DNA of 64,000 nucleotides from an uncultured Gemmatimonadales bacterium. GTDB lineage: Bacteria; Gemmatimonadota; Gemmatimonadetes; Gemmatimonadales; GWC2-71-9. Each line of letters opens with the position of its first letter. The first letter of the stretch is position 1. This document shows positions 1 to 64,000 of the stretch, one piece after another. Location of the stretch: positions 1,536,001 through 1,600,000 of the forward strand of contig CAVZZO010000003.1 of assembly GCA_963779755.1 (NCBI GenBank), read 5' to 3'. Both the position numbers and the translations under genes were made by a program. Below the pieces are notes generated by a model. That model made no database searches. It was not told the origin of the DNA and saw only the letters and a program-made list of their open reading frames with translations.

Positions 1-1067
1 AGCGAGCGCTCCGCCTCGCGCGCCGCCAGGTCGCCCGCGCGACGCGTCATCACGCCGAGCTGCCCGCTCGCCTCCCCCACGGCGAGCACCTGCAGAGCCT
101 GTGGAGAAAGGGCTTTCGCGGCGTCAAGCGACGCCGTCACCCGTTCTCCTTCCCCCACCCGCGTACGAGCGGCGGACAAGCGCTGCGCGATGGCGGGATT
201 GGCCGCCGCCTCCCGCGCCGCATCGAGGGCGGCCAGGATCGGCAGGCCGGACTGGAGCATTCCGCCCAGGGCCCGGCATACCCGGGCGCTGGCCAGCGCC
301 AGGCGCAGCGGGCCGATGAACGGCGTGCGCAGCAGCAATTCCTCGCTGCGCTGGCGCACGGCTGGCCGCCGCAGCGCCGCCCTGGCACCCAGAAGCAGGC
401 CGACCACGACGCCGCCAACGACGCCCCAATGCGTCGCCAGCAGGTGGGAGACGCCGAGGAGGGCACGGGTCGTCGGCGGAAGCTGCTGCCCCAGGTCCGC
501 CAGGAGGCCGGCGAAGCGGGGAATCACCACCGTCGTGATAATGACCACCGCGGCGGTGCCGGTGACAGCCAGAAGGAGCGGGTAGGCCAGCGCCTGGCGC
601 ACGCGCCCGATGAGATCGGCCTCCATCTCCAGATGGCCCGCCACCTCCTCCAGGGCCTGGCCAAGGTGGCCGCCCCGCTCGCCGGCGCGGATCATCCCCG
701 TCACCACGCCGGGAAGGGAGCCGGTCGCCTCCAGCGCCGAGGCCAGGCTCCGGCCCTGCCGGACATGCTCGAACGCCTCGGCCAGCGGCGCCTTCAGCCT
801 GGCCGGTGCCAGGGTGATGGTGGACTGGAACGCCCGATCGAGCGGCACGCCCGCCGTGGTGAGGGACGCCAGCGCCCGAAACACCAGGGCCAGGTCGTGC
901 CGGCGCAGTTGCCGCCGCGGCAGGATCTCGGCGGACTGGACCAACTCCAGCGGCGATAGACCCCGCCGTCCCAGCAGCGCGTCGGCCGCCAGTGGATGCT
1001 CGGCTTCCACCACGCCGCGGACGATCAGGCCATCCGGCCGGGCGGCCCGGTAGCGGTAGACGTTCAT
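1..1067 (-). CDS. gspF: Type II secretion system F family inner-membrane platform protein (GspF/PilC), truncated by the window edge
   Basis: ATG at 1067 gives MNVYRYRAARPDGLIVRGVVEAE..., the typical GspF N-terminus. Later come LALVFRALASLTTAGVPL, ALAYPLLL and, near the window edge, LQVLAVGEASGQL. The start overlaps the gspG stop (ATGA). Confidence 0.9.
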   Translation of the reverse strand, partial: MNVYRYRAARPDGLIVRGVVEAEHPLAADALLGRRGLSPLELVQSAEILPRRQLRRHDLALVFRALASLTTAGVPLDRAFQSTITLAPARLKAPLAEAFEHVRQGRSLASALEATGSLPGVVTGMIRAGERGGHLGQALEEVAGHLEMEADLIGRVRQALAYPLLLAVTGTAAVVIITTVVIPRFAGLLADLGQQLPPTTRALLGVSHLLATHWGVVGGVVVGLLLGARAALRRPAVRQRSEELLLRTPFIGPLRLALASARVCRALGGMLQSGLPILAALDAAREAAANPAIAQRLSAARTRVGEGERVTASLDAAKALSPQALQVLAVGEASGQLGVMTRRAGDLAAREAERS

Positions 1068-1582
1068 GGGGTCGTCGTGTCCCAACTCACGATGTCCGCA
1101 TCCTCGTTCTGTCCGCCCGGCTGGCCGTCCCGGCCGTAGCTGGCCAGGTCATAAGAGGTCGGGCTGTGCACCCCCGGGCTGGTGTAGAGGTAGGGCCGGT
1201 TCCAGGGATCCAGCGGCGCCCGCTTGCGGAGATAGGGGCCGCGCCAGTTCAGCGCCGGCGGCGAACCCTGCGGCAGCTGCCAGAGGGCATCCAAGCCCTG
1301 CGCCGTCGAGGGGTAGTAGTCGTTATCCAGCCGATAGGCATCCAGCGCCGTCCCCAGAATCTCCAACTGGGACTGCGCGGTGGATCGCTTGGCGTCGCCC
1401 ACGTTCCGGAAGACCATGGGCGAGACGATGCTCGCCAGAATCGCGATGACGGCGATGACGACGAGGATCTCGATGAGGGTGAAGCCGGCAGTGGGGCGGT
1501 ACGGCGGTACGGCGGTACGGCGGTAGCAAAGGAAGGCCGACCGCCTGAGGGTCCGACCGCCCGACCACCCGACCGCCCTCAT
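1064..1582 (-). CDS. gspG: Type II secretion major pseudopilin GspG
   Basis: Prepilin site G|FTLIEILVVIAVIAILA, plus ALDAYRLDN-YYPST-QGL, W-GPYL, DPWNRPYLY and SYGRDG. ATG at 1582 overlaps the gspE stop. Confidence 0.93.
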   Translation of the reverse strand: MRAVGWSGGRTLRRSAFLCYRRTAVPPYRPTAGFTLIEILVVIAVIAILASIVSPMVFRNVGDAKRSTAQSQLEILGTALDAYRLDNDYYPSTAQGLDALWQLPQGSPPALNWRGPYLRKRAPLDPWNRPYLYTSPGVHSPTSYDLASYGRDGQPGGQNEDADIVSWDTTTP

Positions 1583-3084
1583 TGTCCCACCACGCGCATC
1601 ACTTCCTCCACGGTCGTCATCCCCGCCTGCACCTTGCTCCAGCCGTCCTGTTTGAGCGTCGTCATGCCCTCCGCGGCGGCGAGGCGCCGCAGGTCCGTCG
1701 GCGACGGATGGGTGATCAGCATCTGCTGCAGCTCCTCGCTCATGGTGAGCAGTTCGTAGATTCCGGTCCGGCCCCGGTACCCGGTCTGGCGGCAGCCGTC
1801 GCAGCCCCGCCCCCGTTCCAGCCGCCCTTCCTCTATATCCGGCACCACCACCGGCCCCTCCCGCAGCAGCGCCAGCGCCCCGGGATCGGGGCGGTAGCGC
1901 TCGCGGCACTCGGCACAGGTCTTCCGCACCAGCCGCTGGGCCAGCACCCCCTCCAGGCTGGCGGCGATCATATAGGGCTCGACCCCCAGATCGGTGAGCC
2001 GGGTCAGCGCACTGACGGCGTCATTGGTATGGAGGGTGGAGAAGACAAGGTGGCCGGTCATGGCGGCCTGCACCGCGATCGCCGCGGTCTCGGCATCGCG
2101 CATCTCGCCCACCATCAGGACATCCGGGTCCTGCCGCAGAATGCTCCGGAGCGCGGCGGCAAACGTCATCCCGCTCTGAACGTGCACCGGCACCTGCGTC
2201 ACCCCGGGCAGGTGGTATTCGACCGGATCCTCGACCGTGATGATCTTCTCCTCCCCGCTGCGACGGAGCGCCAGCGCGGCATAGAGCGTCGTAGTCTTGC
2301 CGCTCCCGGTGGGCCCCGTGGAGAGCACGATCCCGTGGGAGCGGCCGGCCAGCGCCCGGAACCGCTCCAGCAGGGCCGGCGGCATCCCCAGCTCGTCCAG
2401 CCCCACCAGCCGCCCGCCCCGGTCCAGCAGCCGCAGCACCACCGATTCGCCGTGCAGCGTGGGCACGGTGGAGACCCGGAGATCGAGCTCTCGCGCTTCC
2501 AGCCGCACCCGGATCCGGCCATCCTGCGGCAGGCGCCGCTGCGCGATGTCCAGCTCGGCCAGCAGCTTGATCCGGGAGACCACCGCCGCCTGGAGCGCCG
2601 GGGGCGGGCTCGGCAGCTCCGTCAGGACCCCGTCAATCCGGAGCCGGACGCGGAGCCCGTCTGCCGTGGCCTCCAGGTGGATATCGCTGGCGGCGGCGCT
2701 ATGGGCCTCCCGGATGAGCAGGTTGACGAACCGGATGACGGGGGGCTGGTTGGCCAGGTCGCGGGCATCGGCCAGCGGTTCGCCGGACGCGTCTCCCTCC
2801 GAGGAGCCGGCCGAGCCCAGATCCCGGACCAGTTCCACCATGGATTCCGCCTGGGCGGCGGTGCGCCGGATCGCATCCAGCAGCTCGTCTTCGGCCACGG
2901 GTTGGAGCCGCAGCGGCACGCCATAGTGATGCCGCAGATCCTCCAGCACTTCCGGGTTCTCCTCGCCCGCCACGGCGACCACCAGCTCGCCCTGCTCCAG
3001 CGCGAGCGGGAGCAGACGGAAGAAGGCGAGATACTCAGGACTGAGGCCGGCGGGGATGCCGAGGGTGCTGTGGAGCAGAGGCAT
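1579..3084 (-). CDS. gspE: Type II secretion ATPase GspE/PulE
   Basis: ASDIHLE, RLPQDGR, Walker A GPTGSGKTT, ITVEDPVE, LRQDPDVLMVGEMRD, STLHTND and a tetra-Cys motif. The start at 3084 (MPLLHST) was chosen because it lies downstream of the sigma-54 promoter. Confidence 0.95.
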   Translation of the reverse strand: MPLLHSTLGIPAGLSPEYLAFFRLLPLALEQGELVVAVAGEENPEVLEDLRHHYGVPLRLQPVAEDELLDAIRRTAAQAESMVELVRDLGSAGSSEGDASGEPLADARDLANQPPVIRFVNLLIREAHSAAASDIHLEATADGLRVRLRIDGVLTELPSPPPALQAAVVSRIKLLAELDIAQRRLPQDGRIRVRLEARELDLRVSTVPTLHGESVVLRLLDRGGRLVGLDELGMPPALLERFRALAGRSHGIVLSTGPTGSGKTTTLYAALALRRSGEEKIITVEDPVEYHLPGVTQVPVHVQSGMTFAAALRSILRQDPDVLMVGEMRDAETAAIAVQAAMTGHLVFSTLHTNDAVSALTRLTDLGVEPYMIAASLEGVLAQRLVRKTCAECRERYRPDPGALALLREGPVVVPDIEEGRLERGRGCDGCRQTGYRGRTGIYELLTMSEELQQMLITHPSPTDLRRLAAAEGMTTLKQDGWSKVQAGMTTVEEVMRVVGQ

Positions 3085-3117
3085 GGGGATCCAGGGATCA
3101 AGATGATCGTTCCTCAG

Positions 3118-3133
3118 GCACACTACATACCAG
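3118..3133 (-). promoter_or_regulatory. Putative sigma-54 -24/-12 promoter for gspE-G-F
   Basis: Minus strand reads CTGGTATGTAGTGTGC, i.e. GG-N10-GC, about 35 bp upstream of the gspE start. Confidence 0.7.
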
Positions 3134-3201
3134 AGCACCTCCTATGGCTAATCCTGTTGCTGCTCATCCGGTTATCTGGGGAAACGCGGCGTCCGGACCG
3201 G

Positions 3202-3250
3202 TGTGTCACGGGCCCCCAGAACTGTGTCATTTCTGGGGTCCGGTGTATCA
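3202..3250 (-). promoter_or_regulatory. Putative bEBP enhancer: three TGACACA-like heptamers at 21-bp period
   Basis: Plus strand shows tgtgtca at 3202, tgtgtca at 3223 and tgtatca at 3244. Confidence 0.7.
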
Positions 3251-4171
3251 GGCTGAGCGGAAGGTGCGGGAATCGGATCGCTTCCGCGCCCGGTAGAACG
3301 TGCTGCGACACATCCCCAGGGTAGCGGCGGCTTTGGTCTTGTTGCCGGCGGCCAGTTCGACCACCTGGTCCAGCAGGTCCTCGCTCAGGTCCGGTGCCGC
3401 CAGGCGGGCAAGATCGCCCACACTCTGTAGAAACCTCGGGGGCAGGTGGGCGGGCCCGGCGAGGCCGCCGGGCTTCCCATGCACCGCGATATACTCGCAG
3501 ACGCTTTTCAATTGCCGGATGTTGCCCGGCCAGGGAGCGCTCAGGAAGATGGCCCGTACCTCGGGTGACAGCCTCGGCGGGGATTCCGGCGCGGCAAACT
3601 CGCGAAGAAACCGGGCCGCCAGGAACAGGATGTCGGGGCGCCGCTCCCGCAGGGGCGGAACCTCCAGGATGGCATAGCCAAACCGATCCAGCAGATCGGC
3701 CCGGAATTCCCCCGCCGCGGCGAGCGCGAAGAGATCCGCATTGGTGGCGCAGATCACGCGCGTATCCACCTTGATCGGGCGGATGTCGTGCAATCGGAAC
3801 ACCACCCCGTCTTCGATGACATGGAGGAGCGTCTCCTGGACCTCGGCGGAGGCGGAGCCCAGTTCGTCCAGGAAGAACGAGCCGCCATGGGCCGACTCGA
3901 TGAGCCCCTTGCGATCCGTCACCGCGCCGGTAAAGGAGCCGCGGGTGTGGCCGCCGAGGATGGAGGCGCCGAGACTGCCCGGGATCGCCGCCGCCGAGGT
4001 GTAATGGAAGCCGTGGCGGCCGGAAACCTGGTGCAGCAGACGCGCGAGCACCCCCTTGCCCGTGCCGCGCTCGCCCAGCAGGAGGAGGGGACGGCGCGTC
4101 GGCCCCCAGGCGCGTACTTCCTTCATGACCGAGTCCGGAAACTCCAGACCGTGCGGGACGTGTGGATCCAT
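3248..4171 (-). CDS. Sigma-54-dependent activator (AAA+ domain plus Fis-type HTH, no N-terminal sensor domain)
   Basis: GERGTGKG Walker A, GHTRGSFTGA (GAFTGA variant), FFLDELG, ICATN, FRADL, WPGNIRQL and GNKTKAAATLGMCRSTFY HTH. Start MDPHV at 4171 is inferred. Confidence 0.9.
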   Translation of the reverse strand: MDPHVPHGLEFPDSVMKEVRAWGPTRRPLLLLGERGTGKGVLARLLHQVSGRHGFHYTSAAAIPGSLGASILGGHTRGSFTGAVTDRKGLIESAHGGSFFLDELGSASAEVQETLLHVIEDGVVFRLHDIRPIKVDTRVICATNADLFALAAAGEFRADLLDRFGYAILEVPPLRERRPDILFLAARFLREFAAPESPPRLSPEVRAIFLSAPWPGNIRQLKSVCEYIAVHGKPGGLAGPAHLPPRFLQSVGDLARLAAPDLSEDLLDQVVELAAGNKTKAAATLGMCRSTFYRARKRSDSRTFRSA

Positions 4172-4287
4172 GGAATCGGACGCGGTGTCCGGGGGCTGAG
4201 GTATGGCAGATAGGCTACCCCGAAATCTGAACTCCGCTAGAGGGAACTTCACCACGCCGTAAAGCGGGAACGGATTGCCCGGGGGTG

Positions 4288-4336
4288 TGACACACTTTCC
4301 GCCCGCGGTGACACACTTTTCTCCCCGCCTGAGACA
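4288..4336 (+). promoter_or_regulatory. Putative bEBP enhancer: three TGACACA-like heptamers at 21-bp period
   Basis: TGACACA at 4288, TGACACA at 4309 and TGAGACA at 4330. Confidence 0.7.
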
Positions 4337-4404
4337 GTCGAAAACCTGCCCATCTTCTCCACCCAACTCTTGGAGCGGCGGGCAGTTGGCACGCGAGGAC
4401 GGAA

Positions 4405-4420
4405 CCGGCACGGTGCCTGC
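4405..4420 (+). promoter_or_regulatory. Putative sigma-54 -24/-12 promoter for the RHS gene
   Basis: CCGGCACGGTGCCTGC is GG-N10-GC with the GGCACG core, 35 bp before the GTG start. GGAGA RBS at 4444. Confidence 0.75.
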
Positions 4421-4455
4421 CAAGGGCAGGATCAACCTCTGCCGGAGAACTCGCC

Positions 4456-7400
4456 GTGCATGCGCGCCGTTTGGCCGTTCTGGTTCCTGCGCTATTCCTT
4501 GCTGCTCTAGTCTTAGGCTTCCCCGATGCTCAGCCCCTCCCTGCGCAGAGCCAGCCGCTCTGCGTCAGCGGCTGTAACAACTTCAACGTCTATGTCACTC
4601 CGGATGGATCCACATCGCCTTCTCGGCCGGCGAACAGCAATGGTTATAGTGCCTTATTCCAGGTACAGAACAATGGGGCTCTCCAGGACTCGTACGACAT
4701 CACCTGCCTGGGGAGTAGCGGGGTTACCTGTACCGGTGTGAGTTCCAGCAATCTCACCATCGCATCCGGGGCCAAGAAGTTTGTCACGGCCTACTACAAC
4801 GTGGGCTCGCAGGGGACCGGCAAACTCCGTCTTACCGCCGCAGGAGAGGCCTCGGATACTGGCTGGTACAATGTTCCCATCACCGCTCCACAAGGGTTCC
4901 CCGGAGTCGCCCTGATCAACTTCAACCGCGACAACCATGATCGCTCGCTGTGTTTGACGGCAGGCGCGGGAGAGGCGGCCGCGTATCAATGCGGGTATCT
5001 CACCGTATATCACTCGATGCCGGGCTACACGACGAAAGGACGGGAGCGCTCACTGAGCCTGGTCCACACCTCGGAACAGGCGTATCCCAGCCCGATCGTG
5101 GTTGCCGGCGTGACTGAACCGGTCACGATTGCCAAGCCCGACAACATTTTCTTCCAGCTGTCCGTCAGTGGAGTGGTGCGGGATACCGGGCACATGGGGA
5201 ACTGGGGCGGCGGCCCAACGGACGTGACCCGCCAGGTGATCATCACCTACAACGCGAGTAGCGACTCCACCGGGCTGTATCCCATCTCGCTTCTGATCCG
5301 GAATGAGTACGGTGCGGCGACATATGACGTTGTCCTCGCCGATACACTCATGGGGGTGAACCGGACAGGGAGCGAGTTCGGGGCCGGGTGGGGGCTGGAT
5401 GGGATCGAGCATCTCTACTTCAACCAGCCGGTGGGGACCGCGAAGGGGGACATCCTGCTGGTGGATGGCGACGGCTCCGGCCGCTGGTACCACAAGCTCA
5501 CGGCCACGACCTGGGCGGGGCCCAGGGGCACCTATCAGGACACCCTCACCTACAGCAGCACAACCCAGCGCTACACCCGGACCCTGCGGCACGGGATCCA
5601 GGTGGTCTTCGACGCCAGCGGCCGGCATGTGAAGACGGTGAACCGGGTCGGCGATTCCACCGTCTTCGTCTGGAGCGGCAGCCCGGTGCGCCTCACCAGC
5701 ATCAAGGTGCCCCCGGTGGGGCAGACCGGCACGGTGTACACCCTGGCCTGGGACGGCAATCACCAGCTGGACAAGATCACCGATCCGGCGGGGCGGGTGC
5801 TGGATGCAACGGTGACGAGCAACACGCTCGTGAGCTTGAAGGATCCCGATTCGTTGACCACAACCTTCAACTACAACACCAATCAACTCATTTCGGCCCG
5901 CACCGATACGCGAGGTAACAGCAGCTATTACACTTACACGCTGAATCTGTTGTCAACGGCCCGGCTTCCCCTTGACACTGTGGGAACGAGCTACGCCACG
6001 ACGACCTACACGCCGTGGAACTGGAAGTTCGTAGATCCTGACACAGCCTACACCAAGATCCTGGGCCCGCGGCCGAATCTGGCGGATGACGCGACCTTCT
6101 GGCTGGACAAGTGGGGGGCACCGGTCAAGATCAAGGATGCGCTGGGGGCCGTAACCACCATCGTGCGGGGGAACAGTGCGGTCCCGGCGCTGGCCACCAA
6201 GGTCGTTCGCTCCAACGGCCATGTGGACTCGATGACCTACGACAACCGGGGAAATCTCTCCGAGGCGCGCAGCCTTAGTAGCCAATCGGGGGCGCCTACC
6301 AGCTATACCAGCTACACCTACGGCGACCTCACCAACGCGCCCGATTCGCCCACCCGGGTGACCGATGCCCTGGGCCGGCATACCGATTACACCTATACCT
6401 CCCTCGGCCTGACCAAGTCGGTGACGTCTCCCAACGGCCATACGATGGGATTCGCCTACCAGCTCACCGGGCTCCAGAAGGGCGAACTCCTGAGCGTCAC
6501 CGATTCGCAGGTGACCGTCTGGCATGAGAGCGCGGCGAAGGACACCGTGCTGAATCTGACGCAGCGCTTCACGTATACCTCCCCGCTGGGGAACATCCAG
6601 ACCACCACGGCGCCGAGCGGCGTCGTGACCAGTTATGTCCTGGACGCCTACGGCGGGATCAAGGAGTTCTTCGACCCCTACGGGACGCATACGCGCTACG
6701 TGGCGGACGTGATGGGGCGGGTGACGATTGACAGCCAGTTCAACGGGTGGTGGGACCAGGGGCGGCACCCGACGACCTGGACGCCGCTGGCCGGGTGTGA
6801 TTCGACGTATTTCAACTGCAACCCGGCGCTCGTCAACTACGTCCCCAACTACAACTATCTGCTCACCCACTACCACTGGTCGGCGGCCGGGGTGGATACG
6901 GTCACCGATCCCGGCGGCGTCGTCCGGTCGTACGCCTATGGGCCCAGGGGCGAGGTGGTCTCCGAGAGTGACGAGTTCGGCCATCATCGCACGGCGGTCT
7001 ACGACGAGGCCGGGCTTCTGACGAGCAGTACCTCACGCTCCAACTTCCAGGTGCGCTTCCACTACGACCTTGCCGGCCGGCGTACCTCGATGGTGTACCC
7101 AACCCGTATCTGGGGTGTCGTGTACCCAGGTGACACCGCCCATGTGGCTGGCGACAGTCTGTATTACCAGTATGACAGCCTGGGACACCTGACGCTGGCC
7201 CATGACCGGTGGAACGAAATCCGCCGGACCTACTATGCCAATGGGGCGCTGAAGGCCAAGCGGACCACGAGCCCGGCGGATTCCCTGGTGTACACGTATG
7301 ATGCAAGCGGCGCGGTGAAAACGATGATCGCCGTCCAGGGAAGCGGCTGGAAGGATTCCGTCGAGTACACCTATGACGCCGCCGGCGCCCTGGATTCCAT

Positions 7401-9045
7401 GCGCGTGACCTTCAATGTGCAGGGCACGCCAGTCGCCCGGGTGTTTACGTTCGACTGGGACGAGCTGGGCCGCCGCAAGCTGGTGACCTATCCCAACGCG
7501 ATGAAAGTTCATTACAGCTATGACCCCGCCGGCGCGCTGCGGCAGGTCATCGATACGAATCCGGGTAATCCCTCGGGTACTACGGACCGCTTCGACTTCA
7601 CCTATCGCAATACTAATGTGGACCCCGCCGGTCGTGTTTACTACCACACGGGCGACTGCCGCACCATTCAATTCGGTGACGCCAACAACTCGGCCTGTCA
7701 AGACAACGGGACCCAGCGGCAGATCACCAGCGTCTATAGCCGCCTGAGTGCGCTGGTCACCCAACGGCACAACCTGTATGCGGATACCATGGCCTACGAC
7801 AAGTCGGGGAACATGGTCTTCCACCACCTCGGGGCCAGTACCGCTACCCGGATGTGGCTGCACATGGTGCTCAACAGCAACCGGCTGAACTACGACTCCA
7901 CCGCCGGCGACGGTGCGGTAACGATTCGGCAATTCTATGACGCTGACGGTGCAGAGACGCTGCGTCGGCCCAGTGACAGCACCCTGAATACGGTGAGCCT
8001 CTGGCGGTGGTATTACTACGATGGACTGGGCCGGATGAGCGGCTATCGCTACGCCACCTGGAATCAGAGCTGGGGCCTGGATTTACACTACGACCCCGAC
8101 CACTGCCGCTACGATGCCGATGGCCAGCAGATGCTGGGCTGCGACAATCTGGCCCCGGCGATGGCCTTCGAGGGCCCCAATCCCTCCTGGGGCTCGACCG
8201 GCTGGCGCTATTTCCACGCCCCTGGGGTGGATGAGCCCCTGGTGGCCCTCTTCAGGTCAGGGGCGCCGCCCTCCGTTCTGAGCGAGATCTACTTCGTGAC
8301 GGATGGCCAGGGACGGCAGATTGCCGCCGCGCATCCGAATGGGGGTCTCTCCGCCGATGACCTGACTTCCGACAAGGCGGGCTGGCAATACGCCGGGGCG
8401 GCGAAGAACGCGGACGGCTTCGGCGCCGACCGGTACCAGCCGGCCAACCTCCCCCAGGTATCGCTCTTCCGGAATCGCGCGTATGATTCCCGGACGGGGC
8501 GATGGACGCAGGAGGATCCCATCGGGGCGGCGGGGGGGATCAATCTGTATCAGTTCAACGGGAATAATCCGGTAGTCAATACTGATCCGTTTGGGCTAGA
8601 CCCATGTAATCCTCCGGGAAGTTGCAAGGCTGTTGGCGTAGCGGTTGGAGCGGCGGCGGGGGCTGCAGTTGGAGATCTTGTCGCTGGTGGTTGTGCGGCA
8701 ACAACTGGTGGGGCGTGCCTTCTTGGCGCACCTGCGATCGTCGGCGTATCCGCTGGCATTGGCTCAGCTGGGGGAGGTCTTGTAGGGACTGTTGTTGAAC
8801 ATAAAGATGCATTGGAGCAAGTTGGGAAAAATGTAGTAAATTCCCTGCGGACAACTTGGCAGAAGATCAAGACTGCGGTCGGGTTGGCAGTGGGTCTTCA
8901 TGGTGGGCACCAGCCGCCAAAGATGCCGCATGATGACCCACCTCCTCCTCCAGTCAAGCCGGCACCAGCCCCTCCGGGGGGCGGGAAGCCCGATATCCAA
9001 ATTGGTCCCGACGGAGTTCCCAGAATGAAGATTCCTTCGCCGTGA
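4456..9045 (+). CDS. RHS/YD-repeat protein with Sec signal peptide and polymorphic C-terminal toxin domain
   Basis: N-terminal basic then hydrophobic signal (MHARRLAVLVPALFLAALVLGFPDAQ), FGAGWGL and many YD repeats. Core RNRAYDSRTGRWTQEDPIG...NLYQF-GNNPV--TDPFGL is followed by a Gly/Ala-rich hydrophobic tip and a Pro-rich tail. Confidence 0.95.
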   Translation: MHARRLAVLVPALFLAALVLGFPDAQPLPAQSQPLCVSGCNNFNVYVTPDGSTSPSRPANSNGYSALFQVQNNGALQDSYDITCLGSSGVTCTGVSSSNLTIASGAKKFVTAYYNVGSQGTGKLRLTAAGEASDTGWYNVPITAPQGFPGVALINFNRDNHDRSLCLTAGAGEAAAYQCGYLTVYHSMPGYTTKGRERSLSLVHTSEQAYPSPIVVAGVTEPVTIAKPDNIFFQLSVSGVVRDTGHMGNWGGGPTDVTRQVIITYNASSDSTGLYPISLLIRNEYGAATYDVVLADTLMGVNRTGSEFGAGWGLDGIEHLYFNQPVGTAKGDILLVDGDGSGRWYHKLTATTWAGPRGTYQDTLTYSSTTQRYTRTLRHGIQVVFDASGRHVKTVNRVGDSTVFVWSGSPVRLTSIKVPPVGQTGTVYTLAWDGNHQLDKITDPAGRVLDATVTSNTLVSLKDPDSLTTTFNYNTNQLISARTDTRGNSSYYTYTLNLLSTARLPLDTVGTSYATTTYTPWNWKFVDPDTAYTKILGPRPNLADDATFWLDKWGAPVKIKDALGAVTTIVRGNSAVPALATKVVRSNGHVDSMTYDNRGNLSEARSLSSQSGAPTSYTSYTYGDLTNAPDSPTRVTDALGRHTDYTYTSLGLTKSVTSPNGHTMGFAYQLTGLQKGELLSVTDSQVTVWHESAAKDTVLNLTQRFTYTSPLGNIQTTTAPSGVVTSYVLDAYGGIKEFFDPYGTHTRYVADVMGRVTIDSQFNGWWDQGRHPTTWTPLAGCDSTYFNCNPALVNYVPNYNYLLTHYHWSAAGVDTVTDPGGVVRSYAYGPRGEVVSESDEFGHHRTAVYDEAGLLTSSTSRSNFQVRFHYDLAGRRTSMVYPTRIWGVVYPGDTAHVAGDSLYYQYDSLGHLTLAHDRWNEIRRTYYANGALKAKRTTSPADSLVYTYDASGAVKTMIAVQGSGWKDSVEYTYDAAGALDSMRVTFNVQGTPVARVFTFDWDELGRRKLVTYPNAMKVHYSYDPAGALRQVIDTNPGNPSGTTDRFDFTYRNTNVDPAGRVYYHTGDCRTIQFGDANNSACQDNGTQRQITSVYSRLSALVTQRHNLYADTMAYDKSGNMVFHHLGASTATRMWLHMVLNSNRLNYDSTAGDGAVTIRQFYDADGAETLRRPSDSTLNTVSLWRWYYYDGLGRMSGYRYATWNQSWGLDLHYDPDHCRYDADGQQMLGCDNLAPAMAFEGPNPSWGSTGWRYFHAPGVDEPLVALFRSGAPPSVLSEIYFVTDGQGRQIAAAHPNGGLSADDLTSDKAGWQYAGAAKNADGFGADRYQPANLPQVSLFRNRAYDSRTGRWTQEDPIGAAGGINLYQFNGNNPVVNTDPFGLDPCNPPGSCKAVGVAVGAAAGAAVGDLVAGGCAATTGGACLLGAPAIVGVSAGIGSAGGGLVGTVVEHKDALEQVGKNVVNSLRTTWQKIKTAVGLAVGLHGGHQPPKMPHDDPPPPPVKPAPAPPGGGKPDIQIGPDGVPRMKIPSP

Positions 9046-9052
9046 AGGAGCC

Positions 9053-9547
9053 ATGAAGCACATTCTTGAGAGAGCATACTGGTGGTGGATGCTCAAGACA
9101 AGCGACGTGGAGGATGTCCACGGATTGCGACTGGTGTATATCAGTGCTGACGCCAACCGGGCGAAGCCGACTATTCTGCGAGCGGTATCCGAGGCACTGG
9201 ACCGAATTGCTTCCGCGAGAGGTGGATTCGGTGAGTTGGTCACTTCACATCTGCGGTTTGTCGCAGCCTTGAAGGCGCGACGGAGTTGGATCGTACCTAT
9301 GGCTCGGGGATATGTTTCCCCCTTCTATAGAATTGAGGTGGAGAATCCACACTACCTTGCCTGCCGCTTAGTCTGGGCCGCAACCTATGTTCGACTCTTT
9401 CATGATGCTCTCGCAAATGGCGGACAAGGAACCGGTTTGGCTGCTATTCGCGATAGAGCGCGCGAATCGCAGGTCAGATTCCTGGAGCAGTTCCCCGATT
9501 CCGAACGCTGGCTGGAGTATATCGCCCAACACCCTGGTGGAATCTAA
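9053..9547 (+). CDS. Putative cognate immunity protein
   Basis: 164-aa ORF 7 bp after the RHS stop with an AAGGAG RBS and lower GC. The call rests on position only. Confidence 0.6.
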   Translation: MKHILERAYWWWMLKTSDVEDVHGLRLVYISADANRAKPTILRAVSEALDRIASARGGFGELVTSHLRFVAALKARRSWIVPMARGYVSPFYRIEVENPHYLACRLVWAATYVRLFHDALANGGQGTGLAAIRDRARESQVRFLEQFPDSERWLEYIAQHPGGI

Positions 9548-10180
9548 TGTTATGTAACAGAAGTTGACAGCATAAGTTATGCCAGGTACATTGGGGTACC
9601 CCTGACCAAGGAGAAGCATGCGCACGGGTCGCCCCAAGGCCGCGTTGACGTTGACGGAAGAGGAGCGGCATGAGTTGGAGTCGTTGGCCAAGCGTCGGCG
9701 CTCGGCGTCCGCGCTGGCCCAGCGGGCGCGCATGGTGCTGGCTTGCGCGGCGGGCCAGGACAACCAGACCGTGGCGCGGCGCGTGCGCGTGGCGCCGGCC
9801 ACGGTCGGCAAGTGGCGGCAGCCGCTTCCTTGAGGACCGCGTGGCCGGGCTGATGGACGAGCCGCGGCCCGGCACGCCGCGCCAGGTCACGGACGAGCAG
9901 ATCGAGGACGTGATCGTGCGCACGCTGGAGAGCACGCCCGGAAGGGGCGACGCATTGGAGCAGCCGGGACATGGCCAAGGCGACGGGTCTGAGTCATATG
10001 ACCGTCAGCCGGATCTGGCGTGCGTTCGGCCTCAAGCCGCACCTCGACGAGACCTTCAAGGTCTCCCCCGATCCGCTGCTCCTCGACAAGGTGCGCGATA
10101 TCGTCGGGTCTGTACTTGAACCCACCTGACCACGCACGCGGTGGTCTTCTGCGTCGACGTCAAGCCGCAGAGGGGCCTGC
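9545..10180 (+). mobile_element. Degenerate IS630-family element (frameshifted, truncated transposase)
   Basis: Begins at TA (taatgttatgtaacagaagtt). Pieces in different frames read MRTGRPKAALTLTEEERHEL...RARMVLACAAG, DEPRPGTPRQVTDEQIEDVIVRTLE and TVSRIWRAFGLKPH-DETFK-SPDP. No intact DDE region. Confidence 0.85.
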
Positions 10181-10186
10181 TGTGGG

Positions 10187-10441
10187 TTGACGGTCGGTTC
10201 AGGCGCTGTCTTCAGCGACCGGCTAACCACGGGTCTCGCGGAGGCGCCGTGGGCCACTCTTGAGCAACATGAATTTGGGCATACCCTCCAGTTCATTGGG
10301 CTCTCGGCGCTCAATGGGTATGTCAATATCGAGGCGCCCTGGGCGCCTTATCTTGGCCTTGGCGCCTTGGGGATTCCGTTCCCGTTCAACCCTTGGGAGA
10401 GCGGCGCCACTTGGTTGGGGCACGTTTCTGGTCTACCCTGA
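10187..10441 (+). pseudogene. Orphan RHS-type toxin tip fragment with HExxH motif
   Basis: HEFGHTLQ ... NPWE motif. The 5' end is lost at the IS630 junction, and a small ORF follows directly. Confidence 0.5.
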
Positions 10442-10784
10442 GTGAGACTTCCTGCCATGTCAAGAGCCATCAATCTCGCCGTCGTTGGCGCTTGTGCTGT
10501 AGCGGCACTGGGGACGTACTGCGGTAAAGGTGTGACGGTCGTAAACAGATATGAGATTGCCCCGTGTCCGGGAACTCAGTTCGCACTGCCCGATTCCGCG
10601 TCGGGCGAAGGGTTCGCGCTGACGTCAAAAGTCCCAAAGAACGATGCCATCCCGGACTGCGTGGGGTGCAGAGTCTATAGGCTGCGTGAAAATCGAGATT
10701 TGCGTATGTACTTGGAAGCTAAGCTGAATGACCGACCGACCGCTTGTACTCTCGATGTAATGTATCGTTACGTCGGTCACTCGA
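10442..10784 (+). pseudogene. Putative secreted immunity protein, 3' end interrupted by IS256
   Basis: Hydrophobic N-terminus and Cys-rich body. The ORF runs into the IS256 inverted repeat at 10785 and stops at 10867. Confidence 0.45.
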
Positions 10785-12158
10785 GGTCGTGTCCCGAGTT
10801 GTGTAGAAAATCAATGGGCGCTGTCTCCGGGCCTCCAAGCGTGTCAGGCGCTCATGCAGCCGCTTGACGGTTACTGACACGGGGCAAGGTTCGCCAGCCG
10901 GCAATCCGCCGCAAGGGCAGTTGCCCCGTCGCGATCAGACCGTAGCCGAGCACCAGGACGGCCTCGGTGCTGGGCAGCGATCCCTGCGTTTTGACTCGCC
11001 GTCGCACCTCCTCCAGCACGCGCTCGACGATATTTGTCGTGCGCAGGCTCTTCCACTGCGCCTTCGGCAGGCGATAGAACGTGAGCAGCTCCTCGCCCGC
11101 CTCCTCCAGGCTCGCCACCACCCCCGGGAGCTCCCGGCCCCAGCGGCGGGTAAACCGCCCCCAGGCCCGCCGCGCCGCCTCCGCATCGGCGGCGTACACG
11201 ATGGCGTGGTAGTCGCGTTTGACGGCCGGATAGAGCCGCTGCGGGCAATGGGCCGCCAGGTTGCGCAGCTTATGCACCGTGCAGCGCTGCACCGCAGCCC
11301 GCGGCCAGATCTCGCTCAGCGCCCGGCGCAGACCCTTGCTGCCGTCGGTGATCACCAGCGCCGGCGCGACCAGGCCGCGCTCCACCAGCCCGCGCACGAA
11401 GTCGCCCCAGGCCGCGGCGCTTTCCGCGACGTAGAGCCGGAGATCCAGCAGCACCTTCTGCCCGTCGGGCCGCACCCCGACCGCCACCTGGACCGGGAGC
11501 GGCTCGACCCGCTTGAGCACCCGCACGTGGAGGTGAATCGCATCCAGATAGAGATATTGCACCCCCAACTCCCCCAGGGGGCGCTCGCGCCACGCCTCGT
11601 AGCCCTGCCGCAGCCCCCGCACGACGCGCGAGACCGTGCTCCGCGAGGCGGGACCGTCGGCCAGCAGCGAGCGGAGCGCCCGGGCGAGCCGCCGCTGATT
11701 GCCGCCCCCGCAGTAGAAGCCGATCAGCGCCGCATCCACCGCCCGGGCCCGGCGCGCGTACCGCGGCAGCAGCCCGCTCTGCCATTCCCGCAGCTCGGCG
11801 CCCGCCTGCACCCGCCCTCGCGGGATGGCGAGATCCACGGGGCCCAGACTGGTCGTCACCCGCCGCCGCCGGGTGCCGTGCCGATATCCCTGCCGGGCGG
11901 CGCTCCGCTCATGCCGGCCGCTGCCCAAGACGGCCGCCAACTCCTCGTGCAACATGCGCTCAATCCACCGCCGCGCGTCGCGGCGCAGGGCCGCCGTCAG
12001 CGGGTCCGCCCCGACCAGTGCTTCCCACCCCTGCTCCGTGGCCGTACCTTCTCTCATGGCGTATGCCTCCGGGTTAGATCCGCACTTCGGCGGATCGGGG
12101 TTCGATCATCCCGGAAGCATACGCCATTTCAATTTTCTACACGAATCGGGACGGCACC
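10785..12158 (-). mobile_element. IS256-family element
   Basis: Imperfect terminal IRs: ggtcgtgtcccgagttgtgtagaaaat at 10785 versus attttctacacgaatcgggacggcacc ending at 12158. No target duplication seen. Confidence 0.9.
10852..12057 (-). CDS. IS256-family (mutator-type) transposase
   Basis: YLYLDA, VITDGSKGL, QRCTVHKLRN and LRTTNIVER motifs. Confidence 0.93.
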   Translation of the reverse strand: MREGTATEQGWEALVGADPLTAALRRDARRWIERMLHEELAAVLGSGRHERSAARQGYRHGTRRRRVTTSLGPVDLAIPRGRVQAGAELREWQSGLLPRYARRARAVDAALIGFYCGGGNQRRLARALRSLLADGPASRSTVSRVVRGLRQGYEAWRERPLGELGVQYLYLDAIHLHVRVLKRVEPLPVQVAVGVRPDGQKVLLDLRLYVAESAAAWGDFVRGLVERGLVAPALVITDGSKGLRRALSEIWPRAAVQRCTVHKLRNLAAHCPQRLYPAVKRDYHAIVYAADAEAARRAWGRFTRRWGRELPGVVASLEEAGEELLTFYRLPKAQWKSLRTTNIVERVLEEVRRRVKTQGSLPSTEAVLVLGYGLIATGQLPLRRIAGWRTLPRVSNRQAAA

Positions 12159-12474
12159 GGTTCAATGGCGTGGCATTGCCTTTGCCGCCGGGCTTACCAA
12201 AGAAGCCCTGTGGTCAGGTCCTAATATCGTCTCGCCGACCCCCAATGGGTGGTTTGGAACTCTGATTCAGGGCAAGGAGGATGGGGCCGGCACGCTCTAC
12301 AGGCGAAATCGCTCTGTCGATCCGGCAACAGGGCGATTCACGCAGGAAGATCCGCTTGGCCTGGCCGGCGGGCTCAATCTCTACGGCTTCGCGAATGGCG
12401 ACCCTGTCAACTTCAGTGACCCGTTTGGGCTATGTCCGTACACAGGAAAGCACACCACCAACGTGGACGAGTGA
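12159..12474 (+). pseudogene. Orphan RHS core fragment
   Basis: LYRRNRSVDPATGRFTQEDPLGLAGGLNLYGFANGDPVNFSDPFGLC. Cut on the 5' side by IS256 and on the 3' side by the IS200-like element. Confidence 0.85.
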
Positions 12475-13010
12475 ATGACCCTCGCCTGTAAGGCGAGGGC
12501 TTCAAGAGGGGTCGATTGGAAATCGACTATCGTCGGCGATCTGCTCTCCTTGTTGTTCGTCGATGTAGGCTCGGATCATCTCTTCAGTCACCGTGCCGCT
12601 GCTGACGGCCAAGTACCCACGCGCCCAGAAATGGCGGCCCCAAAAATGCCGCCGGATGCGAGGAAATTCTTGAAAGAGCACGCGCGAGCTAATGCCCTTA
12701 AACCATTGGGCTATTTGACTTACCCGTTGGATCGGGCGGTACCCGACCAAGACGTGAACATGGTCGCGTGCCACCTTGCCCGACAGGATCTCGAGTTCAT
12801 GCTCCATCGCGATTCGCCGGATCAGGTCGCGCACACGAATGGCCAAGTCCCCTGTCAGCACCGGCTTCCGATACTTCGGAACCCACACCAAGTGCACCGA
12901 CAGGTCCGTCTTCGTGTGCGCTCCAATCCGATAGTTTCGCACACGACCAAGTTACACGGACCTTCTCTTCGCCTAAAGGCGAGGGGTTCAAACCCTCCCC
13001 GAGGTGGAAA
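12471..13010 (-). mobile_element. IS200-type element (tnpA only)
   Basis: Related subterminal hairpins ccctcgcctgtaaggcgaggg (12479-12499) and cttcgcctaaaggcgagg (12967-12984). No tnpB. Confidence 0.85.
12502..12942 (-). CDS. tnpA: IS200/IS605-family Y1 transposase TnpA
   Basis: HLVWVPKYRK, HUH motif DHVHVL, KG-SSR, FWARGY and catalytic YI-EQ. Confidence 0.93.
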   Translation of the reverse strand: MRNYRIGAHTKTDLSVHLVWVPKYRKPVLTGDLAIRVRDLIRRIAMEHELEILSGKVARDHVHVLVGYRPIQRVSQIAQWFKGISSRVLFQEFPRIRRHFWGRHFWARGYLAVSSGTVTEEMIRAYIDEQQGEQIADDSRFPIDPS

Positions 13011-13061
13011 CTGAACCGCCCCGGGATTGCCGGAGACTCCAGTCTGTGAGAGGTTGGAGCC

Positions 13062-15456
<2,395 letters not shown>

Positions 15457-15829
15457 CAGTACCTCTCGATCCGCTACACCGAGCGCTTGGCGGAGGCCGG
15501 AATCGAGCCGTCGGTCGGGAGCCGGGGGGATTCCTACGATAACGCCTTGGCCGAAACGGTCATCGGCCTGTTCAAGACCGAGGTCATTCGGCAGGACGGT
15601 CCCTGGCGCGGGCTCGACGAGGTCGAATACGCCACGCTGGAGTGGGTCGCCTGGTATAACACCCAGCGCCTGCTGGAACCGCTGGGATACGTCCCCCCAG
15701 CGGAGTACGAGGAGCAGTTTCACCGTACCACATCCGCGCATATCGCGGAGAGGGTACTCACGTAACCGGGTCTCCGGGAAAGCCGGGGCGATTCAGCGCG
15801 ACGTCCCCGCTCTCCGGTGGCGACGCAGG

Positions 15830-16129
15830 TCAAGCGACTCGCGACCCTCGCTCCGTGCTCAGGTGGACCTTGACTCCCGCGCGCGCCAGCATCTCGACCA
15901 GGGCATCGATGCTGAAGCGGTGGAGTCGGCCACGGACCAGGTCACTGACCCGGGGCTGCGATACTCCCAGGAGCTTCGCTGCCTGGGCCTGGGTGAGTTT
16001 CCTGCGTCCGATCAGCTTCTCAATGGCGATCATGAGCTCTGCCCGCACCCGGAGATGCTCGGCCTCCACCGGGGAGAAGCCGAGATCGCGAAACACGTTG
16101 TCGGAACCCTTCGTGATCTTGATCGCCAT
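15830..16129 (-). CDS. XRE-family HTH antitoxin (HigA-like)
   Basis: GSDNVFRDLGF ... LTQAQAAKLLGVSQPRVSDL HTH, downstream of a RelE-like gene. Confidence 0.88.
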   Translation of the reverse strand: MAIKITKGSDNVFRDLGFSPVEAEHLRVRAELMIAIEKLIGRRKLTQAQAAKLLGVSQPRVSDLVRGRLHRFSIDALVEMLARAGVKVHLSTERGSRVA

Positions 16130-16138
16130 CTCCGCCTC

Positions 16139-16474
16139 CTAGTCTTCCGTGTGCGGCCGGCCCAGCTCTCTGAAGCGCGCCCGTGCGATATCCAGATCGA
16201 GTTTCCGTGTCCGCTGGGCCTTCTTCACAAAGGCGTGCAGCACGTACACCGCTTCCGGCCGTGTTGCGAGATACAGCACCCGAAATTCTCCATCCATGTG
16301 TACTCGGACCTCTCGGACCCCGGGCCCGACACTGGGCATCGGTTTCCAGTCGCTCGGCTCCTGCCCATCCTGGACCCGCCAGAGCTGATAGCCCGTATCC
16401 CTGCGCGCATCCGGAGGAAAGCGGCGAACCGCTGCCTGGGAGCTACCGAGCCAGCGCAGGGGCTTGAGGGCCAT
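16139..16474 (-). CDS. RelE/ParE-superfamily toxin (HigB/Gp49-like)
   Basis: GYQL--VQ-G-EPSDWKPM--VGPGVREVR ... FRVLY ... YVLHAFVKK. Toxin-first gene order. Confidence 0.88.
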   Translation of the reverse strand: MALKPLRWLGSSQAAVRRFPPDARRDTGYQLWRVQDGQEPSDWKPMPSVGPGVREVRVHMDGEFRVLYLATRPEAVYVLHAFVKKAQRTRKLDLDIARARFRELGRPHTED

Positions 16475-16759
16475 GGCTCAATATATCGGTTTGGATATGG
16501 CCTGCCAAGAGAGGGTGCCACCCACACTGTGCCTGCACTCGGATCAGGAGTTCTTTGATTTTGCCCAGACCATCGCTTGTCAGAACTCCCGTGCTGGCGC
16601 TGCGAATTTCTGTCTCCGGTTCGAGCAAGGCGTGCGGATTAGGGGCGGCGGCGCCCTGCGGGGCTTCTGTGGGAGGTGTACGGGGGTGGCCCGTCGGGGG
16701 GAGCTGCTGACGAAATGCGATCCCCGTGCCGGGGACCCGGGCGATCCTCGGTCCACCAT

Positions 16760-17220
16760 CGTATGCCAAGCTGTCACGGCCGGATGAACTTACCGGCCGC
16801 TTCAACGCCCATCAAAAGGGGCGGCTATTGCTGCAGGTCGAGGAAGGCTTTTGGGCCGGTGATAAGAAGGCCGAGGGAGCCCTGAAGCATATGATAACCT
16901 CCGACAAGGTCCTGGTCGAACCCAAGTATGTGGATGCGTTCGAAGTGGCGAACTATGCCAGACTACTGGTAACCTCGAACAACGAGTGGATCGTCCCTGC
17001 CGGGTTTGGCGAAAGACGATTTGCTGTACTCGACGCCGATGATGCTCGTGCCAACGATCTTGCATACTTCGCAGCGCTCCGCCGCGAACTCTTTGAGGAC
17101 GGCGGTTGCGCCCGCTTCTTGAAATACCTGCTCGAAGATGTACGAATTGACTTCCAGACACTCAGACGTCCCCCAGCCACACCAGCGCTCCTCGAACAAC
17201 AACTCGAGAGTCTCGAGCCG
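16760..17220 (+). pseudogene. Fragment of a phage/plasmid primase-helicase C-terminal (DUF5906/D5-like) domain
   Basis: GRFNAH...EE-FWAGDK-AEG-LK-MIT...EPK-VDA-EV-NY-RL-VTSN..W-VPA---ERRF-VLD. Walker A and the primase domain are missing. Confidence 0.75.
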
Positions 17221-17224
17221 GACC

Positions 17225-17391
17225 GAACGGAAACACCTGCCGCCAAACGACGTCGCGGCGGCAGGCGGGTGGTTGGACACCGGACGCTGCAGCGCTGCTA
17301 TCAGCAGTGCGATCCGGACACGCTGAAGGAGGTCGTGGAATTCCAGCGACCCCGGTCACCGGCCTCCGGCCGCTTCCAAGTCACCAAGTGA
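17225..17391 (+). pseudogene. C-terminal remnant of a tyrosine recombinase/integrase
   Basis: Two frames join as TERKHLPPNDVAAAGGWLD / RTLQRCYQQCDPDTLKEVV, resembling the GW...Y catalytic box. It sits next to a tRNA-derived att sequence. Confidence 0.55.
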
Positions 17392-17494
17392 GCCCGTGGT
17401 ACCTCACGCGGCAACTCACTCACTGACTCACACAGGAACTCACACACCTCGCAGATAGGTAAAGCCCGGCAACGCGTAAGTCGTTGTCGGGCTT

Positions 17495-17606
17495 GATTGC
17501 CCCTCCTGGGATCGACGCGTCCGGCGGCGGATGCCGCCGGCGCCGGGCGGAGCCCCGGCGAGCGGACCGAGGCGGCGCAGCCGCCGCAGGTCAACCAGGA
17601 CTCTCC
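17495..17606 (-). repeat. att-like copy of the tRNA-Gln 3' end, split by a 77-bp insertion
   Basis: gattgcccctcctgggatcga (17495-17515) plus aaccaggactctcc (17593-17606) together match 18188-18221. Confidence 0.85.
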
Positions 17607-17708
17607 AATCCGCAGATTGCGCGGATGGCATCAGGTTCGCGGCGAACGCGCTCCATTCCGCAGGAAAACGATACCGACCCCCAGCGGGAAGTGGAGTAGG
17701 GTCGGTCC

Positions 17709-18224
17709 ATGCCAGCTCCGTTCCATCGGACCCGCAGCGGCCGGGACAGGTCGAGGCGTGATCCCCAGACCTACGCTATCATCGGAGCCGCCATGGAGGT
17801 GCACCGCGCCCTCGGGCTCGGCTTCCGGGAGGGGGTGTATCACGAGGCGCTTGCACGGGAGTTTACTCAGCGGCAGATCCCCTATGAGGGGGAAGTCCCC
17901 TTCACCATCGCATTCAAGGGCAAGCCGCTCCGAACCTCGTATCGGGCCGATTTCGTATGTTACGGGGAGGTCCTGGTCGAATTGAAGGCCCTTCGCGCCC
18001 TCACCGGCGTGGAATTGGCCCAGGTGTTGAACTACCTGCGCGCCAGCAGGCTCGAACGGGCGCTCCTGCTGAACTTCGGCGCCTCGAGCCTCGAGTACCG
18101 CCGCATAATTCTCTCCGCGGACTCATCTGCGCAATCTGTGGTCAAATCTGCGCAATCTGTGGTCAAATCTGCGCAATCTGTGGACTGGATTGCCCCTCCT
18201 GGGATCGAACCAGGACTCTCCTGA
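17709..18224 (+). CDS. GxxExxY protein (PD-(D/E)XK nuclease-like family)
   Basis: IIGAAMEVH--LG-GFREGVY, YRADFV, VLVELKA, AQVLNYL and LLLNFG. The C-terminus reads through a 21-bp repeat into the antisense tRNA. Start codon uncertain. Confidence 0.9.
   Translation: MPAPFHRTRSGRDRSRRDPQTYAIIGAAMEVHRALGLGFREGVYHEALAREFTQRQIPYEGEVPFTIAFKGKPLRTSYRADFVCYGEVLVELKALRALTGVELAQVLNYLRASRLERALLLNFGASSLEYRRIILSADSSAQSVVKSAQSVVKSAQSVDWIAPPGIEPGLS
18125..18183 (+). repeat. 21-bp tandem repeat x~3 (atctgcgcaatctgtggtcaa)
   Basis: Units start at 18125, 18146 and 18167, inverted relative to 17610-17627. Confidence 0.9.
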
Positions 18225-18262
18225 TCCAGAGTCAGGCGTGTTGCCAATTACACCAAGGGGCA
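18190..18262 (-). tRNA. tRNA-Gln(CTG)
   Basis: Minus strand TGCCCCTTGGTGTAATTGGCAACACG-CCTGA-CTCTGGA-TCAGG...GGTTCGATCC...GGGGCAA folds as a cloverleaf with anticodon CTG. Confidence 0.95.
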
Positions 18263-18326
18263 CCGGGACCCTGCCGGGCTTCGGACCTACCGCCGTACCG
18301 CCCTTACCGCCGTACCGCCCTTCGAG

Positions 18327-18399
18327 TGGAGCTGAGGGGGATCGAACCCCTGACCTCTGCAGTGCGATTGCAGCGCTCTCCCAGCTGAGCTACAGCCCC
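18327..18399 (-). tRNA. tRNA-Ala(CGC)
   Basis: GGGGCTGTAGCTCAGCTGGGAGAGCG-CTGCA-ATCGCAC-TGCAG...GGTTCGATCC...AGCTCCA, with the G3:U70 Ala identity pair. Confidence 0.95.
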
Positions 18400-18488
18400 G
18401 GCAAGGGCGGGTAAGTTATCAGCGGGTTTGAGCTTGGGCAAGGCAGCCGGGCCACCCCCTTTATGGAGAGGGACGGGGGAGGCGAGGG

Positions 18489-18872
18489 TCACCTCCCTTC
18501 CTGCGTGGCCCGCTGAATCAGGCGGCTGAGCTCGGCCATTTCCTCGGGAGAGAGCTTGCCGTCGTTCAGGGCGAAAAGGGCGGAGACCGCCTGGGACGGC
18601 GAACCGCCGAAAAAGGTCCGGACCACATGGGCCAGGGCCTGGCGGCCGGCGTCCTCCGTCTCGACCACGGGCAGGTACACGTAGCGCAGCCCGTCGCGTT
18701 CGTGGTGCAGATGCCCCTTGTCTTCCAGTAGATTGAGCATCCCGCGCACCGCCGAGTACGAGGGCGGGTCGGGAAGCTGCGAGCGCACCTCGGCGACGGT
18801 AGCGCGACCCAGCCGGTAGACGGTATCCATGATCTGCCGCTCACGACGGCCCAGCGTTTCAGGGTGGGTCAT
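18489..18872 (-). CDS. BlaI/MecI/CopY-family transcriptional repressor
   Basis: LGRRERQIMD-VY, PSYSAVR-ML--LE-KG and VVRTFFGGS. Confidence 0.9.
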   Translation of the reverse strand: MTHPETLGRRERQIMDTVYRLGRATVAEVRSQLPDPPSYSAVRGMLNLLEDKGHLHHERDGLRYVYLPVVETEDAGRQALAHVVRTFFGGSPSQAVSALFALNDGKLSPEEMAELSRLIQRATQEGR

Positions 18873-18975
18873 GTGCTAATCCATTAGCAGGTGCCAGCAC
18901 ATTAGCAACTGCCACGGGCCGACGCAAGTAGTTTCCGTAGGCGGGTAGATTTCCGGTTCCCTCTTCCCGGTCTCC

Positions 18976-19950
18976 ATGCCCACTCGCACCCACGACCTCC
19001 TGAGCCGTCTCCGGGCTGCCACCACCCTGCTCTACCGGGGAGAGTGGGAGCGGGCCGAGCTGGAGCTGGCCGCGTGCCGCGAGTCCAGCGCCGAGGAGGA
19101 TCCGCGGCTGCAGGACCTGGTCATGTTGCGGCTGGGAGAGCTGCAGCGCCGCCGCGGGCGTTTCGACGATGCCCGCCATTATTTCGAGGAAGCCGCGACC
19201 CATCCCCTCTCGCTGCTGGGCCAGGCGGCGTTGGCGCTGGACCGGGGCGAGGCGCGGATGGCGGTGGACCTGCTGCACCGCTATCTCCGCCGTGTCACGC
19301 CGGCGCAGCACGCCCTGCGGGCCCCGGGCCTGGCCCTGCTGGTCCGCGCCCGTCTGTTATTGGACGACCTGCGCGAAGCGGAGGTAGCGCTGCAGGAGCT
19401 GCGGGAAATGGCGAGAGAGGGCGCCAGCCCGGCCCTCCGGCTCGACCTCACCTGGTCGGAGGGGCGCATCGCCCTGGCCACCGCTCAGCCCGGGTCGGCT
19501 CAGGCGCGGTTCGAAGAGGCGGCCGCCCTGTGCGAAGCCGAGTGCCGGCCCTTCGAGGCGGCCCGCATCCGGATCGAGCTGAGCCAGGCGCTGGCCGCGC
19601 AGGACCGGCTGGACGCCGCCGAATGGGAGGTGCACCGCGCCCTCTCACCGCTCAGGAAGCTGGGCGCGGCGGGCGAGGTCCGGCGGGGAGAAAGCCAGCT
19701 GGCGGCGGTGCGGACCACCGTGCATCAGGCAGAGGACCAGCCGGTGCGGAAGTTCCGGCTCACCCGGCGGGAGGAGGAGGTCCTGCGGCTCCTCGCCGAG
19801 GGGCTGTCGGACCGGGAAATGGCGCTGCGGCTCCGGCTGACCGAGCGTACCATCCACCGGCACGTGGCGAGCATCATGGCCAAGACCGGAGTGAGCTCCC
19901 GGGCCGCCGCGGTGGAAATGGTCAGGGAAGAGGTCCGGGGCGGCCCCTGA
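18976..19950 (+). CDS. LuxR-type HTH regulator with N-terminal TPR-like helices
   Basis: C-terminal LTRREEEVLRLLAEGLSDREMA--L-LTERTI--HV--I--K-GVSSR. Confidence 0.88.
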   Translation: MPTRTHDLLSRLRAATTLLYRGEWERAELELAACRESSAEEDPRLQDLVMLRLGELQRRRGRFDDARHYFEEAATHPLSLLGQAALALDRGEARMAVDLLHRYLRRVTPAQHALRAPGLALLVRARLLLDDLREAEVALQELREMAREGASPALRLDLTWSEGRIALATAQPGSAQARFEEAAALCEAECRPFEAARIRIELSQALAAQDRLDAAEWEVHRALSPLRKLGAAGEVRRGESQLAAVRTTVHQAEDQPVRKFRLTRREEEVLRLLAEGLSDREMALRLRLTERTIHRHVASIMAKTGVSSRAAAVEMVREEVRGGP

Positions 19951-19995
19951 CAGCGATTAGCTTTCGACCGATACTCTACCCGAAAGGGCACACTC

Positions 19996-20688
19996 ATGTT
20001 CCGAGCACTGAAGGGCACATTCGCACTCCTCGCCGCCTCGTCGCTGCTGGCCGTTCCGGCACAGGCGCAGAGCTTCGAGGGTGTGGTGAATTACACGATC
20101 ACGAGCGGCAAGGGTCAGACGATGGACATGACCTATATGATGAAAGGCGACAAGATCCGGCAGGTGATGCACACGCAGGGCCAGGAAGTGGCCATGCTCA
20201 TGGACCTCGGCAGTCATACCATGACCATGGTCATGCCTTCGCAGCAGGCCTACATGACGATGGACATGAACCACATGGCGCAGATGGCGCCGGGCATGCA
20301 GCACCAGTCCTCCGAGCCGCCCAAGATCACCGCCACCGGCAAGACTGAAACGGTCGCCGGGCACAAGTGCGAGCACTACCTGGTGGGCGAGGAGCAGAAC
20401 GTGGATATCTGCGTGGCCAAGGGAATGGGCTACTACATGTCGGGCAACGGCGTGCGGGGCCACGGCATGGGCGATATGCCCTCCGGCGCCAATCTCGACG
20501 CCTGGAAGAAGGTGTTCAAGGACGGGTTCTTCCCGCTCAAGATGGAAATGAAGGACCAGAACGGGATGACCATGGAAGCGACCAGCATCGAGTCCAAGTC
20601 GCTCCCCGACAGCCTCTTCGCCCCTCCCTCGGGCTATCGCCAGATGCAGATGCCGGCCGGCATGCCCAGCGGAATGCAGAAGCCGTAA
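19996..20688 (+). CDS. Secreted DUF4412-like protein
   Basis: Signal peptide (AQA|QSFEG), TGKTETVAGHKCEHY, GFFPLK and LPDSLFAPPSGY. Met-rich. Confidence 0.75.
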   Translation: MFRALKGTFALLAASSLLAVPAQAQSFEGVVNYTITSGKGQTMDMTYMMKGDKIRQVMHTQGQEVAMLMDLGSHTMTMVMPSQQAYMTMDMNHMAQMAPGMQHQSSEPPKITATGKTETVAGHKCEHYLVGEEQNVDICVAKGMGYYMSGNGVRGHGMGDMPSGANLDAWKKVFKDGFFPLKMEMKDQNGMTMEATSIESKSLPDSLFAPPSGYRQMQMPAGMPSGMQKP

Positions 20689-20689
20689 G

Positions 20690-20776
20690 AGGAACGGGAA
20701 GAGGGAAGCGGGAAACGGGAAGAGGCGCCATCCTCTTCCCGTTTCCCGTTTCCCGTTTCCCGTTTCCCGTTTCCCG
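20690..20776. repeat. Inverted heptamer array (cgggaaa/tttcccg) between convergent genes, possible bidirectional terminator
   Basis: gggaagcgggaaacgggaagagg ... cctcttcccgtttcccgtttccc. Confidence 0.75.
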
Positions 20777-20781
20777 AAGTG

Positions 20782-22083
20782 CTAGACCTGCTCGGCGACC
20801 TTGCTTTCGGCTTCCCGCTTCAGTCCCAGGATGATCCGGCTCCCCCGATGCCGGGTGAAGTACTCGTTCGCCCACTGGAGCAGCACCAGCAGCCGGTTCT
20901 CGAAATCCACCAGGTAGAACAGGTGGACCCCGACCCACAGGAGCCAGGCGGGCAGGCCCCAGAACTTGAGGCCGCGGAAGTTGGCGACGGCGGCCGAGCG
21001 GCCGATGGTCGCCAGACTGCCCTTGTCGAAGTAGCGGAACGGCCCGGTCGAGCGGCCGCGAAGCCGCTGCTGAATGAGCCGGGCGACAAAGCGGCCCTGC
21101 TGCAATGCGGCCGTGGCGACGCAGGGAATCGGCTGCCCTTTGTGCTCCACATGCGCCAGGTCGCCGATCACCATGATTTCGGGGCGGCCATCAACGGTCA
21201 GATCGGGATTCACCCGCACCCGCCCCATCTCGTCCAGCTCGCAACCGGTGGCCTCCGCCAGCGCGCGGCCCAGCGGCGAGCCGCGCACGCCGGCCGCCCA
21301 GAACACGTTCCGGCTGGCGATCCGCTCGTGCCGTCCCTCCGTAGACACGATGACGCCCTGCTCGTCCACTCCGGTCACCCACACCCCGGTGCGTACTTCG
21401 ATGCCCAGTCGAACCAGCTTCTCGCGGGCGTGGCGCGAGAGCACCGGGGGGAACGAGGGCAGGACATCGGGAGTCGCATCCAGCAGTACGATGCGGGTAA
21501 GCCGGGGATCGAAATGCCGGAACTCGCCGCTCAGGGTGTGGTGCGCCAGCTCGCCCAGCGAACCGGAGAGTTCGACGCCCGTCGGCCCCGCGCCCACCAC
21601 CACGAAGGTGAGCCACGCCGCCCGCTCCAGCGGGTCGGGCTCCCGTTCGGCCGACTCGAAGGCGCCCAGAACCCGGTTCCGGATGTCCACCGCGTCTTCC
21701 AGGCTCTTGAGCCCGGGCGCGATCGCCGCCCATTCGTTGTTGCCGAAATAGTCGTTGCGCACCCCGGCGGCGACGATGAGGGAATCATACTCGACCACCC
21801 CGTCACGCAGCAGCAGGCGCCGGTGCGCCGCGTCGATGTCCGTCACCTCGCCCAGGATGACCTGCGCGTTGGCCAGGCGTTTGAGCTCGGCCCGCAGCGG
21901 CGACGCGATATCGCCGGTGCCCAGCCCGCCGGTGGCAACCTGATAGAGCAACGGCTGAAACAGGTGGAAATTGCGGCGGTCGATGAGCGTGATCTCCACC
22001 GGGGCGCGCGACAGGGCCCGGGCGGCGTAGAGCCCTCCCACCCCTCCCCCCACAATGACGACGTGGTGCGCGCGATCGGTCAT
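20782..22083 (-). CDS. ndh: Type II NADH dehydrogenase (NDH-2)
   Basis: VVIVGGGVGG, FQPLLYQVATG, VVGAGPTGVE, WAAGV, IGD, A-QQG and F-YFDKGSLATIG. Confidence 0.93.
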   Translation of the reverse strand: MTDRAHHVVIVGGGVGGLYAARALSRAPVEITLIDRRNFHLFQPLLYQVATGGLGTGDIASPLRAELKRLANAQVILGEVTDIDAAHRRLLLRDGVVEYDSLIVAAGVRNDYFGNNEWAAIAPGLKSLEDAVDIRNRVLGAFESAEREPDPLERAAWLTFVVVGAGPTGVELSGSLGELAHHTLSGEFRHFDPRLTRIVLLDATPDVLPSFPPVLSRHAREKLVRLGIEVRTGVWVTGVDEQGVIVSTEGRHERIASRNVFWAAGVRGSPLGRALAEATGCELDEMGRVRVNPDLTVDGRPEIMVIGDLAHVEHKGQPIPCVATAALQQGRFVARLIQQRLRGRSTGPFRYFDKGSLATIGRSAAVANFRGLKFWGLPAWLLWVGVHLFYLVDFENRLLVLLQWANEYFTRHRGSRIILGLKREAESKVAEQV

Positions 22084-22228
22084 ACCAAGCCAAAGGCCCG
22101 AGGACTGAGAACTGAGAACCGAGCATCAAGAAGCAAGATCGGATGCGGCGGCTGGCGGGGCAAGCACTGTGAAGGAGGTTTATGACTGTTTTTACTGCGG
22201 GAAGGGGAGCCGGGAAACGGGTGTTTCC

Positions 22229-23641
22229 CTATTCCCGGTTCCCCGTATTCCCGGCCAGTAACTTCTCGATATCAAACTTCCCTGCCGCCGCCCGGGTCGA
22301 CATGGAGCGGACGGTTCCGTATACCGGCCGGCGGTAGAATGGACGGTCAAAGCGGCCGAAACACCAGTGAACCCCCGCGTAGCTGTTGGGATCCCTCCCA
22401 TCCAGCGCGTACTTGTCGTTGAGCTCGCGCAGCACACGGAAGGCATGCCGCCAGCCGCGGGTCCATTGCATCACCGTCTTGCCCCACAGCATGCGCAGGT
22501 AGTTGTGCATGTATCCCTCCCGCAGGTAACTCCGCTGGGCGTAGTTCCACAGCTCATCCTCGGTCGCGGCCCTCTCCAGCTCCGCGCGGGTGTAGACCGC
22601 GGGTCGCGGATCGGCGGAGTGGTCGTCCAGCTCTTTGCGGGCCCAGCCGGGCACCGCCGAGGCGCTCCGGTGCCGGGAGTCCCGCCAGGCGAAATTGCTG
22701 GCCAGTTCACGCCAGACCAGCGCCTGGTCCTGAAACTTCTCATACTGGGCGGAGGGGCCGGCCTCACGGGCGCGCAACAGAACTTCCTGTATGCTGATGT
22801 TGCCGAAGTGGAGGTAGGGGCTGAGCCGGCTGGTGGCTTCCGGCTGGTTGGGGTCCCCCCGGCCCTCGGCGTACTTGGGCAGCCCGCGCTCGAGAAAGCG
22901 CTCCAGCCGGAGGCGGGCCTCGGCCATGCCGCCCCGGAAGGAGGGGGAAGGGGCGACGGCGTGGTCGATGGCGCAGGATTGCAGCAGACGGCCGATCGCC
23001 GGGTCCCCTTTCCCGATTGCCCGCAGATCCAACGCGTCAAACCCCGGGTCCACTCTGCGCCTGGTCCTGGGCTCCACATCTCCCACCGGATGGAGATGAT
23101 GCGGCAGGAGTGCATGCAACCGGGGCCGAATGGCCCGCGCAGAGCTGAACGCCTGGTCGAAGGCCGCCAGCGGAACCACTCCCAGCGAGTCCACGGCCGT
23201 CACCGGTGCGTCGGTCCTCCGCGCCAGGCCGGCGGTCTGGTCGGGAATTATGAAGGTGGGAAAGAAGTCGGTGACAACGAGGGCGGCGCGCCGGGCCAGG
23301 CGAACCAGGGGTGAAGCGTGAGAGCTTTCGGAACCCCCACCGGCTACACTGCGAGTATCCAGATAAAAGACATACTGGATACCACGCTGCTCGAAGGCGC
23401 GATGGAGATCGAGGGCCGATTCAATAATGAAGGCATGGATCCGGTCGCTGGCATGGGGATAGTCGTGGCGCAGGCCGTGATAGACCAGCACGGGGAGCCC
23501 CAGCGCATTCGCCTGCTCCACCGCGTAATTGAGCGCGAAGTTGTCGTGGGCGCGGAGGGTGGTCTGCGTCCAGTAGAGGACGAAGTCCCCCTTCAAATAC
23601 CGCGACGCCTGTCCTATGAAATGAAGGCGCTGGCCATGCAT
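22229..23641 (-). CDS. Deoxyribodipyrimidine photolyase (class II-like)
   Basis: VLYW----R--DN-AL, SRLSPYLHFG, VWRELA-NF, GYMHNYLRMLWGK and LNDKYALDGRDPNSY. Confidence 0.9.
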   Translation of the reverse strand: MHGQRLHFIGQASRYLKGDFVLYWTQTTLRAHDNFALNYAVEQANALGLPVLVYHGLRHDYPHASDRIHAFIIESALDLHRAFEQRGIQYVFYLDTRSVAGGGSESSHASPLVRLARRAALVVTDFFPTFIIPDQTAGLARRTDAPVTAVDSLGVVPLAAFDQAFSSARAIRPRLHALLPHHLHPVGDVEPRTRRRVDPGFDALDLRAIGKGDPAIGRLLQSCAIDHAVAPSPSFRGGMAEARLRLERFLERGLPKYAEGRGDPNQPEATSRLSPYLHFGNISIQEVLLRAREAGPSAQYEKFQDQALVWRELASNFAWRDSRHRSASAVPGWARKELDDHSADPRPAVYTRAELERAATEDELWNYAQRSYLREGYMHNYLRMLWGKTVMQWTRGWRHAFRVLRELNDKYALDGRDPNSYAGVHWCFGRFDRPFYRRPVYGTVRSMSTRAAAGKFDIEKLLAGNTGNRE

Positions 23642-23736
23642 CAGGACAGGGAAACGGGAAAAGGGAAACGGAGAAAAGTACAGTTTCGCGTAAAAATGAT
23701 GCCACCATTTCCGCTGGCGCGTAGAATACTGGCTGC

Positions 23737-24099
23737 ATGAAGGATCATCGTTCTCTCAGGGCATGGCAGGAGGCTCGGCAGGTTTCGTTGCTGGCGCTGC
23801 ATCTGGCCCGCGATCACTGGAAGCCGTGGGCCTCGGCTCTGTTCTACCAACTCCAACGAGCCTCCCTGTCTGTTCAGCTGAACATTGCTGAAGGGGCCAC
23901 CTTCAACCGGTCACCCACCTACACCAGGCACCTGGGAATCGCCTACGGCTCCCTGGTCGAAACCAGGGAGATCATCGAATTAGCCGTCGACGCCGGGGTC
24001 ATTTCGCGTGCGTCCGCAGCAGGCATCCGGAGTCATCTCACCGAAGCGCAGCGCCTACTGATCGGCTTGCTCAAGAGACATCGCCCCATGCGTTCCTAG
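23737..24099 (+). CDS. Four-helix-bundle protein (23S rRNA IVP/Avd-like family)
   Basis: L-AWQ-A ... QL-RASLSV-LNIAEG ... L-IAYGSL-E. Confidence 0.88.
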   Translation: MKDHRSLRAWQEARQVSLLALHLARDHWKPWASALFYQLQRASLSVQLNIAEGATFNRSPTYTRHLGIAYGSLVETREIIELAVDAGVISRASAAGIRSHLTEAQRLLIGLLKRHRPMRS

Positions 24100-24258
24100 G
24101 ATCGCCTTGCCGCTTCCCGGTTCCCTTTTCCCTATTCCCCCATCTCCCACTCCCTACCCGGTATCCCGGTTTCGGTTCCCCCGGCTTGACCTCCCCGCCC
24201 CGGGGCCCTACCGTGCAATTGTAGGGGAAATGACGACACGAGCGGCCTGGAGGTGCGC

Positions 24259-24705
24259 ATGAACAAAAAGGATGCAGCACTGCTGGGGGGGCTCGGCCTG
24301 GGGGCGTTCAGCCTCGGGGCCTTGACGATGTTTCTGATGGATCCCAAGCGGGGACGGCGCCGCCGGGCTCTGGCCCGCGGCAGGCTGGCCCGGGCAACCC
24401 ACGAGGTGCGCGACGGCGTATCCGGCACCATGCACGACCTCCGCAACCGGGCCCGGGGTCTCCTGGCGGAAACCCGCGCCGAGATAGAGGAGTCGGACGT
24501 GCCGGACGAAGTGCTGATCGAGCGGGTCCGCAGCGCCCTGGGCCATGTGGTTCCGCACGCCGGCCGGCTGGAGCTGAACGCCTACCACGGCAACGTCAAG
24601 ATCCGCGGGCAGGTGCCGGAAGACGAAAAGCCGGGCCTGCTGCGGACGGTGCGCAGGGTGCGGGGGGTGGAGCAGGTCGAAGACATGGTAGGGACCTGGC
24701 ACTGA
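24259..24705 (+). CDS. BON-domain membrane-anchored protein
   Basis: N-terminal TM with DP-RG-RRR, then D--L--RVRS-LG ... GNV-IRG-V ... V-GV--V-D. Confidence 0.8.
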   Translation: MNKKDAALLGGLGLGAFSLGALTMFLMDPKRGRRRRALARGRLARATHEVRDGVSGTMHDLRNRARGLLAETRAEIEESDVPDEVLIERVRSALGHVVPHAGRLELNAYHGNVKIRGQVPEDEKPGLLRTVRRVRGVEQVEDMVGTWH

Positions 24706-24790
24706 ACCTCGGGGAAGGGGAAAAAAAGGGGAAGGGGTAGAGCGACTCGCCCTTTCCCCTTTCCCTTTTCCCCTTTCCCGGTTCCTTCGC

Positions 24791-25711
24791 CTATTCCCCG
24801 TCGGCAAACCTCACTTCGATCTCCATCCCGTCCCGCGCGATCACCGTTTCCGGGAAGATCGCCCGGGCTTCTTTCAGCAGATCGCCCGCGTCCAGGCTGT
24901 AGCGCGGGCTGATATGGGTGAGCGCCAGCCGGCGCACCCCGGCCGTCCGCGCCACCTCGGCCGCTTCACGGGCGGTGGAGTGCCCGGTCTCCTTCGCCCG
25001 GTCGATCTCCAGGTCCTGGAAGGTGGCCTCGTGCACCAGCAGGTCCGCGCCCCGCGCCGCCTCGGTGACGGCCCGCGTCGGCCTGGTGTCGCCGGTGTAG
25101 ACCACGGTGCGGCCCGGCCGGGGATCGCCGACCAGATCCTGCGGCCCCACCCGGCGGCCGTCCGGCAGTTCCACCGTCTCGCCCCGGTGCAACCGGCCCC
25201 AGAGCGGTCCTTCGGGGATCCCCAGCGCGCGCGCTTTTTCCGGATCGAAGCGGCCCAGCCGCTGGTGCTCCGCCAGGGCATAGCCCACCGTGTCGGCGCG
25301 GTGCTCAGTCGGGAAGACGCGGATGTCGTACTCCTCCCGCGCCAGCACCTGTCCCGGCTGGAGCTCGATGACCTCGATGGGAAACTTGTTGCGCTCGATC
25401 CCCACGCTCAGCGCGCCGCCCAGGATGCGCTCCGCCCCGCGGGGTCCGTAGAGCGTCATCGGCTCGCTGCGGTCCATCAGGCCCAGCGTGCGCACCAGGC
25501 CGATCACGCCCAGGAAATGGTCGGAGTGAAAATGGCTGAAGAAGATCTCGCGGAAGGAGAAGCCCACCCCGTAGCGCATCATCTGCCGCTGGGTGCCCTC
25601 GCCGCAATCGAAGAGGAGCGTCTCCCCTTCGCGCGCAAGCGCAATGCCGGCGACGTTGCGCTCGACGGTGGGGCAGGCGGCGGAGGTGCCGAGGAAGGTA
25701 AGAGTCAGCAT
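24791..25711 (-). CDS. rnz: Ribonuclease Z
   Basis: FLGTSAACPT-ERN, LFDCGEGTQRQ, SHFHSDH, GP exosite arm, YTGDT, HEATF, HST and LTHIS-RY. Confidence 0.95.
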   Translation of the reverse strand: MLTLTFLGTSAACPTVERNVAGIALAREGETLLFDCGEGTQRQMMRYGVGFSFREIFFSHFHSDHFLGVIGLVRTLGLMDRSEPMTLYGPRGAERILGGALSVGIERNKFPIEVIELQPGQVLAREEYDIRVFPTEHRADTVGYALAEHQRLGRFDPEKARALGIPEGPLWGRLHRGETVELPDGRRVGPQDLVGDPRPGRTVVYTGDTRPTRAVTEAARGADLLVHEATFQDLEIDRAKETGHSTAREAAEVARTAGVRRLALTHISPRYSLDAGDLLKEARAIFPETVIARDGMEIEVRFADGE

Positions 25712-25760
25712 CCGGTAGGAATCAGGAACAGGGAATCAGGAATCCGGGAGGAAGCAGGAG

Positions 25761-26411
25761 TCAGGAACCTGATTCCCGGTTCCCGGGCCCTGGTCCCTCC
25801 TGCGCTATCCGCTCGATCTTGCGCACCACCCGCTCCAGTTCTTCCACCAGCCGGCTCTCGCGTCCCGCCAGTGCCTGGCGCAACGAAGTGAGCAGCCCGC
25901 GATAGAACCAGAGCTGCTGGGCCTCGCCGGCGTGGAACCGGTGCCACACGCCCGGCCCGATGCGGCGGAAATCGCCCAGAATGGACCAGGCGTTGTGCAG
26001 CTTGTCGGCCGCCACCACCCGGACCACATCCAGCGGAGCCTCGGCCAGGTGCCGGAGGTGCTGCTCCTTGCGGGCGTGCCACTCCGCCTTGGGATCGCCG
26101 TTGGCGGCCTGAGGATCGGAATCGGTGCAGGCCAGCACAATGCGGTGCACCCGGTCGCCGAACTGGGCGCGGATCTCCTCCTGGGTCTTGCCGTCGGCCG
26201 GCCGGTCTTCCACGGCATCGTGCAGCAGCGCGGCGATCGCCTCGTCTTCGTCGCCCCCATCCTCCAGCACCAGCGACGCCACCCCCAGCAGATGCCCGAT
26301 ATACGGCGTGGCCGCGGGACCCTTGCGGACCTGGGTTGCGTGCAGCTGGCTGGCATAGACCAGCGCCTCCTGGAACCGGCCGGAGAGAACGGTGGTGGAG
26401 GGGCGGGACAT
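25761..26411 (-). CDS. HD-domain hydrolase (RelA/SpoT HD-only, small alarmone hydrolase-like)
   Basis: H--Q-RKG----PYI-H, AALLHDAVED and ADKLHN. Confidence 0.85.
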   Translation of the reverse strand: MSRPSTTVLSGRFQEALVYASQLHATQVRKGPAATPYIGHLLGVASLVLEDGGDEDEAIAALLHDAVEDRPADGKTQEEIRAQFGDRVHRIVLACTDSDPQAANGDPKAEWHARKEQHLRHLAEAPLDVVRVVAADKLHNAWSILGDFRRIGPGVWHRFHAGEAQQLWFYRGLLTSLRQALAGRESRLVEELERVVRKIERIAQEGPGPGNRESGS

Positions 26412-26574
26412 GGTCCAATATACCCCACCCCACCCGACCGCCCCATGGTAAGGCGTGAGGCGTAAGACGTGAGGTGTCAAACCGTCGTTCGCCCTGCCGG
26501 CAGTAGCTGCGCCACGCTGGCGGCTGCGGGGCCAGGGCGTACATTGGGATTACCCCCCGCAAAGGTGTTGCCGC

Positions 26575-29367
26575 GTGCCCGCTTCCGTCCTGGAGCGCCT
26601 GCGCACCGCCCTCGCTCCGCACTACAGTGTCGAGCGGGAGCTGGCCAGCGGGGGCATGGGCACGGTCTTCCTGGGCCGTGATCAGGGGCTCGACCGTCCC
26701 GTGGCGATCAAGCTGCTACGGCCGGAGCTGGCCACCGCGGCGCACGCCGAGCGCTTCCTGCGGGAGGCGCGCGTCCTGGCGCGCCTGAGCCATCCCAACA
26801 TCGTCCCCATCCACGACGTGGGCGAGGCGGACGGCCTCTACTACTACATCATGGATTATCTGACGGGCGAGACGCTGTACCAGCGCCTCACCCGCGGGGG
26901 CCTGTCGCCGGCGGAAACAACCAGCCTCGCCCTGGACCTGCTCGCCGCCCTGGACGCGGCGCACCGGCGGGGGGTGGTCCACCGCGATCTCAAGCCGGGC
27001 AACATCTTCCTGGTCGAGGGCCGCGGCATGCTGACCGATTTCGGCGTCGCCAAGTCGCTCGATCCGGCGGAGAGTTCCATCACCGCCAGCGGGACCAATC
27101 CCGGGACGCTGGCGTACATGGCGCCGGAGCAGCTCAGCGGCGGGGCCATCACGCCCCGCACCGATCTCTACGCCCTGGGGATCGTCATGTTCGAGGCGCT
27201 GACCGGGCGGCGCTGGTGGATCCGCGACCAGCGGCAGCAGACCGACTGGTCCGGCGTACCGGCGCCGCTGGGACGGATCCTGCGGAAGGCGCTCGCCTGG
27301 AAACCGGAGGACCGCTGGGCCAGCGCCGCTGAGTTCCGCGCCGCGCTCCGGGCCCGGTCCGGCCCACCGCGACGAAGCCGGGTACTCTGGGTCCTCGGCG
27401 CCGCCACCGTGCTGGTGCTGGGTCTGTGGTGGCTGCGGCCCCCGGCCCAGCCCCCCCGGCTGGCGGCCATCCTGCCGTTTCAAGCCGGTCCGGGCGTAGA
27501 CAGCGTGCTGGCAGCCAACCTGACGGCCCTTGTGGTGGACGAGCTGCACGACGCGCTCCCTCTCTACAGCGACCGGCAATCCGAGCTCTACGCCGCCCAG
27601 ATCGTCCGCGATTCCGGCCGGTCCCGGGGGCTGAGCGCCGTCATCACCGCCCGGCTCGTGGGCCGGCCCGACAGCCTGCGGCTGCGACTCACCATCCTGC
27701 AGCCCGGCGGGGCGGCCCTCCGGCTGCGGGACATACTGGGCGACAGTTCCGGCCGGTACAGCATGAGCTTCGGCGCGGCCAGGGAGATCATGTTCGCCCT
27801 GGTTCCGGAGCTCCATGGGTTCGATCCCCGGAGGGGCTTCAGCCAGGTCCCGCGCGCCTTGAGCAGCTTCGCCGAAGGCATCCGGGCCTTCCGGCAGGAC
27901 CGCTGGAAGGAGGCGCAGCGAGCCTTCGAGGAGGCGCTGGGCATCGATTCCAATTTCGCCATGGCCTCGTGGCGGCTGGTGAACGTGCGCCGCTGGCGCC
28001 GGATACCCTTCGGCGTCGATGTGCGCCGGCTCTATCAGGAGCATGGGAGCGAGTTTGGCGAGAAAGACCAGCTCCTGATCCGGGCGCAGACCGAACCTGA
28101 CCTGAAGGCGCGCTTCGCCGATTACCAGCTGGCGGTAGACCGGTATCCCTACGACGGCTACGCCGCCCTGCTCTACGCCGACGAGCTGTTTCACCGCGGG
28201 CCGCTGGCGGGGCGCGGCCTCACCGAGGCACTGAACATGTTCGAGCATGCGGTGCGGGTGGACTCCCTCCTCGCCCCGGCCTACGACCATATCATCTGGG
28301 GCTACTCCCGGCTGGGCGACCGCGCCGCCGCCCAATCCGCCTACCAGCGCATGAAGCAGGTCGTGCCCCGGTCGCGAGGGGGCGGCGATCTCGACCTGAC
28401 ACTGCTGATGGGCCTGGTGCTGCGCGAGCGCTTCGCGCCGGACTCCCGCGTCGCCTTCGGGCATTGGGAGGACACGGCCGCGGTGAAGGACCTCATCGAG
28501 TCGTTCCGCTGGGGCATCGCGTTCGATATTCCACGGGCCCAGCTGAAGTACGGGCGCATCATTGCCTCCCGCATTCCCTATCCCGAGGTCCGGGCCAGCG
28601 GCCACAACGGCGAAGCGATCGCGCTGATCGCGCTGGGGCGGCCCGCCGCGGCGTTCGCGCAGTTCGACAGTGCCTACCGGATTCTCCAATCCCCCGCGTC
28701 CGACCTTCTGCGCGCCGAGTGGCGCGTACTGCCCGCGGCGCTCGGCCTGCTGCCGCGCGATACGGCCGAGGAAGCACGGGGACGCCGGTGGCTGGCCAGC
28801 GATCCCCTGAGCTTCCGGGCGCAGTGGGCGCTGGCGGTGGCCGACCTGATGGCGGGCGACAGCGGGGCCGCAAGCATGCATGCGGCCCGCGTGAAGGACC
28901 AGGCCGCCACCGACCAGCGCGCGCAGCGGCTGGCGCAGCTCTTCGCGGCCCTCGAGTCCGGGCACCGCGGCCGGTACGATGAAGCCCTCGCCATCTCCGA
29001 GCCGCTGCTGCAGTGGGATTCCGGCGGCCGCAGCGGCGACCCTTTCGCCCGCGCCATACTGCACCTCGCGCGCGGCCAGTGGCTGGACCGCATGGGCCGG
29101 CCGAAGCAGGCGTACAGCGAATGGCTCTGGCACGACAACACCGATCTCGAAGGCTGGCCCGTGCACGAAGTACAGGCGGGCGAAGTGGACTGGTCGTTCG
29201 GCACGCTGGGGCGGCTCTGGCAGGCGCGCGCCCTGCTGGCCACCGGCCGGACGGCCGAAGCCTGTCGTCCGCTGCACCGCGTCCTGGAGCTCTGGTCCGA
29301 TGCCGAGCCGGCCCTGCGCCCCCGGGTGGATTCGGCCCGCGCCCTGGCCCGCAAGTGCCCGCCGTGA
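26575..29367 (+). CDS. Hanks Ser/Thr kinase with TM segment and TolB-N/TPR-like C-terminal region
   Basis: LASGGMG-V, VAIK, HRDLKPGN, DFG and YMAPE. TM near aa 270-287. Confidence 0.92.
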   Translation: MPASVLERLRTALAPHYSVERELASGGMGTVFLGRDQGLDRPVAIKLLRPELATAAHAERFLREARVLARLSHPNIVPIHDVGEADGLYYYIMDYLTGETLYQRLTRGGLSPAETTSLALDLLAALDAAHRRGVVHRDLKPGNIFLVEGRGMLTDFGVAKSLDPAESSITASGTNPGTLAYMAPEQLSGGAITPRTDLYALGIVMFEALTGRRWWIRDQRQQTDWSGVPAPLGRILRKALAWKPEDRWASAAEFRAALRARSGPPRRSRVLWVLGAATVLVLGLWWLRPPAQPPRLAAILPFQAGPGVDSVLAANLTALVVDELHDALPLYSDRQSELYAAQIVRDSGRSRGLSAVITARLVGRPDSLRLRLTILQPGGAALRLRDILGDSSGRYSMSFGAAREIMFALVPELHGFDPRRGFSQVPRALSSFAEGIRAFRQDRWKEAQRAFEEALGIDSNFAMASWRLVNVRRWRRIPFGVDVRRLYQEHGSEFGEKDQLLIRAQTEPDLKARFADYQLAVDRYPYDGYAALLYADELFHRGPLAGRGLTEALNMFEHAVRVDSLLAPAYDHIIWGYSRLGDRAAAQSAYQRMKQVVPRSRGGGDLDLTLLMGLVLRERFAPDSRVAFGHWEDTAAVKDLIESFRWGIAFDIPRAQLKYGRIIASRIPYPEVRASGHNGEAIALIALGRPAAAFAQFDSAYRILQSPASDLLRAEWRVLPAALGLLPRDTAEEARGRRWLASDPLSFRAQWALAVADLMAGDSGAASMHAARVKDQAATDQRAQRLAQLFAALESGHRGRYDEALAISEPLLQWDSGGRSGDPFARAILHLARGQWLDRMGRPKQAYSEWLWHDNTDLEGWPVHEVQAGEVDWSFGTLGRLWQARALLATGRTAEACRPLHRVLELWSDAEPALRPRVDSARALARKCPP

Positions 29368-31259
29368 TCCACTGCCGGATCCTGGGGCCGGCACTGGTCA
29401 CGGTAGACGGCCACCCGGCTCCGCCCGAGCTGTTGTGGCGCAAGAACCTGGCGCTCCTCATCTACCTGGCCCGGGCGCCCCGTCGCAGCCACACCCGTGA
29501 GCACCTGACCGGACTGCTCTGGCACGACAAACCGGAAGCGGCGGCGCGACACTCGCTCAACGAGGCGGTCCGGGTGCTCCGGCGCATCGGCGGCACCGAT
29601 ACGGTGCTGAGCGACGGGGGACAGGTAAGCCTGGCGGCCGATGCGGTCCGGCTGGATACGGAAGAGCTGGCGGAGCAGCTCGCCGGCGGCAACCTCGCCG
29701 CCGCGGCGCTCGTGGCCGGCAGCTTCCTGGAAGGCTTCTCCATTCCCGGCGCCACGGCGTTCGAGGACTGGCTGGCCGCCGAGCGGGAGCAGTGGCGCCG
29801 CACCGGCGTGCAGGCGCTCGCCGGCCTGGCGGAACAGCAACTGGCGGGCGGACACCCGCATGCGGCGGTCGAGTCCGCCGAGCGCGCGCTGCGGCTGGAC
29901 CCGGCCTCGGGAGTCGCCCTGCGAGCGCTGCTCCGCGCGCTGGCCCTGGCGGGCGATCCGGGCGCGGCGCTGGCCCGCTACACCGCCTACACTGCCTATC
30001 TGGACCAGGAGTTCGGCGGGGATCCCGATGGCGAGACCCAGGCGCTGGCGCGGAGGCTGCGCCGTCCGGTGCGGTGGGGAGCGGCGGCACCGGCCTGGAC
30101 CGCCGGGCCGGCCCGGCGGCCGCCGCTGTCCGGCCGGGAGGCTGAGCTCGGCCGCCTGCTGCACCTGTGGAATGAAGCACGTGCCGGCCCCGCCCGCCTG
30201 GCGCTGGTCAGCGCGGATTCGGGCATGGGCAAGAGCCGCCTGGTGGAGGAACTGCTGCTGCGGACCCGGCTCGAGAGCGGTGCCGTGCTGCAGACCCGCG
30301 CGGTGCCCAGCGATGAATCGGAACCCTGCGGGCGGCTTCTGGACCTGGCGCGCGGCGAACTGCTGGACCTGCCGGGGATTGCCGCGGCTCCCCCCGCCGC
30401 CATTTGTGCCCTGGCCGAACGCATACCGGAATGGCAGGAACGCTTCCCCGGCGCGGCGGCGGCCGGGGCGCTTCCGCCCGTAACCCACGCGGTTGCCGAT
30501 GTGCTGCGTGCCGCGCTGGAGGAGAGTCCCGCCGTGCTGGCCATCGACGATGCCCAGTGGGCGGACGGGCCAACGCTGGAGGCGGTGGGTGCGCTGCTGC
30601 GCGATCTGCGCGCGCATCCGCTCCTGGTGGTCCTGAGCTTCGCACCCCGTCCCGCGCGCCCCGAGCTGGATGGCCTGCAGAGCCGCCTGGGGCGCGAGAC
30701 CCCGGGCGACACGGTCCATCCCGGACCCCTGCAGGAGGACGCGTTGCGGGAACTGGCCCGGTGGTGGCTGCCCTCCTACGATGAGGAGGCGCTCCATCGC
30801 ATCACCCGGCGGGTCGCGGCGGATTCCGCCGGCACGCCCCTGCTGGCGGCCGAACTGTTCCGGGCCGTGGCCTCGGGCCTGGACCTCGACCGCGAGTCGC
30901 CCGCATGGCCCGCCCCCTTCCGCACCATGGACCAGACCCGTCCCGGCGACCTGCCGGCGGCCATCGTCGCCGCGATCCGCATCGCCTTTCGCCGGCTCTC
31001 GGCCGCGGCGCAACACGTGCTCACGGCCGCCGCGGTGCTGGACGACCGGGTGACCGAGGCGCAACTGGCCGCCGCGACGGGGCTGGGCTCTCCCACGCTG
31101 CGGCAGGCCCTGGACGAGCTGGAATGGAGCCGGTGGCTGGCGGCCGACCCGCGAGGCTACACCTTCGTCGCCAGGCTGGTGCGGGAAGTAGTGGGGGACG
31201 ATATGGTGACGCGGGGAGAGCGGGAGAGGATACGGACAGCGGTGAGCGGTGAGCGGTGA
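29364..31259 (+). CDS. SARP/BTAD-AAA ATPase transcriptional regulator
   Basis: ILGP, LL-YLA, RE-L-GLLW, FEDWL--ERE, GREAEL, GMGKSRL and IDDAQWAD. GTG start overlaps the kinase stop. Confidence 0.88.
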   Translation: MIHCRILGPALVTVDGHPAPPELLWRKNLALLIYLARAPRRSHTREHLTGLLWHDKPEAAARHSLNEAVRVLRRIGGTDTVLSDGGQVSLAADAVRLDTEELAEQLAGGNLAAAALVAGSFLEGFSIPGATAFEDWLAAEREQWRRTGVQALAGLAEQQLAGGHPHAAVESAERALRLDPASGVALRALLRALALAGDPGAALARYTAYTAYLDQEFGGDPDGETQALARRLRRPVRWGAAAPAWTAGPARRPPLSGREAELGRLLHLWNEARAGPARLALVSADSGMGKSRLVEELLLRTRLESGAVLQTRAVPSDESEPCGRLLDLARGELLDLPGIAAAPPAAICALAERIPEWQERFPGAAAAGALPPVTHAVADVLRAALEESPAVLAIDDAQWADGPTLEAVGALLRDLRAHPLLVVLSFAPRPARPELDGLQSRLGRETPGDTVHPGPLQEDALRELARWWLPSYDEEALHRITRRVAADSAGTPLLAAELFRAVASGLDLDRESPAWPAPFRTMDQTRPGDLPAAIVAAIRIAFRRLSAAAQHVLTAAAVLDDRVTEAQLAAATGLGSPTLRQALDELEWSRWLAADPRGYTFVARLVREVVGDDMVTRGERERIRTAVSGER

Positions 31260-31320
31260 GCGGTCCGGGCCGGCAACCGGTAGCGCGTGCCCGCTCACCG
31301 CTCACCGCTCACCGCTCACC
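31240..31320. repeat. Inverted heptamer arrays (gcggtga)n / (tcaccgc)n between convergent genes
   Basis: About three units on the left pair with about four units on the right. Confidence 0.85.
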
Positions 31321-32205
31321 TCAGAACACCTTCAGCTGCACCGTCACCTTCCCGGGACTCCGCGCGATGGTATCGGTGAGCGCGCGGACCGACTGCAGGG
31401 TGCTGCGCAGGTCGTTGTAGAGCCCGCTGTCGCTGGCGAGCTTGCCCAGCGAGCCCTGGCCGTGGTTGATGGCCGAGAGCAGGGTGTCGAGCGACGCGCC
31501 GGTGTGGGTCAGCTGCCCGGTCAGGGAACCGAGCTTGGCGGTGACCGAGTCGAGGTTGGAGAGGCCGTTGGCGAAACCCGGCAGGGCGATGAGCGAATCC
31601 AGCCGCTCGCTCAGCTGCCGGAGCGCGGCCATGGTGCGGATCGCTTCCTCGTTGGATTCCGGCAGCCGGTTGGCCAGCAGGTCCATCATCCGCCGCATGG
31701 CACTGAGGGTCCCCTGCAGATCTTTGGCGGTCTGCTGGCTGAGCAGCCGCTGGGCCGCCATCAGGACGCTGTCGGCCCGGGCGCCCAGGGTGGTGGCGAG
31801 ATCGCCGAGGCCCGGGTCCATGGTACCCTGAATCACGCCGTCGCGCGGGAGCGGTTTGGCCGCCTGGCCCGGCTTGAACGAAACGGCGGCATCGCCCAGC
31901 GCGGTGATGGAAATGATCTTCGCCGAGGCGTCGATCTTCGGCTGGATATCCTGGGACAGGCTGATCGAGACCATGACGCTGTCGTGCGGCGTCAGCTCGA
32001 TCCGCTCGACCTTGCCCACGTGCACGCCGGCGATGAGCACCGGGACGCCCACTTTCAGGTTGCCCACCTGGCCGAATCTGATGTGGGTGTAGTTGCCGGA
32101 CCCCAGCGTCCGCCCGCTGAGCCAGACCGACCCCGCGATGAAGAGCGCGATGGCGATGATCACCAGCGTCCCGACGGTGACTTCCTGCCTATAGCGCAAT
32201 TCCAT
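31321..32205 (-). CDS. mlaD: MCE/MlaD family protein
   Basis: N-terminal TM, then L-VG-PV-IAGV-VG-V MCE motif, then helical tail. Confidence 0.9.
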   Translation of the reverse strand: MELRYRQEVTVGTLVIIAIALFIAGSVWLSGRTLGSGNYTHIRFGQVGNLKVGVPVLIAGVHVGKVERIELTPHDSVMVSISLSQDIQPKIDASAKIISITALGDAAVSFKPGQAAKPLPRDGVIQGTMDPGLGDLATTLGARADSVLMAAQRLLSQQTAKDLQGTLSAMRRMMDLLANRLPESNEEAIRTMAALRQLSERLDSLIALPGFANGLSNLDSVTAKLGSLTGQLTHTGASLDTLLSAINHGQGSLGKLASDSGLYNDLRSTLQSVRALTDTIARSPGKVTVQLKVF

Positions 32206-32962
32206 GCTTTCCGCTCCCGATATCGGCGTGGTTGAAGTCGCGCTCCAGGAATTCCATCACCTTCGGATGCCGCGAGGCCATAAACTCCTGCGGCGTGCCC
32301 TGCTGGATGATCTTGCCGCCGGTGAGCAGCGCCAGCCGGTCGGCGGTGCGGAAGGCGCCGCGCACGTCGTGCGTGACCATCACGCTGGTCACGCCCAGCT
32401 TCTCGGCCAGGCGCTTGACCAGCTCGTCGATCACGTCGGAGTTGACCGGATCGAGCCCCGAGGTCGGCTCGTCGTAGAGCAGATATTTGGGCTGGCCCGC
32501 GATGGCGCGGGCGATCCCCACCCGTTTCCGCATGCCGCCCGACAGCTCCGCCGGATATTTCTGCGCCACGTCGGGAGCGAGGTTCACCAGCTGCAGGCAC
32601 TCGACCACCCGGCCGCGGGCGAACTCCTCATCGGCGTACTGGTGTTCATCGCTCATGCCGAGGCGGATGTTCTCGAACACGTCCATGGAGTCGAACAGCG
32701 CGCCGTTCTGGAAGACGTAGCCGATATGGGTGCGCAGCTCGGCCAGCTGCTTGCGCTTGAGGCGGCCCACATTCTGGCCGTCCACCAGCACCGTGCCGGA
32801 ATCCGGGTGGATGAGCCCGATGATGTGCTTGAGCAGCACGCTCTTGCCCGTGCCGGAGGGGCCGAGCAGGGCGACCGTCTCGCCGTCGTTGACGATAAAA
32901 TCCACACCGTCCAGCACGACCTGCTCGCCGAAGCGCTTGTGAACGTCGCGGAGCTCGATCAT
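32189..32962 (-). CDS. mlaF: MlaF-type ABC ATP-binding protein
   Basis: GPSGTGKS, VFQ-GALFDS, LSGGMRKRVGIARA and YDEPTSGLDP. Confidence 0.93.
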   Translation of the reverse strand: MIELRDVHKRFGEQVVLDGVDFIVNDGETVALLGPSGTGKSVLLKHIIGLIHPDSGTVLVDGQNVGRLKRKQLAELRTHIGYVFQNGALFDSMDVFENIRLGMSDEHQYADEEFARGRVVECLQLVNLAPDVAQKYPAELSGGMRKRVGIARAIAGQPKYLLYDEPTSGLDPVNSDVIDELVKRLAEKLGVTSVMVTHDVRGAFRTADRLALLTGGKIIQQGTPQEFMASRHPKVMEFLERDFNHADIGSGKHGIAL

Positions 32963-33744
32963 CCGTTAAGCAGGATCTTGGCCAGCAGGGTATCCAGCAG
33001 CAGGATGATCACCGAGCTGGAGACCACCGCGCCGGTGGTGGAGCGGCCCACCCCTTCCGCCCCCTGCTGCGTGGTAAAGCCCATGTAGCAGGAGATGAGC
33101 GTGATGGATGCCGCGAAGGCGAAGGCCTTGATCACCGAGTAGTAGGCGTCGAAGCCGCGCCAGAAGGTCCGCGCACCGTAGATGAAATCCTGGTCCGTCA
33201 TGGGCAGCACGGCCTGCACCGCCTTCCAGCCGGCGATGATCCCGGTGACGTCGGCGAAGATGACCAGCACGGGGATCATGATGAGCCCCGCCACCACGCG
33301 CGGCACCAGCAGGTGGGAGGCGGGCGAGCGGCCCAGGCTCTCCAGCGCGTCGATCTGTTCGGTCACCCGCATGGTGCCCAGCTCGGCGGCGTAGCGCGCG
33401 CCGATGCGGCCCGCCAGAATAAGCCCGGTGAGCACCGGCCCCAGCTCCAGCACCACCGACTCCACGATGACCCCGGCCAGGAAGTAGATGGGGATGGACC
33501 CGGTGAACTGATAGCCGGCCTGGAGGGCGGTGACCGCCCCGGCAAACATCGACACCAGCAGCACGATGAACAGGCTGCCGACCCCGATGTTCCACGCCTC
33601 CTCGAACATCCGGGGCACCCAGATGCGCACTTCGCTGACCCCGCGCACCAGCTCCACCACCATGAGACTGAAGCGTCCCATCTGGGCGGAGGCCGCGAGC
33701 GTGAACCGGCCGACAAAGCGGGGCAGACGAAGCAGTGCGTTCAT
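32959..33744 (-). CDS. mlaE: MlaE-type ABC permease
   Basis: [33 protein letters not shown] and GAEGVG-STT-AVV. Start MNALL inferred. Confidence 0.93.
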   Translation of the reverse strand: [261 protein letters not shown]

Positions 33745-33787
33745 CCCTGGCTGACACCTCCCGAGTGGCCCTGTATCTTGAAGGCCC

Positions 33788-34771
33788 ATGGCCCCAAAGT
33801 CAAAGCCGCCCATTGCCGATAGCGCACCGCTCTTCCGCCGCCGGCTGCTGCGCTGGTTCCGCCGCCACGGCCGGGATCTGCCCTGGCGCCGCACCCGCGA
33901 TCCCTACCAGGTGCTGGTATCGGAGATCATGCTGCAACAGACCCAGGTAAGCCGGGTGCGCGACTTCTACCCCCGCTTCCTGGCCCAATACCCCAGCATC
34001 GAGATCCTGGCCGGCGCGAGCCCGCGCCAGGTGCGCGAGAGCTGGGAAGGGCTGGGCTACTACCGGCGGGCGGCCAACCTGCACCGGCTGGCGGGCGAGG
34101 TGGTGCGGGAGTGCGGCGGCACCCTGCCGCGTGAGGTGGACGAGCTGCGCCGCCTGCCCGGCATCGGCCGGTACACGGCGGGGGCGGTGGCCTGCTTCGC
34201 CTATGAGCTGGCCGAGCCCGCGGTGGACACCAACGTGGCCCGGGTGCTCCGCCGCGCCTTCCATCCCCGGCTACGCGCCCGGGGCGCCGAGCGGCGCCTG
34301 TGGGACACCGCCCGCCGCCTGCTCCCGCGCAAAGGCCCCCCGGCCTGGGCCTTCAACCAGGCGCTCATGGAGTTGGGGGCGGTGATCTGTACGGCGCGGA
34401 AGCCGGCATGCGAGAGGTGCCCGGTGGCGGGGGTATGCAAGACTGGGAAACGGGAAAAGGGAACGGGTCTAAACAGGGAAACGGCGCTGATCAATTCCCC
34501 TTTCCCGTTTCCCGTTCCCCTTTCCCCTTTCCCCTTTCCCGTTTCCCGTTTCCCGTTTCCCGTTTCCCGTTTCCCGTTTCCCGTTTCCCGTTTCCCGTTT
34601 CCCGCGCTCACCGCGTATATCGCATCATCACTCCCGCCAGCAAGGCCAATAGCGCGAGGGTGCCGGCAATGGAGGAGAAGACCCGCTGCCGCACGCGCAG
34701 GGCGTCGAACACCGCGGCGGCGGGACCGGTGGGGTCGATCCGGGCCAGCCGGGCCGACGTGGGCACGGTAA
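33788..34771 (+). CDS. mutY: A/G-specific adenine glycosylase (short MutY lacking the C-terminal domain); homology ends near 34445
   Basis: RDLPWR, VSEIMLQQTQV, WEGLGYY-RA, LPGIGRYTA, VDTNV-RV, NQALMELGA and a C-x6-C-x2-C-x5-C cluster. The ORF tail runs through a repeat. Confidence 0.88.
   Translation: MAPKSKPPIADSAPLFRRRLLRWFRRHGRDLPWRRTRDPYQVLVSEIMLQQTQVSRVRDFYPRFLAQYPSIEILAGASPRQVRESWEGLGYYRRAANLHRLAGEVVRECGGTLPREVDELRRLPGIGRYTAGAVACFAYELAEPAVDTNVARVLRRAFHPRLRARGAERRLWDTARRLLPRKGPPAWAFNQALMELGAVICTARKPACERCPVAGVCKTGKREKGTGLNRETALINSPFPFPVPLSPFPFPVSRFPFPVSRFPFPVSRFPFPALTAYIASSLPPARPIARGCRQWRRRPAAARAGRRTPRRRDRWGRSGPAGPTWAR
34445..34604. repeat. Inverted (cgggaaa)/(tttcccg)n heptamer array
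   Basis: About 15 tttcccg-like units at 34495-34604 face gggaaacgggaaaaggg at 34445. Confidence 0.9.
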
Positions 34772-35072
34772 TGACCAGCACCAGCACGGAAGCGATCAGC
34801 CCGGCCCCCTGCATCACCATGAGCCAGATACTGGGCGCCGCGGCGGCGTAGGCCTGGTACATCTCAAAGGTGAGCATGACGCCGGTGAGCAGCGTGATGG
34901 CCGCGCCGGGCCCCACCAGGATCCGGGTGATGGCGGCCTGCAGCCGGGCGAACACGGCCAGGGCAGAGCGTTCCTCCTTCCGGCTGGCGATGGAGGCGAC
35001 CATCATGGCCAGCGCGGCCCCGATCCAGATCACGAACCCGAACCAGTGCAGGAACAGCATCGTCCGGAACAT
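34608..35072 (-). CDS. Integral membrane protein (4 TM)
   Basis: LFLH---V-W-G start and four hydrophobic segments; part of an operon. Confidence 0.75.
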   Translation of the reverse strand: MFRTMLFLHWFGFVIWIGAALAMMVASIASRKEERSALAVFARLQAAITRILVGPGAAITLLTGVMLTFEMYQAYAAAAPSIWLMVMQGAGLIASVLVLVITVPTSARLARIDPTGPAAAVFDALRVRQRVFSSIAGTLALLALLAGVMMRYTR

Positions 35073-35498
35073 TTACGGCAGCCTTTCGCTGAATTCTTCG
35101 GGGTGGAGCGGATGGCGCCCGTCGAAGCCCGCATCCACCTCGTGCCAGTAGGCGATGCGTTCCTCGCCCAGGTGCCAGCAGAGAAACACCAGCCGGTCTT
35201 CCCGCAGGGTGTAGAAATCCACCAGGCCGGCCTCGAAGCCCTTGAACAGACACCCGACCTGGGTCAGCTCGCCCAGATAGAGATTGATGCGCTCCGCCCG
35301 GGTGGAGACTTCCTCCCGCGCCAACAGGAGCTCGGGGGTTTCGCCCCAGTCGGCGCGCGCGCCGCCGCTCAGCAGCTCGTAACGCGCCACCGCGGCGCGC
35401 CACCGGGGGTATTCCTCCTGTATGTCGCTCACTACCCGCGCCACCAGGGGCAGCGTCGACTCGGCTTCCTCCAGGGTGAAGATCCGCATGTCGCCCAT
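35073..35498 (-). CDS. DUF2203 family protein
   Basis: FTLEEA---LP-V, GC-FK---GLVDF, LCW-LGE--I-YWH----GF-GR-PL. Confidence 0.88.
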   Translation of the reverse strand: MGDMRIFTLEEAESTLPLVARVVSDIQEEYPRWRAAVARYELLSGGARADWGETPELLLAREEVSTRAERINLYLGELTQVGCLFKGFEAGLVDFYTLREDRLVFLCWHLGEERIAYWHEVDAGFDGRHPLHPEEFSERLP

Positions 35499-35500
35499 GC

Positions 35501-35908
35501 TCACCCCCAGGCAATAGTGATCTCCGGAATCTGCTCCGGATGGCTGATGAACCCCAGCACACAGCCCGCGCCGTCCACCACCGTGATGGTGGGCCGCAGA
35601 TGCGATTCGCCGTCTTCCGGATCCATCCGCAGCGTGAAACCTTTCAGCTCCTGCTCCGGGCCCACCCTGCAGGTGTTCCGCCGCATCAGCTGGTCGGCCC
35701 GCACCTCCCGCGGCTCCAGGCCCGCGGCCAGGCAGCGGGTCACCAGGTCGCGATCGCTCAGCACGCCCAGGAAATGGCGGGTCCGGTGATCGTCCACTAC
35801 CGGCACCACCGACACGTTCCGGTCCCGGAAGAGAATGGCCAGCTCACTGGCGCGTGCGCCGGCCACCGCGACGTGGGGATTGGGGACCATGACTTCGGAG
35901 GCGAGCAT
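35501..35908 (-). CDS. CBS-domain protein
   Basis: EVM--P, VPVVD----LGVLSDRDL and VVD--G-VLG-I. Confidence 0.8.
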   Translation of the reverse strand: MLASEVMVPNPHVAVAGARASELAILFRDRNVSVVPVVDDHRTRHFLGVLSDRDLVTRCLAAGLEPREVRADQLMRRNTCRVGPEQELKGFTLRMDPEDGESHLRPTITVVDGAGCVLGFISHPEQIPEITIAWG

Positions 35909-36021
35909 GCCAGGAGCCGCGATTCAGGATAGGGACCAGGAGCCAGGGACGCAGGGAATTCTAGGGCCCCCCCGGAGGACCGGGCAACCGGCCTGATTCC
36001 TGATTCCTGGTCCCTGATCCC

Positions 36022-36885
36022 TCATTTCAGCGCCTCCCGCGCCGCCTCGTACCCCTGCTCCCGGTACCATTCGCCCTCTTCCACTCTGAAGGTGGAGCCC
36101 CGGCGCACCGGCGGCCGTACATGCACCAGCCGCGGCCCGGCCGGCCAATGGGGACGCTGGAGCGCGGTATTGGCCGCCATGAGTATGCCGATCCCGGCGT
36201 CGTGGGCCCGTGCCAGCGGGGGCATGGCGGAATCGTCGTCGCCACCCATCTCGTCGAACCCGGCCCCGGTATCCACCGAGAATACCAGCTCCGGGCCCAG
36301 CGCCGCGGCCGGCTCCCAGGGCACCACCATCCGGAAGCCGCCGTCGATGTACTTGCGGCCGTTGCTGACAACCGGCGGATAGAAGAACGGCAGCGCACAG
36401 GTGGCGAGCAGCGACTCGATGAGGGGAACGTCGGGGCCCAGGTTCTCCCACTCCGCCATTCCCGATTCCCGATGCCCCGCTGCTCCGCGGATCGCGGCCC
36501 CCAGCAGCACCAGCCCCCCGGTCGCAAAGTCTACGGCGGTGACGGTGAGCGGCGTTTTCAGCTCGCCGAACCGGCGGGCGGGAATCAGCCGCTCGAAAGT
36601 GTCGCGCAGGGGCTCGACCTGAAACAGGGAGGGCGCGGTGAGCCCCCGGATGGCAAGCAGGGGCCGGGTGCGGGCGACGTCCTTGCGGGTGACCGTGGCC
36701 AGGGTACGTTCGATCTCCGCCTGCGACAGCCCGGTGGCATACATGGCGGCGATCACCGCGCCCATGGAGGTGCCCAGGTAGTGCGACGGCACGATGCCCG
36801 CTTCGGTCAGCGCGCGGTGGGCGCCCACGTGGGCGGCGGCCTTCACCCCGCCGCCGCCGAACACGGCCACCGTCCGCGGGCTCAC
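36022..36885 (-). CDS. Patatin-like phospholipase
   Basis: GGGGVK, GTSMG nucleophile elbow and DGG. Confidence 0.92.
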   Translation of the reverse strand: MSPRTVAVFGGGGVKAAAHVGAHRALTEAGIVPSHYLGTSMGAVIAAMYATGLSQAEIERTLATVTRKDVARTRPLLAIRGLTAPSLFQVEPLRDTFERLIPARRFGELKTPLTVTAVDFATGGLVLLGAAIRGAAGHRESGMAEWENLGPDVPLIESLLATCALPFFYPPVVSNGRKYIDGGFRMVVPWEPAAALGPELVFSVDTGAGFDEMGGDDDSAMPPLARAHDAGIGILMAANTALQRPHWPAGPRLVHVRPPVRRGSTFRVEEGEWYREQGYEAAREALK

Positions 36886-37343
36886 CGCCGCCGCGCCTCC
36901 CGGTTGGCCCGCGCATGCTCAAAACGCTCGCGCTCCTGGTCGGTCTCCGGAACGAGCCGGGGGACCCGCCGCGGCCGCCCCTCCTTGTCGATCGCCACGA
37001 ATACCACATGGGCCGTGTGGGTGTGTTTGCGCTCGCCGGTGGAGATGATCTCGCTGTACACCTCGACCGACACGTCCATCGAGCTGGTCCCCACGAAGTC
37101 CACCGCCGCCGCGCAGGTCACCAGCGCCCCGACCGGAATCCGCTCGCGGAAATCCACCCGGTCGATGCTGGCCGTGACCGCCGGCCCGCCGGCGTGCCGG
37201 ATTGCGGCGACCGCGGCCGCCTGATCCACCATGCTCATGAGATGCCCGCCGAACAGATCACCCAGCACGTTCTGCATGTGCGGCATTACGAGCGACGTCA
37301 GCTCCGCTCGACTGTAGGACATGGGGCGGGACTCGGGAATCAT
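36882..37343 (-). CDS. Acyl-CoA thioesterase (hotdog fold)
   Basis: N--G-LFGG-LM--VD, VTASID-V-F and GTSSM-V-V. Confidence 0.92.
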   Translation of the reverse strand: MIPESRPMSYSRAELTSLVMPHMQNVLGDLFGGHLMSMVDQAAAVAAIRHAGGPAVTASIDRVDFRERIPVGALVTCAAAVDFVGTSSMDVSVEVYSEIISTGERKHTHTAHVVFVAIDKEGRPRRVPRLVPETDQERERFEHARANREARRR

Positions 37344-37504
37344 AGAAAAAACGAAAGGAGAAAAGGACTGGAGGACTGAGTGGTGTCACCGTGACAGAAC
37401 GTAGCGCGCTGAGCGATTTCAAGCCAACCGTGAACTCGAATTCCCTCGCTTGCCGTCCTGCCGTCCTGCCGTCCGCGCTCAGTCCCCAGTCCTCAGTCCT
37501 CTCT

Positions 37505-37870
37505 TTACTGGAGCACCGCCCGGGCCATATCGCCGACCGCGTCCGAGTCGGCCAGGCCGGCTGCCTGGATGATGGCGGCCCGATGCTTCTCCCGGTCCCA
37601 GCCGGCCAGGGTCTGCATGGCGAGCATCCGCAGATGATCCTCGGGGGAGAGGGCATGGGGGAACTCCCCCGTGGGCTGGAGCGGCAGCTCGCCCTGGAAG
37701 AGGAGGAACCGGTGGAGCACGTCCTCCGACTCAGGCGACCGGTCCTGCATCACCTGGTGAAAGGCCAGCTTCACCTGGTGCCAGGGATGCGGCAGCGGCC
37801 CGGCGTGCGGCTCGGGCCCGGCGGGGGAGACGCCCAGCAGCTGCCGGAGATACTCGTGCGCCTGGGACAT
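37505..37870 (-). CDS. Hypothetical protein
   Basis: 121-aa ORF 3 bp downstream of 37874..39172. Confidence 0.55.
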   Translation of the reverse strand: MSQAHEYLRQLLGVSPAGPEPHAGPLPHPWHQVKLAFHQVMQDRSPESEDVLHRFLLFQGELPLQPTGEFPHALSPEDHLRMLAMQTLAGWDREKHRAAIIQAAGLADSDAVGDMARAVLQ

Positions 37871-37873
37871 GGC

Positions 37874-39172
37874 TCAGGACATCCAGTAGAAGGCGAGCTT
37901 CGGCGCATCGGGCGGGATGATGCTGGTCTGCACGGTGATGCCGTTCTCTTCCGGCGAGCCGCCGGAGGACTGGGGCGGAGGCACCGCCCGGTAGAGGCGC
38001 CCCGAGACTTCGATAGTGCCCAGCATGTGATCCACCGCGTTCTGCAGGTAGGCCTCCTTGAAGTTCCCCAGCAGGTGCGTCGGCACCGGGGTCTTCCCCT
38101 GCACCTCCGGCAGGGCGAAACCGTCCAGCGAAATGGCCCGGTCCAGGAAGCAGGCATCGTACAGATACCAGGCGCCCTGGTAGCGGAGGAAGTTGACGCA
38201 ATGCCCGTCGGAGGCCACGCCGGGCGAGCCCCAGAACCGGTAGCGCCGCTCCGTCACGTCCTGCACCGGCGACAGGTCCACCGGCTGGGCGGAGACGTCG
38301 TGGAAGAGGCTGGGATCGTCCACCGGCTCGGTCCGGTTGATCCCCGGGTTCCGCACCACGATGGCGCACCAGCGCACATCGTGCTCCGCGTCGGCCGGCC
38401 AGGCCACCCAGAAGCTCCGCCGCTCCACCCGGACGCCCTGTACGCCCGCCATGGCCTGGAACATCCGGTACCAGCCGCCGCAGTAGCCGCCCTGCTTCTT
38501 CAGCATCTGGTGGACCGTCCAGGCCGGCACGGCATACTGCAGGCCCGTGGTACGCACCTTGGCGATGATGGCGTCGCAGATCGCCTTCTCGTCGGCGCAG
38601 CCGGCGGCCCAGTCGCAGGTCCAGCGCAGCAGCGGCTCGAAGACCCAGCGCCCGGCCACCGAGGCGGGCCGAGGCGCCCGGGCGGCCCGGTTGCTGCGAT
38701 GCCAGAGCACCGCCTCCACCGGCATCTTCCAGACGAGATAGATCAGATGGCTGCTGGTTCCGAGCGGCACCTCGCGGCTGCCGGCCCGGGCGGTCCATTC
38801 CCACTCCACCTGCACCGACCCGATGGCCGACGGCAGCGCGGCCTCCATCTCGAGTTCGCAGGGCGCCGAGCGGCCATCGGGGTTGAACTGGAGCCGCACC
38901 TCTCGCGCCGCGACCCCCGGGCCCCCCGTCCCTCGCGCCTGAACGGTCCAGGCGCCATCGTCCAGTCCGGCGGACCGGTTCAACACCACCCGGATGCGCG
39001 GGCGGGTCCCGCAGGGGTATGCGGCGGGGTCGGGACTGCTCCCCGCCCGCCACTCGGGAACGGCGCCCAGGAAACGCTCATCCCCGGGATCGCGGATGGG
39101 CACCGCCTGGTCGTTCTCCTGATAGGCGAACGCGATGCTCTGGATTGCCGGCGGTGGGCCGCTGCCTGCCAT
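37874..39172 (-). CDS. Hypothetical protein with possible transglutaminase/papain-like Cys-His-Asp triad
   Basis: GGYCGGWYRMF--MA--QGV helix, then GHCVNF and WYLYDACF. Divergent from the RiPP locus. Confidence 0.6.
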   Translation of the reverse strand: MAGSGPPPAIQSIAFAYQENDQAVPIRDPGDERFLGAVPEWRAGSSPDPAAYPCGTRPRIRVVLNRSAGLDDGAWTVQARGTGGPGVAAREVRLQFNPDGRSAPCELEMEAALPSAIGSVQVEWEWTARAGSREVPLGTSSHLIYLVWKMPVEAVLWHRSNRAARAPRPASVAGRWVFEPLLRWTCDWAAGCADEKAICDAIIAKVRTTGLQYAVPAWTVHQMLKKQGGYCGGWYRMFQAMAGVQGVRVERRSFWVAWPADAEHDVRWCAIVVRNPGINRTEPVDDPSLFHDVSAQPVDLSPVQDVTERRYRFWGSPGVASDGHCVNFLRYQGAWYLYDACFLDRAISLDGFALPEVQGKTPVPTHLLGNFKEAYLQNAVDHMLGTIEVSGRLYRAVPPPQSSGGSPEENGITVQTSIIPPDAPKLAFYWMS

Positions 39173-39365
39173 ACCGGACTCCGGTCGTGCGCTGAGGGAT
39201 CGTCCATTGTAATACCGGCGCCGCCCCGCCGCCCGGGAAGAACCGGCACCTGCTTGACGCGGACCGTGCCGCTCCCTATATCAGCCTACCGCCTTATCAC
39301 CGTTCCCTGCGGCGGGCCGGTTCTCCGGCCCGGGCGTCCCACCCTTTGCCCCCTGGAGGTCCCAT

Positions 39366-39560
39366 ATGTCCCGCTTTACCAGCAGGGATCTGATGGTCTC
39401 CGTCCTGCCGGAGGATGGAGTCGAGTTGATGGCCGGTCCCAAAGGATGCTTGAAAAACACTACCGGGTGCACCAACGTGACCAAAAAGCTGTACCCCGAG
39501 CTCTCCGGCCCGGACGACCTGGCCCTTCTGCAGGAGCAACTCACGCTGGCACAGCTGTAG
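39366..39560 (+). CDS. Putative RiPP (lanthipeptide-like) precursor peptide, 64 aa
   Basis: Strong GGAGGT RBS, core GCLKNTTGCTNVTKK, first gene ahead of the lyase and kinase-LanC genes. Confidence 0.8.
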   Translation: MSRFTSRDLMVSVLPEDGVELMAGPKGCLKNTTGCTNVTKKLYPELSGPDDLALLQEQLTLAQL

Positions 39561-39566
39561 GCTTCC

Positions 39567-39596
39567 GGGCGGAAGCGCCGATCCGTGCTTCCGCCC
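39567..39596 (+). terminator. Stem-loop after the precursor gene
   Basis: gggcggaagc-N10-gcttccgccc, a perfect 10-bp stem with no strong U-tract. May attenuate or stabilise the transcript. Confidence 0.55.
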
Positions 39597-39613
39597 CTGT
39601 TCCTCCCTCCCCG

Positions 39614-40762
39614 ATGTCCACACTCCAGGAGTCGTTATTGCAGCGGCGATTCCGGGCTGCTTCCGCGTGGCGGATGGCAGCCTGGGACCGGTTGAGCCCG
39701 GGACGGCAGGCGTGGCTGCGTTCCTTCCGCGGCGATGACGATTTCTTCGGCATTCTGGAGCCCCGGGAGGCAGGGCCCGGCGTTCAGGCGATCTCCCGGC
39801 CCACCGCCCGGCTCTTCCAGCGGCTGGGGCGCCCAGCGCGCCTTCCCGCCGAGTTTCTCGAACAGGAAGGCGCCGCCGCCGCCCGCACCGCGGCCCGCCT
39901 GGTGCTGGACGGCGTCCTGGAAATCGAAGGCGACGGCGCCTTCGTGGGCGGACCGGCGGCGCATGCGGTCCTCTTCACCCCCACCGCGCCGGCCATCCCG
40001 CGCAGCGGAACGGCCCGGCTCTCCCGGGCCGCATTGCATTACGGCGAATCGCTGCGCCTGCGTGACGCTGCCCTGCTCGCTGCCCGGCTCTACCGGTTCA
40101 ATACCGAACCCGCGACCCCGCGCCTGCGCCGCGACCTCGGCGGCCGCGATGCGATTGGCCGGCTGCTCCGGAGCACGGGAATCTCCTGGGTGCAGAACCC
40201 GGCGCGCGCATGGCTCACCTGGGCTCCGCCGCGGCCCGGTCCTCCGGTCGAAGGGCGGCGCCACTACAAGCTCTACCTGAGCATCCCCGCCGCCCACCTG
40301 CCTGACGCGCTCCCGACCGCGCTCGGCGTCCTCCGCCGGGTGCCGGGTATCGATTCGGCCAAGCTGGGCGCAGACATTCCCGGCCTGATCCGGCCCGACA
40401 AGTTCGTGGTCTACTTTGCCCGCCGGCGTGACCTGCGCGCGGCAGCCCGGCTGCTGGCCCCCGCGCTCGAGGGCCTCCCGGCGCAGGGCGTTCCCTTCAG
40501 TGCCGGGCTGGAGCGCCGGGGCGTGCTCTCCTGGGGCGCCGAGCCGGCGGCCGACGAACCCGTTCCCGCGGGGTGGCAGGGCACCAGCTGGAGGACTCGC
40601 ATCGTCAGCCGGCTCGCCTCCGCGATGGCGGCGGCGCTCGCGCTGGACCACGCGCCTGTGCCCCCCTGGCGCTTTGCCCAGGACCGCCTGAGCCTCGACG
40701 GGGTCGATCCCAGGACCTGGACCCCAACCCCCGCCTTCCACTCGGACGGCGGCTCGCCATGA
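39614..40762 (+). CDS. HopA1-like domain protein (putative phosphoSer/Thr lyase)
   Basis: RLYRFN, YKLYLS, AKLG, RPDKFVVYF, GVPFSA and LSWG-EP...SWR motif order. Start MSTLQ inferred. Confidence 0.7.
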   Translation: MSTLQESLLQRRFRAASAWRMAAWDRLSPGRQAWLRSFRGDDDFFGILEPREAGPGVQAISRPTARLFQRLGRPARLPAEFLEQEGAAAARTAARLVLDGVLEIEGDGAFVGGPAAHAVLFTPTAPAIPRSGTARLSRAALHYGESLRLRDAALLAARLYRFNTEPATPRLRRDLGGRDAIGRLLRSTGISWVQNPARAWLTWAPPRPGPPVEGRRHYKLYLSIPAAHLPDALPTALGVLRRVPGIDSAKLGADIPGLIRPDKFVVYFARRRDLRAAARLLAPALEGLPAQGVPFSAGLERRGVLSWGAEPAADEPVPAGWQGTSWRTRIVSRLASAMAAALALDHAPVPPWRFAQDRLSLDGVDPRTWTPTPAFHSDGGSP

Positions 40763-43150
40763 CGCTGACGGAGCCGCTGGTCCTGCGCCCGGACGTGCTG
40801 ATCATCCCGGTGCCCCGGCTCCCGGACCGGATTCGGCGGCAGATCCAGGCCGACCCTTCCGAATTTGCCGTGACTCTGCGCCACGGACGGGGTGGCTCGC
40901 GCGTGGTGACGGCCGAGACCGCCCGGCTGCTGGAAGGTTTCCGGTCGCCCAGCCGCGTGGTCGAGGTCGTCCTGCGGTACAGCAGGGAGCAGGGAGTGCC
41001 ACCCGATCGGTTGCTCGCCGACGTCTTTCCCGTTGTGAGCGACTGTTTCAACCAGCGATTTCTGGTTCCGGCCGCTTCGCCCGATGCCCGCCGCATCGAG
41101 CCGCTGCTGGCAAGCGGCGCGCGGGTGGCCGGCTGCGAGATCCGCCGGCTGGTTCATCTGCTGGAGGACACCGAGGTCTACCAGGGGCTCGCTTCCTCGG
41201 GCCGGGCCGTGGCCGTCAAGCTGGCCCGGTCCGGCTCGCGTGTCGTACGCGAGGCGTTTCGGCGCGAGGCCACCGTCCTGCGCCGGCTCCGGGGAAGGGG
41301 CGCACCGCGGGTGCTCAGGGCCGCCAACCGGCAGGGGCGGCCCTGCCTGGTCCTCGAGTGGTGCGCCGGGGTGCCGCCCACCATCACCCCCGGGGGGCCG
41401 TCGTCCCCCGGCGAGCGGATGCGGCTGCTGCTGGCCATCCTCCGCCGCTACGCGCGGCTGCATGGCCTGGGCGTGCTCCACGGCGACGTCCATCCGGATA
41501 ACATCCTGGTTGACCGGCGCGGCGGGGCGACGCTGCTGGATTTCGGCCAGTCGGCCCTCACCCGGGGCCGGCCTCCCGTTGCGCCCGGCCCCCGGGGCGG
41601 TGTGGCCTGGTATCTCGATCCCGAGTATGCCGGGGCGCTTCTTCGCGGCGAGCCGGATCCGCCGCTCACCGCCGCGGCGGAGCAGTACAGCCTGGCCGCC
41701 CTCGCCTATCGCCTGCTCACCGGCGACCACTACCTGGAGTTCGGGCTGGAGCGCCCGGTGCTGCTCCGCCAGATCGTGTCGGACGACCCGCTCCCCTTTG
41801 CCCGCCGCGGCACCGAGCCCTGGCCCGCGGTGGAAGCGGTGCTCGAGCGGGCGCTGGCCAAGGATCCGGGTGCCCGCTACCGGTCGGTCGCGGCATTCGC
41901 CCGGGCACTCCGCGCGGCCGCCGCTCGCCCGCGACCGGGCGGGCGGGTCCCCAGGAAGGAGGGGGCCGAACTGGAACATGCCGTTCGGCAAACCATTGAC
42001 CTGCTGGACCCGTCTGCCGCGCTCTTCGGCGGCGCGCTGGAGGCGCCTTCCTGTTCGGTGTGCTATGGATCGGCCGGGATCGCCTTCGCGCTCTACCGCT
42101 TCGCCTCGATGCGCCAGAGCCCGGCGTTGCTGGCCGCCGCCGACAGCTGGCTCACCCGCGCCGAGCGGGAGAGCGGCCACCCGGGCGCGTGGCACAACCC
42201 GGCGATCGACATGGGCGCCGGCGACGTGGGCCCGATCTCGCTTCTCAACACGCCCGCCGGGCTGCATCTGGTCCGGGCCCACCTGGCTCAGGCCGTGGGA
42301 GACCAGGAGGAGCTGACCCGGGCGGTCGAGCGGTTTCTCGACGCGTCCAGCACCCCCTGCGACAGGCTCGACCTCTTCCTCGGCCGGGCCGGCACGCTGC
42401 TGGGCATCGTTCTGCTGCTCGAGTTGCTGCCGGAGGGGGCAACCGCCGCCGCGGCCAGCCTGCGGAACGCGGGCACGGAAGCGAGTAGATTTCTCCGGGA
42501 CCATATCAATGCACTGCCGGTGCCCGGTGCCACCGGCGGCTTCAGCACCCTGGGCATGGCTCACGGATGGGCGGGCCTGCTCTACGCGCTGCTCTGCTGG
42601 CAGCGGGTCTCGGGGACCGCGCCACCGGCCTGGCTGGACCCGCGCCTGACCGCAACTGGCGGCTCTGGCCGAGCCGGTGGGACGGGGTCTGGGGTGGGTC
42701 AATGCCCTGCCGGCGGGGAACGAGGCCGCGGCGCCGGCAGCGGGCTGGTGCAAGGGAGCCGCGGGGTTCGTGCATCTCTGGCTGGAGTCCCATCGTAGCG
42801 GTGGGAACCGGGATCACCTCCGGCTGGCGGAGGCGAGCGGATGGACTGCCTGGGAGGCGGCCGAGCCGATGTCCAATCTCTGTTGCGGCGTCGCCGGCCG
42901 CGGATATGCCCTGCTGCGGCTGTACCGGCACACCGGATCGCCGGTGTGGCTGGAGCGCGCCCGGCGCCTCACCCTGCATGCGGTACGATCGCTGCGCCAC
43001 ACGGCGCGCGACCCCCAGGCCATGAGCCTCTACAAGCATTGGCTGGGGATCGCGCTGCTGGCGGCCGACCTGCAACGACCCGAACAGGCCTGCATGCCGC
43101 TGTTCGAGAGCGAAGGCTGGCCCGTCTCCGCCCCGGGAACCCATGGCTGA
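40759..43150 (+). CDS. Ser/Thr kinase-LanC cyclase fusion (lanthipeptide synthetase-like) with one frameshift near 42650
   Basis: Kinase: VAVK, HGDVHPDNIL, DFG. LanC: YGSAGIA, DLFLGRAG, GMAHGWAG, then in the shifted frame GWCKGAAG, LCCGVAG and SLYK-WLG-ALL. Confidence 0.85.
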
Positions 43151-46100
43151 TCTGAGGACCCTGCTGCAGGCCTCGCTCGAGGGCCGCTATCAGGTGGAGC
43201 GGCAGCTTGGTCGTGGCGGCATGGCCATGGTCTACCTTGCCCGCGACCTGCGCCACGACCGCCGGGTTGCCATCAAGGTGCTGCTCCCGGAGCTGGCGGC
43301 CGGCATCAGCGCCGAGCGGTTTGCCCGCGAGATCCGGGTGGCGGCGAACCTGAGCCATCCCAACATTCTGCCGCTGTACGATTCCGGCCTGCTGCAGTTA
43401 CCCATGGCCGAAGGTCAAAGGTCGAGGATCGGAGGGGAGGCTTCGGACTTCGAGAGGACGCCGCTGGCCGTCCCCTACTACGTCATGCCCTACGTGGAGG
43501 GTGAATCGCTGGCGCAGCGGCTCCACCGGGAAAGCCAGCTCCCCATCGAAGAGGCGCTGGAGATCGCCGAACAGGTCGCCGCCGCGCTGGCGGCGGCGCA
43601 CGAACAGGGCGTCATCCACCGCGATATCAAGCCGGAAAACATTCTGCTCTCGGGCGGCCGCGCCATGGTGGCCGACTTCGGGATCGCCCGGCCGGTGAGC
43701 GCCGAGGAGACCGCGCGGCTCACCGACACCGGACTCATCGTGGGCACGCCGGAGTACATGAGTCCCGAGCAGATTGCGGGCGACCCCCGGCTGGACAGCC
43801 GCAGCGACATCTACAGCCTGGCCTGCGTGGTGTACGAGATGCTGGTGGGGGAGCCGCCGTTCACCGGGCCCACGCCCCAGAGCATCCTGGCGCGCCATAC
43901 GCTGGAACGGGTCCACAGCATGCGCAACGTGCGCGACACCATTCCGGAGTCGGTCGAGCTCGCCGTGGCGCGCGGGATGGCCAAGGCCCCGGTGGACCGG
44001 TTCCGTACCGCCGCCGATTTTGCGCGTGCGTTGCGCGCCCCCGCCCCCCCGCCGACCCGGGAATATCCCGCTCTCGCTCCCGGCCGGCCTCGCGCGCGCT
44101 GGATGCTGGCGGCGGCCCTCACGGTATTGGTCCTGGTCGCCGTGGCGATCGGCTACCGTCTCCGGGACCGCCCGCCGCGGCCCCTCGCGCTGGATCCTGC
44201 CCGAGTGGCGGTTCTCCCCTTCCGGATCACCGGCACGGACGACAGCGCCTCACGGCTGCTGGCGCGGAGCGCGAGCGATCTTCTGGCCCAGCGGCTGCCC
44301 GGTGGTGGCGGTCCCGCGGCGGTGGATCCCGGCACCGTGAGCGGCGCGCTCAACCGCCTCCCGGCGCCGGACCGCGCGGCCCTCACCCCGACCATCGCGA
44401 GCCGGGTCGCGGGCATGGTGGGCGCGGGACAGGTTCTGCTGGGCGATCTCTGGACCGGCGACGGCCGGGTCGTGCTGAATGCCACCCTGCTGGACGCCCG
44501 CAACCAGCAGCCGATCACCCGGGTAGAGAACGTGCGGGGCCCGCCGGACAGCCTGTCGTCGCTGCTGGATCGTTTCACCACCGAGCTGCTGGTGCGTGCC
44601 GCGGGCGAAGCCGACCGGCTGCCGGAACTGCTCGGCCATCCGCTGCCGGCCTTGCGCGCCTACCTGGGAGGCACACTGGCCTATGCCGGCGGCAGGTTCT
44701 CCGAGGCCGCCGACCGCTACATGGCCGCCTTGCAAGCCGATCCCTCGCTGGCGGCCGCCACCCTGGGGCTTGCCTCGCTCTCTACCCTGGAGAAGGTGGA
44801 CGCCTGGCGGGACTCCGCCTGGCGGCGGCGGTCGGAGCTCATGCCGGCAGACCGGGCCTACCTCGCGGCCCTGGTGGGCCCGCGCTATCCCCGGGAATCG
44901 TCCGTAGCCGAGCGGTTGGCCGCCTGGGAGAAGGTGGTGGCGGCCGACCCCAACCACTGGGAGCGCTGGTACCAGCTGGGCGAACTGCTCTACCATTCCG
45001 GCCCGCTGCTCGGCGTGCCCGGGATCCACGAGCGGGCCGGGGCCGCATTCCGCCGGACCCTGGACCTGGCCCCCCGCTTCGTGCCGGCCCTGGGGCACCT
45101 GCTGGACCTGGCCGCGAGCGACACCGACACCGCCCAGGTGCGAGCCCTGGGCACGCGGTACCTCGCGCTGGACTCGGTGGGCGACCTGGCCGACTACTAC
45201 CGCTGGCGCATCGCCGTAGCGCTGGGCGACAGCCTCGCGCTGGCGCGGCTGCGCGGCCGCTTCAGCGACCTGAGCGTCGCCACGCTCGACCGCATCATCG
45301 AGATGTCCCAGCTGGACGGGGTCGCCCTGAGCGATGCCGTGCGGGCCGCGCAGGCACTGCGCAGCGGAAGCGGCCTGAGCGGCGACACCCGCGTGGCGTT
45401 CATGAAGCTGCAGGAGATCGCGCTCAACCGGGGACGACCGAAAGAAGCCGCCGACCTGTCCCGCCAGCAGACCTCTGAAATTTCCATCCGGCCGCGGGAC
45501 CGGTTCACGTCGGTGGCGGATGCGCTCTACTGGGGCGCGGACACGGTCCAGGCCGCGCGGCTGGTCCAGCAGTCGGCCGCGATCGCCGATGCGCCGGCAC
45601 GCCCCGGCGAGCCGGACAGCTCCGACGCCTACTTCGACGTGTGCGCCACCGGGCTCTGGCGCGCAGCGCGGGGAGAGATGGCTACCCTGCCCCGCCTCAT
45701 CACACGGCTACGCCGGGTCGCTCACCCCTTCGACCAGTTCCAGACGGGCTACATCGGCCTCTGCGCCGAAGTGCTGGAGACCCAACTCGCCTCCTCCCTC
45801 CGCCGGCCCGACCTTCCGGTGCTGGTGAACCGGCTGGACAGCCTCATGCGCACCGGACCGCCCTCGATTACCTGGATGCTGGTGGGGTCGAACCTGACGG
45901 TGGCGCGGTTGCGCGAGGCCCAGGGCGACTATCCCGCCGCGCTGGCCGCCACCCGGCGGCGGATCTACGTGACCGACCTGGGAGAAATCCGGATCCTGGT
46001 GGGGCTTTCATCCTTCCTGCGGGAGGAAGGCCGGCTCGCCGTCCTGGCGGGCGACACCACCGCGGCGGTGAGCGCCTACAGTCACTATCTGGCGTTGCGG

Positions 46101-46190
46101 GACGATCCGGAGCCGGGGGTGAAGCCGGAGGTGGAGAAGGTGCGGGCGGCCTACCTCGCCCTTGAAAAAGGACTGGGAGAAAAGGACTGA
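43143..46190 (+). CDS. Hanks Ser/Thr kinase with TM segment and TolB-N/TPR-like region
   Basis: GRGGMA-V, VAIK, HRDIKPEN, DFG, GTPEYMSPE, TM and VAVLPF. Overlaps the LanC stop by 8 bp. Confidence 0.92.
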   Translation: MADLRTLLQASLEGRYQVERQLGRGGMAMVYLARDLRHDRRVAIKVLLPELAAGISAERFAREIRVAANLSHPNILPLYDSGLLQLPMAEGQRSRIGGEASDFERTPLAVPYYVMPYVEGESLAQRLHRESQLPIEEALEIAEQVAAALAAAHEQGVIHRDIKPENILLSGGRAMVADFGIARPVSAEETARLTDTGLIVGTPEYMSPEQIAGDPRLDSRSDIYSLACVVYEMLVGEPPFTGPTPQSILARHTLERVHSMRNVRDTIPESVELAVARGMAKAPVDRFRTAADFARALRAPAPPPTREYPALAPGRPRARWMLAAALTVLVLVAVAIGYRLRDRPPRPLALDPARVAVLPFRITGTDDSASRLLARSASDLLAQRLPGGGGPAAVDPGTVSGALNRLPAPDRAALTPTIASRVAGMVGAGQVLLGDLWTGDGRVVLNATLLDARNQQPITRVENVRGPPDSLSSLLDRFTTELLVRAAGEADRLPELLGHPLPALRAYLGGTLAYAGGRFSEAADRYMAALQADPSLAAATLGLASLSTLEKVDAWRDSAWRRRSELMPADRAYLAALVGPRYPRESSVAERLAAWEKVVAADPNHWERWYQLGELLYHSGPLLGVPGIHERAGAAFRRTLDLAPRFVPALGHLLDLAASDTDTAQVRALGTRYLALDSVGDLADYYRWRIAVALGDSLALARLRGRFSDLSVATLDRIIEMSQLDGVALSDAVRAAQALRSGSGLSGDTRVAFMKLQEIALNRGRPKEAADLSRQQTSEISIRPRDRFTSVADALYWGADTVQAARLVQQSAAIADAPARPGEPDSSDAYFDVCATGLWRAARGEMATLPRLITRLRRVAHPFDQFQTGYIGLCAEVLETQLASSLRRPDLPVLVNRLDSLMRTGPPSITWMLVGSNLTVARLREAQGDYPAALAATRRRIYVTDLGEIRILVGLSSFLREEGRLAVLAGDTTAAVSAYSHYLALRDDPEPGVKPEVEKVRAAYLALEKGLGEKD

Positions 46191-46246
46191 GAGAAAAGGG
46201 GCCCACCTGTGGCTCTTTTCTCTCAGTCCCTTCTTCTTTTCTCTCC

Positions 46247-48049
46247 TTAGTAATCCACCGGCCTCAGATAGTACTCTCCGATCGCCGTCTGGCTCAGCAT
46301 CGCCACCGTGGGCAGGCGCCGTTTCCAGTGGGTGGATTCCAGGCGTTTACGCACCAGTGCCACCTCGGCTTCGCTGTAGCCCAGCCGGGTGACCTCCTCC
46401 GGGGTATAGCCCTGGAGCAGCAGGTGGAGGATGTGGTCGGCTTTGGGGTAGGAGATGCCCAGGTCGCCCTCGTCGGTCTGGCCGTGAATCAGGTCGGCGC
46501 TGGCGGGCTTGTCCACGATCACCTCCGGCACGCCCACGTGCCGGGCCAGCGCCCAGACCTGGCTCTTGAAGAGATCGCCGATGGGATTGACCGGCGGCGA
46601 GTCGTCGGCGTGCCAGGTGAAATAGCCGAAGAGCCGCTCCGTCTTGTTGCCGGTGCCCAGCGGCAGCGCCTTCCGGGCAGCCGAGAGATCGAACAGCACG
46701 ATCATCCGGGTGCGGGCCATCACGTTGCCCCGGCGGGTATCGTCGCTGCCGCCCACCGCCTCGACCAGCCCGTCCACCGCCGCACTGATCTCCACCGTGC
46801 ATCCCTCGATGCCGAGCTGGTCGATCACCAGCTGCGCATGGCTCATGCTCTCGGGACTGCTGGTACGATAGGGCATCCGCACGCCGATCACGTTCTCCGC
46901 CCCCAGGGCTTCGGCCGCCAGGAAGGCCACCAGGCTGCTGTCCACGCCGCCCGAGAGGCCGACGATTGCCTTGTCGAACCCGCGCCGCCGCGGCAGCTCG
47001 TCGCGGATGAACTCCACCAGCCAGCGGCGGGTGAGGGCGGGGTCGATGGCGAGGGGATCGGACAGACGGTCGGGCGGACGGGCGGACGGGCGGTCGGCTG
47101 ATTTATTCCGGGGCGACGCATTGGGAGGTGCAGAGGCTATCTGGCCGTTCTCGGAAACGCCCTCACCGGCCGCCTGTCCGCCCGACCGCCCGACCGCCTG
47201 CAGCAGCCCCGGCAGCTTCACTTCCAGGTCCGACAGGAGCGGCGAATCGGCCCGGGCGCGGGTGATGTCGTCCAGATCGATGGTGACCGGCTCGAGCGCG
47301 CTCTGGAACAGCGGCAGCTCGGCCAGCAATTCGCCCCGGGGGTTCACCAGAATGGACCCGCCGGCAAAGCCCTTGCCGCCCTCGAAGCCCACCAGCTGCA
47401 CCAGCGCCACGAAGACGCCGTGCTCCTCCGCGATCCCTTTGGCCAGTCGTTCCCAGCGCTGGAGATTATCGGGCCGGCCCCGCGCCTCCGGGCTGATGCC
47501 GCGGCCCGGTGTGGCGCTGGGGATGATGATCATCTGGGCGCCGTCGAGCGCGGCCAGGGTGGCAGTGAGCGAATGCCAGGCATCCTCGCAGATCAGCATC
47601 GCGGCTCGGCCCCAGCGGGTGTCGAACGCCTGAACCGAGCGGCCCGGCTCAACGAACCGCTCCTCGTCGAACACTCCGTAGGTGGGGAGAAATACCTTGC
47701 GGTGGATATGCCGGATTCCGGCCTGGTCGCCCCCCAGCGTGGCGTAGAGCGAAGAATTGTGGAGCCGGTTCTGCCACACTTCGTAGAACCCGATCGCGAT
47801 ATCCAGCGGCGGCCCGGCGGCCTCGCCGTGGACCCGGCTCAGATCCTGGTAGAACTCCTCGGCGGGAAGCGCCAGCTCGCGCACGCCACCCTCGAGGAAA
47901 TACCCGGTGAGGGCCGACTCGGGCGCCAGCAGCAGGTCGGGGGCCTCGGGCCAGCCGGCCACCTCGCGGAAGACCGCGCCGAGTTGCGCCAGGTTATCGC
48001 GGTAGGCAGCCTTCCGGGGATGGAGCTGCGCGAGGGCAAGGCGGAGCAT
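46247..48049 (-). CDS. nadE: Glutamine-dependent NAD+ synthetase (nitrilase domain plus synthetase domain)
   Basis: PE---GY, K--LPTYGVFDE-R, ICED-W, GLSGGVDSS, GN-MAR-RM, GTGNKTE and PASADL--GQTDE. Confidence 0.93.
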   Translation of the reverse strand: MLRLALAQLHPRKAAYRDNLAQLGAVFREVAGWPEAPDLLLAPESALTGYFLEGGVRELALPAEEFYQDLSRVHGEAAGPPLDIAIGFYEVWQNRLHNSSLYATLGGDQAGIRHIHRKVFLPTYGVFDEERFVEPGRSVQAFDTRWGRAAMLICEDAWHSLTATLAALDGAQMIIIPSATPGRGISPEARGRPDNLQRWERLAKGIAEEHGVFVALVQLVGFEGGKGFAGGSILVNPRGELLAELPLFQSALEPVTIDLDDITRARADSPLLSDLEVKLPGLLQAVGRSGGQAAGEGVSENGQIASAPPNASPRNKSADRPSARPPDRLSDPLAIDPALTRRWLVEFIRDELPRRRGFDKAIVGLSGGVDSSLVAFLAAEALGAENVIGVRMPYRTSSPESMSHAQLVIDQLGIEGCTVEISAAVDGLVEAVGGSDDTRRGNVMARTRMIVLFDLSAARKALPLGTGNKTERLFGYFTWHADDSPPVNPIGDLFKSQVWALARHVGVPEVIVDKPASADLIHGQTDEGDLGISYPKADHILHLLLQGYTPEEVTRLGYSEAEVALVRKRLESTHWKRRLPTVAMLSQTAIGEYYLRPVDY

Positions 48050-48080
48050 GGGGGAAGTATAAGGCGGGAAGGGCAGTAAG

Positions 48081-48150
48081 GGCGGTACGGCGGGACGGCG
48101 GGACGGCGGGACGGCGGGACGGCGGGACGGCGGGACGGCGGGACGGCGGT
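48081..48150 (+). repeat. Octamer array (ggcgggac)x7 plus variants
   Basis: Perfect units at 48089-48144; inverted partner (taccgccg)n at 48576-48606. Confidence 0.92.
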
Positions 48151-48162
48151 GGCTGTCAATGG

Positions 48163-48528
48163 TCAAGAGGATTTCGCAACCGACCGGTAGAGTCTCCAGG
48201 TCAGTTGGCCGGCACGATTCCGCAATTCATTGAGCTGTTCCCACTGCTTCACCTCGAGGTACCCGAGATCCCGGGCAAGACGAAGACAATAAGACAACTC
48301 GGACAGCGAACCGAGGGCGATATCCAGGTACCTGCGAAATTCCCGCGGGCCTTTCTTGGCACAGCCCTCGGCGATGTTCATCGGAGCAGAGAATGCGGCA
48401 CGGCGTGTCTGCGAAACCAGCCCGTAGAGCTCCGCCTTGGGCCATGTCCGGGTAGCCCCATAGACGGCCAGCGTGAGTTGGTGATTTACCTTCCAGGCTT
48501 CGAAGCGCTCGTAGGGTAGCATGGGCAT
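48163..48528 (-). CDS. Four-helix-bundle protein (23S rRNA IVP/Avd-like family)
   Basis: AWK--H-L---VY--T--WP--ELYGL-SQ-RRAA-S--MNIAEG ... F-RYL-IA-GSLSE. Confidence 0.93.
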   Translation of the reverse strand: MPMLPYERFEAWKVNHQLTLAVYGATRTWPKAELYGLVSQTRRAAFSAPMNIAEGCAKKGPREFRRYLDIALGSLSELSYCLRLARDLGYLEVKQWEQLNELRNRAGQLTWRLYRSVAKSS

Positions 48529-48617
48529 AACGTATCTCAGGTAAGGCTCAACCCAGCGTCAAATAGCCGGAGAACTACCGCCGTACCGCCATACCGCCGT
48601 ACCGCCTATTTTACGTC

Positions 48618-48986
48618 ATGCTCTGGTACATCGGCTTGGGCAGCGCGCTGGGGGGGATGGGCCGCTACCTGCTGAGCGGGCTGGTGCAGCGGGCCGGCGG
48701 GGCCGGGTTTCCCTCGGGCACTCTGGTGGTCAACATCCTCGGGTCGTTTCTCCTGGGGCTGTTGTTGCGGTACAGCCTGAGCGCTCCCATGGGGCCGAAC
48801 ATGCGCGCGGCGCTCACAGCCGGCTTCTGCGGCGGGTTCACCACCTTCTCCACCTTCAGCTACGAGACGGTGGAGCTGCTGCAGGACGGGCAGTGGGCCA
48901 AGGCGGGGACGTATGTCGGGCTGAGCCTGCTGGTGGGCCTGGCGGCGGTGTGGGCCGGGTTCCTGGTGGCGAGGGAGCTGGCGTGA
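48618..48986 (+). CDS. crcB: Fluoride channel Fluc/CrcB
   Basis: G-ALG---RY, FP-GTL-VN-LGSF and GFCGGFTTFSTF--E. Confidence 0.95.
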   Translation: MLWYIGLGSALGGMGRYLLSGLVQRAGGAGFPSGTLVVNILGSFLLGLLLRYSLSAPMGPNMRAALTAGFCGGFTTFSTFSYETVELLQDGQWAKAGTYVGLSLLVGLAAVWAGFLVARELA

Positions 48987-48987
48987 T

Positions 48988-49092
48988 GGTGAGCGGTGAG
49001 CGGTGAGCGGTGAGCGGTGAGCGGTGAGCGGTGAGCGGTGAGCGGTGAGCGGTGAGCGGTGAGCGGTGAGCGGTGAGCGGTGAGCGGTGAGC
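48988..49092 (+). repeat. Heptamer array (ggtgagc)x15
   Basis: 105-bp perfect array; inverted partner (ctcaccg)x~4 at 49546-49573. Confidence 0.95.
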
Positions 49093-49100
49093 GAATGTCG

Positions 49101-49451
49101 TTATTTCCAGCGATGGATCAATCCCAGAAGGAGCCGCTGGCTTCGGCGACACCGGTCCAGTAGCGGCAGGACCATCGCTTCCGGGACCAGTGACGCGTCG
49201 GACAGGAGTGGCAGCACATCGCCAGTTTCTATGGCTGAACCGTACGCGATTCGGAGATGGCGCCGGCAGGTCGGGCTCCTCATGAAGGCATAGCCCTCGG
49301 CGAGATTGAGCTGTACCGATAGAGAACTCCGCAGCCCCTGATCAAACAGGGGCCGTGCGAACGGCCTGGTATAGTTCCGGCTGAGCCCCAGCATTCCGAG
49401 AACGACGGCTCGGGCTTCCTGCCAGGCAACCAGCGAGGTATGGTCGCGCAT
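49101..49451 (-). CDS. Four-helix-bundle protein (23S rRNA IVP/Avd-like family)
   Basis: L-AWQEA ... Q-LRSSLSVQLNLAEG ... L-IAYGSA-E. Clear paralogue of 23737..24099. Confidence 0.88.
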   Translation of the reverse strand: MRDHTSLVAWQEARAVVLGMLGLSRNYTRPFARPLFDQGLRSSLSVQLNLAEGYAFMRSPTCRRHLRIAYGSAIETGDVLPLLSDASLVPEAMVLPLLDRCRRSQRLLLGLIHRWK

Positions 49452-49583
49452 GAAGCAGGATACGGGAGCGACGGAAACCAGTCGTCATCCAGTAAGCGCG
49501 ATGAGGCACGCCGTTTCGCGCGACGGGCGGCTCTCGGCTTTCCCCCTCACCGCTCACCGCTCACCTCTCACCGTCTCTTGCCC

Positions 49584-49943
49584 ATGCACGGCCTGACCGG
49601 CGAACGCGTCCTCATGCGCATCCACATCGGCGAGAACGACCGCGCCGGTGGGAAGCCGCTCTACGAGGCGATCGTAAACCTGCTGCGGCAGCGCGGCTTC
49701 GCGGGTGCCACCGTCTTCCGCGGCATCATGGGCTTCGGCGCAACCGCCCGGCTGCATACCGAGAAGGTCCTCCGCCTCTCCCTCGACCTGCCGCTGGTCA
49801 TCGAGTGCGTGGACACCCAGGAGAAGATCGACCAGATTCTCCCGGAGCTCGACGGCATGATCGGCGGCGGCCTGATCACGCTCGAACGGGCCCACGTGAT
49901 CATCTACCGGGGAGACAATGCCCAGGGGACAAAGGAGAAGTAG
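49584..49943 (+). CDS. DUF190 (PII-like) protein
   Basis: RI-IGE-D---GKPLYEAIV, GATV-RG--GFG and LSLDLP-VIE-VD. Confidence 0.92.
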   Translation: MHGLTGERVLMRIHIGENDRAGGKPLYEAIVNLLRQRGFAGATVFRGIMGFGATARLHTEKVLRLSLDLPLVIECVDTQEKIDQILPELDGMIGGGLITLERAHVIIYRGDNAQGTKEK

Positions 49944-49995
49944 TTACTTTCCACCCCGTTCCCGTTTCCCTCTTCCACGACTCCCTTTTCTCCAC

Positions 49996-50460
49996 ATGTC
50001 CTCACCTCTGTTCTCCTCGCTCGCCGGCGTCCCCAATCTTTCGGAGCTCGAGCCCACCCTGCTGGTGGGCGGCCAGCCCTCCGCCGACCACCTGCGCGCC
50101 TTCCGGGAGGCCGGCGGGGCGATCGTTCTGGACATCCGCGACCCGATGGAACCGCGGCCCATGGAGGATGAGCGCGAGCTGGTGGAATCGCTGGGTATGC
50201 GCTACGAGAACATCCCGGTCTCCGGCGGTGTGGACGACGCGCTGCTGGAACGGATTCTCACCGTGATCCGCTCGGCCGGAGAGCAGTCGCTGCTCTTCCA
50301 CTGCAACAGCGGCAACCGCTGCGGCGCGGCCGTCATCGCCCACTGCATGCTGGACCTGAACATGGACGAAGAGGCAGCGGTCACCGAGGCGATGCGCAGC
50401 GGGCTGCGCAGCCCGGAAATCCTCCAGTGGGGACTGACGTACGTCGAGAGCCACCGCTGA
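49996..50460 (+). CDS. Phosphatase-like / sulfur-transferase domain protein (CX5R, DUF442-like)
   Basis: GGQPS, V-D-R, GMRY--IPV and HCNSGNR. Confidence 0.8.
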   Translation: MSSPLFSSLAGVPNLSELEPTLLVGGQPSADHLRAFREAGGAIVLDIRDPMEPRPMEDERELVESLGMRYENIPVSGGVDDALLERILTVIRSAGEQSLLFHCNSGNRCGAAVIAHCMLDLNMDEEAAVTEAMRSGLRSPEILQWGLTYVESHR

Positions 50461-50473
50461 CCACTCGCGACCT

Positions 50474-50554
50474 CTCGACCCTCTCGACCCTCTCGACCCT
50501 CTCGACCCTCTCGACCCTCTCGACCCCCTCGACCCCCTCGACCCCCTCGACCCT
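50474..50554 (+). repeat. Nonamer array (ctcgaccct/ctcgacccc)x~9
   Basis: Intergenic tandem repeat. Confidence 0.9.
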
Positions 50555-50679
50555 GCTATACAACTGACACGAGCAGTGTGCCATAAGATCCTGCGACGCC
50601 TCACCCCGCCATCCTTGCACGCCTGAAACCTCACGGCACTCGCGGCCGTCCGTCGCGTGTCCCCACGACGGAGCCGCCC

Positions 50680-52560
50680 GTGATCCCCCGTGTCTCCAGC
50701 GGCCTTCTGGCGGCCGCCCTGCTCGCCGCCTGCCAGTCCGCTCCCGGCGGACAACCCGCTATCCCGGTTGCCATGTTCCGGGGCGATGCCGCCCACAGCG
50801 GGAATTATCCCGGCAGTAGCGATACTTCGTTCGGTGGGCTCCTCTGGCGGGTGCAGACGGGCGGAGCGGTGCATTCGACACCCGTCATGGCGGCGGGCAT
50901 GGTCTACGCCGGCAGCGGCGATCACTACCTCTACGCCATCGATGCCGCCAACGGCGTGGTGCGGTGGCGCTACCGCGCGGCCGGGGCAATCCAGTCTTCG
51001 CCCGCGGTCGCCCGCGGCACGGTCTTCTTCGTGGATCGCGCCGACACCCTCTACGCGCTGGACGCGCACGACGGCACCCGGCGGTGGGCGCGCGGCTTCG
51101 GCCACCCGCTGCCGCTTCCCTGGGGCCACGAGAGCGGCGACCGCTACACCTCGAGCCCGGCGGTCTACGGTACCGATCTCCTGGTGGGCGGCCGCGACGG
51201 CGGACTCTACCGGATCCGGGCCGGCGACGGCCACGTGGTCTGGCGCTACCAGGCCGACGGGCAGATCTGGGACTCTCCCGCCGTGCGCGATTCGCTGGTG
51301 TACGCCGGGGCGACCGACGGGGTGGTCTACGGCGTCAGCCTGGCCGATGGAAAACAGCGCTGGCGCTTCGGCACCCTGGGCCAGACCCTGGGCTCCGACA
51401 CCTTCGGGTTCGACCGCCGCACCGTACAGTCCTCACCCGCCGTCTCCGACTCCACCGTCTTTATCGGCGCACGCGACGGCTTCCTCTACGCCCTGAACCG
51501 CCTCACCGGCGCGCCGCGCTGGCACTACGACCACGACGTCTCCTGGGTCAACACCTCTCCCGCGCTGGCCGGCGGGCTGGTCTTCGACGGCAGTTCCGAC
51601 GGCCGCTTTGTTCAGGCGGTCGACGCCGTCACCGGGGAGGAACGGTGGCGCGACACCACCGACGGCATCGTCTGGTCGTCACCCGCCGTGGCGGAGAACA
51701 TCGTCTTCGCAGGAGACGGCGCCGGGAACCTCCTGGCCCTGGACCGGGCCACCGGGAGGCAGCGTTGGCGCTACCGCGCGGGCGGGGGGATTTACTCCTC
51801 GCCGGTCCCCGGCCCCGGAATGCTCTGCTTCGGCAGTGTGGACGGCGCGATTTACGCCGTACGCCTGCGGAGCGGGCCGGCACTGGACCGCGCGGTCTTC
51901 TGGGACAGTACCGTGGTGCACGGCGGGTGGTTCGCCCAGCACGCCACGGTGCGGGACTTTCTGGCGGGGCAGGATTACCGGCAGCTCGACAGCCGCGGCC
52001 TCATCGGCTTTCTCCAAGCCCACAGCGCCGATGGTGTTCCCAGTGTCGTGGTCTTCGCGCTGGACTACCTCCCGCCCGAGGCCGCGGCCGGCGACAGCCT
52101 GTCCCTGTTCCGGCGCTACCTCGAGGCCGGCGGGAAAGTGGTCTGGCTGGGGGTGCCGCCGCTGCTCTTCCCCCGCGATCCCGCCAGCGGCCGCACCGAT
52201 CTGAGCCGCATCGACCGCTCCGGGCCCGCCCGGCTGCTGGGCGTGACGCACCAGGGCGGGAACTTCGATCCGGTCAGCGCCTCGCCCACCGACGCGGCCC
52301 GGCGCTGGGGCATCGAGGACTGGTGGATCAGCAACTGGTCGGCCGACCCGCAGTCGGTGAGCACCGTGCTGGCGCGCGATGAAATGGGCTTGGCGGCGGC
52401 CTGGGTGAAATCCTACGGCGGGCCCCCGGGAACCGGGTTCGTGCGTCTCTACGGGGGCCAGTGGCAGGGCGGCATGTCGCGGGCGCAGCTGCTGACGGTG
52501 CAGGCGGCGGCGGAGTATATGCCGAGGGGCAAGAAGGAAGAAGTGAGAAGTAAGAAGTAA
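50680..52560 (+). CDS. PQQ-like beta-propeller lipoprotein
   Basis: Lipobox LAAC and repeated SSPAV...G--DG--YA-D--TG--RW blades. Confidence 0.9.
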   Translation: MIPRVSSGLLAAALLAACQSAPGGQPAIPVAMFRGDAAHSGNYPGSSDTSFGGLLWRVQTGGAVHSTPVMAAGMVYAGSGDHYLYAIDAANGVVRWRYRAAGAIQSSPAVARGTVFFVDRADTLYALDAHDGTRRWARGFGHPLPLPWGHESGDRYTSSPAVYGTDLLVGGRDGGLYRIRAGDGHVVWRYQADGQIWDSPAVRDSLVYAGATDGVVYGVSLADGKQRWRFGTLGQTLGSDTFGFDRRTVQSSPAVSDSTVFIGARDGFLYALNRLTGAPRWHYDHDVSWVNTSPALAGGLVFDGSSDGRFVQAVDAVTGEERWRDTTDGIVWSSPAVAENIVFAGDGAGNLLALDRATGRQRWRYRAGGGIYSSPVPGPGMLCFGSVDGAIYAVRLRSGPALDRAVFWDSTVVHGGWFAQHATVRDFLAGQDYRQLDSRGLIGFLQAHSADGVPSVVVFALDYLPPEAAAGDSLSLFRRYLEAGGKVVWLGVPPLLFPRDPASGRTDLSRIDRSGPARLLGVTHQGGNFDPVSASPTDAARRWGIEDWWISNWSADPQSVSTVLARDEMGLAAAWVKSYGGPPGTGFVRLYGGQWQGGMSRAQLLTVQAAAEYMPRGKKEEVRSKK

Positions 52561-52657
52561 GGGGTAAGGGGTAAGGCGTCCCGCTCCACCTCTTACTTCT
52601 TACTTCTTACTCCTTACTTCTTACTTCTCACGTCTCACGCCTCACGCCTTACGCCTT
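52531..52657. repeat. Inverted heptamer arrays (agaagta)/(tacttct) and (tcacgcc) between convergent genes
   Basis: gaagtgagaagtaagaagtaag ... cttacttcttacttcttac. Confidence 0.85.
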
Positions 52658-52665
52658 CCGGCGGT

Positions 52666-53073
52666 TCAGATCTCCCGTCCCCCGCTCCAGCGGTGCCAGT
52701 ACATCCGCATCTCGCTGATGAGATGGCCTTCGGTTTCGCAGAAGATGGCCCCGCGGGCATCCACCCAGTCTCCGCTGCGACGGCGGCGGAAGGTGCACTT
52801 GAACTCCGTGGCGAACCACGGCCCCACCGTGAAGATCTCGCCGCCGGTAAAGGTCACTTCCGACTGGTTGTACGGCAGATCTTTCCAGTAGTCGCGAATC
52901 GCTTCCGTCCCCTCGAGAGGCGGCGTGAACGGGGTCGCGAGGAAGCGCGCGTTGGGCGTGAACACCGATACGATGGTGTCGGCGTTGCAGCGGCTCCAGC
53001 CCTGGCCGAACGTCTCGATCAGGGCCGCGCCCAGGGCGCGCAGGTCTTCCGGGGAGGATGGGCTCGTGGACAT
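52666..53073 (-). CDS. NTF2/SnoaL-like protein
   Basis: F---W, FT-NA-F---PF----G--AI--YW and I-EMRMYW. Confidence 0.8.
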   Translation of the reverse strand: MSTSPSSPEDLRALGAALIETFGQGWSRCNADTIVSVFTPNARFLATPFTPPLEGTEAIRDYWKDLPYNQSEVTFTGGEIFTVGPWFATEFKCTFRRRRSGDWVDARGAIFCETEGHLISEMRMYWHRWSGGREI

Positions 53074-53105
53074 GAGGGCGGTCGGCAGACCGGACAGCGG
53101 GGATT

Positions 53106-55760
53106 ATGTTCCTCGGGACGATGCTCCCCAAGATAATCGGCCGCCTGCTGCGCTGCCTTGCGCTGCTCTGCCTCCCGGCGGGGGAGCTTCAGGGCCAGAC
53201 GCCCTGCCCTGCCTCCGCCGGGGAAGCGGTGGCGTCCGGCTGGCAGGCGTACCGCGCCGATTCCATCGGCCGGGCGGAGGATCTCTTCTCCCGCGCCGAC
53301 CGCGCCTGCCGCCGGAACCTGGATGCCAAGGTGGGCCTGGGATACACCGCCCTCCGGCAACAGCGGCTCGATCGGGCCGATTCACTGTTTCTCCTGGTGA
53401 TCCGCGCCGACACCGCCAACGCCGACGCCTGGGAGGGGCGCGCCCTGGTGGCCAACCGCCGGGGCGACGTAAAGGGGGCGGTCGCCGCCCTGCGCCGGGT
53501 GGTCGCCCTGGCTCCCGGCAACCAGCCGGCCCGCAGGCTGCTGGACCGGCTGGCGCCGGCGGAGCGGCCGCCGCGCCTCCCGGTGCGCATCCCGGACACG
53601 CTCACCGCGGAGGCGCGGGTGCGGGGCGAACACTTCGAAGTACCCGGACCGAACGGCTGGCAGCCGTTCTATATCAAGGGGCTCAACTTCGGCGTGGCCC
53701 TGCCGGGCCGGTTTCCCAGCCAGTTCCCCACCGACTCCGGTCTCTACGCCGCCTGGCTCGACACGCTCGCCGGCATGCACGGCAACACGGTGCGGCTCTA
53801 CACCATCCTGCCGCCGGAGTTCTATCGCGCGTTGCGGGGACACAACCTTGCCCACCCGGATGCGCCCCTCTGGCTCATCCATGGAGTGTGGACCGAGCTG
53901 CCGCCCCGGGACGATTTCGAGGACTCCGCCTGGCAGGCGGAGTTCCATCAGGAGATGGAACGCGTGGCGGGTGTGATCCACGGCGCGGTAGACATCGCCC
54001 CCCGCCCCGGGCATGCTGCCGGGCACTACGATGCGGATATCTCCCGCTGGACCCTGGGCTATATCATCGGCCGGGAATGGGAGCCCTACGCGGTGACGTC
54101 CTTCGACTCGGCGCGGGCCGGCAGCATCGGCCGGTACGACGGGGAGTACCTCATGGCCGAAGGCCCCCCGATGGACGTGTGGCTGGCGCGGCAGTGCGAC
54201 TATCTCCTTTCATACGAAGCCTCGCGCTACCGCACCATCCGCCCCATCGCCTATACCAACTGGCCCACGCTCGACCCGCTCAGCCATCCGACCGAGGCCT
54301 CCGTGGCCGAGGAGCAGGTGTGGCGCGAGAAGGCGGGTCGGCCGCTGGCGTCGCCCACCCATGAGTATGACAACGACGTGATCGGCCTGGATGCCAACCT
54401 GGTGCAGCCGACCGCCGCCAACCCCGCGGGCTGGTTCGCCTCCTATCATGCCTATCCCTACTACCCCGATTTCATGCTGTACGATCCGGGCTACGGCGAG
54501 GCCCGCTCACCCGAAGGTCCCAGCAACTACTTCGGTTACCTGGAGGACCTGCGCCGCTACCATAAGGGCCTGCCGCTGGTGATCGCGGAATACGGGGTGC
54601 CCTCGAGCCGCGGGATGGCGCACCTCCAGCCCCAGGGCTGGACCCACGGCGGCCACGACGAGCGCTCCATGGCGGAGATCGACGCGCGGCTCACCCGCGA
54701 GATCCGGCAGAGCGGCGCCGCCGGCGGGATCCTCTTCGCCCTGATAGACGAGTGGTTCAAGAAAAACTGGGTGGTGGTGGATCTGGAACAGCCCGCGGAA
54801 CGGAACCGCCTCTGGCACAACGTCATGGACGCAGAGCAGAATTACGGCGTGCTGGGGATGTATGCCGGCGCGGCCGATTCCGCCCCCCGCCTGGGCGGCG
54901 ATCCCGCGGCCTGGACGCGCGGCGGCCCCCTGGAACTTGCCCGGGGACTCGGCCCGGCTTTCGGCCCCCACGGGCTCTACGTGCAGTCGGACGAAAGCGC
55001 GATCCATCTGGCGCTCAGCCTGAGGGGCGCCGGCGGCCGCCCCTTCCCCTGGGATTCGCTCCATATACTCCTCGCCATCGATACCTACCTGCCGGGCCAG
55101 GGCCAGCACCGGCTGCCCGACCGCCTGGCCACCAGCGACCTCGGGTTCGAGTTCCTGGCCCGTTTCGACGGCCCCGGAGATGCCCGGCTGGACATCCTGC
55201 CGGACTACAATCCCTATGCCGGCCCACCCGGCCCGACGGGTGACGACATGGGGCGGTTCTATCATCGCCCGGTGACCATCCGCGACCGCTGGGATGGGCG
55301 GTTCGACAGCCTGTACGTGACGGTCAACCGCGCGCGCTTCGGACGGGACGGGACATTCTTCCCGGCGCGCGGGTACAACCGGGGCCGGCTGCGCTTCGGC
55401 ACGGCCGCCGAGTCGTCGCTGTCGGACTGGTACTATGACAGGCAATCCGGACTGCTGGAGCTGCGCCTTCCCTGGATGCTGCTCAACGTCTCCGACCCGT
55501 CTTCGGCGACGGTGCTCTTCGAGCGGCAGATCCGGCCCGACTTCGGGACCGCGCAGACCACCGGTTTTCACTTCGGCGCGCTGGTCTACCGGCCGGGCAG
55601 AGGGCCGGCGCCGTTCGCCGCGCTGCCGCTCCTCCGGGAGGGCCGCTGGCGCAGCGGCGATTTCCCGGCCTGGACATGGAAGACCTGGGAGGTGCCCCAT
55701 TACCATGAGGGAGCGAAGGCCGCGATCGAGGCAATGCGGGAGGCCTGGGGCGAGAGGTGA
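53106..55760 (+). CDS. Secreted TPR plus glycoside-hydrolase-like TIM-barrel protein
   Basis: Signal peptide and TPRs, then FYIKG-N-G, NTVRLYT, IGREWEP, SYH-YPYYP, IAEYGVP and F---DEWFK. Confidence 0.75.
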   Translation: MFLGTMLPKIIGRLLRCLALLCLPAGELQGQTPCPASAGEAVASGWQAYRADSIGRAEDLFSRADRACRRNLDAKVGLGYTALRQQRLDRADSLFLLVIRADTANADAWEGRALVANRRGDVKGAVAALRRVVALAPGNQPARRLLDRLAPAERPPRLPVRIPDTLTAEARVRGEHFEVPGPNGWQPFYIKGLNFGVALPGRFPSQFPTDSGLYAAWLDTLAGMHGNTVRLYTILPPEFYRALRGHNLAHPDAPLWLIHGVWTELPPRDDFEDSAWQAEFHQEMERVAGVIHGAVDIAPRPGHAAGHYDADISRWTLGYIIGREWEPYAVTSFDSARAGSIGRYDGEYLMAEGPPMDVWLARQCDYLLSYEASRYRTIRPIAYTNWPTLDPLSHPTEASVAEEQVWREKAGRPLASPTHEYDNDVIGLDANLVQPTAANPAGWFASYHAYPYYPDFMLYDPGYGEARSPEGPSNYFGYLEDLRRYHKGLPLVIAEYGVPSSRGMAHLQPQGWTHGGHDERSMAEIDARLTREIRQSGAAGGILFALIDEWFKKNWVVVDLEQPAERNRLWHNVMDAEQNYGVLGMYAGAADSAPRLGGDPAAWTRGGPLELARGLGPAFGPHGLYVQSDESAIHLALSLRGAGGRPFPWDSLHILLAIDTYLPGQGQHRLPDRLATSDLGFEFLARFDGPGDARLDILPDYNPYAGPPGPTGDDMGRFYHRPVTIRDRWDGRFDSLYVTVNRARFGRDGTFFPARGYNRGRLRFGTAAESSLSDWYYDRQSGLLELRLPWMLLNVSDPSSATVLFERQIRPDFGTAQTTGFHFGALVYRPGRGPAPFAALPLLREGRWRSGDFPAWTWKTWEVPHYHEGAKAAIEAMREAWGER

Positions 55761-55854
55761 GGCGTGAGGCGTGAGGCGTGAGGCGTGAGCAGGGAAACGG
55801 GAAAGGGAGAGAATGGGAAGAGCCAGGGCAGGGATCGGGAATCAGGAATCAGGA

Positions 55855-57469
55855 ATGGGGAGCGTCACCGCCACCCGCTCCCGATTCCTGATTCCTCGTC
55901 CCACCTTGCGACCGGCACTACTGCTTGCATCTCTACTGATCCTGCCGGCCGCCCGACTGGCCGCCCAGATCCCGGCGGCCGATTCGGCCTTCGCGGCCGG
56001 GAGCTTCGCCGCCGCCAAACGGCTCTACGAGCAGGTGCTCCAGTCCGATCCCCGGAATGCCCGGGCCCTCTACCGGCTGGGCGTGCTCGCCTCCTGGGAC
56101 GGGAAGCTCGACTCCGCCCTGGTGCTGCTCCGCCGGGCGCGCGCGGGAGGAGCCGGATGAGCCGGACCTGATGAACGCTGAGGCGCGCGTGCTCTCCTGG
56201 GCGGCGCGCTACGGCCCGGCCGTGCGCCTCTACGACAGTGTGCTGGTCGCTCATCCCGACAATACCGATGCGGCGGTCGGCAAGGCGCGAACGCTGGCGT
56301 GGGCCAATCAGCTGGGCCGGGCCGACAGTGCCTTTGCGGCGATTCTGGCGCGCCAGCCCTACAACGAGGAAGCACGGGTCGGCCGGGCACAGACGGAATC
56401 GTGGCGGGGCGATTTCACCAGCGCGGTCGCAGGATATCGCGCCGCGCTGGAACGGGACAGCAGCAACGTCGCCGCCCGGACGGGGCTCGCCCAGGTATAT
56501 CTCTGGCAGGGCCGCTACTTCGATGCCCGGCGCGAGATCCGGCGTTCCTGGGCCCTCGACACCAATCATCATGATACGCGGTTGCTGCGGCAGCAGATCC
56601 GGGCCTCCATCCGGCCCCAGGTCGAAGGTACCGCAGCCTGGAACCGCGATTCCGACCACAACACCAGCTGGTGGCAGACGCTGACCACTTCGCTCGCCCT
56701 GGCCAACCGGCTGCGCGGGTTTGCCCAGGCGGGCCTGCTGGAAGCGAGCGATCCGGTCCGGAACGCCACCCGGCTGAGCGGCGAAGCCGGCCTGTCCTGG
56801 GTGCCCGGCAACACCCACGTGACGGTGGCGGGCGGCGCCCGCCGGCTCGAGCCGGACAGCGCCCCCGCGCGGACCGAGCCGACCTACCGGGCATCCATCG
56901 GCTATCGTTTCCTGCCGACGGCGGGGATCGGTGCCGGGTACGCCCACTATCCCTTCGACGAAACCGCGCTGCTGATCGGACGCCACCTGGACGTGGACGA
57001 GGTCTCGGCGGACGGCGACTGGACCATCCGGCGCGGACTGTCGCTGGGCGCCGGCGCGTCCCGCGCCTGGTTCAGCGACAACAACACCCGCACGGCCGGC
57101 GTGCTGGCCCTGACCCAGACGGTGCAGCGGCGCTTCTTTCTCGGCGCCTTCGGCCGGGTCATGGAGTATGACTTCAAGGGCTTCGGCTACTTCTCGCCCG
57201 ACCGGTTCAGCCTGCTCGAGGGCCGGGGCGGGTATGTCTATGAGGGGCCGGTGTGGACCGCGCGGCTCAGTGGCGGGCTGGGCATTCAGCAGATCGCGAA
57301 GGGAGCCGCCAGCCAGAGCGAGTGGCATCTGGAGGCGCGTCTGGGCCGGGCCTGGGGCGTGGCCAACGCGGTGGAGGTCTTCGGCGGCATTACCAACAGC
57401 GCCGCCTCGAGCACCACCGGAGCGTTCCGGTACGGCACGGCGGGCGTTACTATCCGGCTCGGTCTGTAG
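55855..57469 (+). CDS. TPR-repeat outer-membrane beta-barrel protein with a frameshift near 56146
   Basis: Signal peptide and first TPR in one frame (to 56160); further TPRs, amphipathic strands and a YFSP motif in the next frame. Extra G in gcgggagg. Confidence 0.7.
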
Positions 57470-57504
57470 ATCCCGACATCGGCGCTCGTCACGGAGGCAG
57501 CGGC

Positions 57505-58407
57505 ATGGCCGGCAAAGTCCTGCGGTGGCTGGGTATTATCGTGGCGGCGGTGGTCGTGCTCATCGTGGTGGCGGTGGGGTCGATCTACCTGCTCAGCTCC
57601 CGCCGCCTGGCAAAGACCTGGAAGATCACCCCGGAGAGCGTTGTCGTCCCCACCGACTCGGCCAGCGTCGAATACGGCCGGCACCTCGCCACCGCGCGGC
57701 TCGGCTGCGCCGATTGCCATACCGCCGATCTCGGCGGACAGGTGATGATCAACGACGGCGCCTTCGGCCGCTTCGTACCGGCCAACCTGACGCGCGGGCA
57801 GGGCGGCGTCGGCGGACACTACACCAGCGAGGACTGGGTTCGCCTGCTCCGGCACGGTGTCCGCCCCAACGGTACCGCCGTCACCCTGATGCCGGTCCAG
57901 GTCATCGCCGGACTCAGCGACCACGATCTGGGCGCGCTCATCGCCTACCTCGAGTCGGTCCCTCCGGTGGACCGCGAGCTGCCGCCCAGCAAGCCCGGGC
58001 CGATCGCCCGGATGCTGCTGGTCACCAACAAGGCGCCCCTCATTCCGGCCGAGGTCGTGAATCATGTCACCCGCCAGCCGGCCGTCGGGCCCGCGGTCAC
58101 CGCCGAGTACGGTCAATACCTGGTGGAGACCAGCGGGTGCCGGGAATGCCACGGCCAGCATCTGAGCGGCGGCAAGGTCGGGGGCGATCCGTCATCCCCC
58201 GCCGCGACCAATCTCACCCCCACCGGCCTGGGCGGCTGGAGCGAGGCGGACTTCTTTCAGTCGCTGCGCCAGGGCAAGCGCCCCGACGGAACCGCCATCA
58301 GCGACTACATGCCCTGGAAATCGTTCGGGAAGATGACCGACGACGAGCTGAAGGCGGTATGGCTGTATCTCCAGACCGTTCCGGCGCGGCCTACGGGACA
58401 GGGCTAG
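57505..58407 (+). CDS. Membrane-anchored diheme cytochrome c
   Basis: N-terminal TM, CADCH, CRECH, NLT, and MP axial-ligand motifs. GGAGG RBS. Confidence 0.92.
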   Translation: MAGKVLRWLGIIVAAVVVLIVVAVGSIYLLSSRRLAKTWKITPESVVVPTDSASVEYGRHLATARLGCADCHTADLGGQVMINDGAFGRFVPANLTRGQGGVGGHYTSEDWVRLLRHGVRPNGTAVTLMPVQVIAGLSDHDLGALIAYLESVPPVDRELPPSKPGPIARMLLVTNKAPLIPAEVVNHVTRQPAVGPAVTAEYGQYLVETSGCRECHGQHLSGGKVGGDPSSPAATNLTPTGLGGWSEADFFQSLRQGKRPDGTAISDYMPWKSFGKMTDDELKAVWLYLQTVPARPTGQG

Positions 58408-58417
58408 GGTCCGGAAC

Positions 58418-58549
58418 GGTCAGACATGCCTGAGGAGTGGTCAGACATGCCTGAGGAGTGGTCAGACATGCCTGAGGAGTGGTCAGACATGCCTGAGGAG
58501 TGGTCAGACATGCCTGAGGAGTGGTCAGGCATGCCTGACCACTCCTCAG
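58418..58549. repeat. 21-bp tandem repeat x5 ending in a perfect 36-bp palindrome
   Basis: (ggtcagacatgcctgaggagt)x5; palindrome at 58514-58549. Confidence 0.95.
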
Positions 58550-61398
58550 TTCGCGCCTTCCCCGCTCACCCTTGCCAGTCCTTCCTTCGCCTGCTGGTCC
58601 AGGTACTGGAGCGAGCTGTCGGCGCCTTTCCAGAGCGCCCGGAACTGGGTATAGGCATCGGCGGCGCCGGCGCGGTCGCCGGCGGCCTCCAACGCCCGTC
58701 CCAGCGCGAGGTCGGCGGAGGGCCGAACGGTGAAGTCGCTGACAAACCCGTTCTGCAGGTGGCGGATTCCATCCTCCCGGGTCTCCGCCCGCGACACCTC
58801 CAGGAGGGCGAGCTCGAAGCGGGCGAAGGAGCTCAGGAAATCCATTCCCATGAGCTGGGCCTGGCGTAGTCCGCCGCGCATCTCCCGGATGGCGGTCGCG
58901 GTATCCCCTTCCAGGGCGCTGGCCCAGCCGCGGAAGGCGCGCGCCGCCCCCTGGACGGTGCTCGAGGTATCCGGCAGAACCTTGAGCCCTTCAGCGATCA
59001 CCCGGCGCGCCTCAGCGGGGCGGTTGTGTGTCAGTTCCCACATTACCCGCGTCCGCCAGGCGAAGGGGTTGTTCAGCGGTACCCGGTTGATCACGCCGGC
59101 CATCGGCCCGGCGAACGAATCGTCCGTGAGGCGTGAGAGCGGGCCGATCAGGTATCCCCCGCTCGCCACCTGCGGGTTCACCGCGCGCAGGCTGTCCACC
59201 ATCGCCCGGGCCTGTTCCACCCGGCCCAGCCCGACCAGCACCGCCGCCGCGCTGATCATCATGTTGGCCCGGGCGGTGGCGTCCATCCGTTTGGCTGCCT
59301 GGCCCAGGAGCGACCCGATAATCGGGGTGATCCGCGGATTCGAGTCGGAGTACTGCGCCATCATGACGCCGAAGGTCGGCCCGGTGCCGGCAGTGGCGAT
59401 CTGACGAAGCGCCGAATCGGTGGCGGCGCCCCACAACGCCTTGCCCGCCAGGGCGTACTCCCGGGTTTCGGTCGAGTCGCCGTATTCCCGCATCAGGGCG
59501 AGGTAGCGATAGAACCGGGTGCTGTCGTGGTCGGCCGCCGCCAGCTCGAGCGGGTGCACCACCGCGGGCACCAGTGAGGAATCGCGCCGGATGACCGAGT
59601 CGAACGCCGCCAGCAGCTCGGCATTGCTGTTGGCCAGGAGCGGGCGCATGTGGTACATCGCGTCGCCCAGAAAGAACCAGCCGTCCACGTCGGCCGGGTT
59701 GGCGGCCAGGTAGCGGCGCAGGCTGTCCACCGTGGACGGGTCTCCCAGCTCGAACAGGCGGTACGCGCCGAGCAGGCGGCGCTCCCGCTCGGGCATGCGG
59801 TCGACATAGGTGCGGGCCAGATTCAGCGCCTCGATGGTTCCCGGCGCCTGCCATCCCGACTTCCAGCCCAATGTCAGGGCCAGCCGGAAGCTGGCCAGCG
59901 CGAAGGTGGAATCGGCGGCGATGGCGCGCCGGAAGGCGGCCGTGGCCGAATCCCAGTCGGCGGAGCGGTAGAGCTGCTCGCCCCGCAGGTACTCGCGCAT
60001 GGCGTCCACCGACGTGGTGGTGAGGGCGCTGACCCGCAGCGAAGGGATGGGCTCGTTCGAGCGCCAGATGTTGCGCATCAGCGCGAGGCTCAGGTCGTCC
60101 ACCAGCTGGAGCACGCTGTCGGCGCTGCCCTCCACCTGCGCCGCCGCCAGCTGCTGCCGGTCCCGGGCGTAGAGCGTGGCGTTGAGCCGGACACTGTTGC
60201 CGGTCGAGGTGATACTCCCCAGCACCACCGACCCGGCACCCACCTTGCGTCCCACCGCCAGCGCGCCGTCCAGGTCTTCATCGCGATTCCCGCCCCGCTC
60301 CCGCCACTGCGCCAGCACCGAGCGGGGCTCCACCGTGCGGATCCCACCCACCGCATTCAGGTTGGTGGAGAGCAGGTCCACCATGCCTTCCGTCAGGTAG
60401 TCCACGCCGGGACCCGAGGTATGGAAGGGCAGCACCGCGATGCTCTCGGCCCCCTTGACCACGGGGCCCCGCGCCCGGCGGCCGCCGATGTACCAGCCGG
60501 CGACGACGGCGGCCACCACCAGCGCGGCTCCGACCAGCCCGATCCGCCAGTCCAGGCCCCGGCGGGTTCCCTGCTTCAGGGCCCGGGAGAACTCGGCCAT
60601 GGTGGCGAAGCGGGCGGTCGGCTCCGAGGCCATGGCGCGGCCGATCGCCTGGTCGACCGGCTCCTCCACATCCTTGCGCTCGGCCCGGACCCGCGGCCGC
60701 GGACCGGTGATCGCCTGGGTGAGCACCGACTGCATGGTGGGGCCGCTGAAGGGCTGCTTCCCGGTCAGCATCTCGTAGGCGACACAGCCCAGGCTGTAGA
60801 GATCGCTGCGGGGGCCCACATCCTCGCTCGCGGTGGCCTGCTCCGGACTCATATAGGCCGGCGTGCCGATGGCCAGACCGGTCCCGGTGAGCTGCTGGCC
60901 CTGGCTGGCCGCGTTGATGGCCCGGGCGATCCCGAAATCGGCCACTACGGCGTGCCCGCCGGAAATCAGGATATTTTCCGGCTTGATGTCGCGGTGGACG
61001 ATCCCGCGCTCGTGCGCGTAGCCGAGCGCGCTCGCTACCTCCTGGGTGAGCTGCACCGCCTCATCGGCGGGCAGCCGCCCTTCCCGCTGCAGTTTGTCGC
61101 GCAGGGACTCGCCCTCGACAAACGGCATGACGTAGTACAGCATCCCCGCGGCCTCGCCCGAGTCGTACACCGGCACGATATGCGGGTGCTGCAGCCCGGC
61201 GGCCAGTTCGATTTCCCGGAGGAACCGCCCCTTGCCCAGAGTAGCCGACAGCTCCGGCCGCAGCACCTTGATGGCCACCTGCCGGCGATGCTTGCGGTCT
61301 TCGGCCAGGTACACCGTGGCCATGCCGCCGGCGCCAAGCTCGCGCTCCACATCATACCGCTCCGCCAGGGCGGCCTTCAGCTGGTCAAGGATCGTCAC
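58546..61398 (-). CDS. Hanks Ser/Thr kinase with TM segment and TolB-N/TPR-like region
   Basis: GAGGMATV, VAIK, HRDIKPEN, DFG, GTPAYMSPE, TM and IAVLPF. Confidence 0.93.
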   Translation of the reverse strand: MTILDQLKAALAERYDVERELGAGGMATVYLAEDRKHRRQVAIKVLRPELSATLGKGRFLREIELAAGLQHPHIVPVYDSGEAAGMLYYVMPFVEGESLRDKLQREGRLPADEAVQLTQEVASALGYAHERGIVHRDIKPENILISGGHAVVADFGIARAINAASQGQQLTGTGLAIGTPAYMSPEQATASEDVGPRSDLYSLGCVAYEMLTGKQPFSGPTMQSVLTQAITGPRPRVRAERKDVEEPVDQAIGRAMASEPTARFATMAEFSRALKQGTRRGLDWRIGLVGAALVVAAVVAGWYIGGRRARGPVVKGAESIAVLPFHTSGPGVDYLTEGMVDLLSTNLNAVGGIRTVEPRSVLAQWRERGGNRDEDLDGALAVGRKVGAGSVVLGSITSTGNSVRLNATLYARDRQQLAAAQVEGSADSVLQLVDDLSLALMRNIWRSNEPIPSLRVSALTTTSVDAMREYLRGEQLYRSADWDSATAAFRRAIAADSTFALASFRLALTLGWKSGWQAPGTIEALNLARTYVDRMPERERRLLGAYRLFELGDPSTVDSLRRYLAANPADVDGWFFLGDAMYHMRPLLANSNAELLAAFDSVIRRDSSLVPAVVHPLELAAADHDSTRFYRYLALMREYGDSTETREYALAGKALWGAATDSALRQIATAGTGPTFGVMMAQYSDSNPRITPIIGSLLGQAAKRMDATARANMMISAAAVLVGLGRVEQARAMVDSLRAVNPQVASGGYLIGPLSRLTDDSFAGPMAGVINRVPLNNPFAWRTRVMWELTHNRPAEARRVIAEGLKVLPDTSSTVQGAARAFRGWASALEGDTATAIREMRGGLRQAQLMGMDFLSSFARFELALLEVSRAETREDGIRHLQNGFVSDFTVRPSADLALGRALEAAGDRAGAADAYTQFRALWKGADSSLQYLDQQAKEGLARVSGEGAN

Positions 61399-61646
61399 AG
61401 GGGTCCGGGCAGTCTGGAGTCAGAAATCCACAGATTACACAGCTTACGCAGATTGTCGCCCTCAGGCCATAGCCTTCCCAGCGACTAACGCCCCGGCTAC
61501 CTATTAGGTCGTTCAACGCGCGGGACTGCATACGGCCCAGAATGGTTTCCGCCCCGCTCCGGGCCCGCCCTACGCCCGGCACGGCGGGCACCCGCGAAAT
61601 CGGTGTCATCTGTATCATCTGAGTCATCTGTGGACCCACTCGAGGA

Positions 61647-62198
61647 ATGACAGAACTCCCTGACGACCGCAAGAGCCTGCTGGAGCGCCTCCACGAATCC
61701 CATGCGCACTTCTGCCGGACGGTGGAGGGCCTGACCAGCGCCCAGTGGAACTTCGAGGCCACGCGCGAGCACTGGTCCATCTTCGAAGTGACCGAGCACC
61801 TGGCTACGGTCGAAGACCGGGTCCACCGCATGCTGGAAGAGGTGGCCCCCGGTCCTGCCTTGTCGCCGTCCGCCCGAAACCGGACCGCGGGCCGCGATGA
61901 AGAACTGCTCACCACCCTAGCCGATCGGAGCCGGAAACAGCAGGCGGCCGAGACCGTGACGCCCATGGGCCGGTTCGGCACGCCGTCCGATGCTATTATC
62001 GCGCTGGAGAAGGCACGCAACCGGGTCAGCCGCTTCGTGGAAACCACCCGCCGGGATCTGCGGGAATTCGGCAGCCCGCACCAACTGCTGGGACTGCTGG
62101 ACGGCTACCAGTGGGTGCTGTTCCTCTCCGCTCACATGGAGCGGCATCTGGAGCAGATGCGGGAGATCAAGACCACGCCGGGGTTTCCGCACAGATAG
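61647..62198 (+). CDS. DinB family protein
   Basis: WS--EV-EHL, H--LG-L---QW and H--RH--Q. Confidence 0.9.
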   Translation: MTELPDDRKSLLERLHESHAHFCRTVEGLTSAQWNFEATREHWSIFEVTEHLATVEDRVHRMLEEVAPGPALSPSARNRTAGRDEELLTTLADRSRKQQAAETVTPMGRFGTPSDAIIALEKARNRVSRFVETTRRDLREFGSPHQLLGLLDGYQWVLFLSAHMERHLEQMREIKTTPGFPHR

Positions 62199-63656
62199 GG
62201 GCTTCCCCTCTCCCGTTCCCCCGGCCCTGAGCCACGTCTCGAAGAAGCCGCTGCCGGAGTCGCTGACCGCCTGCCCCGCGATCCTTCCCCGCAGGTGGAA
62301 CCTCCCCCGCATCTGCACGAAGCGGCGCGTGAAGCCGCCCGTGCCCAGGGCGGTTCCCAGTCCCTCATCCAGATGGAGAACGACATGAACGGTGTCCGCG
62401 CCCCGGGCCGCGGTGAACCTGGCGCTGGTGGGCATGGCCCTTCCGGCCCCCCGGGCCGGCCGCCGGCCCGAATAGGCCACCGTCGGCGCCCGCAACACCT
62501 GCCACAGGCCCAGGGAATCGGTGAGCGCAACGAAGAGCGGCTGCTCGCTCTCGCCGGAGCGATCGGTGGAGTTGAGCACCCGGCCGTAGAGGAAGTTGTA
62601 CCGGGCGCCGTGGGCGGCGCCCCAATCCCAGGTCACATCGCGCCACACCCCCCAGTTGTGGTCGTGATAGGATGCCGCGCCGGTGAACGACCGGCAGCGG
62701 CCGGCGACGCAGAACCGCCCCGTGGCCCGTGCCGTGAGCGCCGGCACCACATAGCCGCTGGGGCGCTCTCCTTCTTGCAACTGCATGGGCGGGAAGTACT
62801 GGCGGTCTTCCGGCTGTAACGTGATGTCGCCGCTCACCCCGGCGCTTCCCGGCAGCCGGAGACGCACCCGGTAGACGCCGTCACGCTGTTCCACGCTGCT
62901 GGCGCCCACCTGGAGATCGGCCCGCGCGGTATCGAACACGACGCCGGCCGGCCCGGCGCTGCCGCTGTAGCGCCGGTAGCTCCCGTCGGGCTGCCGGTGC
63001 GTCACCAGCACCTGCCCGCCCCAGCTGCCCCGGCCAATCCGGCCACCGACCGCCAGAGTGATGTACCACCACTCTTCGGGCCCGGTAACCACATTGAAGT
63101 AGTGCCACTCGCCCCAGGTGGAGTCGTCCACCACCGGCCGGTGGAAATGATCCAGCTGGTCGTAGAGCTGCTGCGGGGTAGGCGCGATCCAGGCGGAATC
63201 CTCCGCGATATCGGCCCAGGCACCGGAGCGGACATCGAGGCCGGCATCCAGCGCGGAGGCGCGGCTGGGCACGGCGGCGCCGGCGCGCACCGGCAGTACC
63301 CGCCCCTCGTGGGCCACATAGAGCAGCTTGCTGTCCAGCAGGGGCGACACCGCGCGCACCATGCGGGCAAAGCGCGGTCCGCCCAGCACCTGACGGGTCA
63401 CGAAGCGGGCCCGGGGAATGGTAAAGAAGAGGCCGGTGAGCCCGCCGGTCCGCATGGCTTCGATATCGATCCCCTGCGGCAGCACGGTGACGGCGCCGCC
63501 GCCCACCAGGGCCACATCGCGCGACTGCGACAGCATCGCCTCGCCCACCGAGAGCAGGACGATCATTACCCCTACCCCCAGCGCAAAACCGGCCAGCAGA
63601 AAGAGCGAGCGGAGCGGCCGGACCACCAGATGCCGGAAAGCCAGCGTCAGCAGCAT
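61917..63656 (-). CDS. Protein with ABC-permease-like (MacB/FtsX) N-terminus and hydratase/lipocalin-like C-terminal domain; 3' end uncertain
   Basis: LAFR-L--RP-RS--L--G-ALGV N-terminus, then WGEWHYF, YHDHNWG-W----WDWG and GSGFFET. The tail overlaps dinB on the opposite strand. Confidence 0.65.
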   Translation of the reverse strand: MLLTLAFRHLVVRPLRSLFLLAGFALGVGVMIVLLSVGEAMLSQSRDVALVGGGAVTVLPQGIDIEAMRTGGLTGLFFTIPRARFVTRQVLGGPRFARMVRAVSPLLDSKLLYVAHEGRVLPVRAGAAVPSRASALDAGLDVRSGAWADIAEDSAWIAPTPQQLYDQLDHFHRPVVDDSTWGEWHYFNVVTGPEEWWYITLAVGGRIGRGSWGGQVLVTHRQPDGSYRRYSGSAGPAGVVFDTARADLQVGASSVEQRDGVYRVRLRLPGSAGVSGDITLQPEDRQYFPPMQLQEGERPSGYVVPALTARATGRFCVAGRCRSFTGAASYHDHNWGVWRDVTWDWGAAHGARYNFLYGRVLNSTDRSGESEQPLFVALTDSLGLWQVLRAPTVAYSGRRPARGAGRAMPTSARFTAARGADTVHVVLHLDEGLGTALGTGGFTRRFVQMRGRFHLRGRIAGQAVSDSGSGFFETWLRAGGTGEGKPLSVRKPRRGLDLPHLLQMPLHVSGEEQHPLVAVQQSQQLVRAAEFPQIPAGGFHEAADPVACLLQRDNSIGRRAEPAHGRHGLGRLLFPAPIG

Positions 63657-63660
63657 CGCC

Positions 63661-64000
63661 CTACTCCCCTCCCCGCTCGATGCGCCCGTCCAGCATCTCC
63701 ACCACCCGCCCGGCCTCCTCCCGGAGCCGCTCCTCGTGCGTCACCACCACCAGGGTCATCCCGTCGGCGTTCAGCCGGTGGAAGAGATCCAGGATCTCGC
63801 GCCCGGTGCGGAGGTCCAGCTCGCCGGTGGGCTCGTCGGCCAGTACCACCACCGGGCGGTTCGCCAGCGCCCGGGCAATCGCCACGCGCTGCATCTCGCC
63901 GCCGGAGAGTTGGGTCGCGCGGTGGCCGGCCCGGTGGCTCAGGCCGACATACTCCAGCAGCTCGAGCGCGCGCTGCCGCCGCTCCCGGCGCCCTGTTCCC
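63661..64000 (-). CDS. ABC transporter ATP-binding protein (LolD/MacB type), 5' end outside the window
   Basis: [29 protein letters not shown] and VVVTH. Confidence 0.92.
   Translation of the reverse strand, partial: [112 protein letters not shown]

Follow-up and report, generated by a model that had tools for sequence, protein, structure and literature searches.

Two kinds of lanthipeptide synthetase come closest to the enzymes described here. In class IV (LanL; CuvL, PDB 8car/8cav; NCBIfam NF038150), an N-terminal OspF-like lyase, a central Ser/Thr kinase with catalytic Lys, Asp and DFG, and a C-terminal LanC cyclase with a Cys-Cys-His zinc set lie on one chain, and the reaction is presumed to run through phosphorylation, elimination and Michael addition; the class is confined to Actinobacteria and Firmicutes according to the accessible text of a 2025 review (PMC12328550). 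In class V (LanK-LanY; LxmKY, PDB 9dk1-9dk3; CaoK/CaoY), as in the thioamitide pathways (TvaC/TvaD), the phospho-lyase is a free-standing HopA1-type protein, and its class V partners are a separate APH-type kinase (LanK, PF01636) and a separate cyclase (LanX or a free LanC). Residues R187, K219, R229 and Y236 of the class V lyase CaoY have been tested by mutation (PMC9486802). RREs, such as PqqD, TbiB1 and the leader-binding regions of NisB and MibB, share a winged-helix fold (three strands, three helices) with a leader-pairing strand, and RRE fusion is said to be absent from lanthipeptide classes II to V (PMC10604976).

We analysed a 64,000-nt stretch of DNA (hereafter the window) from an uncultured Gemmatimonadales bacterium (GCA_963779755.1, CAVZZO010000003.1, positions 1,536,001-1,600,000). 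Positions 39366-43150 of its forward strand hold the genes of a 64-aa Cys/Thr peptide, of a 382-aa protein and of a kinase-LanC fusion, in this order. A preliminary description had read these three co-oriented genes as a RiPP locus in which a class V-type lyase works with a class IV-type kinase-cyclase, a hybrid outside the standard classes; the genes and the motifs on which it relied are all present, and the ATGA overlap of the two enzyme genes was confirmed at 40759-40762. The 382-aa protein (middle ORF, 39614-40762) contains YKLY, RPDKFVVYF, VPF and SWG, and the fusion carries HGDVHPDN (residues 241-248), DFG (261-263) and AHG (601-603) in one frame (frame A, 40759 onward), with WCKG and CCG in another (frame B, 42653-43150). 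The three genes probably form a lanthipeptide-type RiPP cassette, whose synthetase naturally consists of two separate proteins, both bearing an N-terminal RRE. The features of the locus are as follows.

37505..39172, - strand: divergent pair of genes for 432-aa and 121-aa proteins, in conserved synteny with the cassette within this clade
39254..39282, + strand: candidate promoter, TTGACG-17 nt-TATATC, read from the sequence upstream of the peptide gene
39366..39560, + strand: ORF of the putative precursor peptide, 64 aa, with GGAGG 7 nt upstream of the ATG
39567..39596, + strand: stem-loop of 12 bp in the spacer that separates the peptide stop codon from the lyase start codon
39614..39946, + strand: RRE-like N-terminal domain of the lyase, residues 1-111, from predicted-fold matches
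39980..40762, + strand: predicted HopA1/LanY-type phospho-Ser/Thr lyase domain, residues 123-375 plus C-terminal tail, from the fold
40759..41094, + strand: N-terminal RRE of the kinase-LanC fusion, residues 1-112, from predicted-fold matches
41173..41940, + strand: Hanks-type Ser/Thr kinase domain, residues 139-394, from Pkinase; K154, E170, H241-G-D243, N248, D261-F-G263
42052..42651, + strand: first part of LanC, residues 432-631, frame A, from LANC_like; AHGW with His602
42646..42655, + strand: frameshift by one surplus base near 42652, after which frame A stays open to a stop at 42796-42798
42653..43150, + strand: second part of LanC, frame B; zinc ligands Cys 42749-42751 (WCKG) and Cys-Cys 42881-42886 (CCG)
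43143..46190, + strand: 1015-aa Ser/Thr kinase with a TPR-like C-terminal region, Pkinase E 1.1e-46

The 382-aa protein matched no Pfam or NCBIfam model, HopA1 (PF17914) giving no match at E <= 10, and no solved structure was matched by its sequence; within its family, Pfam HopA1 was matched weakly by 7 of 40 members and RamC_N weakly by 5 of 40. The fold of its structure model (m88d089d2d6ee, pLDDT 93.1) is of the HopA1/LanY type. In the VIA-align comparison, the best matches were LxmY (9dk1_B, Z 15.1, 226 residues aligned, rmsd 3.9) and HopA1 (4rsw_B, Z 15.0, 221 aligned), above class IV CuvL (Z 13.6, 166 aligned), ThurKC (11.3), SalKC (10.6) and SpvC (8.6), and Foldseek again placed LxmY and HopA1 at the top (E 2e-7). 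The HopA1 character proposed earlier for this protein thus stood in the modelled fold but not in the profile search, and the model supports its assignment as a free-standing lyase of the HopA1/LanY type. The OspF/SpvC lyases and the class III LanKC enzymes (ThurKC, SalKC, PneKC) have the same core fold (Z 8.6-11.3), with a Lys-x-aromatic/His strand and a conserved Lys about 31 residues on, but only 132-150 of their residues align, against 221-226 for HopA1 and LxmY.

Alignment of the family shows conservation of K219, Y221, K250, R260, K263 and Y267, of which K219, K250, R260 and Y267 are invariant or nearly so. The spacing of these four (31, 10, 17) is that of R187/K219/R229/Y236 in CaoY (32, 10, 17), and is identical for K219/R229/Y236 of that enzyme. 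Judged from spacing, not from superposition, the position of CaoY Arg187 is apparently occupied by a Lys (K219), as in OspF and in classes III and IV, and that of the SpvC acid His106 by Tyr221.

Unlike the class V lyases, the 382-aa protein has an extra N-terminal domain. Its modelled residues 2-111 match leader-binding regions with modest Z scores throughout (MibB 7.4, TigE 6.9, TbtB 6.1, MadB 6.1, NisB 5.6, MccB 5.4, TbiB1 5.2), and the domain is related in sequence to the N-terminal domain of the kinase-LanC fusion (hhalign probability 70%, E 3.9e-5). The latter, in a model of pLDDT 87.2 (mb9f411992a3d), gives stronger matches to solved structures, among them TigE (Z 10.4), TbiB1 with leader (10.0), lasso B1 with leader (9.8), PqqD (9.7), MccB (8.9) and the PbtF RRE (7.9); Pfam PqqD gave no match at E <= 0.1. 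Both N-termini, suspected earlier of being winged-helix or RRE modules, are thus RRE-like in predicted fold, the one on the lyase more weakly so, and each is here part of a larger enzyme, a lyase in one case and a kinase-cyclase in the other.

The fusion itself was recognised by Pfam in both frames: Pkinase (E 8.4e-15) and LANC_like (1.1e-10, profile positions 5-180 of 350) in frame A, and LANC_like (8e-11, positions 215-344 of 350) in frame B. Of 66 family members, 64-66 retain each catalytic residue of the kinase, and all 66 retain K154, D243, N248 and D261. The closest solved sequences are the PknB kinases (E 5.5e-15), closer than any solved synthetase, and the APH model matches only a 29-residue stretch. 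In the LanC domain, H602 is kept in 65 of 66 members. In the alignment with LanCL2 (6wq1, E 6.1e-12) and LanCL1 (3e6u), WCkG stands opposite WCHG and CCG opposite CHG, so that, residue by residue, the zinc-binding His is replaced by Cys and the ligand set becomes Cys-Cys-Cys, as had been proposed from the CCG motif. All three ligand positions are kept in 65-66 of 66 members (C709 and C710 in 66 of 66).

Could this simply be a member of a described class, IV or V/Vb, with a layout that has been published elsewhere? In genome surveys, a protein that combines Pkinase and LANC_like is always assigned to class III/IV (Walker 2020, PMC7268733, in its accessible part), and the available text of a 2026 peat survey counts 73 'class IV lanthipeptide' clusters (PMC13642348), so that such kinase-LanC genes have been counted before. 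LanL is also the best NCBIfam match of the fusion (E 4.2e-28), and a free LanY lyase is a mark of class V (PMC9486802). However, the match to the LanL model, 851 positions long, starts only at position 203 (203-685 and 713-810) and scores 98.2 bits in frame A and 43.6 bits in frame B against a cut-off of 650. The lyase domain seen at the start of LanL is lacking, as the preliminary description had noted, and the first 112 residues form an RRE instead. Nor does the kinase fit class V: it is Hanks-type, with Pkinase/PknB as its best models, and is fused to LanC instead of being a free APH-type LanK, and in 65 of 68 loci kinase and cyclase share one chain. A 2023 structural paper finds an identifiable RRE in no class II-V enzyme (PMC10604976), the accessible part of an August 2026 paper treats classes I-V with no split RRE form (PMC13504147), and we found no published account of the split RRE-lyase/RRE-kinase-LanC layout in open-access papers and bioRxiv. 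With class IV and class V each only partly matched, ordinary membership of either seems unlikely, and the description as a hybrid outside the standard classes is supported; a two-protein, RRE-guided lanthipeptide synthetase outside all described classes is the most likely reading.

This arrangement is not peculiar to the window. Of 80 related loci, which fall under nine phylum labels (Acidobacteriota, Gemmatimonadota and seven others) against the restricted distribution of class IV, 75 have a kinase-LanC N-domain encoded downstream of a lyase-like gene; the kinase-LanC fusion is a single ORF in 65 of 68. The enzyme family has 1466 representatives at E <= 1e-10 among 1.84 billion clusters. The survey of homologous neighbourhoods also found upstream peptides of like build. 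Together with the precursor controls given below, these counts place the lyase/kinase-LanC order beyond chance.

In this clade, the cassette is accompanied by the divergent 432-aa/121-aa pair, which has no family match and whose orthologues lie upstream in L008, L017, L061 and L083. The ESM Atlas points weakly to a transglutaminase core for it (score 0.78). The TTGACG/TATATC pair is a lead only, a consensus promoter scan of 39000-39700 having reported none. The RNA fold of 39552-39616, which includes the stem-loop, reaches -27 kcal/mol (z -3.31, with 0 of 200 shuffles as stable); as it lacks a T-run, the stem-loop is not a classical terminator.

The 64-aa peptide is the sole one of its build that we found in the genome. 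It consists of a putative N-terminal recognition motif (residues 4-15, FTSRDLMVSVLP), a Cys/Thr core at about residues 16-49 (C28, T32, T33, C35, T36, T39) and a C-terminal amphipathic helix (residues 50-64, DDLALLQEQLTLAQL); the remaining Thr are at positions 5 and 60. That the window peptide has only two Cys counts against the lanthipeptide reading. Upstream peptides of the related loci share a strand motif at the N-terminal end (F-x-x-[RK]-D-L-M-V-x-V-L-P) and a helix at the C-terminal end (L-x-x-L-Q-x-x-L), with a hypervariable Cys/Thr/Gly core between them. An alignment of 18 of them has M1, F4, L9, C35, L55 and L59 invariant. Among 58 peptides, the N-terminal motif keeps L in all 58, F in 52 and D in 45, the C-terminal motif is found in 50, and Cys and Thr make up 11.4% and 11.0% of the cores.

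A strict precursor pattern was matched upstream in 22 of 80 loci, and in none of the controls (0/80 reverse-complement, 0/54 downstream windows). An HMM of the N-terminal motif (E <= 0.01) extended this to 31 of 80 loci, with 33 matches upstream and 2 elsewhere, both of the latter being further precursor-like ORFs; 30 of the 80 gave no upstream match even at E <= 6, another point against the lanthipeptide reading. A LanA gene is expected to be a short ORF next to the synthetase gene whose product joins a conserved recognition region to a variable core with Ser/Thr and Cys, and the upstream ORFs fit this. In contrast to known LanA peptides, both ends are conserved here and the core lies in the middle; likewise, the conserved helix is C-terminal to the core, and not N-terminal to it as in class IV.

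An alternative is that the kinase, the phospho-lyase and the LanCL-like cyclase modify proteins and not a dedicated peptide, for example the activation loops of co-encoded Ser/Thr kinases. The LanC sequence is closest to eukaryotic LanCL2 (E 6e-12) and LanCL1 (1e-8), class IV CuvL being further away (0.0037). Both the OspF-type lyases and the eukaryotic LanCL proteins act on kinases. Moreover, the gene of the 1015-aa kinase overlaps the kinase-LanC stop by 8 nt, with full-length orthologues (42-49% identity) directly downstream in five related loci (L001, L008, L033, L036, L061), and 1180-aa double-kinase PD40 proteins adjoin the cassette in acidobacterial loci. In 10 annotated loci, no transporter and no protease other than one S8 subtilase was seen beside the cassette, which also counts against the RiPP reading; as to the protease, this is a likeness to class III/IV clusters, which mostly lack a dedicated one according to the accessible part of PMC8341899. 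However, these genomes are rich in kinases, with three STK-TPR genes in the 64-kb window, so that kinase adjacency is weak evidence, and no further kinase gene lies close by in L029, L012, L048, L072 and L021. An RRE on both enzymes is a hallmark of peptide-leader recognition, and conserved upstream ORFs with hypervariable Cys/Thr cores between conserved ends have the look of RiPP precursors. We therefore regard protein modification as improbable, even a little more so than membership of a described class.

The RiPP reading of the family leaves the state of this particular copy to be considered. The frameshift in the kinase-LanC gene is real in the sequence as given. Five intact homologues align gap-free with frame A up to 42648-42651 and continue in frame B at 42653 without loss of a residue, which places a single surplus base at about 42652. 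The three zinc ligands of LanC are thereby cut off from its acid/base His; the copy in its sequenced state could do no more than phosphorylate and dehydrate, and its function depends on whether the frameshift is genuine.

If it is, the cassette would be real but this copy a dead relic with no ring-forming enzyme, which is compatible with our reading of the family and has, in our estimate, a little less than an even chance. The extra base does not lie within a long homopolymer, and in 41 other ORFs of the window no domain is split between frames outside the IS region (13148-15762), so that indel errors seem uncommon in the assembly. The cassette was present in only 2 of 40 relatives searched, and one genome of the same order has a lyase without RRE and a one-Cys peptide; together with the frameshift, this RRE-less lyase suggests that cassette copies in this clade may be decaying. 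However, both halves of the gene keep every conserved residue, the downstream frame is open to its normal stop, and a single indel error is possible in an assembly of 4 contigs. The three other split genes among the 68 loci break at different places, and could equally be assembly errors.

For an intact cassette, we propose the following course. The D-L-M-V-S-V-L-P alternation is strand-like in sequence, which is suggestive of the precursor motif (F-x-x-R-D-L-M-V-S-V-L-P) docking on an RRE as an added strand. The Hanks-type kinase domain would then phosphorylate Thr or Ser of the core (T32, T33, T36, T39), and the free-standing lyase would eliminate the phosphate to give dehydrobutyrine or dehydroalanine, with K250 (or K263) as the likely base, K219 polarising the carbonyl and R260 holding the phosphate. 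The zinc LanC, with its Cys-Cys-Cys site, would add C28 and C35 to the dehydro residues, yielding thioether rings; the core would thus be dehydrated and cyclised to (methyl)lanthionine. The conserved C-terminal helix may offer a further site of recognition, perhaps for the kinase domain, which reads the leader helices in class III/IV.

In conclusion, the cassette layout is widespread. We suggest tentatively, at somewhat less than even odds, that it represents an undescribed synthetase class spanning many phyla, in which an RRE-LanY-type lyase acts with an RRE-kinase-LanC of all-Cys zinc site. Each substrate would offer two recognition elements, a strand at its N-terminus and a helix at its C-terminus, and the enzymes could therefore assemble on it. 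The middle, built of repeated Cys/Thr modules, would then be free to vary in length from ~20 to ~200 residues. The products would be the size of proteins, carry multiple thioether staples, and may signal to the sensor kinases of the same operons.

Three closely packed genes occupy positions 39366-43150 on the + strand. The layout proposed in the preliminary description, a 64-aa peptide followed by a ~380-aa protein (382 aa) and, through an ATGA overlap, by a kinase-LanC protein, is confirmed. The elements of this cassette are as follows.

39366-39560, + strand: precursor peptide gene, 64 aa, with GGAGG ahead of the start
39567-39596, + strand: stem-loop of 12 bp, 3' of the peptide gene (-27 kcal/mol, z -3.31)
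39614-40762, + strand: lyase gene, 382 aa, carrying the motifs named in the preliminary description
from 40759, + strand: kinase-LanC gene, frame A, starting in the ATGA overlap 40759-40762
42653-43150, + strand: second half of the LANC_like domain (profile 215-344), in frame B

None of 200 shuffles reached a folding equal to that of the stem-loop, and consensus scans of 39000-39700 gave neither a sigma-70 promoter nor an intrinsic terminator. The public gene call for the lyase is 362 aa long (95% query coverage) and starts about 20 codons after 39614. The 39614 start fits better, because the later one removes the first strand of the RiPP recognition element (RRE) and the conserved R14.

The window lyase and the peptide have no match in Pfam or NCBIfam. 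By sequence, the lyase profile met solved structures at chance level only (best E 0.12), and Pfam HopA1 was unmatched in the window's own genome at E <= 10. A model of the lyase built from 40 relatives reached a mean pLDDT of 93.1, and its comparison with known structures bears out, for a predicted model, the HopA1-like fold that had been proposed for the middle protein. Foldseek returned the same top order.

Structures compared with residues 123-375 of the lyase model
LxmY, class V lyase (9dk1_B): Z 15.1, 226 aligned, rmsd 3.9
HopA1 (4rsw_B): Z 15.0, 221 aligned
CuvL lyase domain, class IV: Z 13.6, 166 aligned
ThurKC, class III: Z 11.3, 150 aligned
SalKC, class III: Z 10.6, 149 aligned
SpvC: Z 8.6, 132 aligned

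The family is large, with members of ~390 aa that are nameless or called 'hypothetical protein'. We counted 311 proteins at E <= 0.001 among 8000 candidates scored, and 1609, 1466 and 1165 representatives at E <= 1e-3, 1e-10 and 1e-30, respectively, among 1.84 billion clusters. Judged by sequence, it lies between the HopA1 and RamC_N models, the first being touched by 7 of 40 members (best E 0.0031) and the second by 5 of 40 (best E 2e-4); the window lyase itself touches neither. A 706-aa 'longer' lyase was considered as a fused form and rejected: the 330 residues added at its N-terminus are unrelated and appear to stem from a gene call that was extended too far. Among the longer family proteins we found none in which the lyase is joined to a kinase, which is weak evidence.

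Residues K219, Y221, K250, R260, K263 and Y267 are invariant or nearly so. K219, K250, R260 and Y267 are spaced by 31, 10 and 17 residues; PMC9486802 gives R187, K219, R229 and Y236 of CaoY, spaced by 32, 10 and 17, as mutationally tested. Read from this spacing rather than from a superposition, K250 is likely the base, R260 would be the phosphate ligand and K219 may be the counterpart of SpvC Lys104 (PMC10604976).

The third protein is, as had been claimed, a lyase-less kinase-LanC. Its best NCBIfam match is the LanL model, but the match does not begin before position 203 of 851, and its 98 bits fall short of the cut-off of 650. Frame A holds the Pkinase domain (E 8.4e-15) and the first LANC_like half (profile 5-180 of 350), and the nearest kinases by sequence are PknB-type (E 5.5e-15). 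We aligned 65 intact homologues with the window protein, read through with an X at the break. The kinase residues K154, E170, D243, N248 and D261 are present in all 66 sequences, as are Cys709 and Cys710 of the cyclase, while His602 and Cys665 are each found in 65. In the residue alignment with LanCL2 (6wq1, E 6.1e-12) and LanCL1, WCkG lies over WCHG and CCG over CHG. Thus Cys replaces the zinc-binding His across the kinase-LanC family, in agreement with the CCG zinc set noted earlier. An all-Cys zinc set is common to ProcM-type enzymes, which are noted for their substrate tolerance.

The frameshift reported previously in this gene is present in the given sequence. In alignments with five intact homologues, frame A accounts for the protein up to 42648-42651 and frame B from 42653 onwards. 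No residue is lost between the two, and we therefore place a single extra base near 42652. The three zinc ligands all lie beyond this base and His602 before it; as sequenced, the window cyclase has no zinc site. Programmed frameshifting was considered and rejected: kinase-LanC is one open reading frame in 65 of the 68 loci with both ends, and the other three, which are split, are broken at different points. A Pfam scan of 41 other window ORFs found broken genes only in the insertion-sequence region 13148-15762. Frequent indel errors therefore seem unlikely here, and the frameshift may be a true mutation; the window copy of the cassette is possibly inactive.

Both enzymes begin with an RRE-like domain, as had been suspected from their N-termini. 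In the lyase model, residues 2-111 find structural matches in the leader-binding regions of MibB (Z 7.4), TigE (6.9), TbtB and MadB (6.1), NisB (5.6), MccB (5.4) and TbiB1 (5.2). The first 140 residues of kinase-LanC, modelled on 36 relatives (pLDDT 87.2), clearly match solved RREs: TigE (Z 10.4), TbiB1 with leader (10.0), lasso-peptide B1 with leader (9.8), PqqD (9.7), MccB (8.9), ThcOx (8.5), MibB (8.2) and the PbtF RRE (7.9). An hhalign comparison also aligns one N-domain with the other (probability 70%, E 3.9e-5, 68 columns). An identifiable RRE is absent from all class II-V enzymes according to a 2023 structural paper (PMC10604976), and PMC13504147 (August 2026) again states that class III has none.

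How widely is this arrangement conserved? We found 132 genome stretches with a lyase relative and kept 80. By record title, 55 loci belong to Acidobacteriota (mostly Thermoanaerobaculia), 10 to Gemmatimonadota, 6 to Actinomycetota, 3 to Chloroflexota and one each to Armatimonadota, Nitrospirota, Bacteroidota, Myxococcota and Bacillota; 1 is unclassified. This survey of neighbourhoods, which the preliminary description had suggested, places the kinase-LanC N-domain 3' of the lyase in 75 of the 80 loci. Two of the remaining five stop at a contig end, two have ~800-1100 nt downstream without a match, and in one (L049) the kinase and LanC parts are there but the N-domain is unmatched. The window genome (4.23 Mb, 4 contigs, 97% complete) carries one lyase copy and one precursor, and the lyase is present in 2 of 40 relatives searched. 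In one of these two, from the same order (L083, G032:C7:8956-12726), the lyase lacks the RRE, its match beginning at residue 105, and stands directly 3' of a precursor-like peptide with a single Cys; the cassette appears to have eroded at this locus. Another locus (L072) belongs to Catellatospora sp. KI3, an actinomycete in culture, which makes the family amenable to laboratory tests.

The small ORFs 5' of the lyase have a common three-part build. A strict pattern, requiring both the N and the C motif, one or more Cys and a length of 35-140 aa, was found upstream in 22 of the 80 loci, with none in 80 reverse-complement controls and none in 54 downstream controls. We built an HMM of the N motif from these 22 loci and the window, which therefore match by construction. 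At E <= 0.01 it matched upstream on the same strand in 31/80 loci (33 matches; 9 loci new) and twice elsewhere, both times in further precursor-like ORFs. At E <= 6 the figures were 50/80 loci (52 matches; 28 loci new) and six matches elsewhere, five of them precursor-like; the other 30 loci had no upstream match even at this threshold.

Across 58 peptides, the N motif reads F (52), two variable positions, R/K (50), D (45), L (58), M (29), V/I (52), a variable position, V/L (52), L (23) and P (36). A C-terminal helix, L-x-x-L-[QRK]-x-x-L, is found in 50 of the 58, and 25 of these 50 continue into a helical tail of 50-80 residues. The middle part is hypervariable, 20 to ~200 residues long and often repeated, and is rich in Gly (12.5%), Cys (11.4%), Thr (11.0%) and Pro (9.5%). 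The window peptide is a short member, with FTSRDLMVSVLP, a core (C28, T32, T33, C35, T36, T39) and then DDLALLQEQLTLAQL. The C-terminal helix is similar to the amphipathic motif in the leaders of class III/IV peptides (PMC12328550), but here it stands behind the core. Protein-sized precursors of 259-284 aa with 26-29 Cys also occur (L005:2366-3178, L005:3213-4061, L023:5135-5989 and L014:2126-2905, in three of the related loci); they carry repeated Cys/Thr modules, e.g. C-T-D-C-T-T-x-x-F-S-I-C-G-T, and finish in a long tail of coiled-coil character.

The folds, residues, linkage and precursor architecture established here lead us to propose a scheme whose chemistry and contacts we infer. The strand-like N motif would dock on an RRE, the kinase would phosphorylate Thr/Ser of the core, the free-standing lyase would eliminate the phosphate, and the all-Cys zinc LanC would add the Cys thiols. 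The C-terminal helix would serve as an additional contact point, possibly for the kinase domain. With an RRE of its own on each enzyme, the free lyase could find its substrate without the tether of class III/IV or the kinase binding of class V.

Several genes adjoin the cassette, in the window or at related loci, and insertion sequences lie further upstream in the window.

43143-46190, + strand: Ser/Thr kinase gene, 1015 aa, sharing 8 nt with the 3' end of the kinase-LanC gene
37505-39172, - strand: divergent gene pair, 432 aa and 121 aa, no family match
L006:1952-5512, L006:9552-13082, L010:2030-5569 and L045:1783-5343: double-kinase PD40 proteins flanking the cassette at related loci
10855-12057, - strand: Mutator-family transposase gene (Pfam scan)
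13148-14113, 14019-15446 and 15433-15762: integrase gene, its rve domain split by a second HTH_38/rve element

The kinase at 43143-46190 has paralogues in the window at 26575-29364 and 58549-61398, all of ~930-1015 aa with TPR regions, and its gene is syntenic at five related Gemmatimonadota-type loci. In acidobacterial flanks we observed ~1180-aa proteins that combine a PD40 beta-propeller with a tandem pair of kinase domains. Four loci (L004, L007, L010, L073) have a second precursor-like ORF 3-4.3 kb 5' of the lyase gene, in L010 just 5' of the double-kinase PD40 gene. From this flanking position and the adjoining ORF, the double-kinase PD40 protein may therefore be part of the cluster. The divergent pair is syntenic with the cassette in three loci (L008, L017, L061), and its 432-aa gene is also found in L083. 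For the 432-aa protein, neither a family nor a solved relative was found; a weak transglutaminase-core lead in Atlas (0.78) hints at a possible peptidase. The insertion-sequence cluster spans 10855-15762. Stretches 4001-10000 and 16001-18000, which adjoin it, have a G+C of 0.62-0.63 against ~0.70 elsewhere and may be acquired DNA.

Lanthipeptide synthetases fall into a handful of classes, according to how dehydration and cyclisation are organised. The cassette shares its kinase-LanC (Hanks kinase and zinc LanC) with class IV and its free HopA1-type lyase with class V, yet it fails defining features of both, and relative to both it adds RREs and a follower helix. Surveys that call class III/IV from Pkinase and LANC_like alone (PMC7268733; PMC13642348) would have counted the cassette genes with the difference unnoticed, and the genes seem to have been entered as 'class IV'. 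We found no description of this layout in the open literature.

In conclusion, the cassette is a real, conserved variant of lanthipeptide synthetase, apparently undescribed so far. It is also sizeable: clustering at 50% identity gives >1400 clusters. Most of its hosts belong to soil phyla with few cultured members. The all-Cys zinc site, the hypervariable and often repeated cores and the motifs at both precursor ends suggest a substrate-tolerant system that would be useful for peptide engineering. Each new lanthipeptide class has brought new chemistry, leader-recognition rules and engineering tools.

Follow-up and report, generated by a model that had tools for sequence, protein, structure and literature searches.

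An IVS-type cassette with inverted tandem-heptamer arms lies between crcB and DUF190 in an uncultured Gemmatimonadales bacterium

The spacer between the fluoride channel gene crcB and the DUF190 gene of this genome (4.23 Mb, 68% G+C) holds an insert that is best described as a cassette of the intervening sequence (IVS) type residing outside rRNA. It consists of a gene of the S23p/PF05635 family, here called IVP2, and its own inverted arms of tandem heptamers. We base this assignment on the design of the insert, which is the same as that of the Coxiella 23S IVS, in another location. All coordinates refer to the window, the whole 64,000-nt stretch of DNA that was analyzed.

The gene upstream of the insert, crcB (48618..48986, plus strand), encodes 122 aa (PF02537, E 2.6e-31; TIGR00494, E 1e-29). 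The long arm, (GGTGAGC)x15.1 at 48988..49093 (TRF period 7, 100% match, score 212), begins 1 nt past the crcB stop. It is G-rich on the plus strand and, on the minus strand, is a C-rich (GCTCACC)n array downstream of IVP2. The latter (49101..49451, minus strand) is a four-helix-bundle gene of 116 aa that is antisense to the operon. A 94-nt spacer (49452..49545), a possible promoter or leader for the minus strand, separates the IVP2 start codon from the short arm, the 28-nt (CTCACCG)x4.0 at 49546..49573 (TRF, 90% match). The two arms are reverse complements in unit, and the long one exceeds the pairing capacity by 11 units. Ten nucleotides lie between the short arm and the ATG of the DUF190 gene (49584..49943, plus strand, 119 aa; PF02641, E 4e-39). 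No GGAGG-type ribosome-binding site is visible before DUF190 beside the short arm, so the insert may harm DUF190 expression. The first-pass annotation had listed these parts in this order (crcB stop, 15-copy array, antisense gene, inverted array of about four copies, DUF190), and the sequence, TRF and Pfam confirm each of them.

A sigma-70 promoter scan of 48000-50100 returned no site. The 94-nt spacer 5' of IVP2 shows little conservation among related cassettes, and when the 5' spacers from five such cassettes were aligned, no conserved promoter-like block emerged. No fluoride riboswitch was found upstream of crcB (Rfam, 47500-50600, E <= 1). The sole Rfam match at this threshold in that interval, Flavi_TBFV_SL6 at 50078-50117, lies outside the cassette and scores 19.1 bits vs a gathering threshold of 38.3. 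The ORF list contains no transposase-like ORF within 48081-49573, neither a transposase nor a recombinase lies inside the IVP2 cassette, and the edges of the arrays are fuzzy.

The window holds further elements of this kind. Directly before crcB, between nadE and crcB, a second cassette comprises the arm (GGCGGGAC)x8.6 at 48081..48149, the four-helix-bundle gene IVP1 at 48163..48528 on the minus strand (121 aa; PF05635, E 4.5e-30; TIGR02436, E 7e-29) and the other arm, (TACCGCCG)x3.9 at 48576..48606, which ends 11 nt before the crcB start (both arms from TRF). A third cassette (23649..24139, plus strand; TRF, PF05635) consists of (GGGAAAC)x3.9, the IVP3 gene at 23737-24099 and (TTCCCTA)x2.7; its protein is 50% identical to IVP2. 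At 31238..31320, TRF identified a hairpin with no gene in it, made of (AGCGGTG)x3.9, a 26-nt loop and (CCGCTCA)x4.3, whose units belong to the same unit family as the IVP2 arms.

The IVP2 protein scores 52.2 bits (E 8.2e-14; cut-off 33.8) with PF05635, "23S rRNA-intervening sequence protein", and 50.4 bits (cut-off 24) with TIGR02436, "four helix bundle protein". In an alignment of IVP2 with 11 relatives (12 sequences), the invariant positions are W10, Q38, N49, E52-G53, R64, G71-S72 and E75 in IVP2 numbering. The profile built from this alignment retrieved from the PDB the solved Xanthomonas protein 2GSC (E 6.3e-38) and 2RLD (E 2.7e-12), and did not retrieve Avd at E <= 0.001. Avd has a distantly related four-helix-bundle fold, and Avd-like proteins are picked up by the Pfam model PF05635, as stated in a passage of PMC10053308. 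However, Avd goes with a diversity-generating retroelement (DGR), whereas a model search found no reverse transcriptase (RVT_1) in this genome and the DGR Avd model NF033474 left IVP2 unmatched; IVP1 reached 17 bits vs a cut-off of 80. IVP2 as the DGR accessory Avd was therefore rejected, and we regard it as an S23p-type protein rather than a DGR component. The label "IVP/Avd-like" given to the gene at first is right as to the IVP family, while the likeness to Avd holds at superfamily level only. The deposition of 2GSC, the nearest homologue with a solved structure, contains 5 chains, and a passage of PMC4990558 describes the protein as a toroidal homopentamer; by analogy with this one structure, IVP2 may form a pentameric ring. 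The GC3 of IVP2 is 0.70 (0.66-0.77 for the IVP genes, with a genome median of 0.86).

We compared the locus with relatives from other genera of the order. DUF190 was found in 20 of the 41 genomes of the order, a count that takes in the present genome (G000) and one unpublished genome (G014), on which none of the claims made here depends. At 18 of the 21 DUF190 loci of relatives, crcB lies directly upstream with no IVP gene between, at a distance of 14-126 nt between tblastn matches; two of the other three showed no crcB and one has it elsewhere. Among 80 metagenomic DUF190 loci (59-84% identity), crcB was upstream and co-oriented in 72, and none of these 72 has an IVP gene between the two. The statement of the first-pass annotation that crcB and DUF190 are commonly adjacent is borne out by both sets, and the site is free of IVP in the 18 loci of relatives and in 72 of 72 metagenomic loci. 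Since the pair is ordinarily contiguous and the site is otherwise unoccupied by an IVP gene, IVP2 and its arms represent an insertion, and the comparison indicates that the IVP2 cassette inserted antisense into the short crcB-DUF190 spacer in this lineage.

The same neighborhood carries related structures in other genomes. In relative G009, a gene-less hairpin, (GATTGCG)x4.6, 39 nt, (CAATCCG)x4.6, sits exactly between the crcB stop and the DUF190 start, and one metagenomic contig has a solo (GGTGAGA)x3.6 immediately past the crcB stop. The closest relative of IVP2 (64% identity), in G007, is located 2 kb off, after nadE, between arms of the same unit family as those of IVP2, (GGTAAGA)x5.3 and (CCTCTCA)x8.1. 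G007 also has a gene-less hairpin of this unit family directly after DUF190. Within the nadE-crcB-DUF190 neighborhood, IVP cassettes occupy different intergenic sites in three genera.

We then asked how regularly IVP genes are bracketed by arrays. The genome has nine PF05635 matches, of which eight are full-length. Roughly inverted arrays of 7-9 nt units flank seven of these eight genes on both sides, vs 21 of 3114 other ORFs (Fisher p 1.7e-14), the latter number being approximate since it comes from a crude GC3-based gene caller. The 21 are ordinary host genes of all sizes with loose unit matches, so the idea that other gene families serve as cargo of inverted arrays was rejected. Ordinary genes, such as those for a Tag-like glycosylase and a HAD hydrolase, are also enclosed by long-spaced pairs of same-unit arrays. 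Within the order, PF05635 was found in 34 of 41 genomes (a tally that includes the unpublished G014), and 23 of 29 IVP loci are bracketed by inverted arrays with at most 2 mismatches per unit. These 29 are the 30 loci fetched minus the one from G014 (L047); one further locus was cut by a contig end. The array units vary between loci. Between the end of the upstream arm and the start of the domain there are 64-178 nt, and the downstream arm begins -4 to +86 nt past the domain end.

The association extends to other phyla. We scanned with a 4-protein alignment, took one genome per species and kept the best 80 of at least 600 hits, 76 of which were evaluable. Most of these best 80 loci are from Bacteroidota, with others from Planctomycetota, Acidobacteriota, Chloroflexota, Nitrospirota, Clostridia, Desulfobacterota, Methanophagales and one Peribacteria MAG. 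Among the 76 evaluable loci of the best 80 (of at least 600 hits), an array was present upstream in 44, downstream in 52 and on both sides in 32; array density in this set was 3.0/kb beside the gene vs 0.35/kb more than 400 nt away, and the upstream array ended a median of ~44 nt before the start of the protein match. For 24 of the 32 pairs the arrays were inverted copies at <=2 mismatches per unit, vs 11% of permuted pairs, so that 24 of the 76 loci from the best 80 of at least 600 hits have inverted arms on both sides. Across these best 80 hits, bracketing holds with differing units and G+C contents. The similarity of IVP proteins tracks that of their units: at 82% identity the unit was identical, and the unit of the G007 orthologue, at 64% identity to IVP2, differs by 1 mismatch. 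The arms therefore travel with the gene; gene plus arms, as judged from these patterns, is one evolving unit that recurs across bacteria. Whereas the first-pass annotation took the arrays for a peculiarity of this locus, they are genome-wide and family-wide, as the counts above (7/8, 23/29 and 24/76 loci) and the 731 arrays described next indicate.

Tandem arrays of this type are abundant in the genome. With TRF we found 731 non-redundant period-7/8 arrays of at least 2.8 copies; 404 of the 731 are fully intergenic, though 80% of the DNA lies within called ORFs. Long arrays are confined to periods 7 and 8. Copy numbers fall monotonically across the genome (219, 127, 72, 31, 23...), and a peak at 5 units was not seen. 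Arrays of the same unit cluster (67 pairs within 5 kb vs 43.7 +/- 7.0 in permutations). Among neighboring arrays, 64 pairs are inverted copies of one unit, and 57 of these 64, with spacers of 6-154 nt, form hairpins without a gene. Such hairpins are found whatever the relative orientation of the neighboring genes (co-directional, convergent or divergent), and in many cases they take up the whole spacer but for a few bases next to the coding sequences. The loops of 36 of them were unrelated to the IVP cassettes and, with the exception of one pair, to each other; some loops are terminator-like hairpins themselves. We therefore rejected the possibility that gene-less hairpins are deletion derivatives of IVP cassettes, as their loops have no similarity to cassettes.

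Genomes with many IVP genes tend to have many such arrays. In samples of 16-120 kb per genome, the 18 IVP-positive genomes had 0-37 arrays per 100 kb (89 arrays in 1031 kb), and the 7 IVP-negative genomes had 0-8.5 (19 arrays in 558 kb); one IVP-positive sample (G024) is biased toward IVP contigs. With the present genome included, a density of at least 11 per 100 kb was reached in 9 of 19 IVP-positive genomes vs 0 of 7 IVP-negative ones, and IVP and array density correlate with a Spearman rho of 0.47 (p 0.017) in this small set, uncorrected for phylogeny. Three genomes (G031, G027 and G010) have few arrays despite 4-8 IVP genes.

The closest known parallel is the IVS in the 23S rRNA of Coxiella burnetii (Warrier et al. 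2016, PMC4990558). As described in passages of that paper, the inverted repeats at its ends build a 28-bp stem; two or three tandem GACAGAT heptamers and a degenerate one lie directly before the S23p start codon and differ in number among strains; RNase III cuts at the first repeat; and the element is regarded as selfish. IVSs with an S23p ORF have been reported from Leptospira, Xanthomonas and Brucella as well. As far as these passages describe the Coxiella element, it and the IVP2 cassette share an ORF of one family in the loop, adjoining tandem heptamers and complementary termini able to form a long stem, and the 28 bp of the Coxiella stem correspond to four heptamers, as many as make up the short arm of IVP2. 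The two also differ. The classical IVS resides in the 23S rRNA gene, at helix 25 or 45, whereas the IVP2 cassette lies between crcB and DUF190, in antisense; its arms are pure arrays of unequal length (15 vs 4 units); its host lineage has no detectable RNase III; and the genome carries hundreds of gene-less arrays.

In order to assess whether the arms could pair in RNA, we folded 48975-49600. The MFE structure joins both arms on either strand (-291 and -271 kcal/mol; z -2.9 and -2.5 vs 20 shuffles), and the short arm is predicted to pair with the long arm with an ensemble probability of 0.96, again on either strand. We considered G-U vs A-C asymmetry as a clue to the functional RNA strand, and it gave no signal in cassettes or in hairpins: of 57 cassettes, 26 have the more stable arm duplex in the IVP sense strand and 22 have it in the antisense strand (p 0.67), and the better-folding strand of gene-less hairpins does not follow the flanking genes. 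Complementarity is therefore kept on both strands, with no single RNA singled out. The arm mismatches give no positive sign of RNA-level selection, and a process at the DNA level would maintain matching arms just as well.

Searches with TIGR02191, PF14622 and PF00636 detected no RNase III in the present genome (97% complete, 4 contigs), while the controls responded, and tblastn with the RNase III of a relative returned nothing (best E 0.12). Among the relatives it was detected in 1 of 40 (a tally that includes the unpublished G014), the hit lying on a contig of 1.5 kb from a genome that is 3% contaminated. Rho is present in the genome. A search of sequencing runs for this sequence listed two DNA runs, sharing 5-6% of its words, and no RNA run. 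The first-pass proposal that the arrays pair and loop the insert out as an IVS is thus upheld in its predicted pairing, on both strands, and weakened in the rest by the lack of strand preference and by the RNase III searches.

The arms of these structures keep a fixed order. Of the 57 gene-less hairpins, 54 lead with the G-rich arm, none has the opposite order and 3 are mixed. IVP cassettes follow the same polarity, 17 vs 1 within the order and 19 vs 1 across phyla (among the best 80 of at least 600 hits). The inversion of the repeats makes the G-first order valid on both strands.

A reading that would account for this polarity, and which we hold with moderate confidence as having an even chance of being right, is that of a selfish cassette whose arms neutralize its insertion by loop-out and by a masked C-rich arm. 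In a host transcript that reads through from crcB, the G-rich arm would be followed by its C-rich complement. These arms would pair into a stem of ~28 bp, the 450-nt insert would be looped out, the DUF190 start would come to lie beside the crcB stop, and the stem would hide the C-rich arm in the read-through RNA. The IVP mRNA, if begun inside the cassette, would instead contain a single unpaired array of 105 nt, C-rich and G-poor. Such an array should be a good loading site for Rho, so that the IVP transcript would end before it becomes antisense to crcB, and the Rho stop would protect crcB from antisense transcription. The model calls for the G-rich arm first on both strands, whatever the orientation of the gene, and is the only explanation offered here that would predict this polarity. 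Given the lack of a detectable RNase III, the stem probably stays uncut in this lineage; in organisms with RNase III, and in rRNA, the same stem would be a cleavage site. The predicted pairing, the presence of Rho and the GC3 of the IVP genes, which lies below the genome median, speak for this reading. Against it stand the lack of strand preference in the arm mismatches, the 11 surplus units of the long arm, the DUF190 start with no visible ribosome-binding site beside the stem and the promoter searches for IVP2, which found none. The alternatives below are not exclusive of this neutralizing role of the arms.

The strongest of them, a real possibility although we lean against it, places the process in DNA. 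The element would be of foldback type, its arms would be terminal inverted repeats or portable homology, and cassettes would move or copy into sites with same-unit arrays by recombination within the arms, perhaps with the assistance of the IVP protein; gene-less hairpins would be landing pads or footprints. Arms that are equally complementary on both strands fit this well. So do the empty G009 hairpin exactly between crcB and DUF190, the solo array past crcB in the metagenomic relative, the G007 orthologue after nadE with an empty hairpin of its unit family after DUF190, the varied sites occupied by IVP cassettes in three genera and the clustering of same-unit arrays within 5 kb. In Drosophila, foldback elements have long inverted arms of short tandem repeats, with unequal arm lengths; most copies have no coding loop and few have genes in the loop. 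The IVP2 cassette resembles them in its inverted terminal arms of tandem repeats of unequal length, a likeness of architecture only. Unlike in the eukaryotic elements, there is no transposase here and the hairpin loops are mutually unrelated. Measured against what defines foldback elements and MITEs, inverted terminal arms are present, whereas shared internal sequence and recent copies were not seen: the cassette has no transposase or recombinase, the closest pair of paralogues noted within the genome (six of the eight IVP genes compared) is 68% identical, and the 36 hairpin loops are unrelated to cassettes. A foldback process alone would also leave the strict G-first polarity unexplained. The mobility proposed in the first-pass annotation is suggested by the comparison across genera and not by recent copies.

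We consider it unlikely that the arrays are binding sites of a pentameric ring of IVP in which, in the manner of TRAP, each subunit takes one unit, with an array at the 5' side of the gene used for autoregulation and the other arrays forming an IVP regulon. This analogy draws on the 5 chains of 2GSC and its toroidal form as given in PMC4990558. It would suit IVP-flanking arrays that are usually of 3-6 units (in the order and among the best 80 of at least 600 cross-phylum hits), the position of the upstream array (median ~44 nt before the protein match in the same best 80), the co-variation of units with protein similarity and the restriction of densities of at least 11 per 100 kb to IVP-positive genomes, a comparison that is small, uncorrected for phylogeny and includes the biased G024 sample. 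However, copy numbers fall without a peak near 5, G031, G027 and G010 combine several IVP genes with very few arrays, and the complementarity of the second arm would be left unexplained.

Very unlikely, in our view, is a true intervening sequence, in which a double-strand-specific RNase would excise the insert from the crcB-DUF190 mRNA at the paired arrays. The architecture equals that of the RNase III-excised Coxiella IVS as described in passages of PMC4990558, and folding strongly predicts the stem. Nevertheless, neither this genome nor 39 of 40 relatives yielded an RNase III, which makes excision by this enzyme unlikely, and cleavage would part DUF190 from its promoter-proximal mRNA. The chance placement of an IVP gene between two arrays is extremely improbable and was rejected, since bracketing of IVP genes far exceeds that of other ORFs in the genome, recurs in the order and across phyla with varied units and G+C, and involves arms that are complementary far more often than permuted pairs, even though tandem repeats are common in this intergenic DNA and fill spacers up to coding boundaries.

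Intergenic heptamer repeats are themselves known from several bacteria, and the STRR of cyanobacteria are among the abundant ones. Passages of MacGregor 2015 (PMC4679880) describe TAACTGA repeats in Beggiatoaceae, cyanobacteria and Bacteroidetes, and a passage of PMC2700814 describes heptanucleotide elements in Geobacter. As portrayed in these passages, the repeats are, as here, tandem 7-nt units in 2-6 or more copies that often abut start codons, belong to many families per genome and have no known function. They are mostly direct arrays, whereas the arrays described here form inverted pairs of fixed polarity and bracket one gene family. The terms "four helix" and "23S" do not occur in the PMC4679880 passages. 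Among the best 80 of at least 600 cross-phylum hits, one locus (L110) has its IVP gene between (AGTAATC)x4.7 and (AACTGAT)x4.6; AGTAATC is 1 mismatch from the complement of TAACTGA, and AACTGAT is a rotation of it.

The protein family, the IVS and intergenic heptamer repeats are thus already known separately. In the literature within our reach, which leaves out subscription journals and old scans (e.g., the 1993 Leptospira IVS paper), the Coxiella paper was the only one found to link flanking repeats to this family. We did not find descriptions of an IVS-type cassette in a protein-coding operon, of family-wide bracketing by inverted 7-9 nt arrays across phyla, of a fixed arm polarity or of the abundance of such cassettes in an order without detectable RNase III.

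To our knowledge, no function has been assigned in 30 years to the ORF of the 23S IVS, and nearly all study of it has been within rRNA. Here, a stem made of repeats stays with the IVP gene wherever it lies: within operons, in both orientations, across many phyla and in a lineage that has no detectable RNase III. This raises the questions of what the stem does when it is not an RNase III site, what the ligand of the protein is and where the excess of heptamer repeats in prokaryotes comes from, given that genomes rich in IVP genes tend toward many gene-less heptamer arrays. As a tentative generalization, which we regard as rather doubtful in its full extent, S23p/PF05635 genes with inverted heptamer or octamer arms could be pan-prokaryotic foldback-type selfish cassettes, with the 23S IVS as the special case that resides in rRNA. 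The cassettes, or a ring protein that binds 7-nt units, could then be the source or the reader of the intergenic heptamers of cyanobacteria, Beggiatoaceae, Geobacter and others, and the G-first polarity could stem from the manner of arm formation (addition of repeats to 3' ends where a break occurs) or from Rho selection. For annotation, inverted arrays of 7-8 nt units can serve as a flag for IVP cassettes. A figure legend in PMC10910872 lists "23S rRNA IVP", and the inverted arrays may account for the linkage to repeat arrays that IVP genes show in CRISPR screens.

In three genera, cassettes in which a gene for the four-helix-bundle 23S rRNA intervening sequence protein (IVP, PF05635) lies between inverted 7-9 nt arrays were found close to the nadE-crcB-DUF190 neighbourhood (at most about 2.5 kb away), each time at a different intergenic site. 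They comprise window positions 48081-49573 and loci L134 and L135, from two relatives of the same order (G007 and G009, respectively). This distribution suggests either a hot spot for IVP cassettes around these genes or their hopping over short distances. The codon composition of the IVP genes is atypical, with a GC3 of 0.66-0.77 in all eight IVP genes of the source genome (G000) versus a genome median of 0.86 over called ORFs, as would be expected of foreign or weakly expressed genes.

In the window, both spacers that flank crcB are occupied. The first cassette (IVP1) fills the whole divergent nadE-crcB spacer, so the crcB promoter must lie within or across it. This spacer measures about 80 nt between tblastn hits in one relative (G017), and the nadE and crcB hits abut in another (G024). 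At E <= 1, Rfam models detected neither a fluoride riboswitch nor any other convincing family in the region before crcB (48529-48617); the sole match at this threshold (50078-50117) lies away from that region. At the 3' end of crcB (48975-48990), the predicted protein terminates in '...ARELA' and its TGA directly abuts the first GGTGAGC unit of the second cassette, a unit that itself contains TGA. The crcB of a relative (L007) continues past the matching point ('...RELLVLRRG'), and the last crcB codons may have been replaced by the insertion.

A comparable arrangement occurs in an unclassified MAG (L110:1447-1891), where an IVP gene lies between (AGTAATC)x4.7 and (AACTGAT)x4.6. The latter unit is TAACTGA in rotated form, a heptamer that PMC4679880 describes as abundant between the genes of Beggiatoaceae, cyanobacteria and Bacteroidetes.

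Inverted arrays also occur with no gene between them. The source genome contains 57 such hairpins built from 7-8 nt units (for instance at window positions 20696-20776, 31238-31320, 34445-34604 and 52531-52628). The G-rich arm comes first in 54 of the 57 and the reversed order was never seen, a polarity that does not depend on the orientation of the flanking genes. Other tandem repeats in the window include 21-nt units at 58418-58538 (x5.8, 99% match) and 18125-18183 (x2.8), and (GACCCTCTC)x10.7 directly past a phosphatase-like gene (50459-50554).

Two Rho-like genes are present in G000 (C3:1022191-1023429, 689 bits, over the cut-off; C1:137485-138597, 468 bits). Searches for an RNase III domain (TIGR02191, PF14622, PF00636 and tblastn) returned none in this genome, and none was found in 39 of 40 relatives from the same order; the single match among the relatives comes from a genome with 3% contamination, where it sits on a contig of 1.5 kb. 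Canonical RNase III may be absent from the entire order, which, if true, raises the question of the route by which these bacteria process their rRNA precursors.
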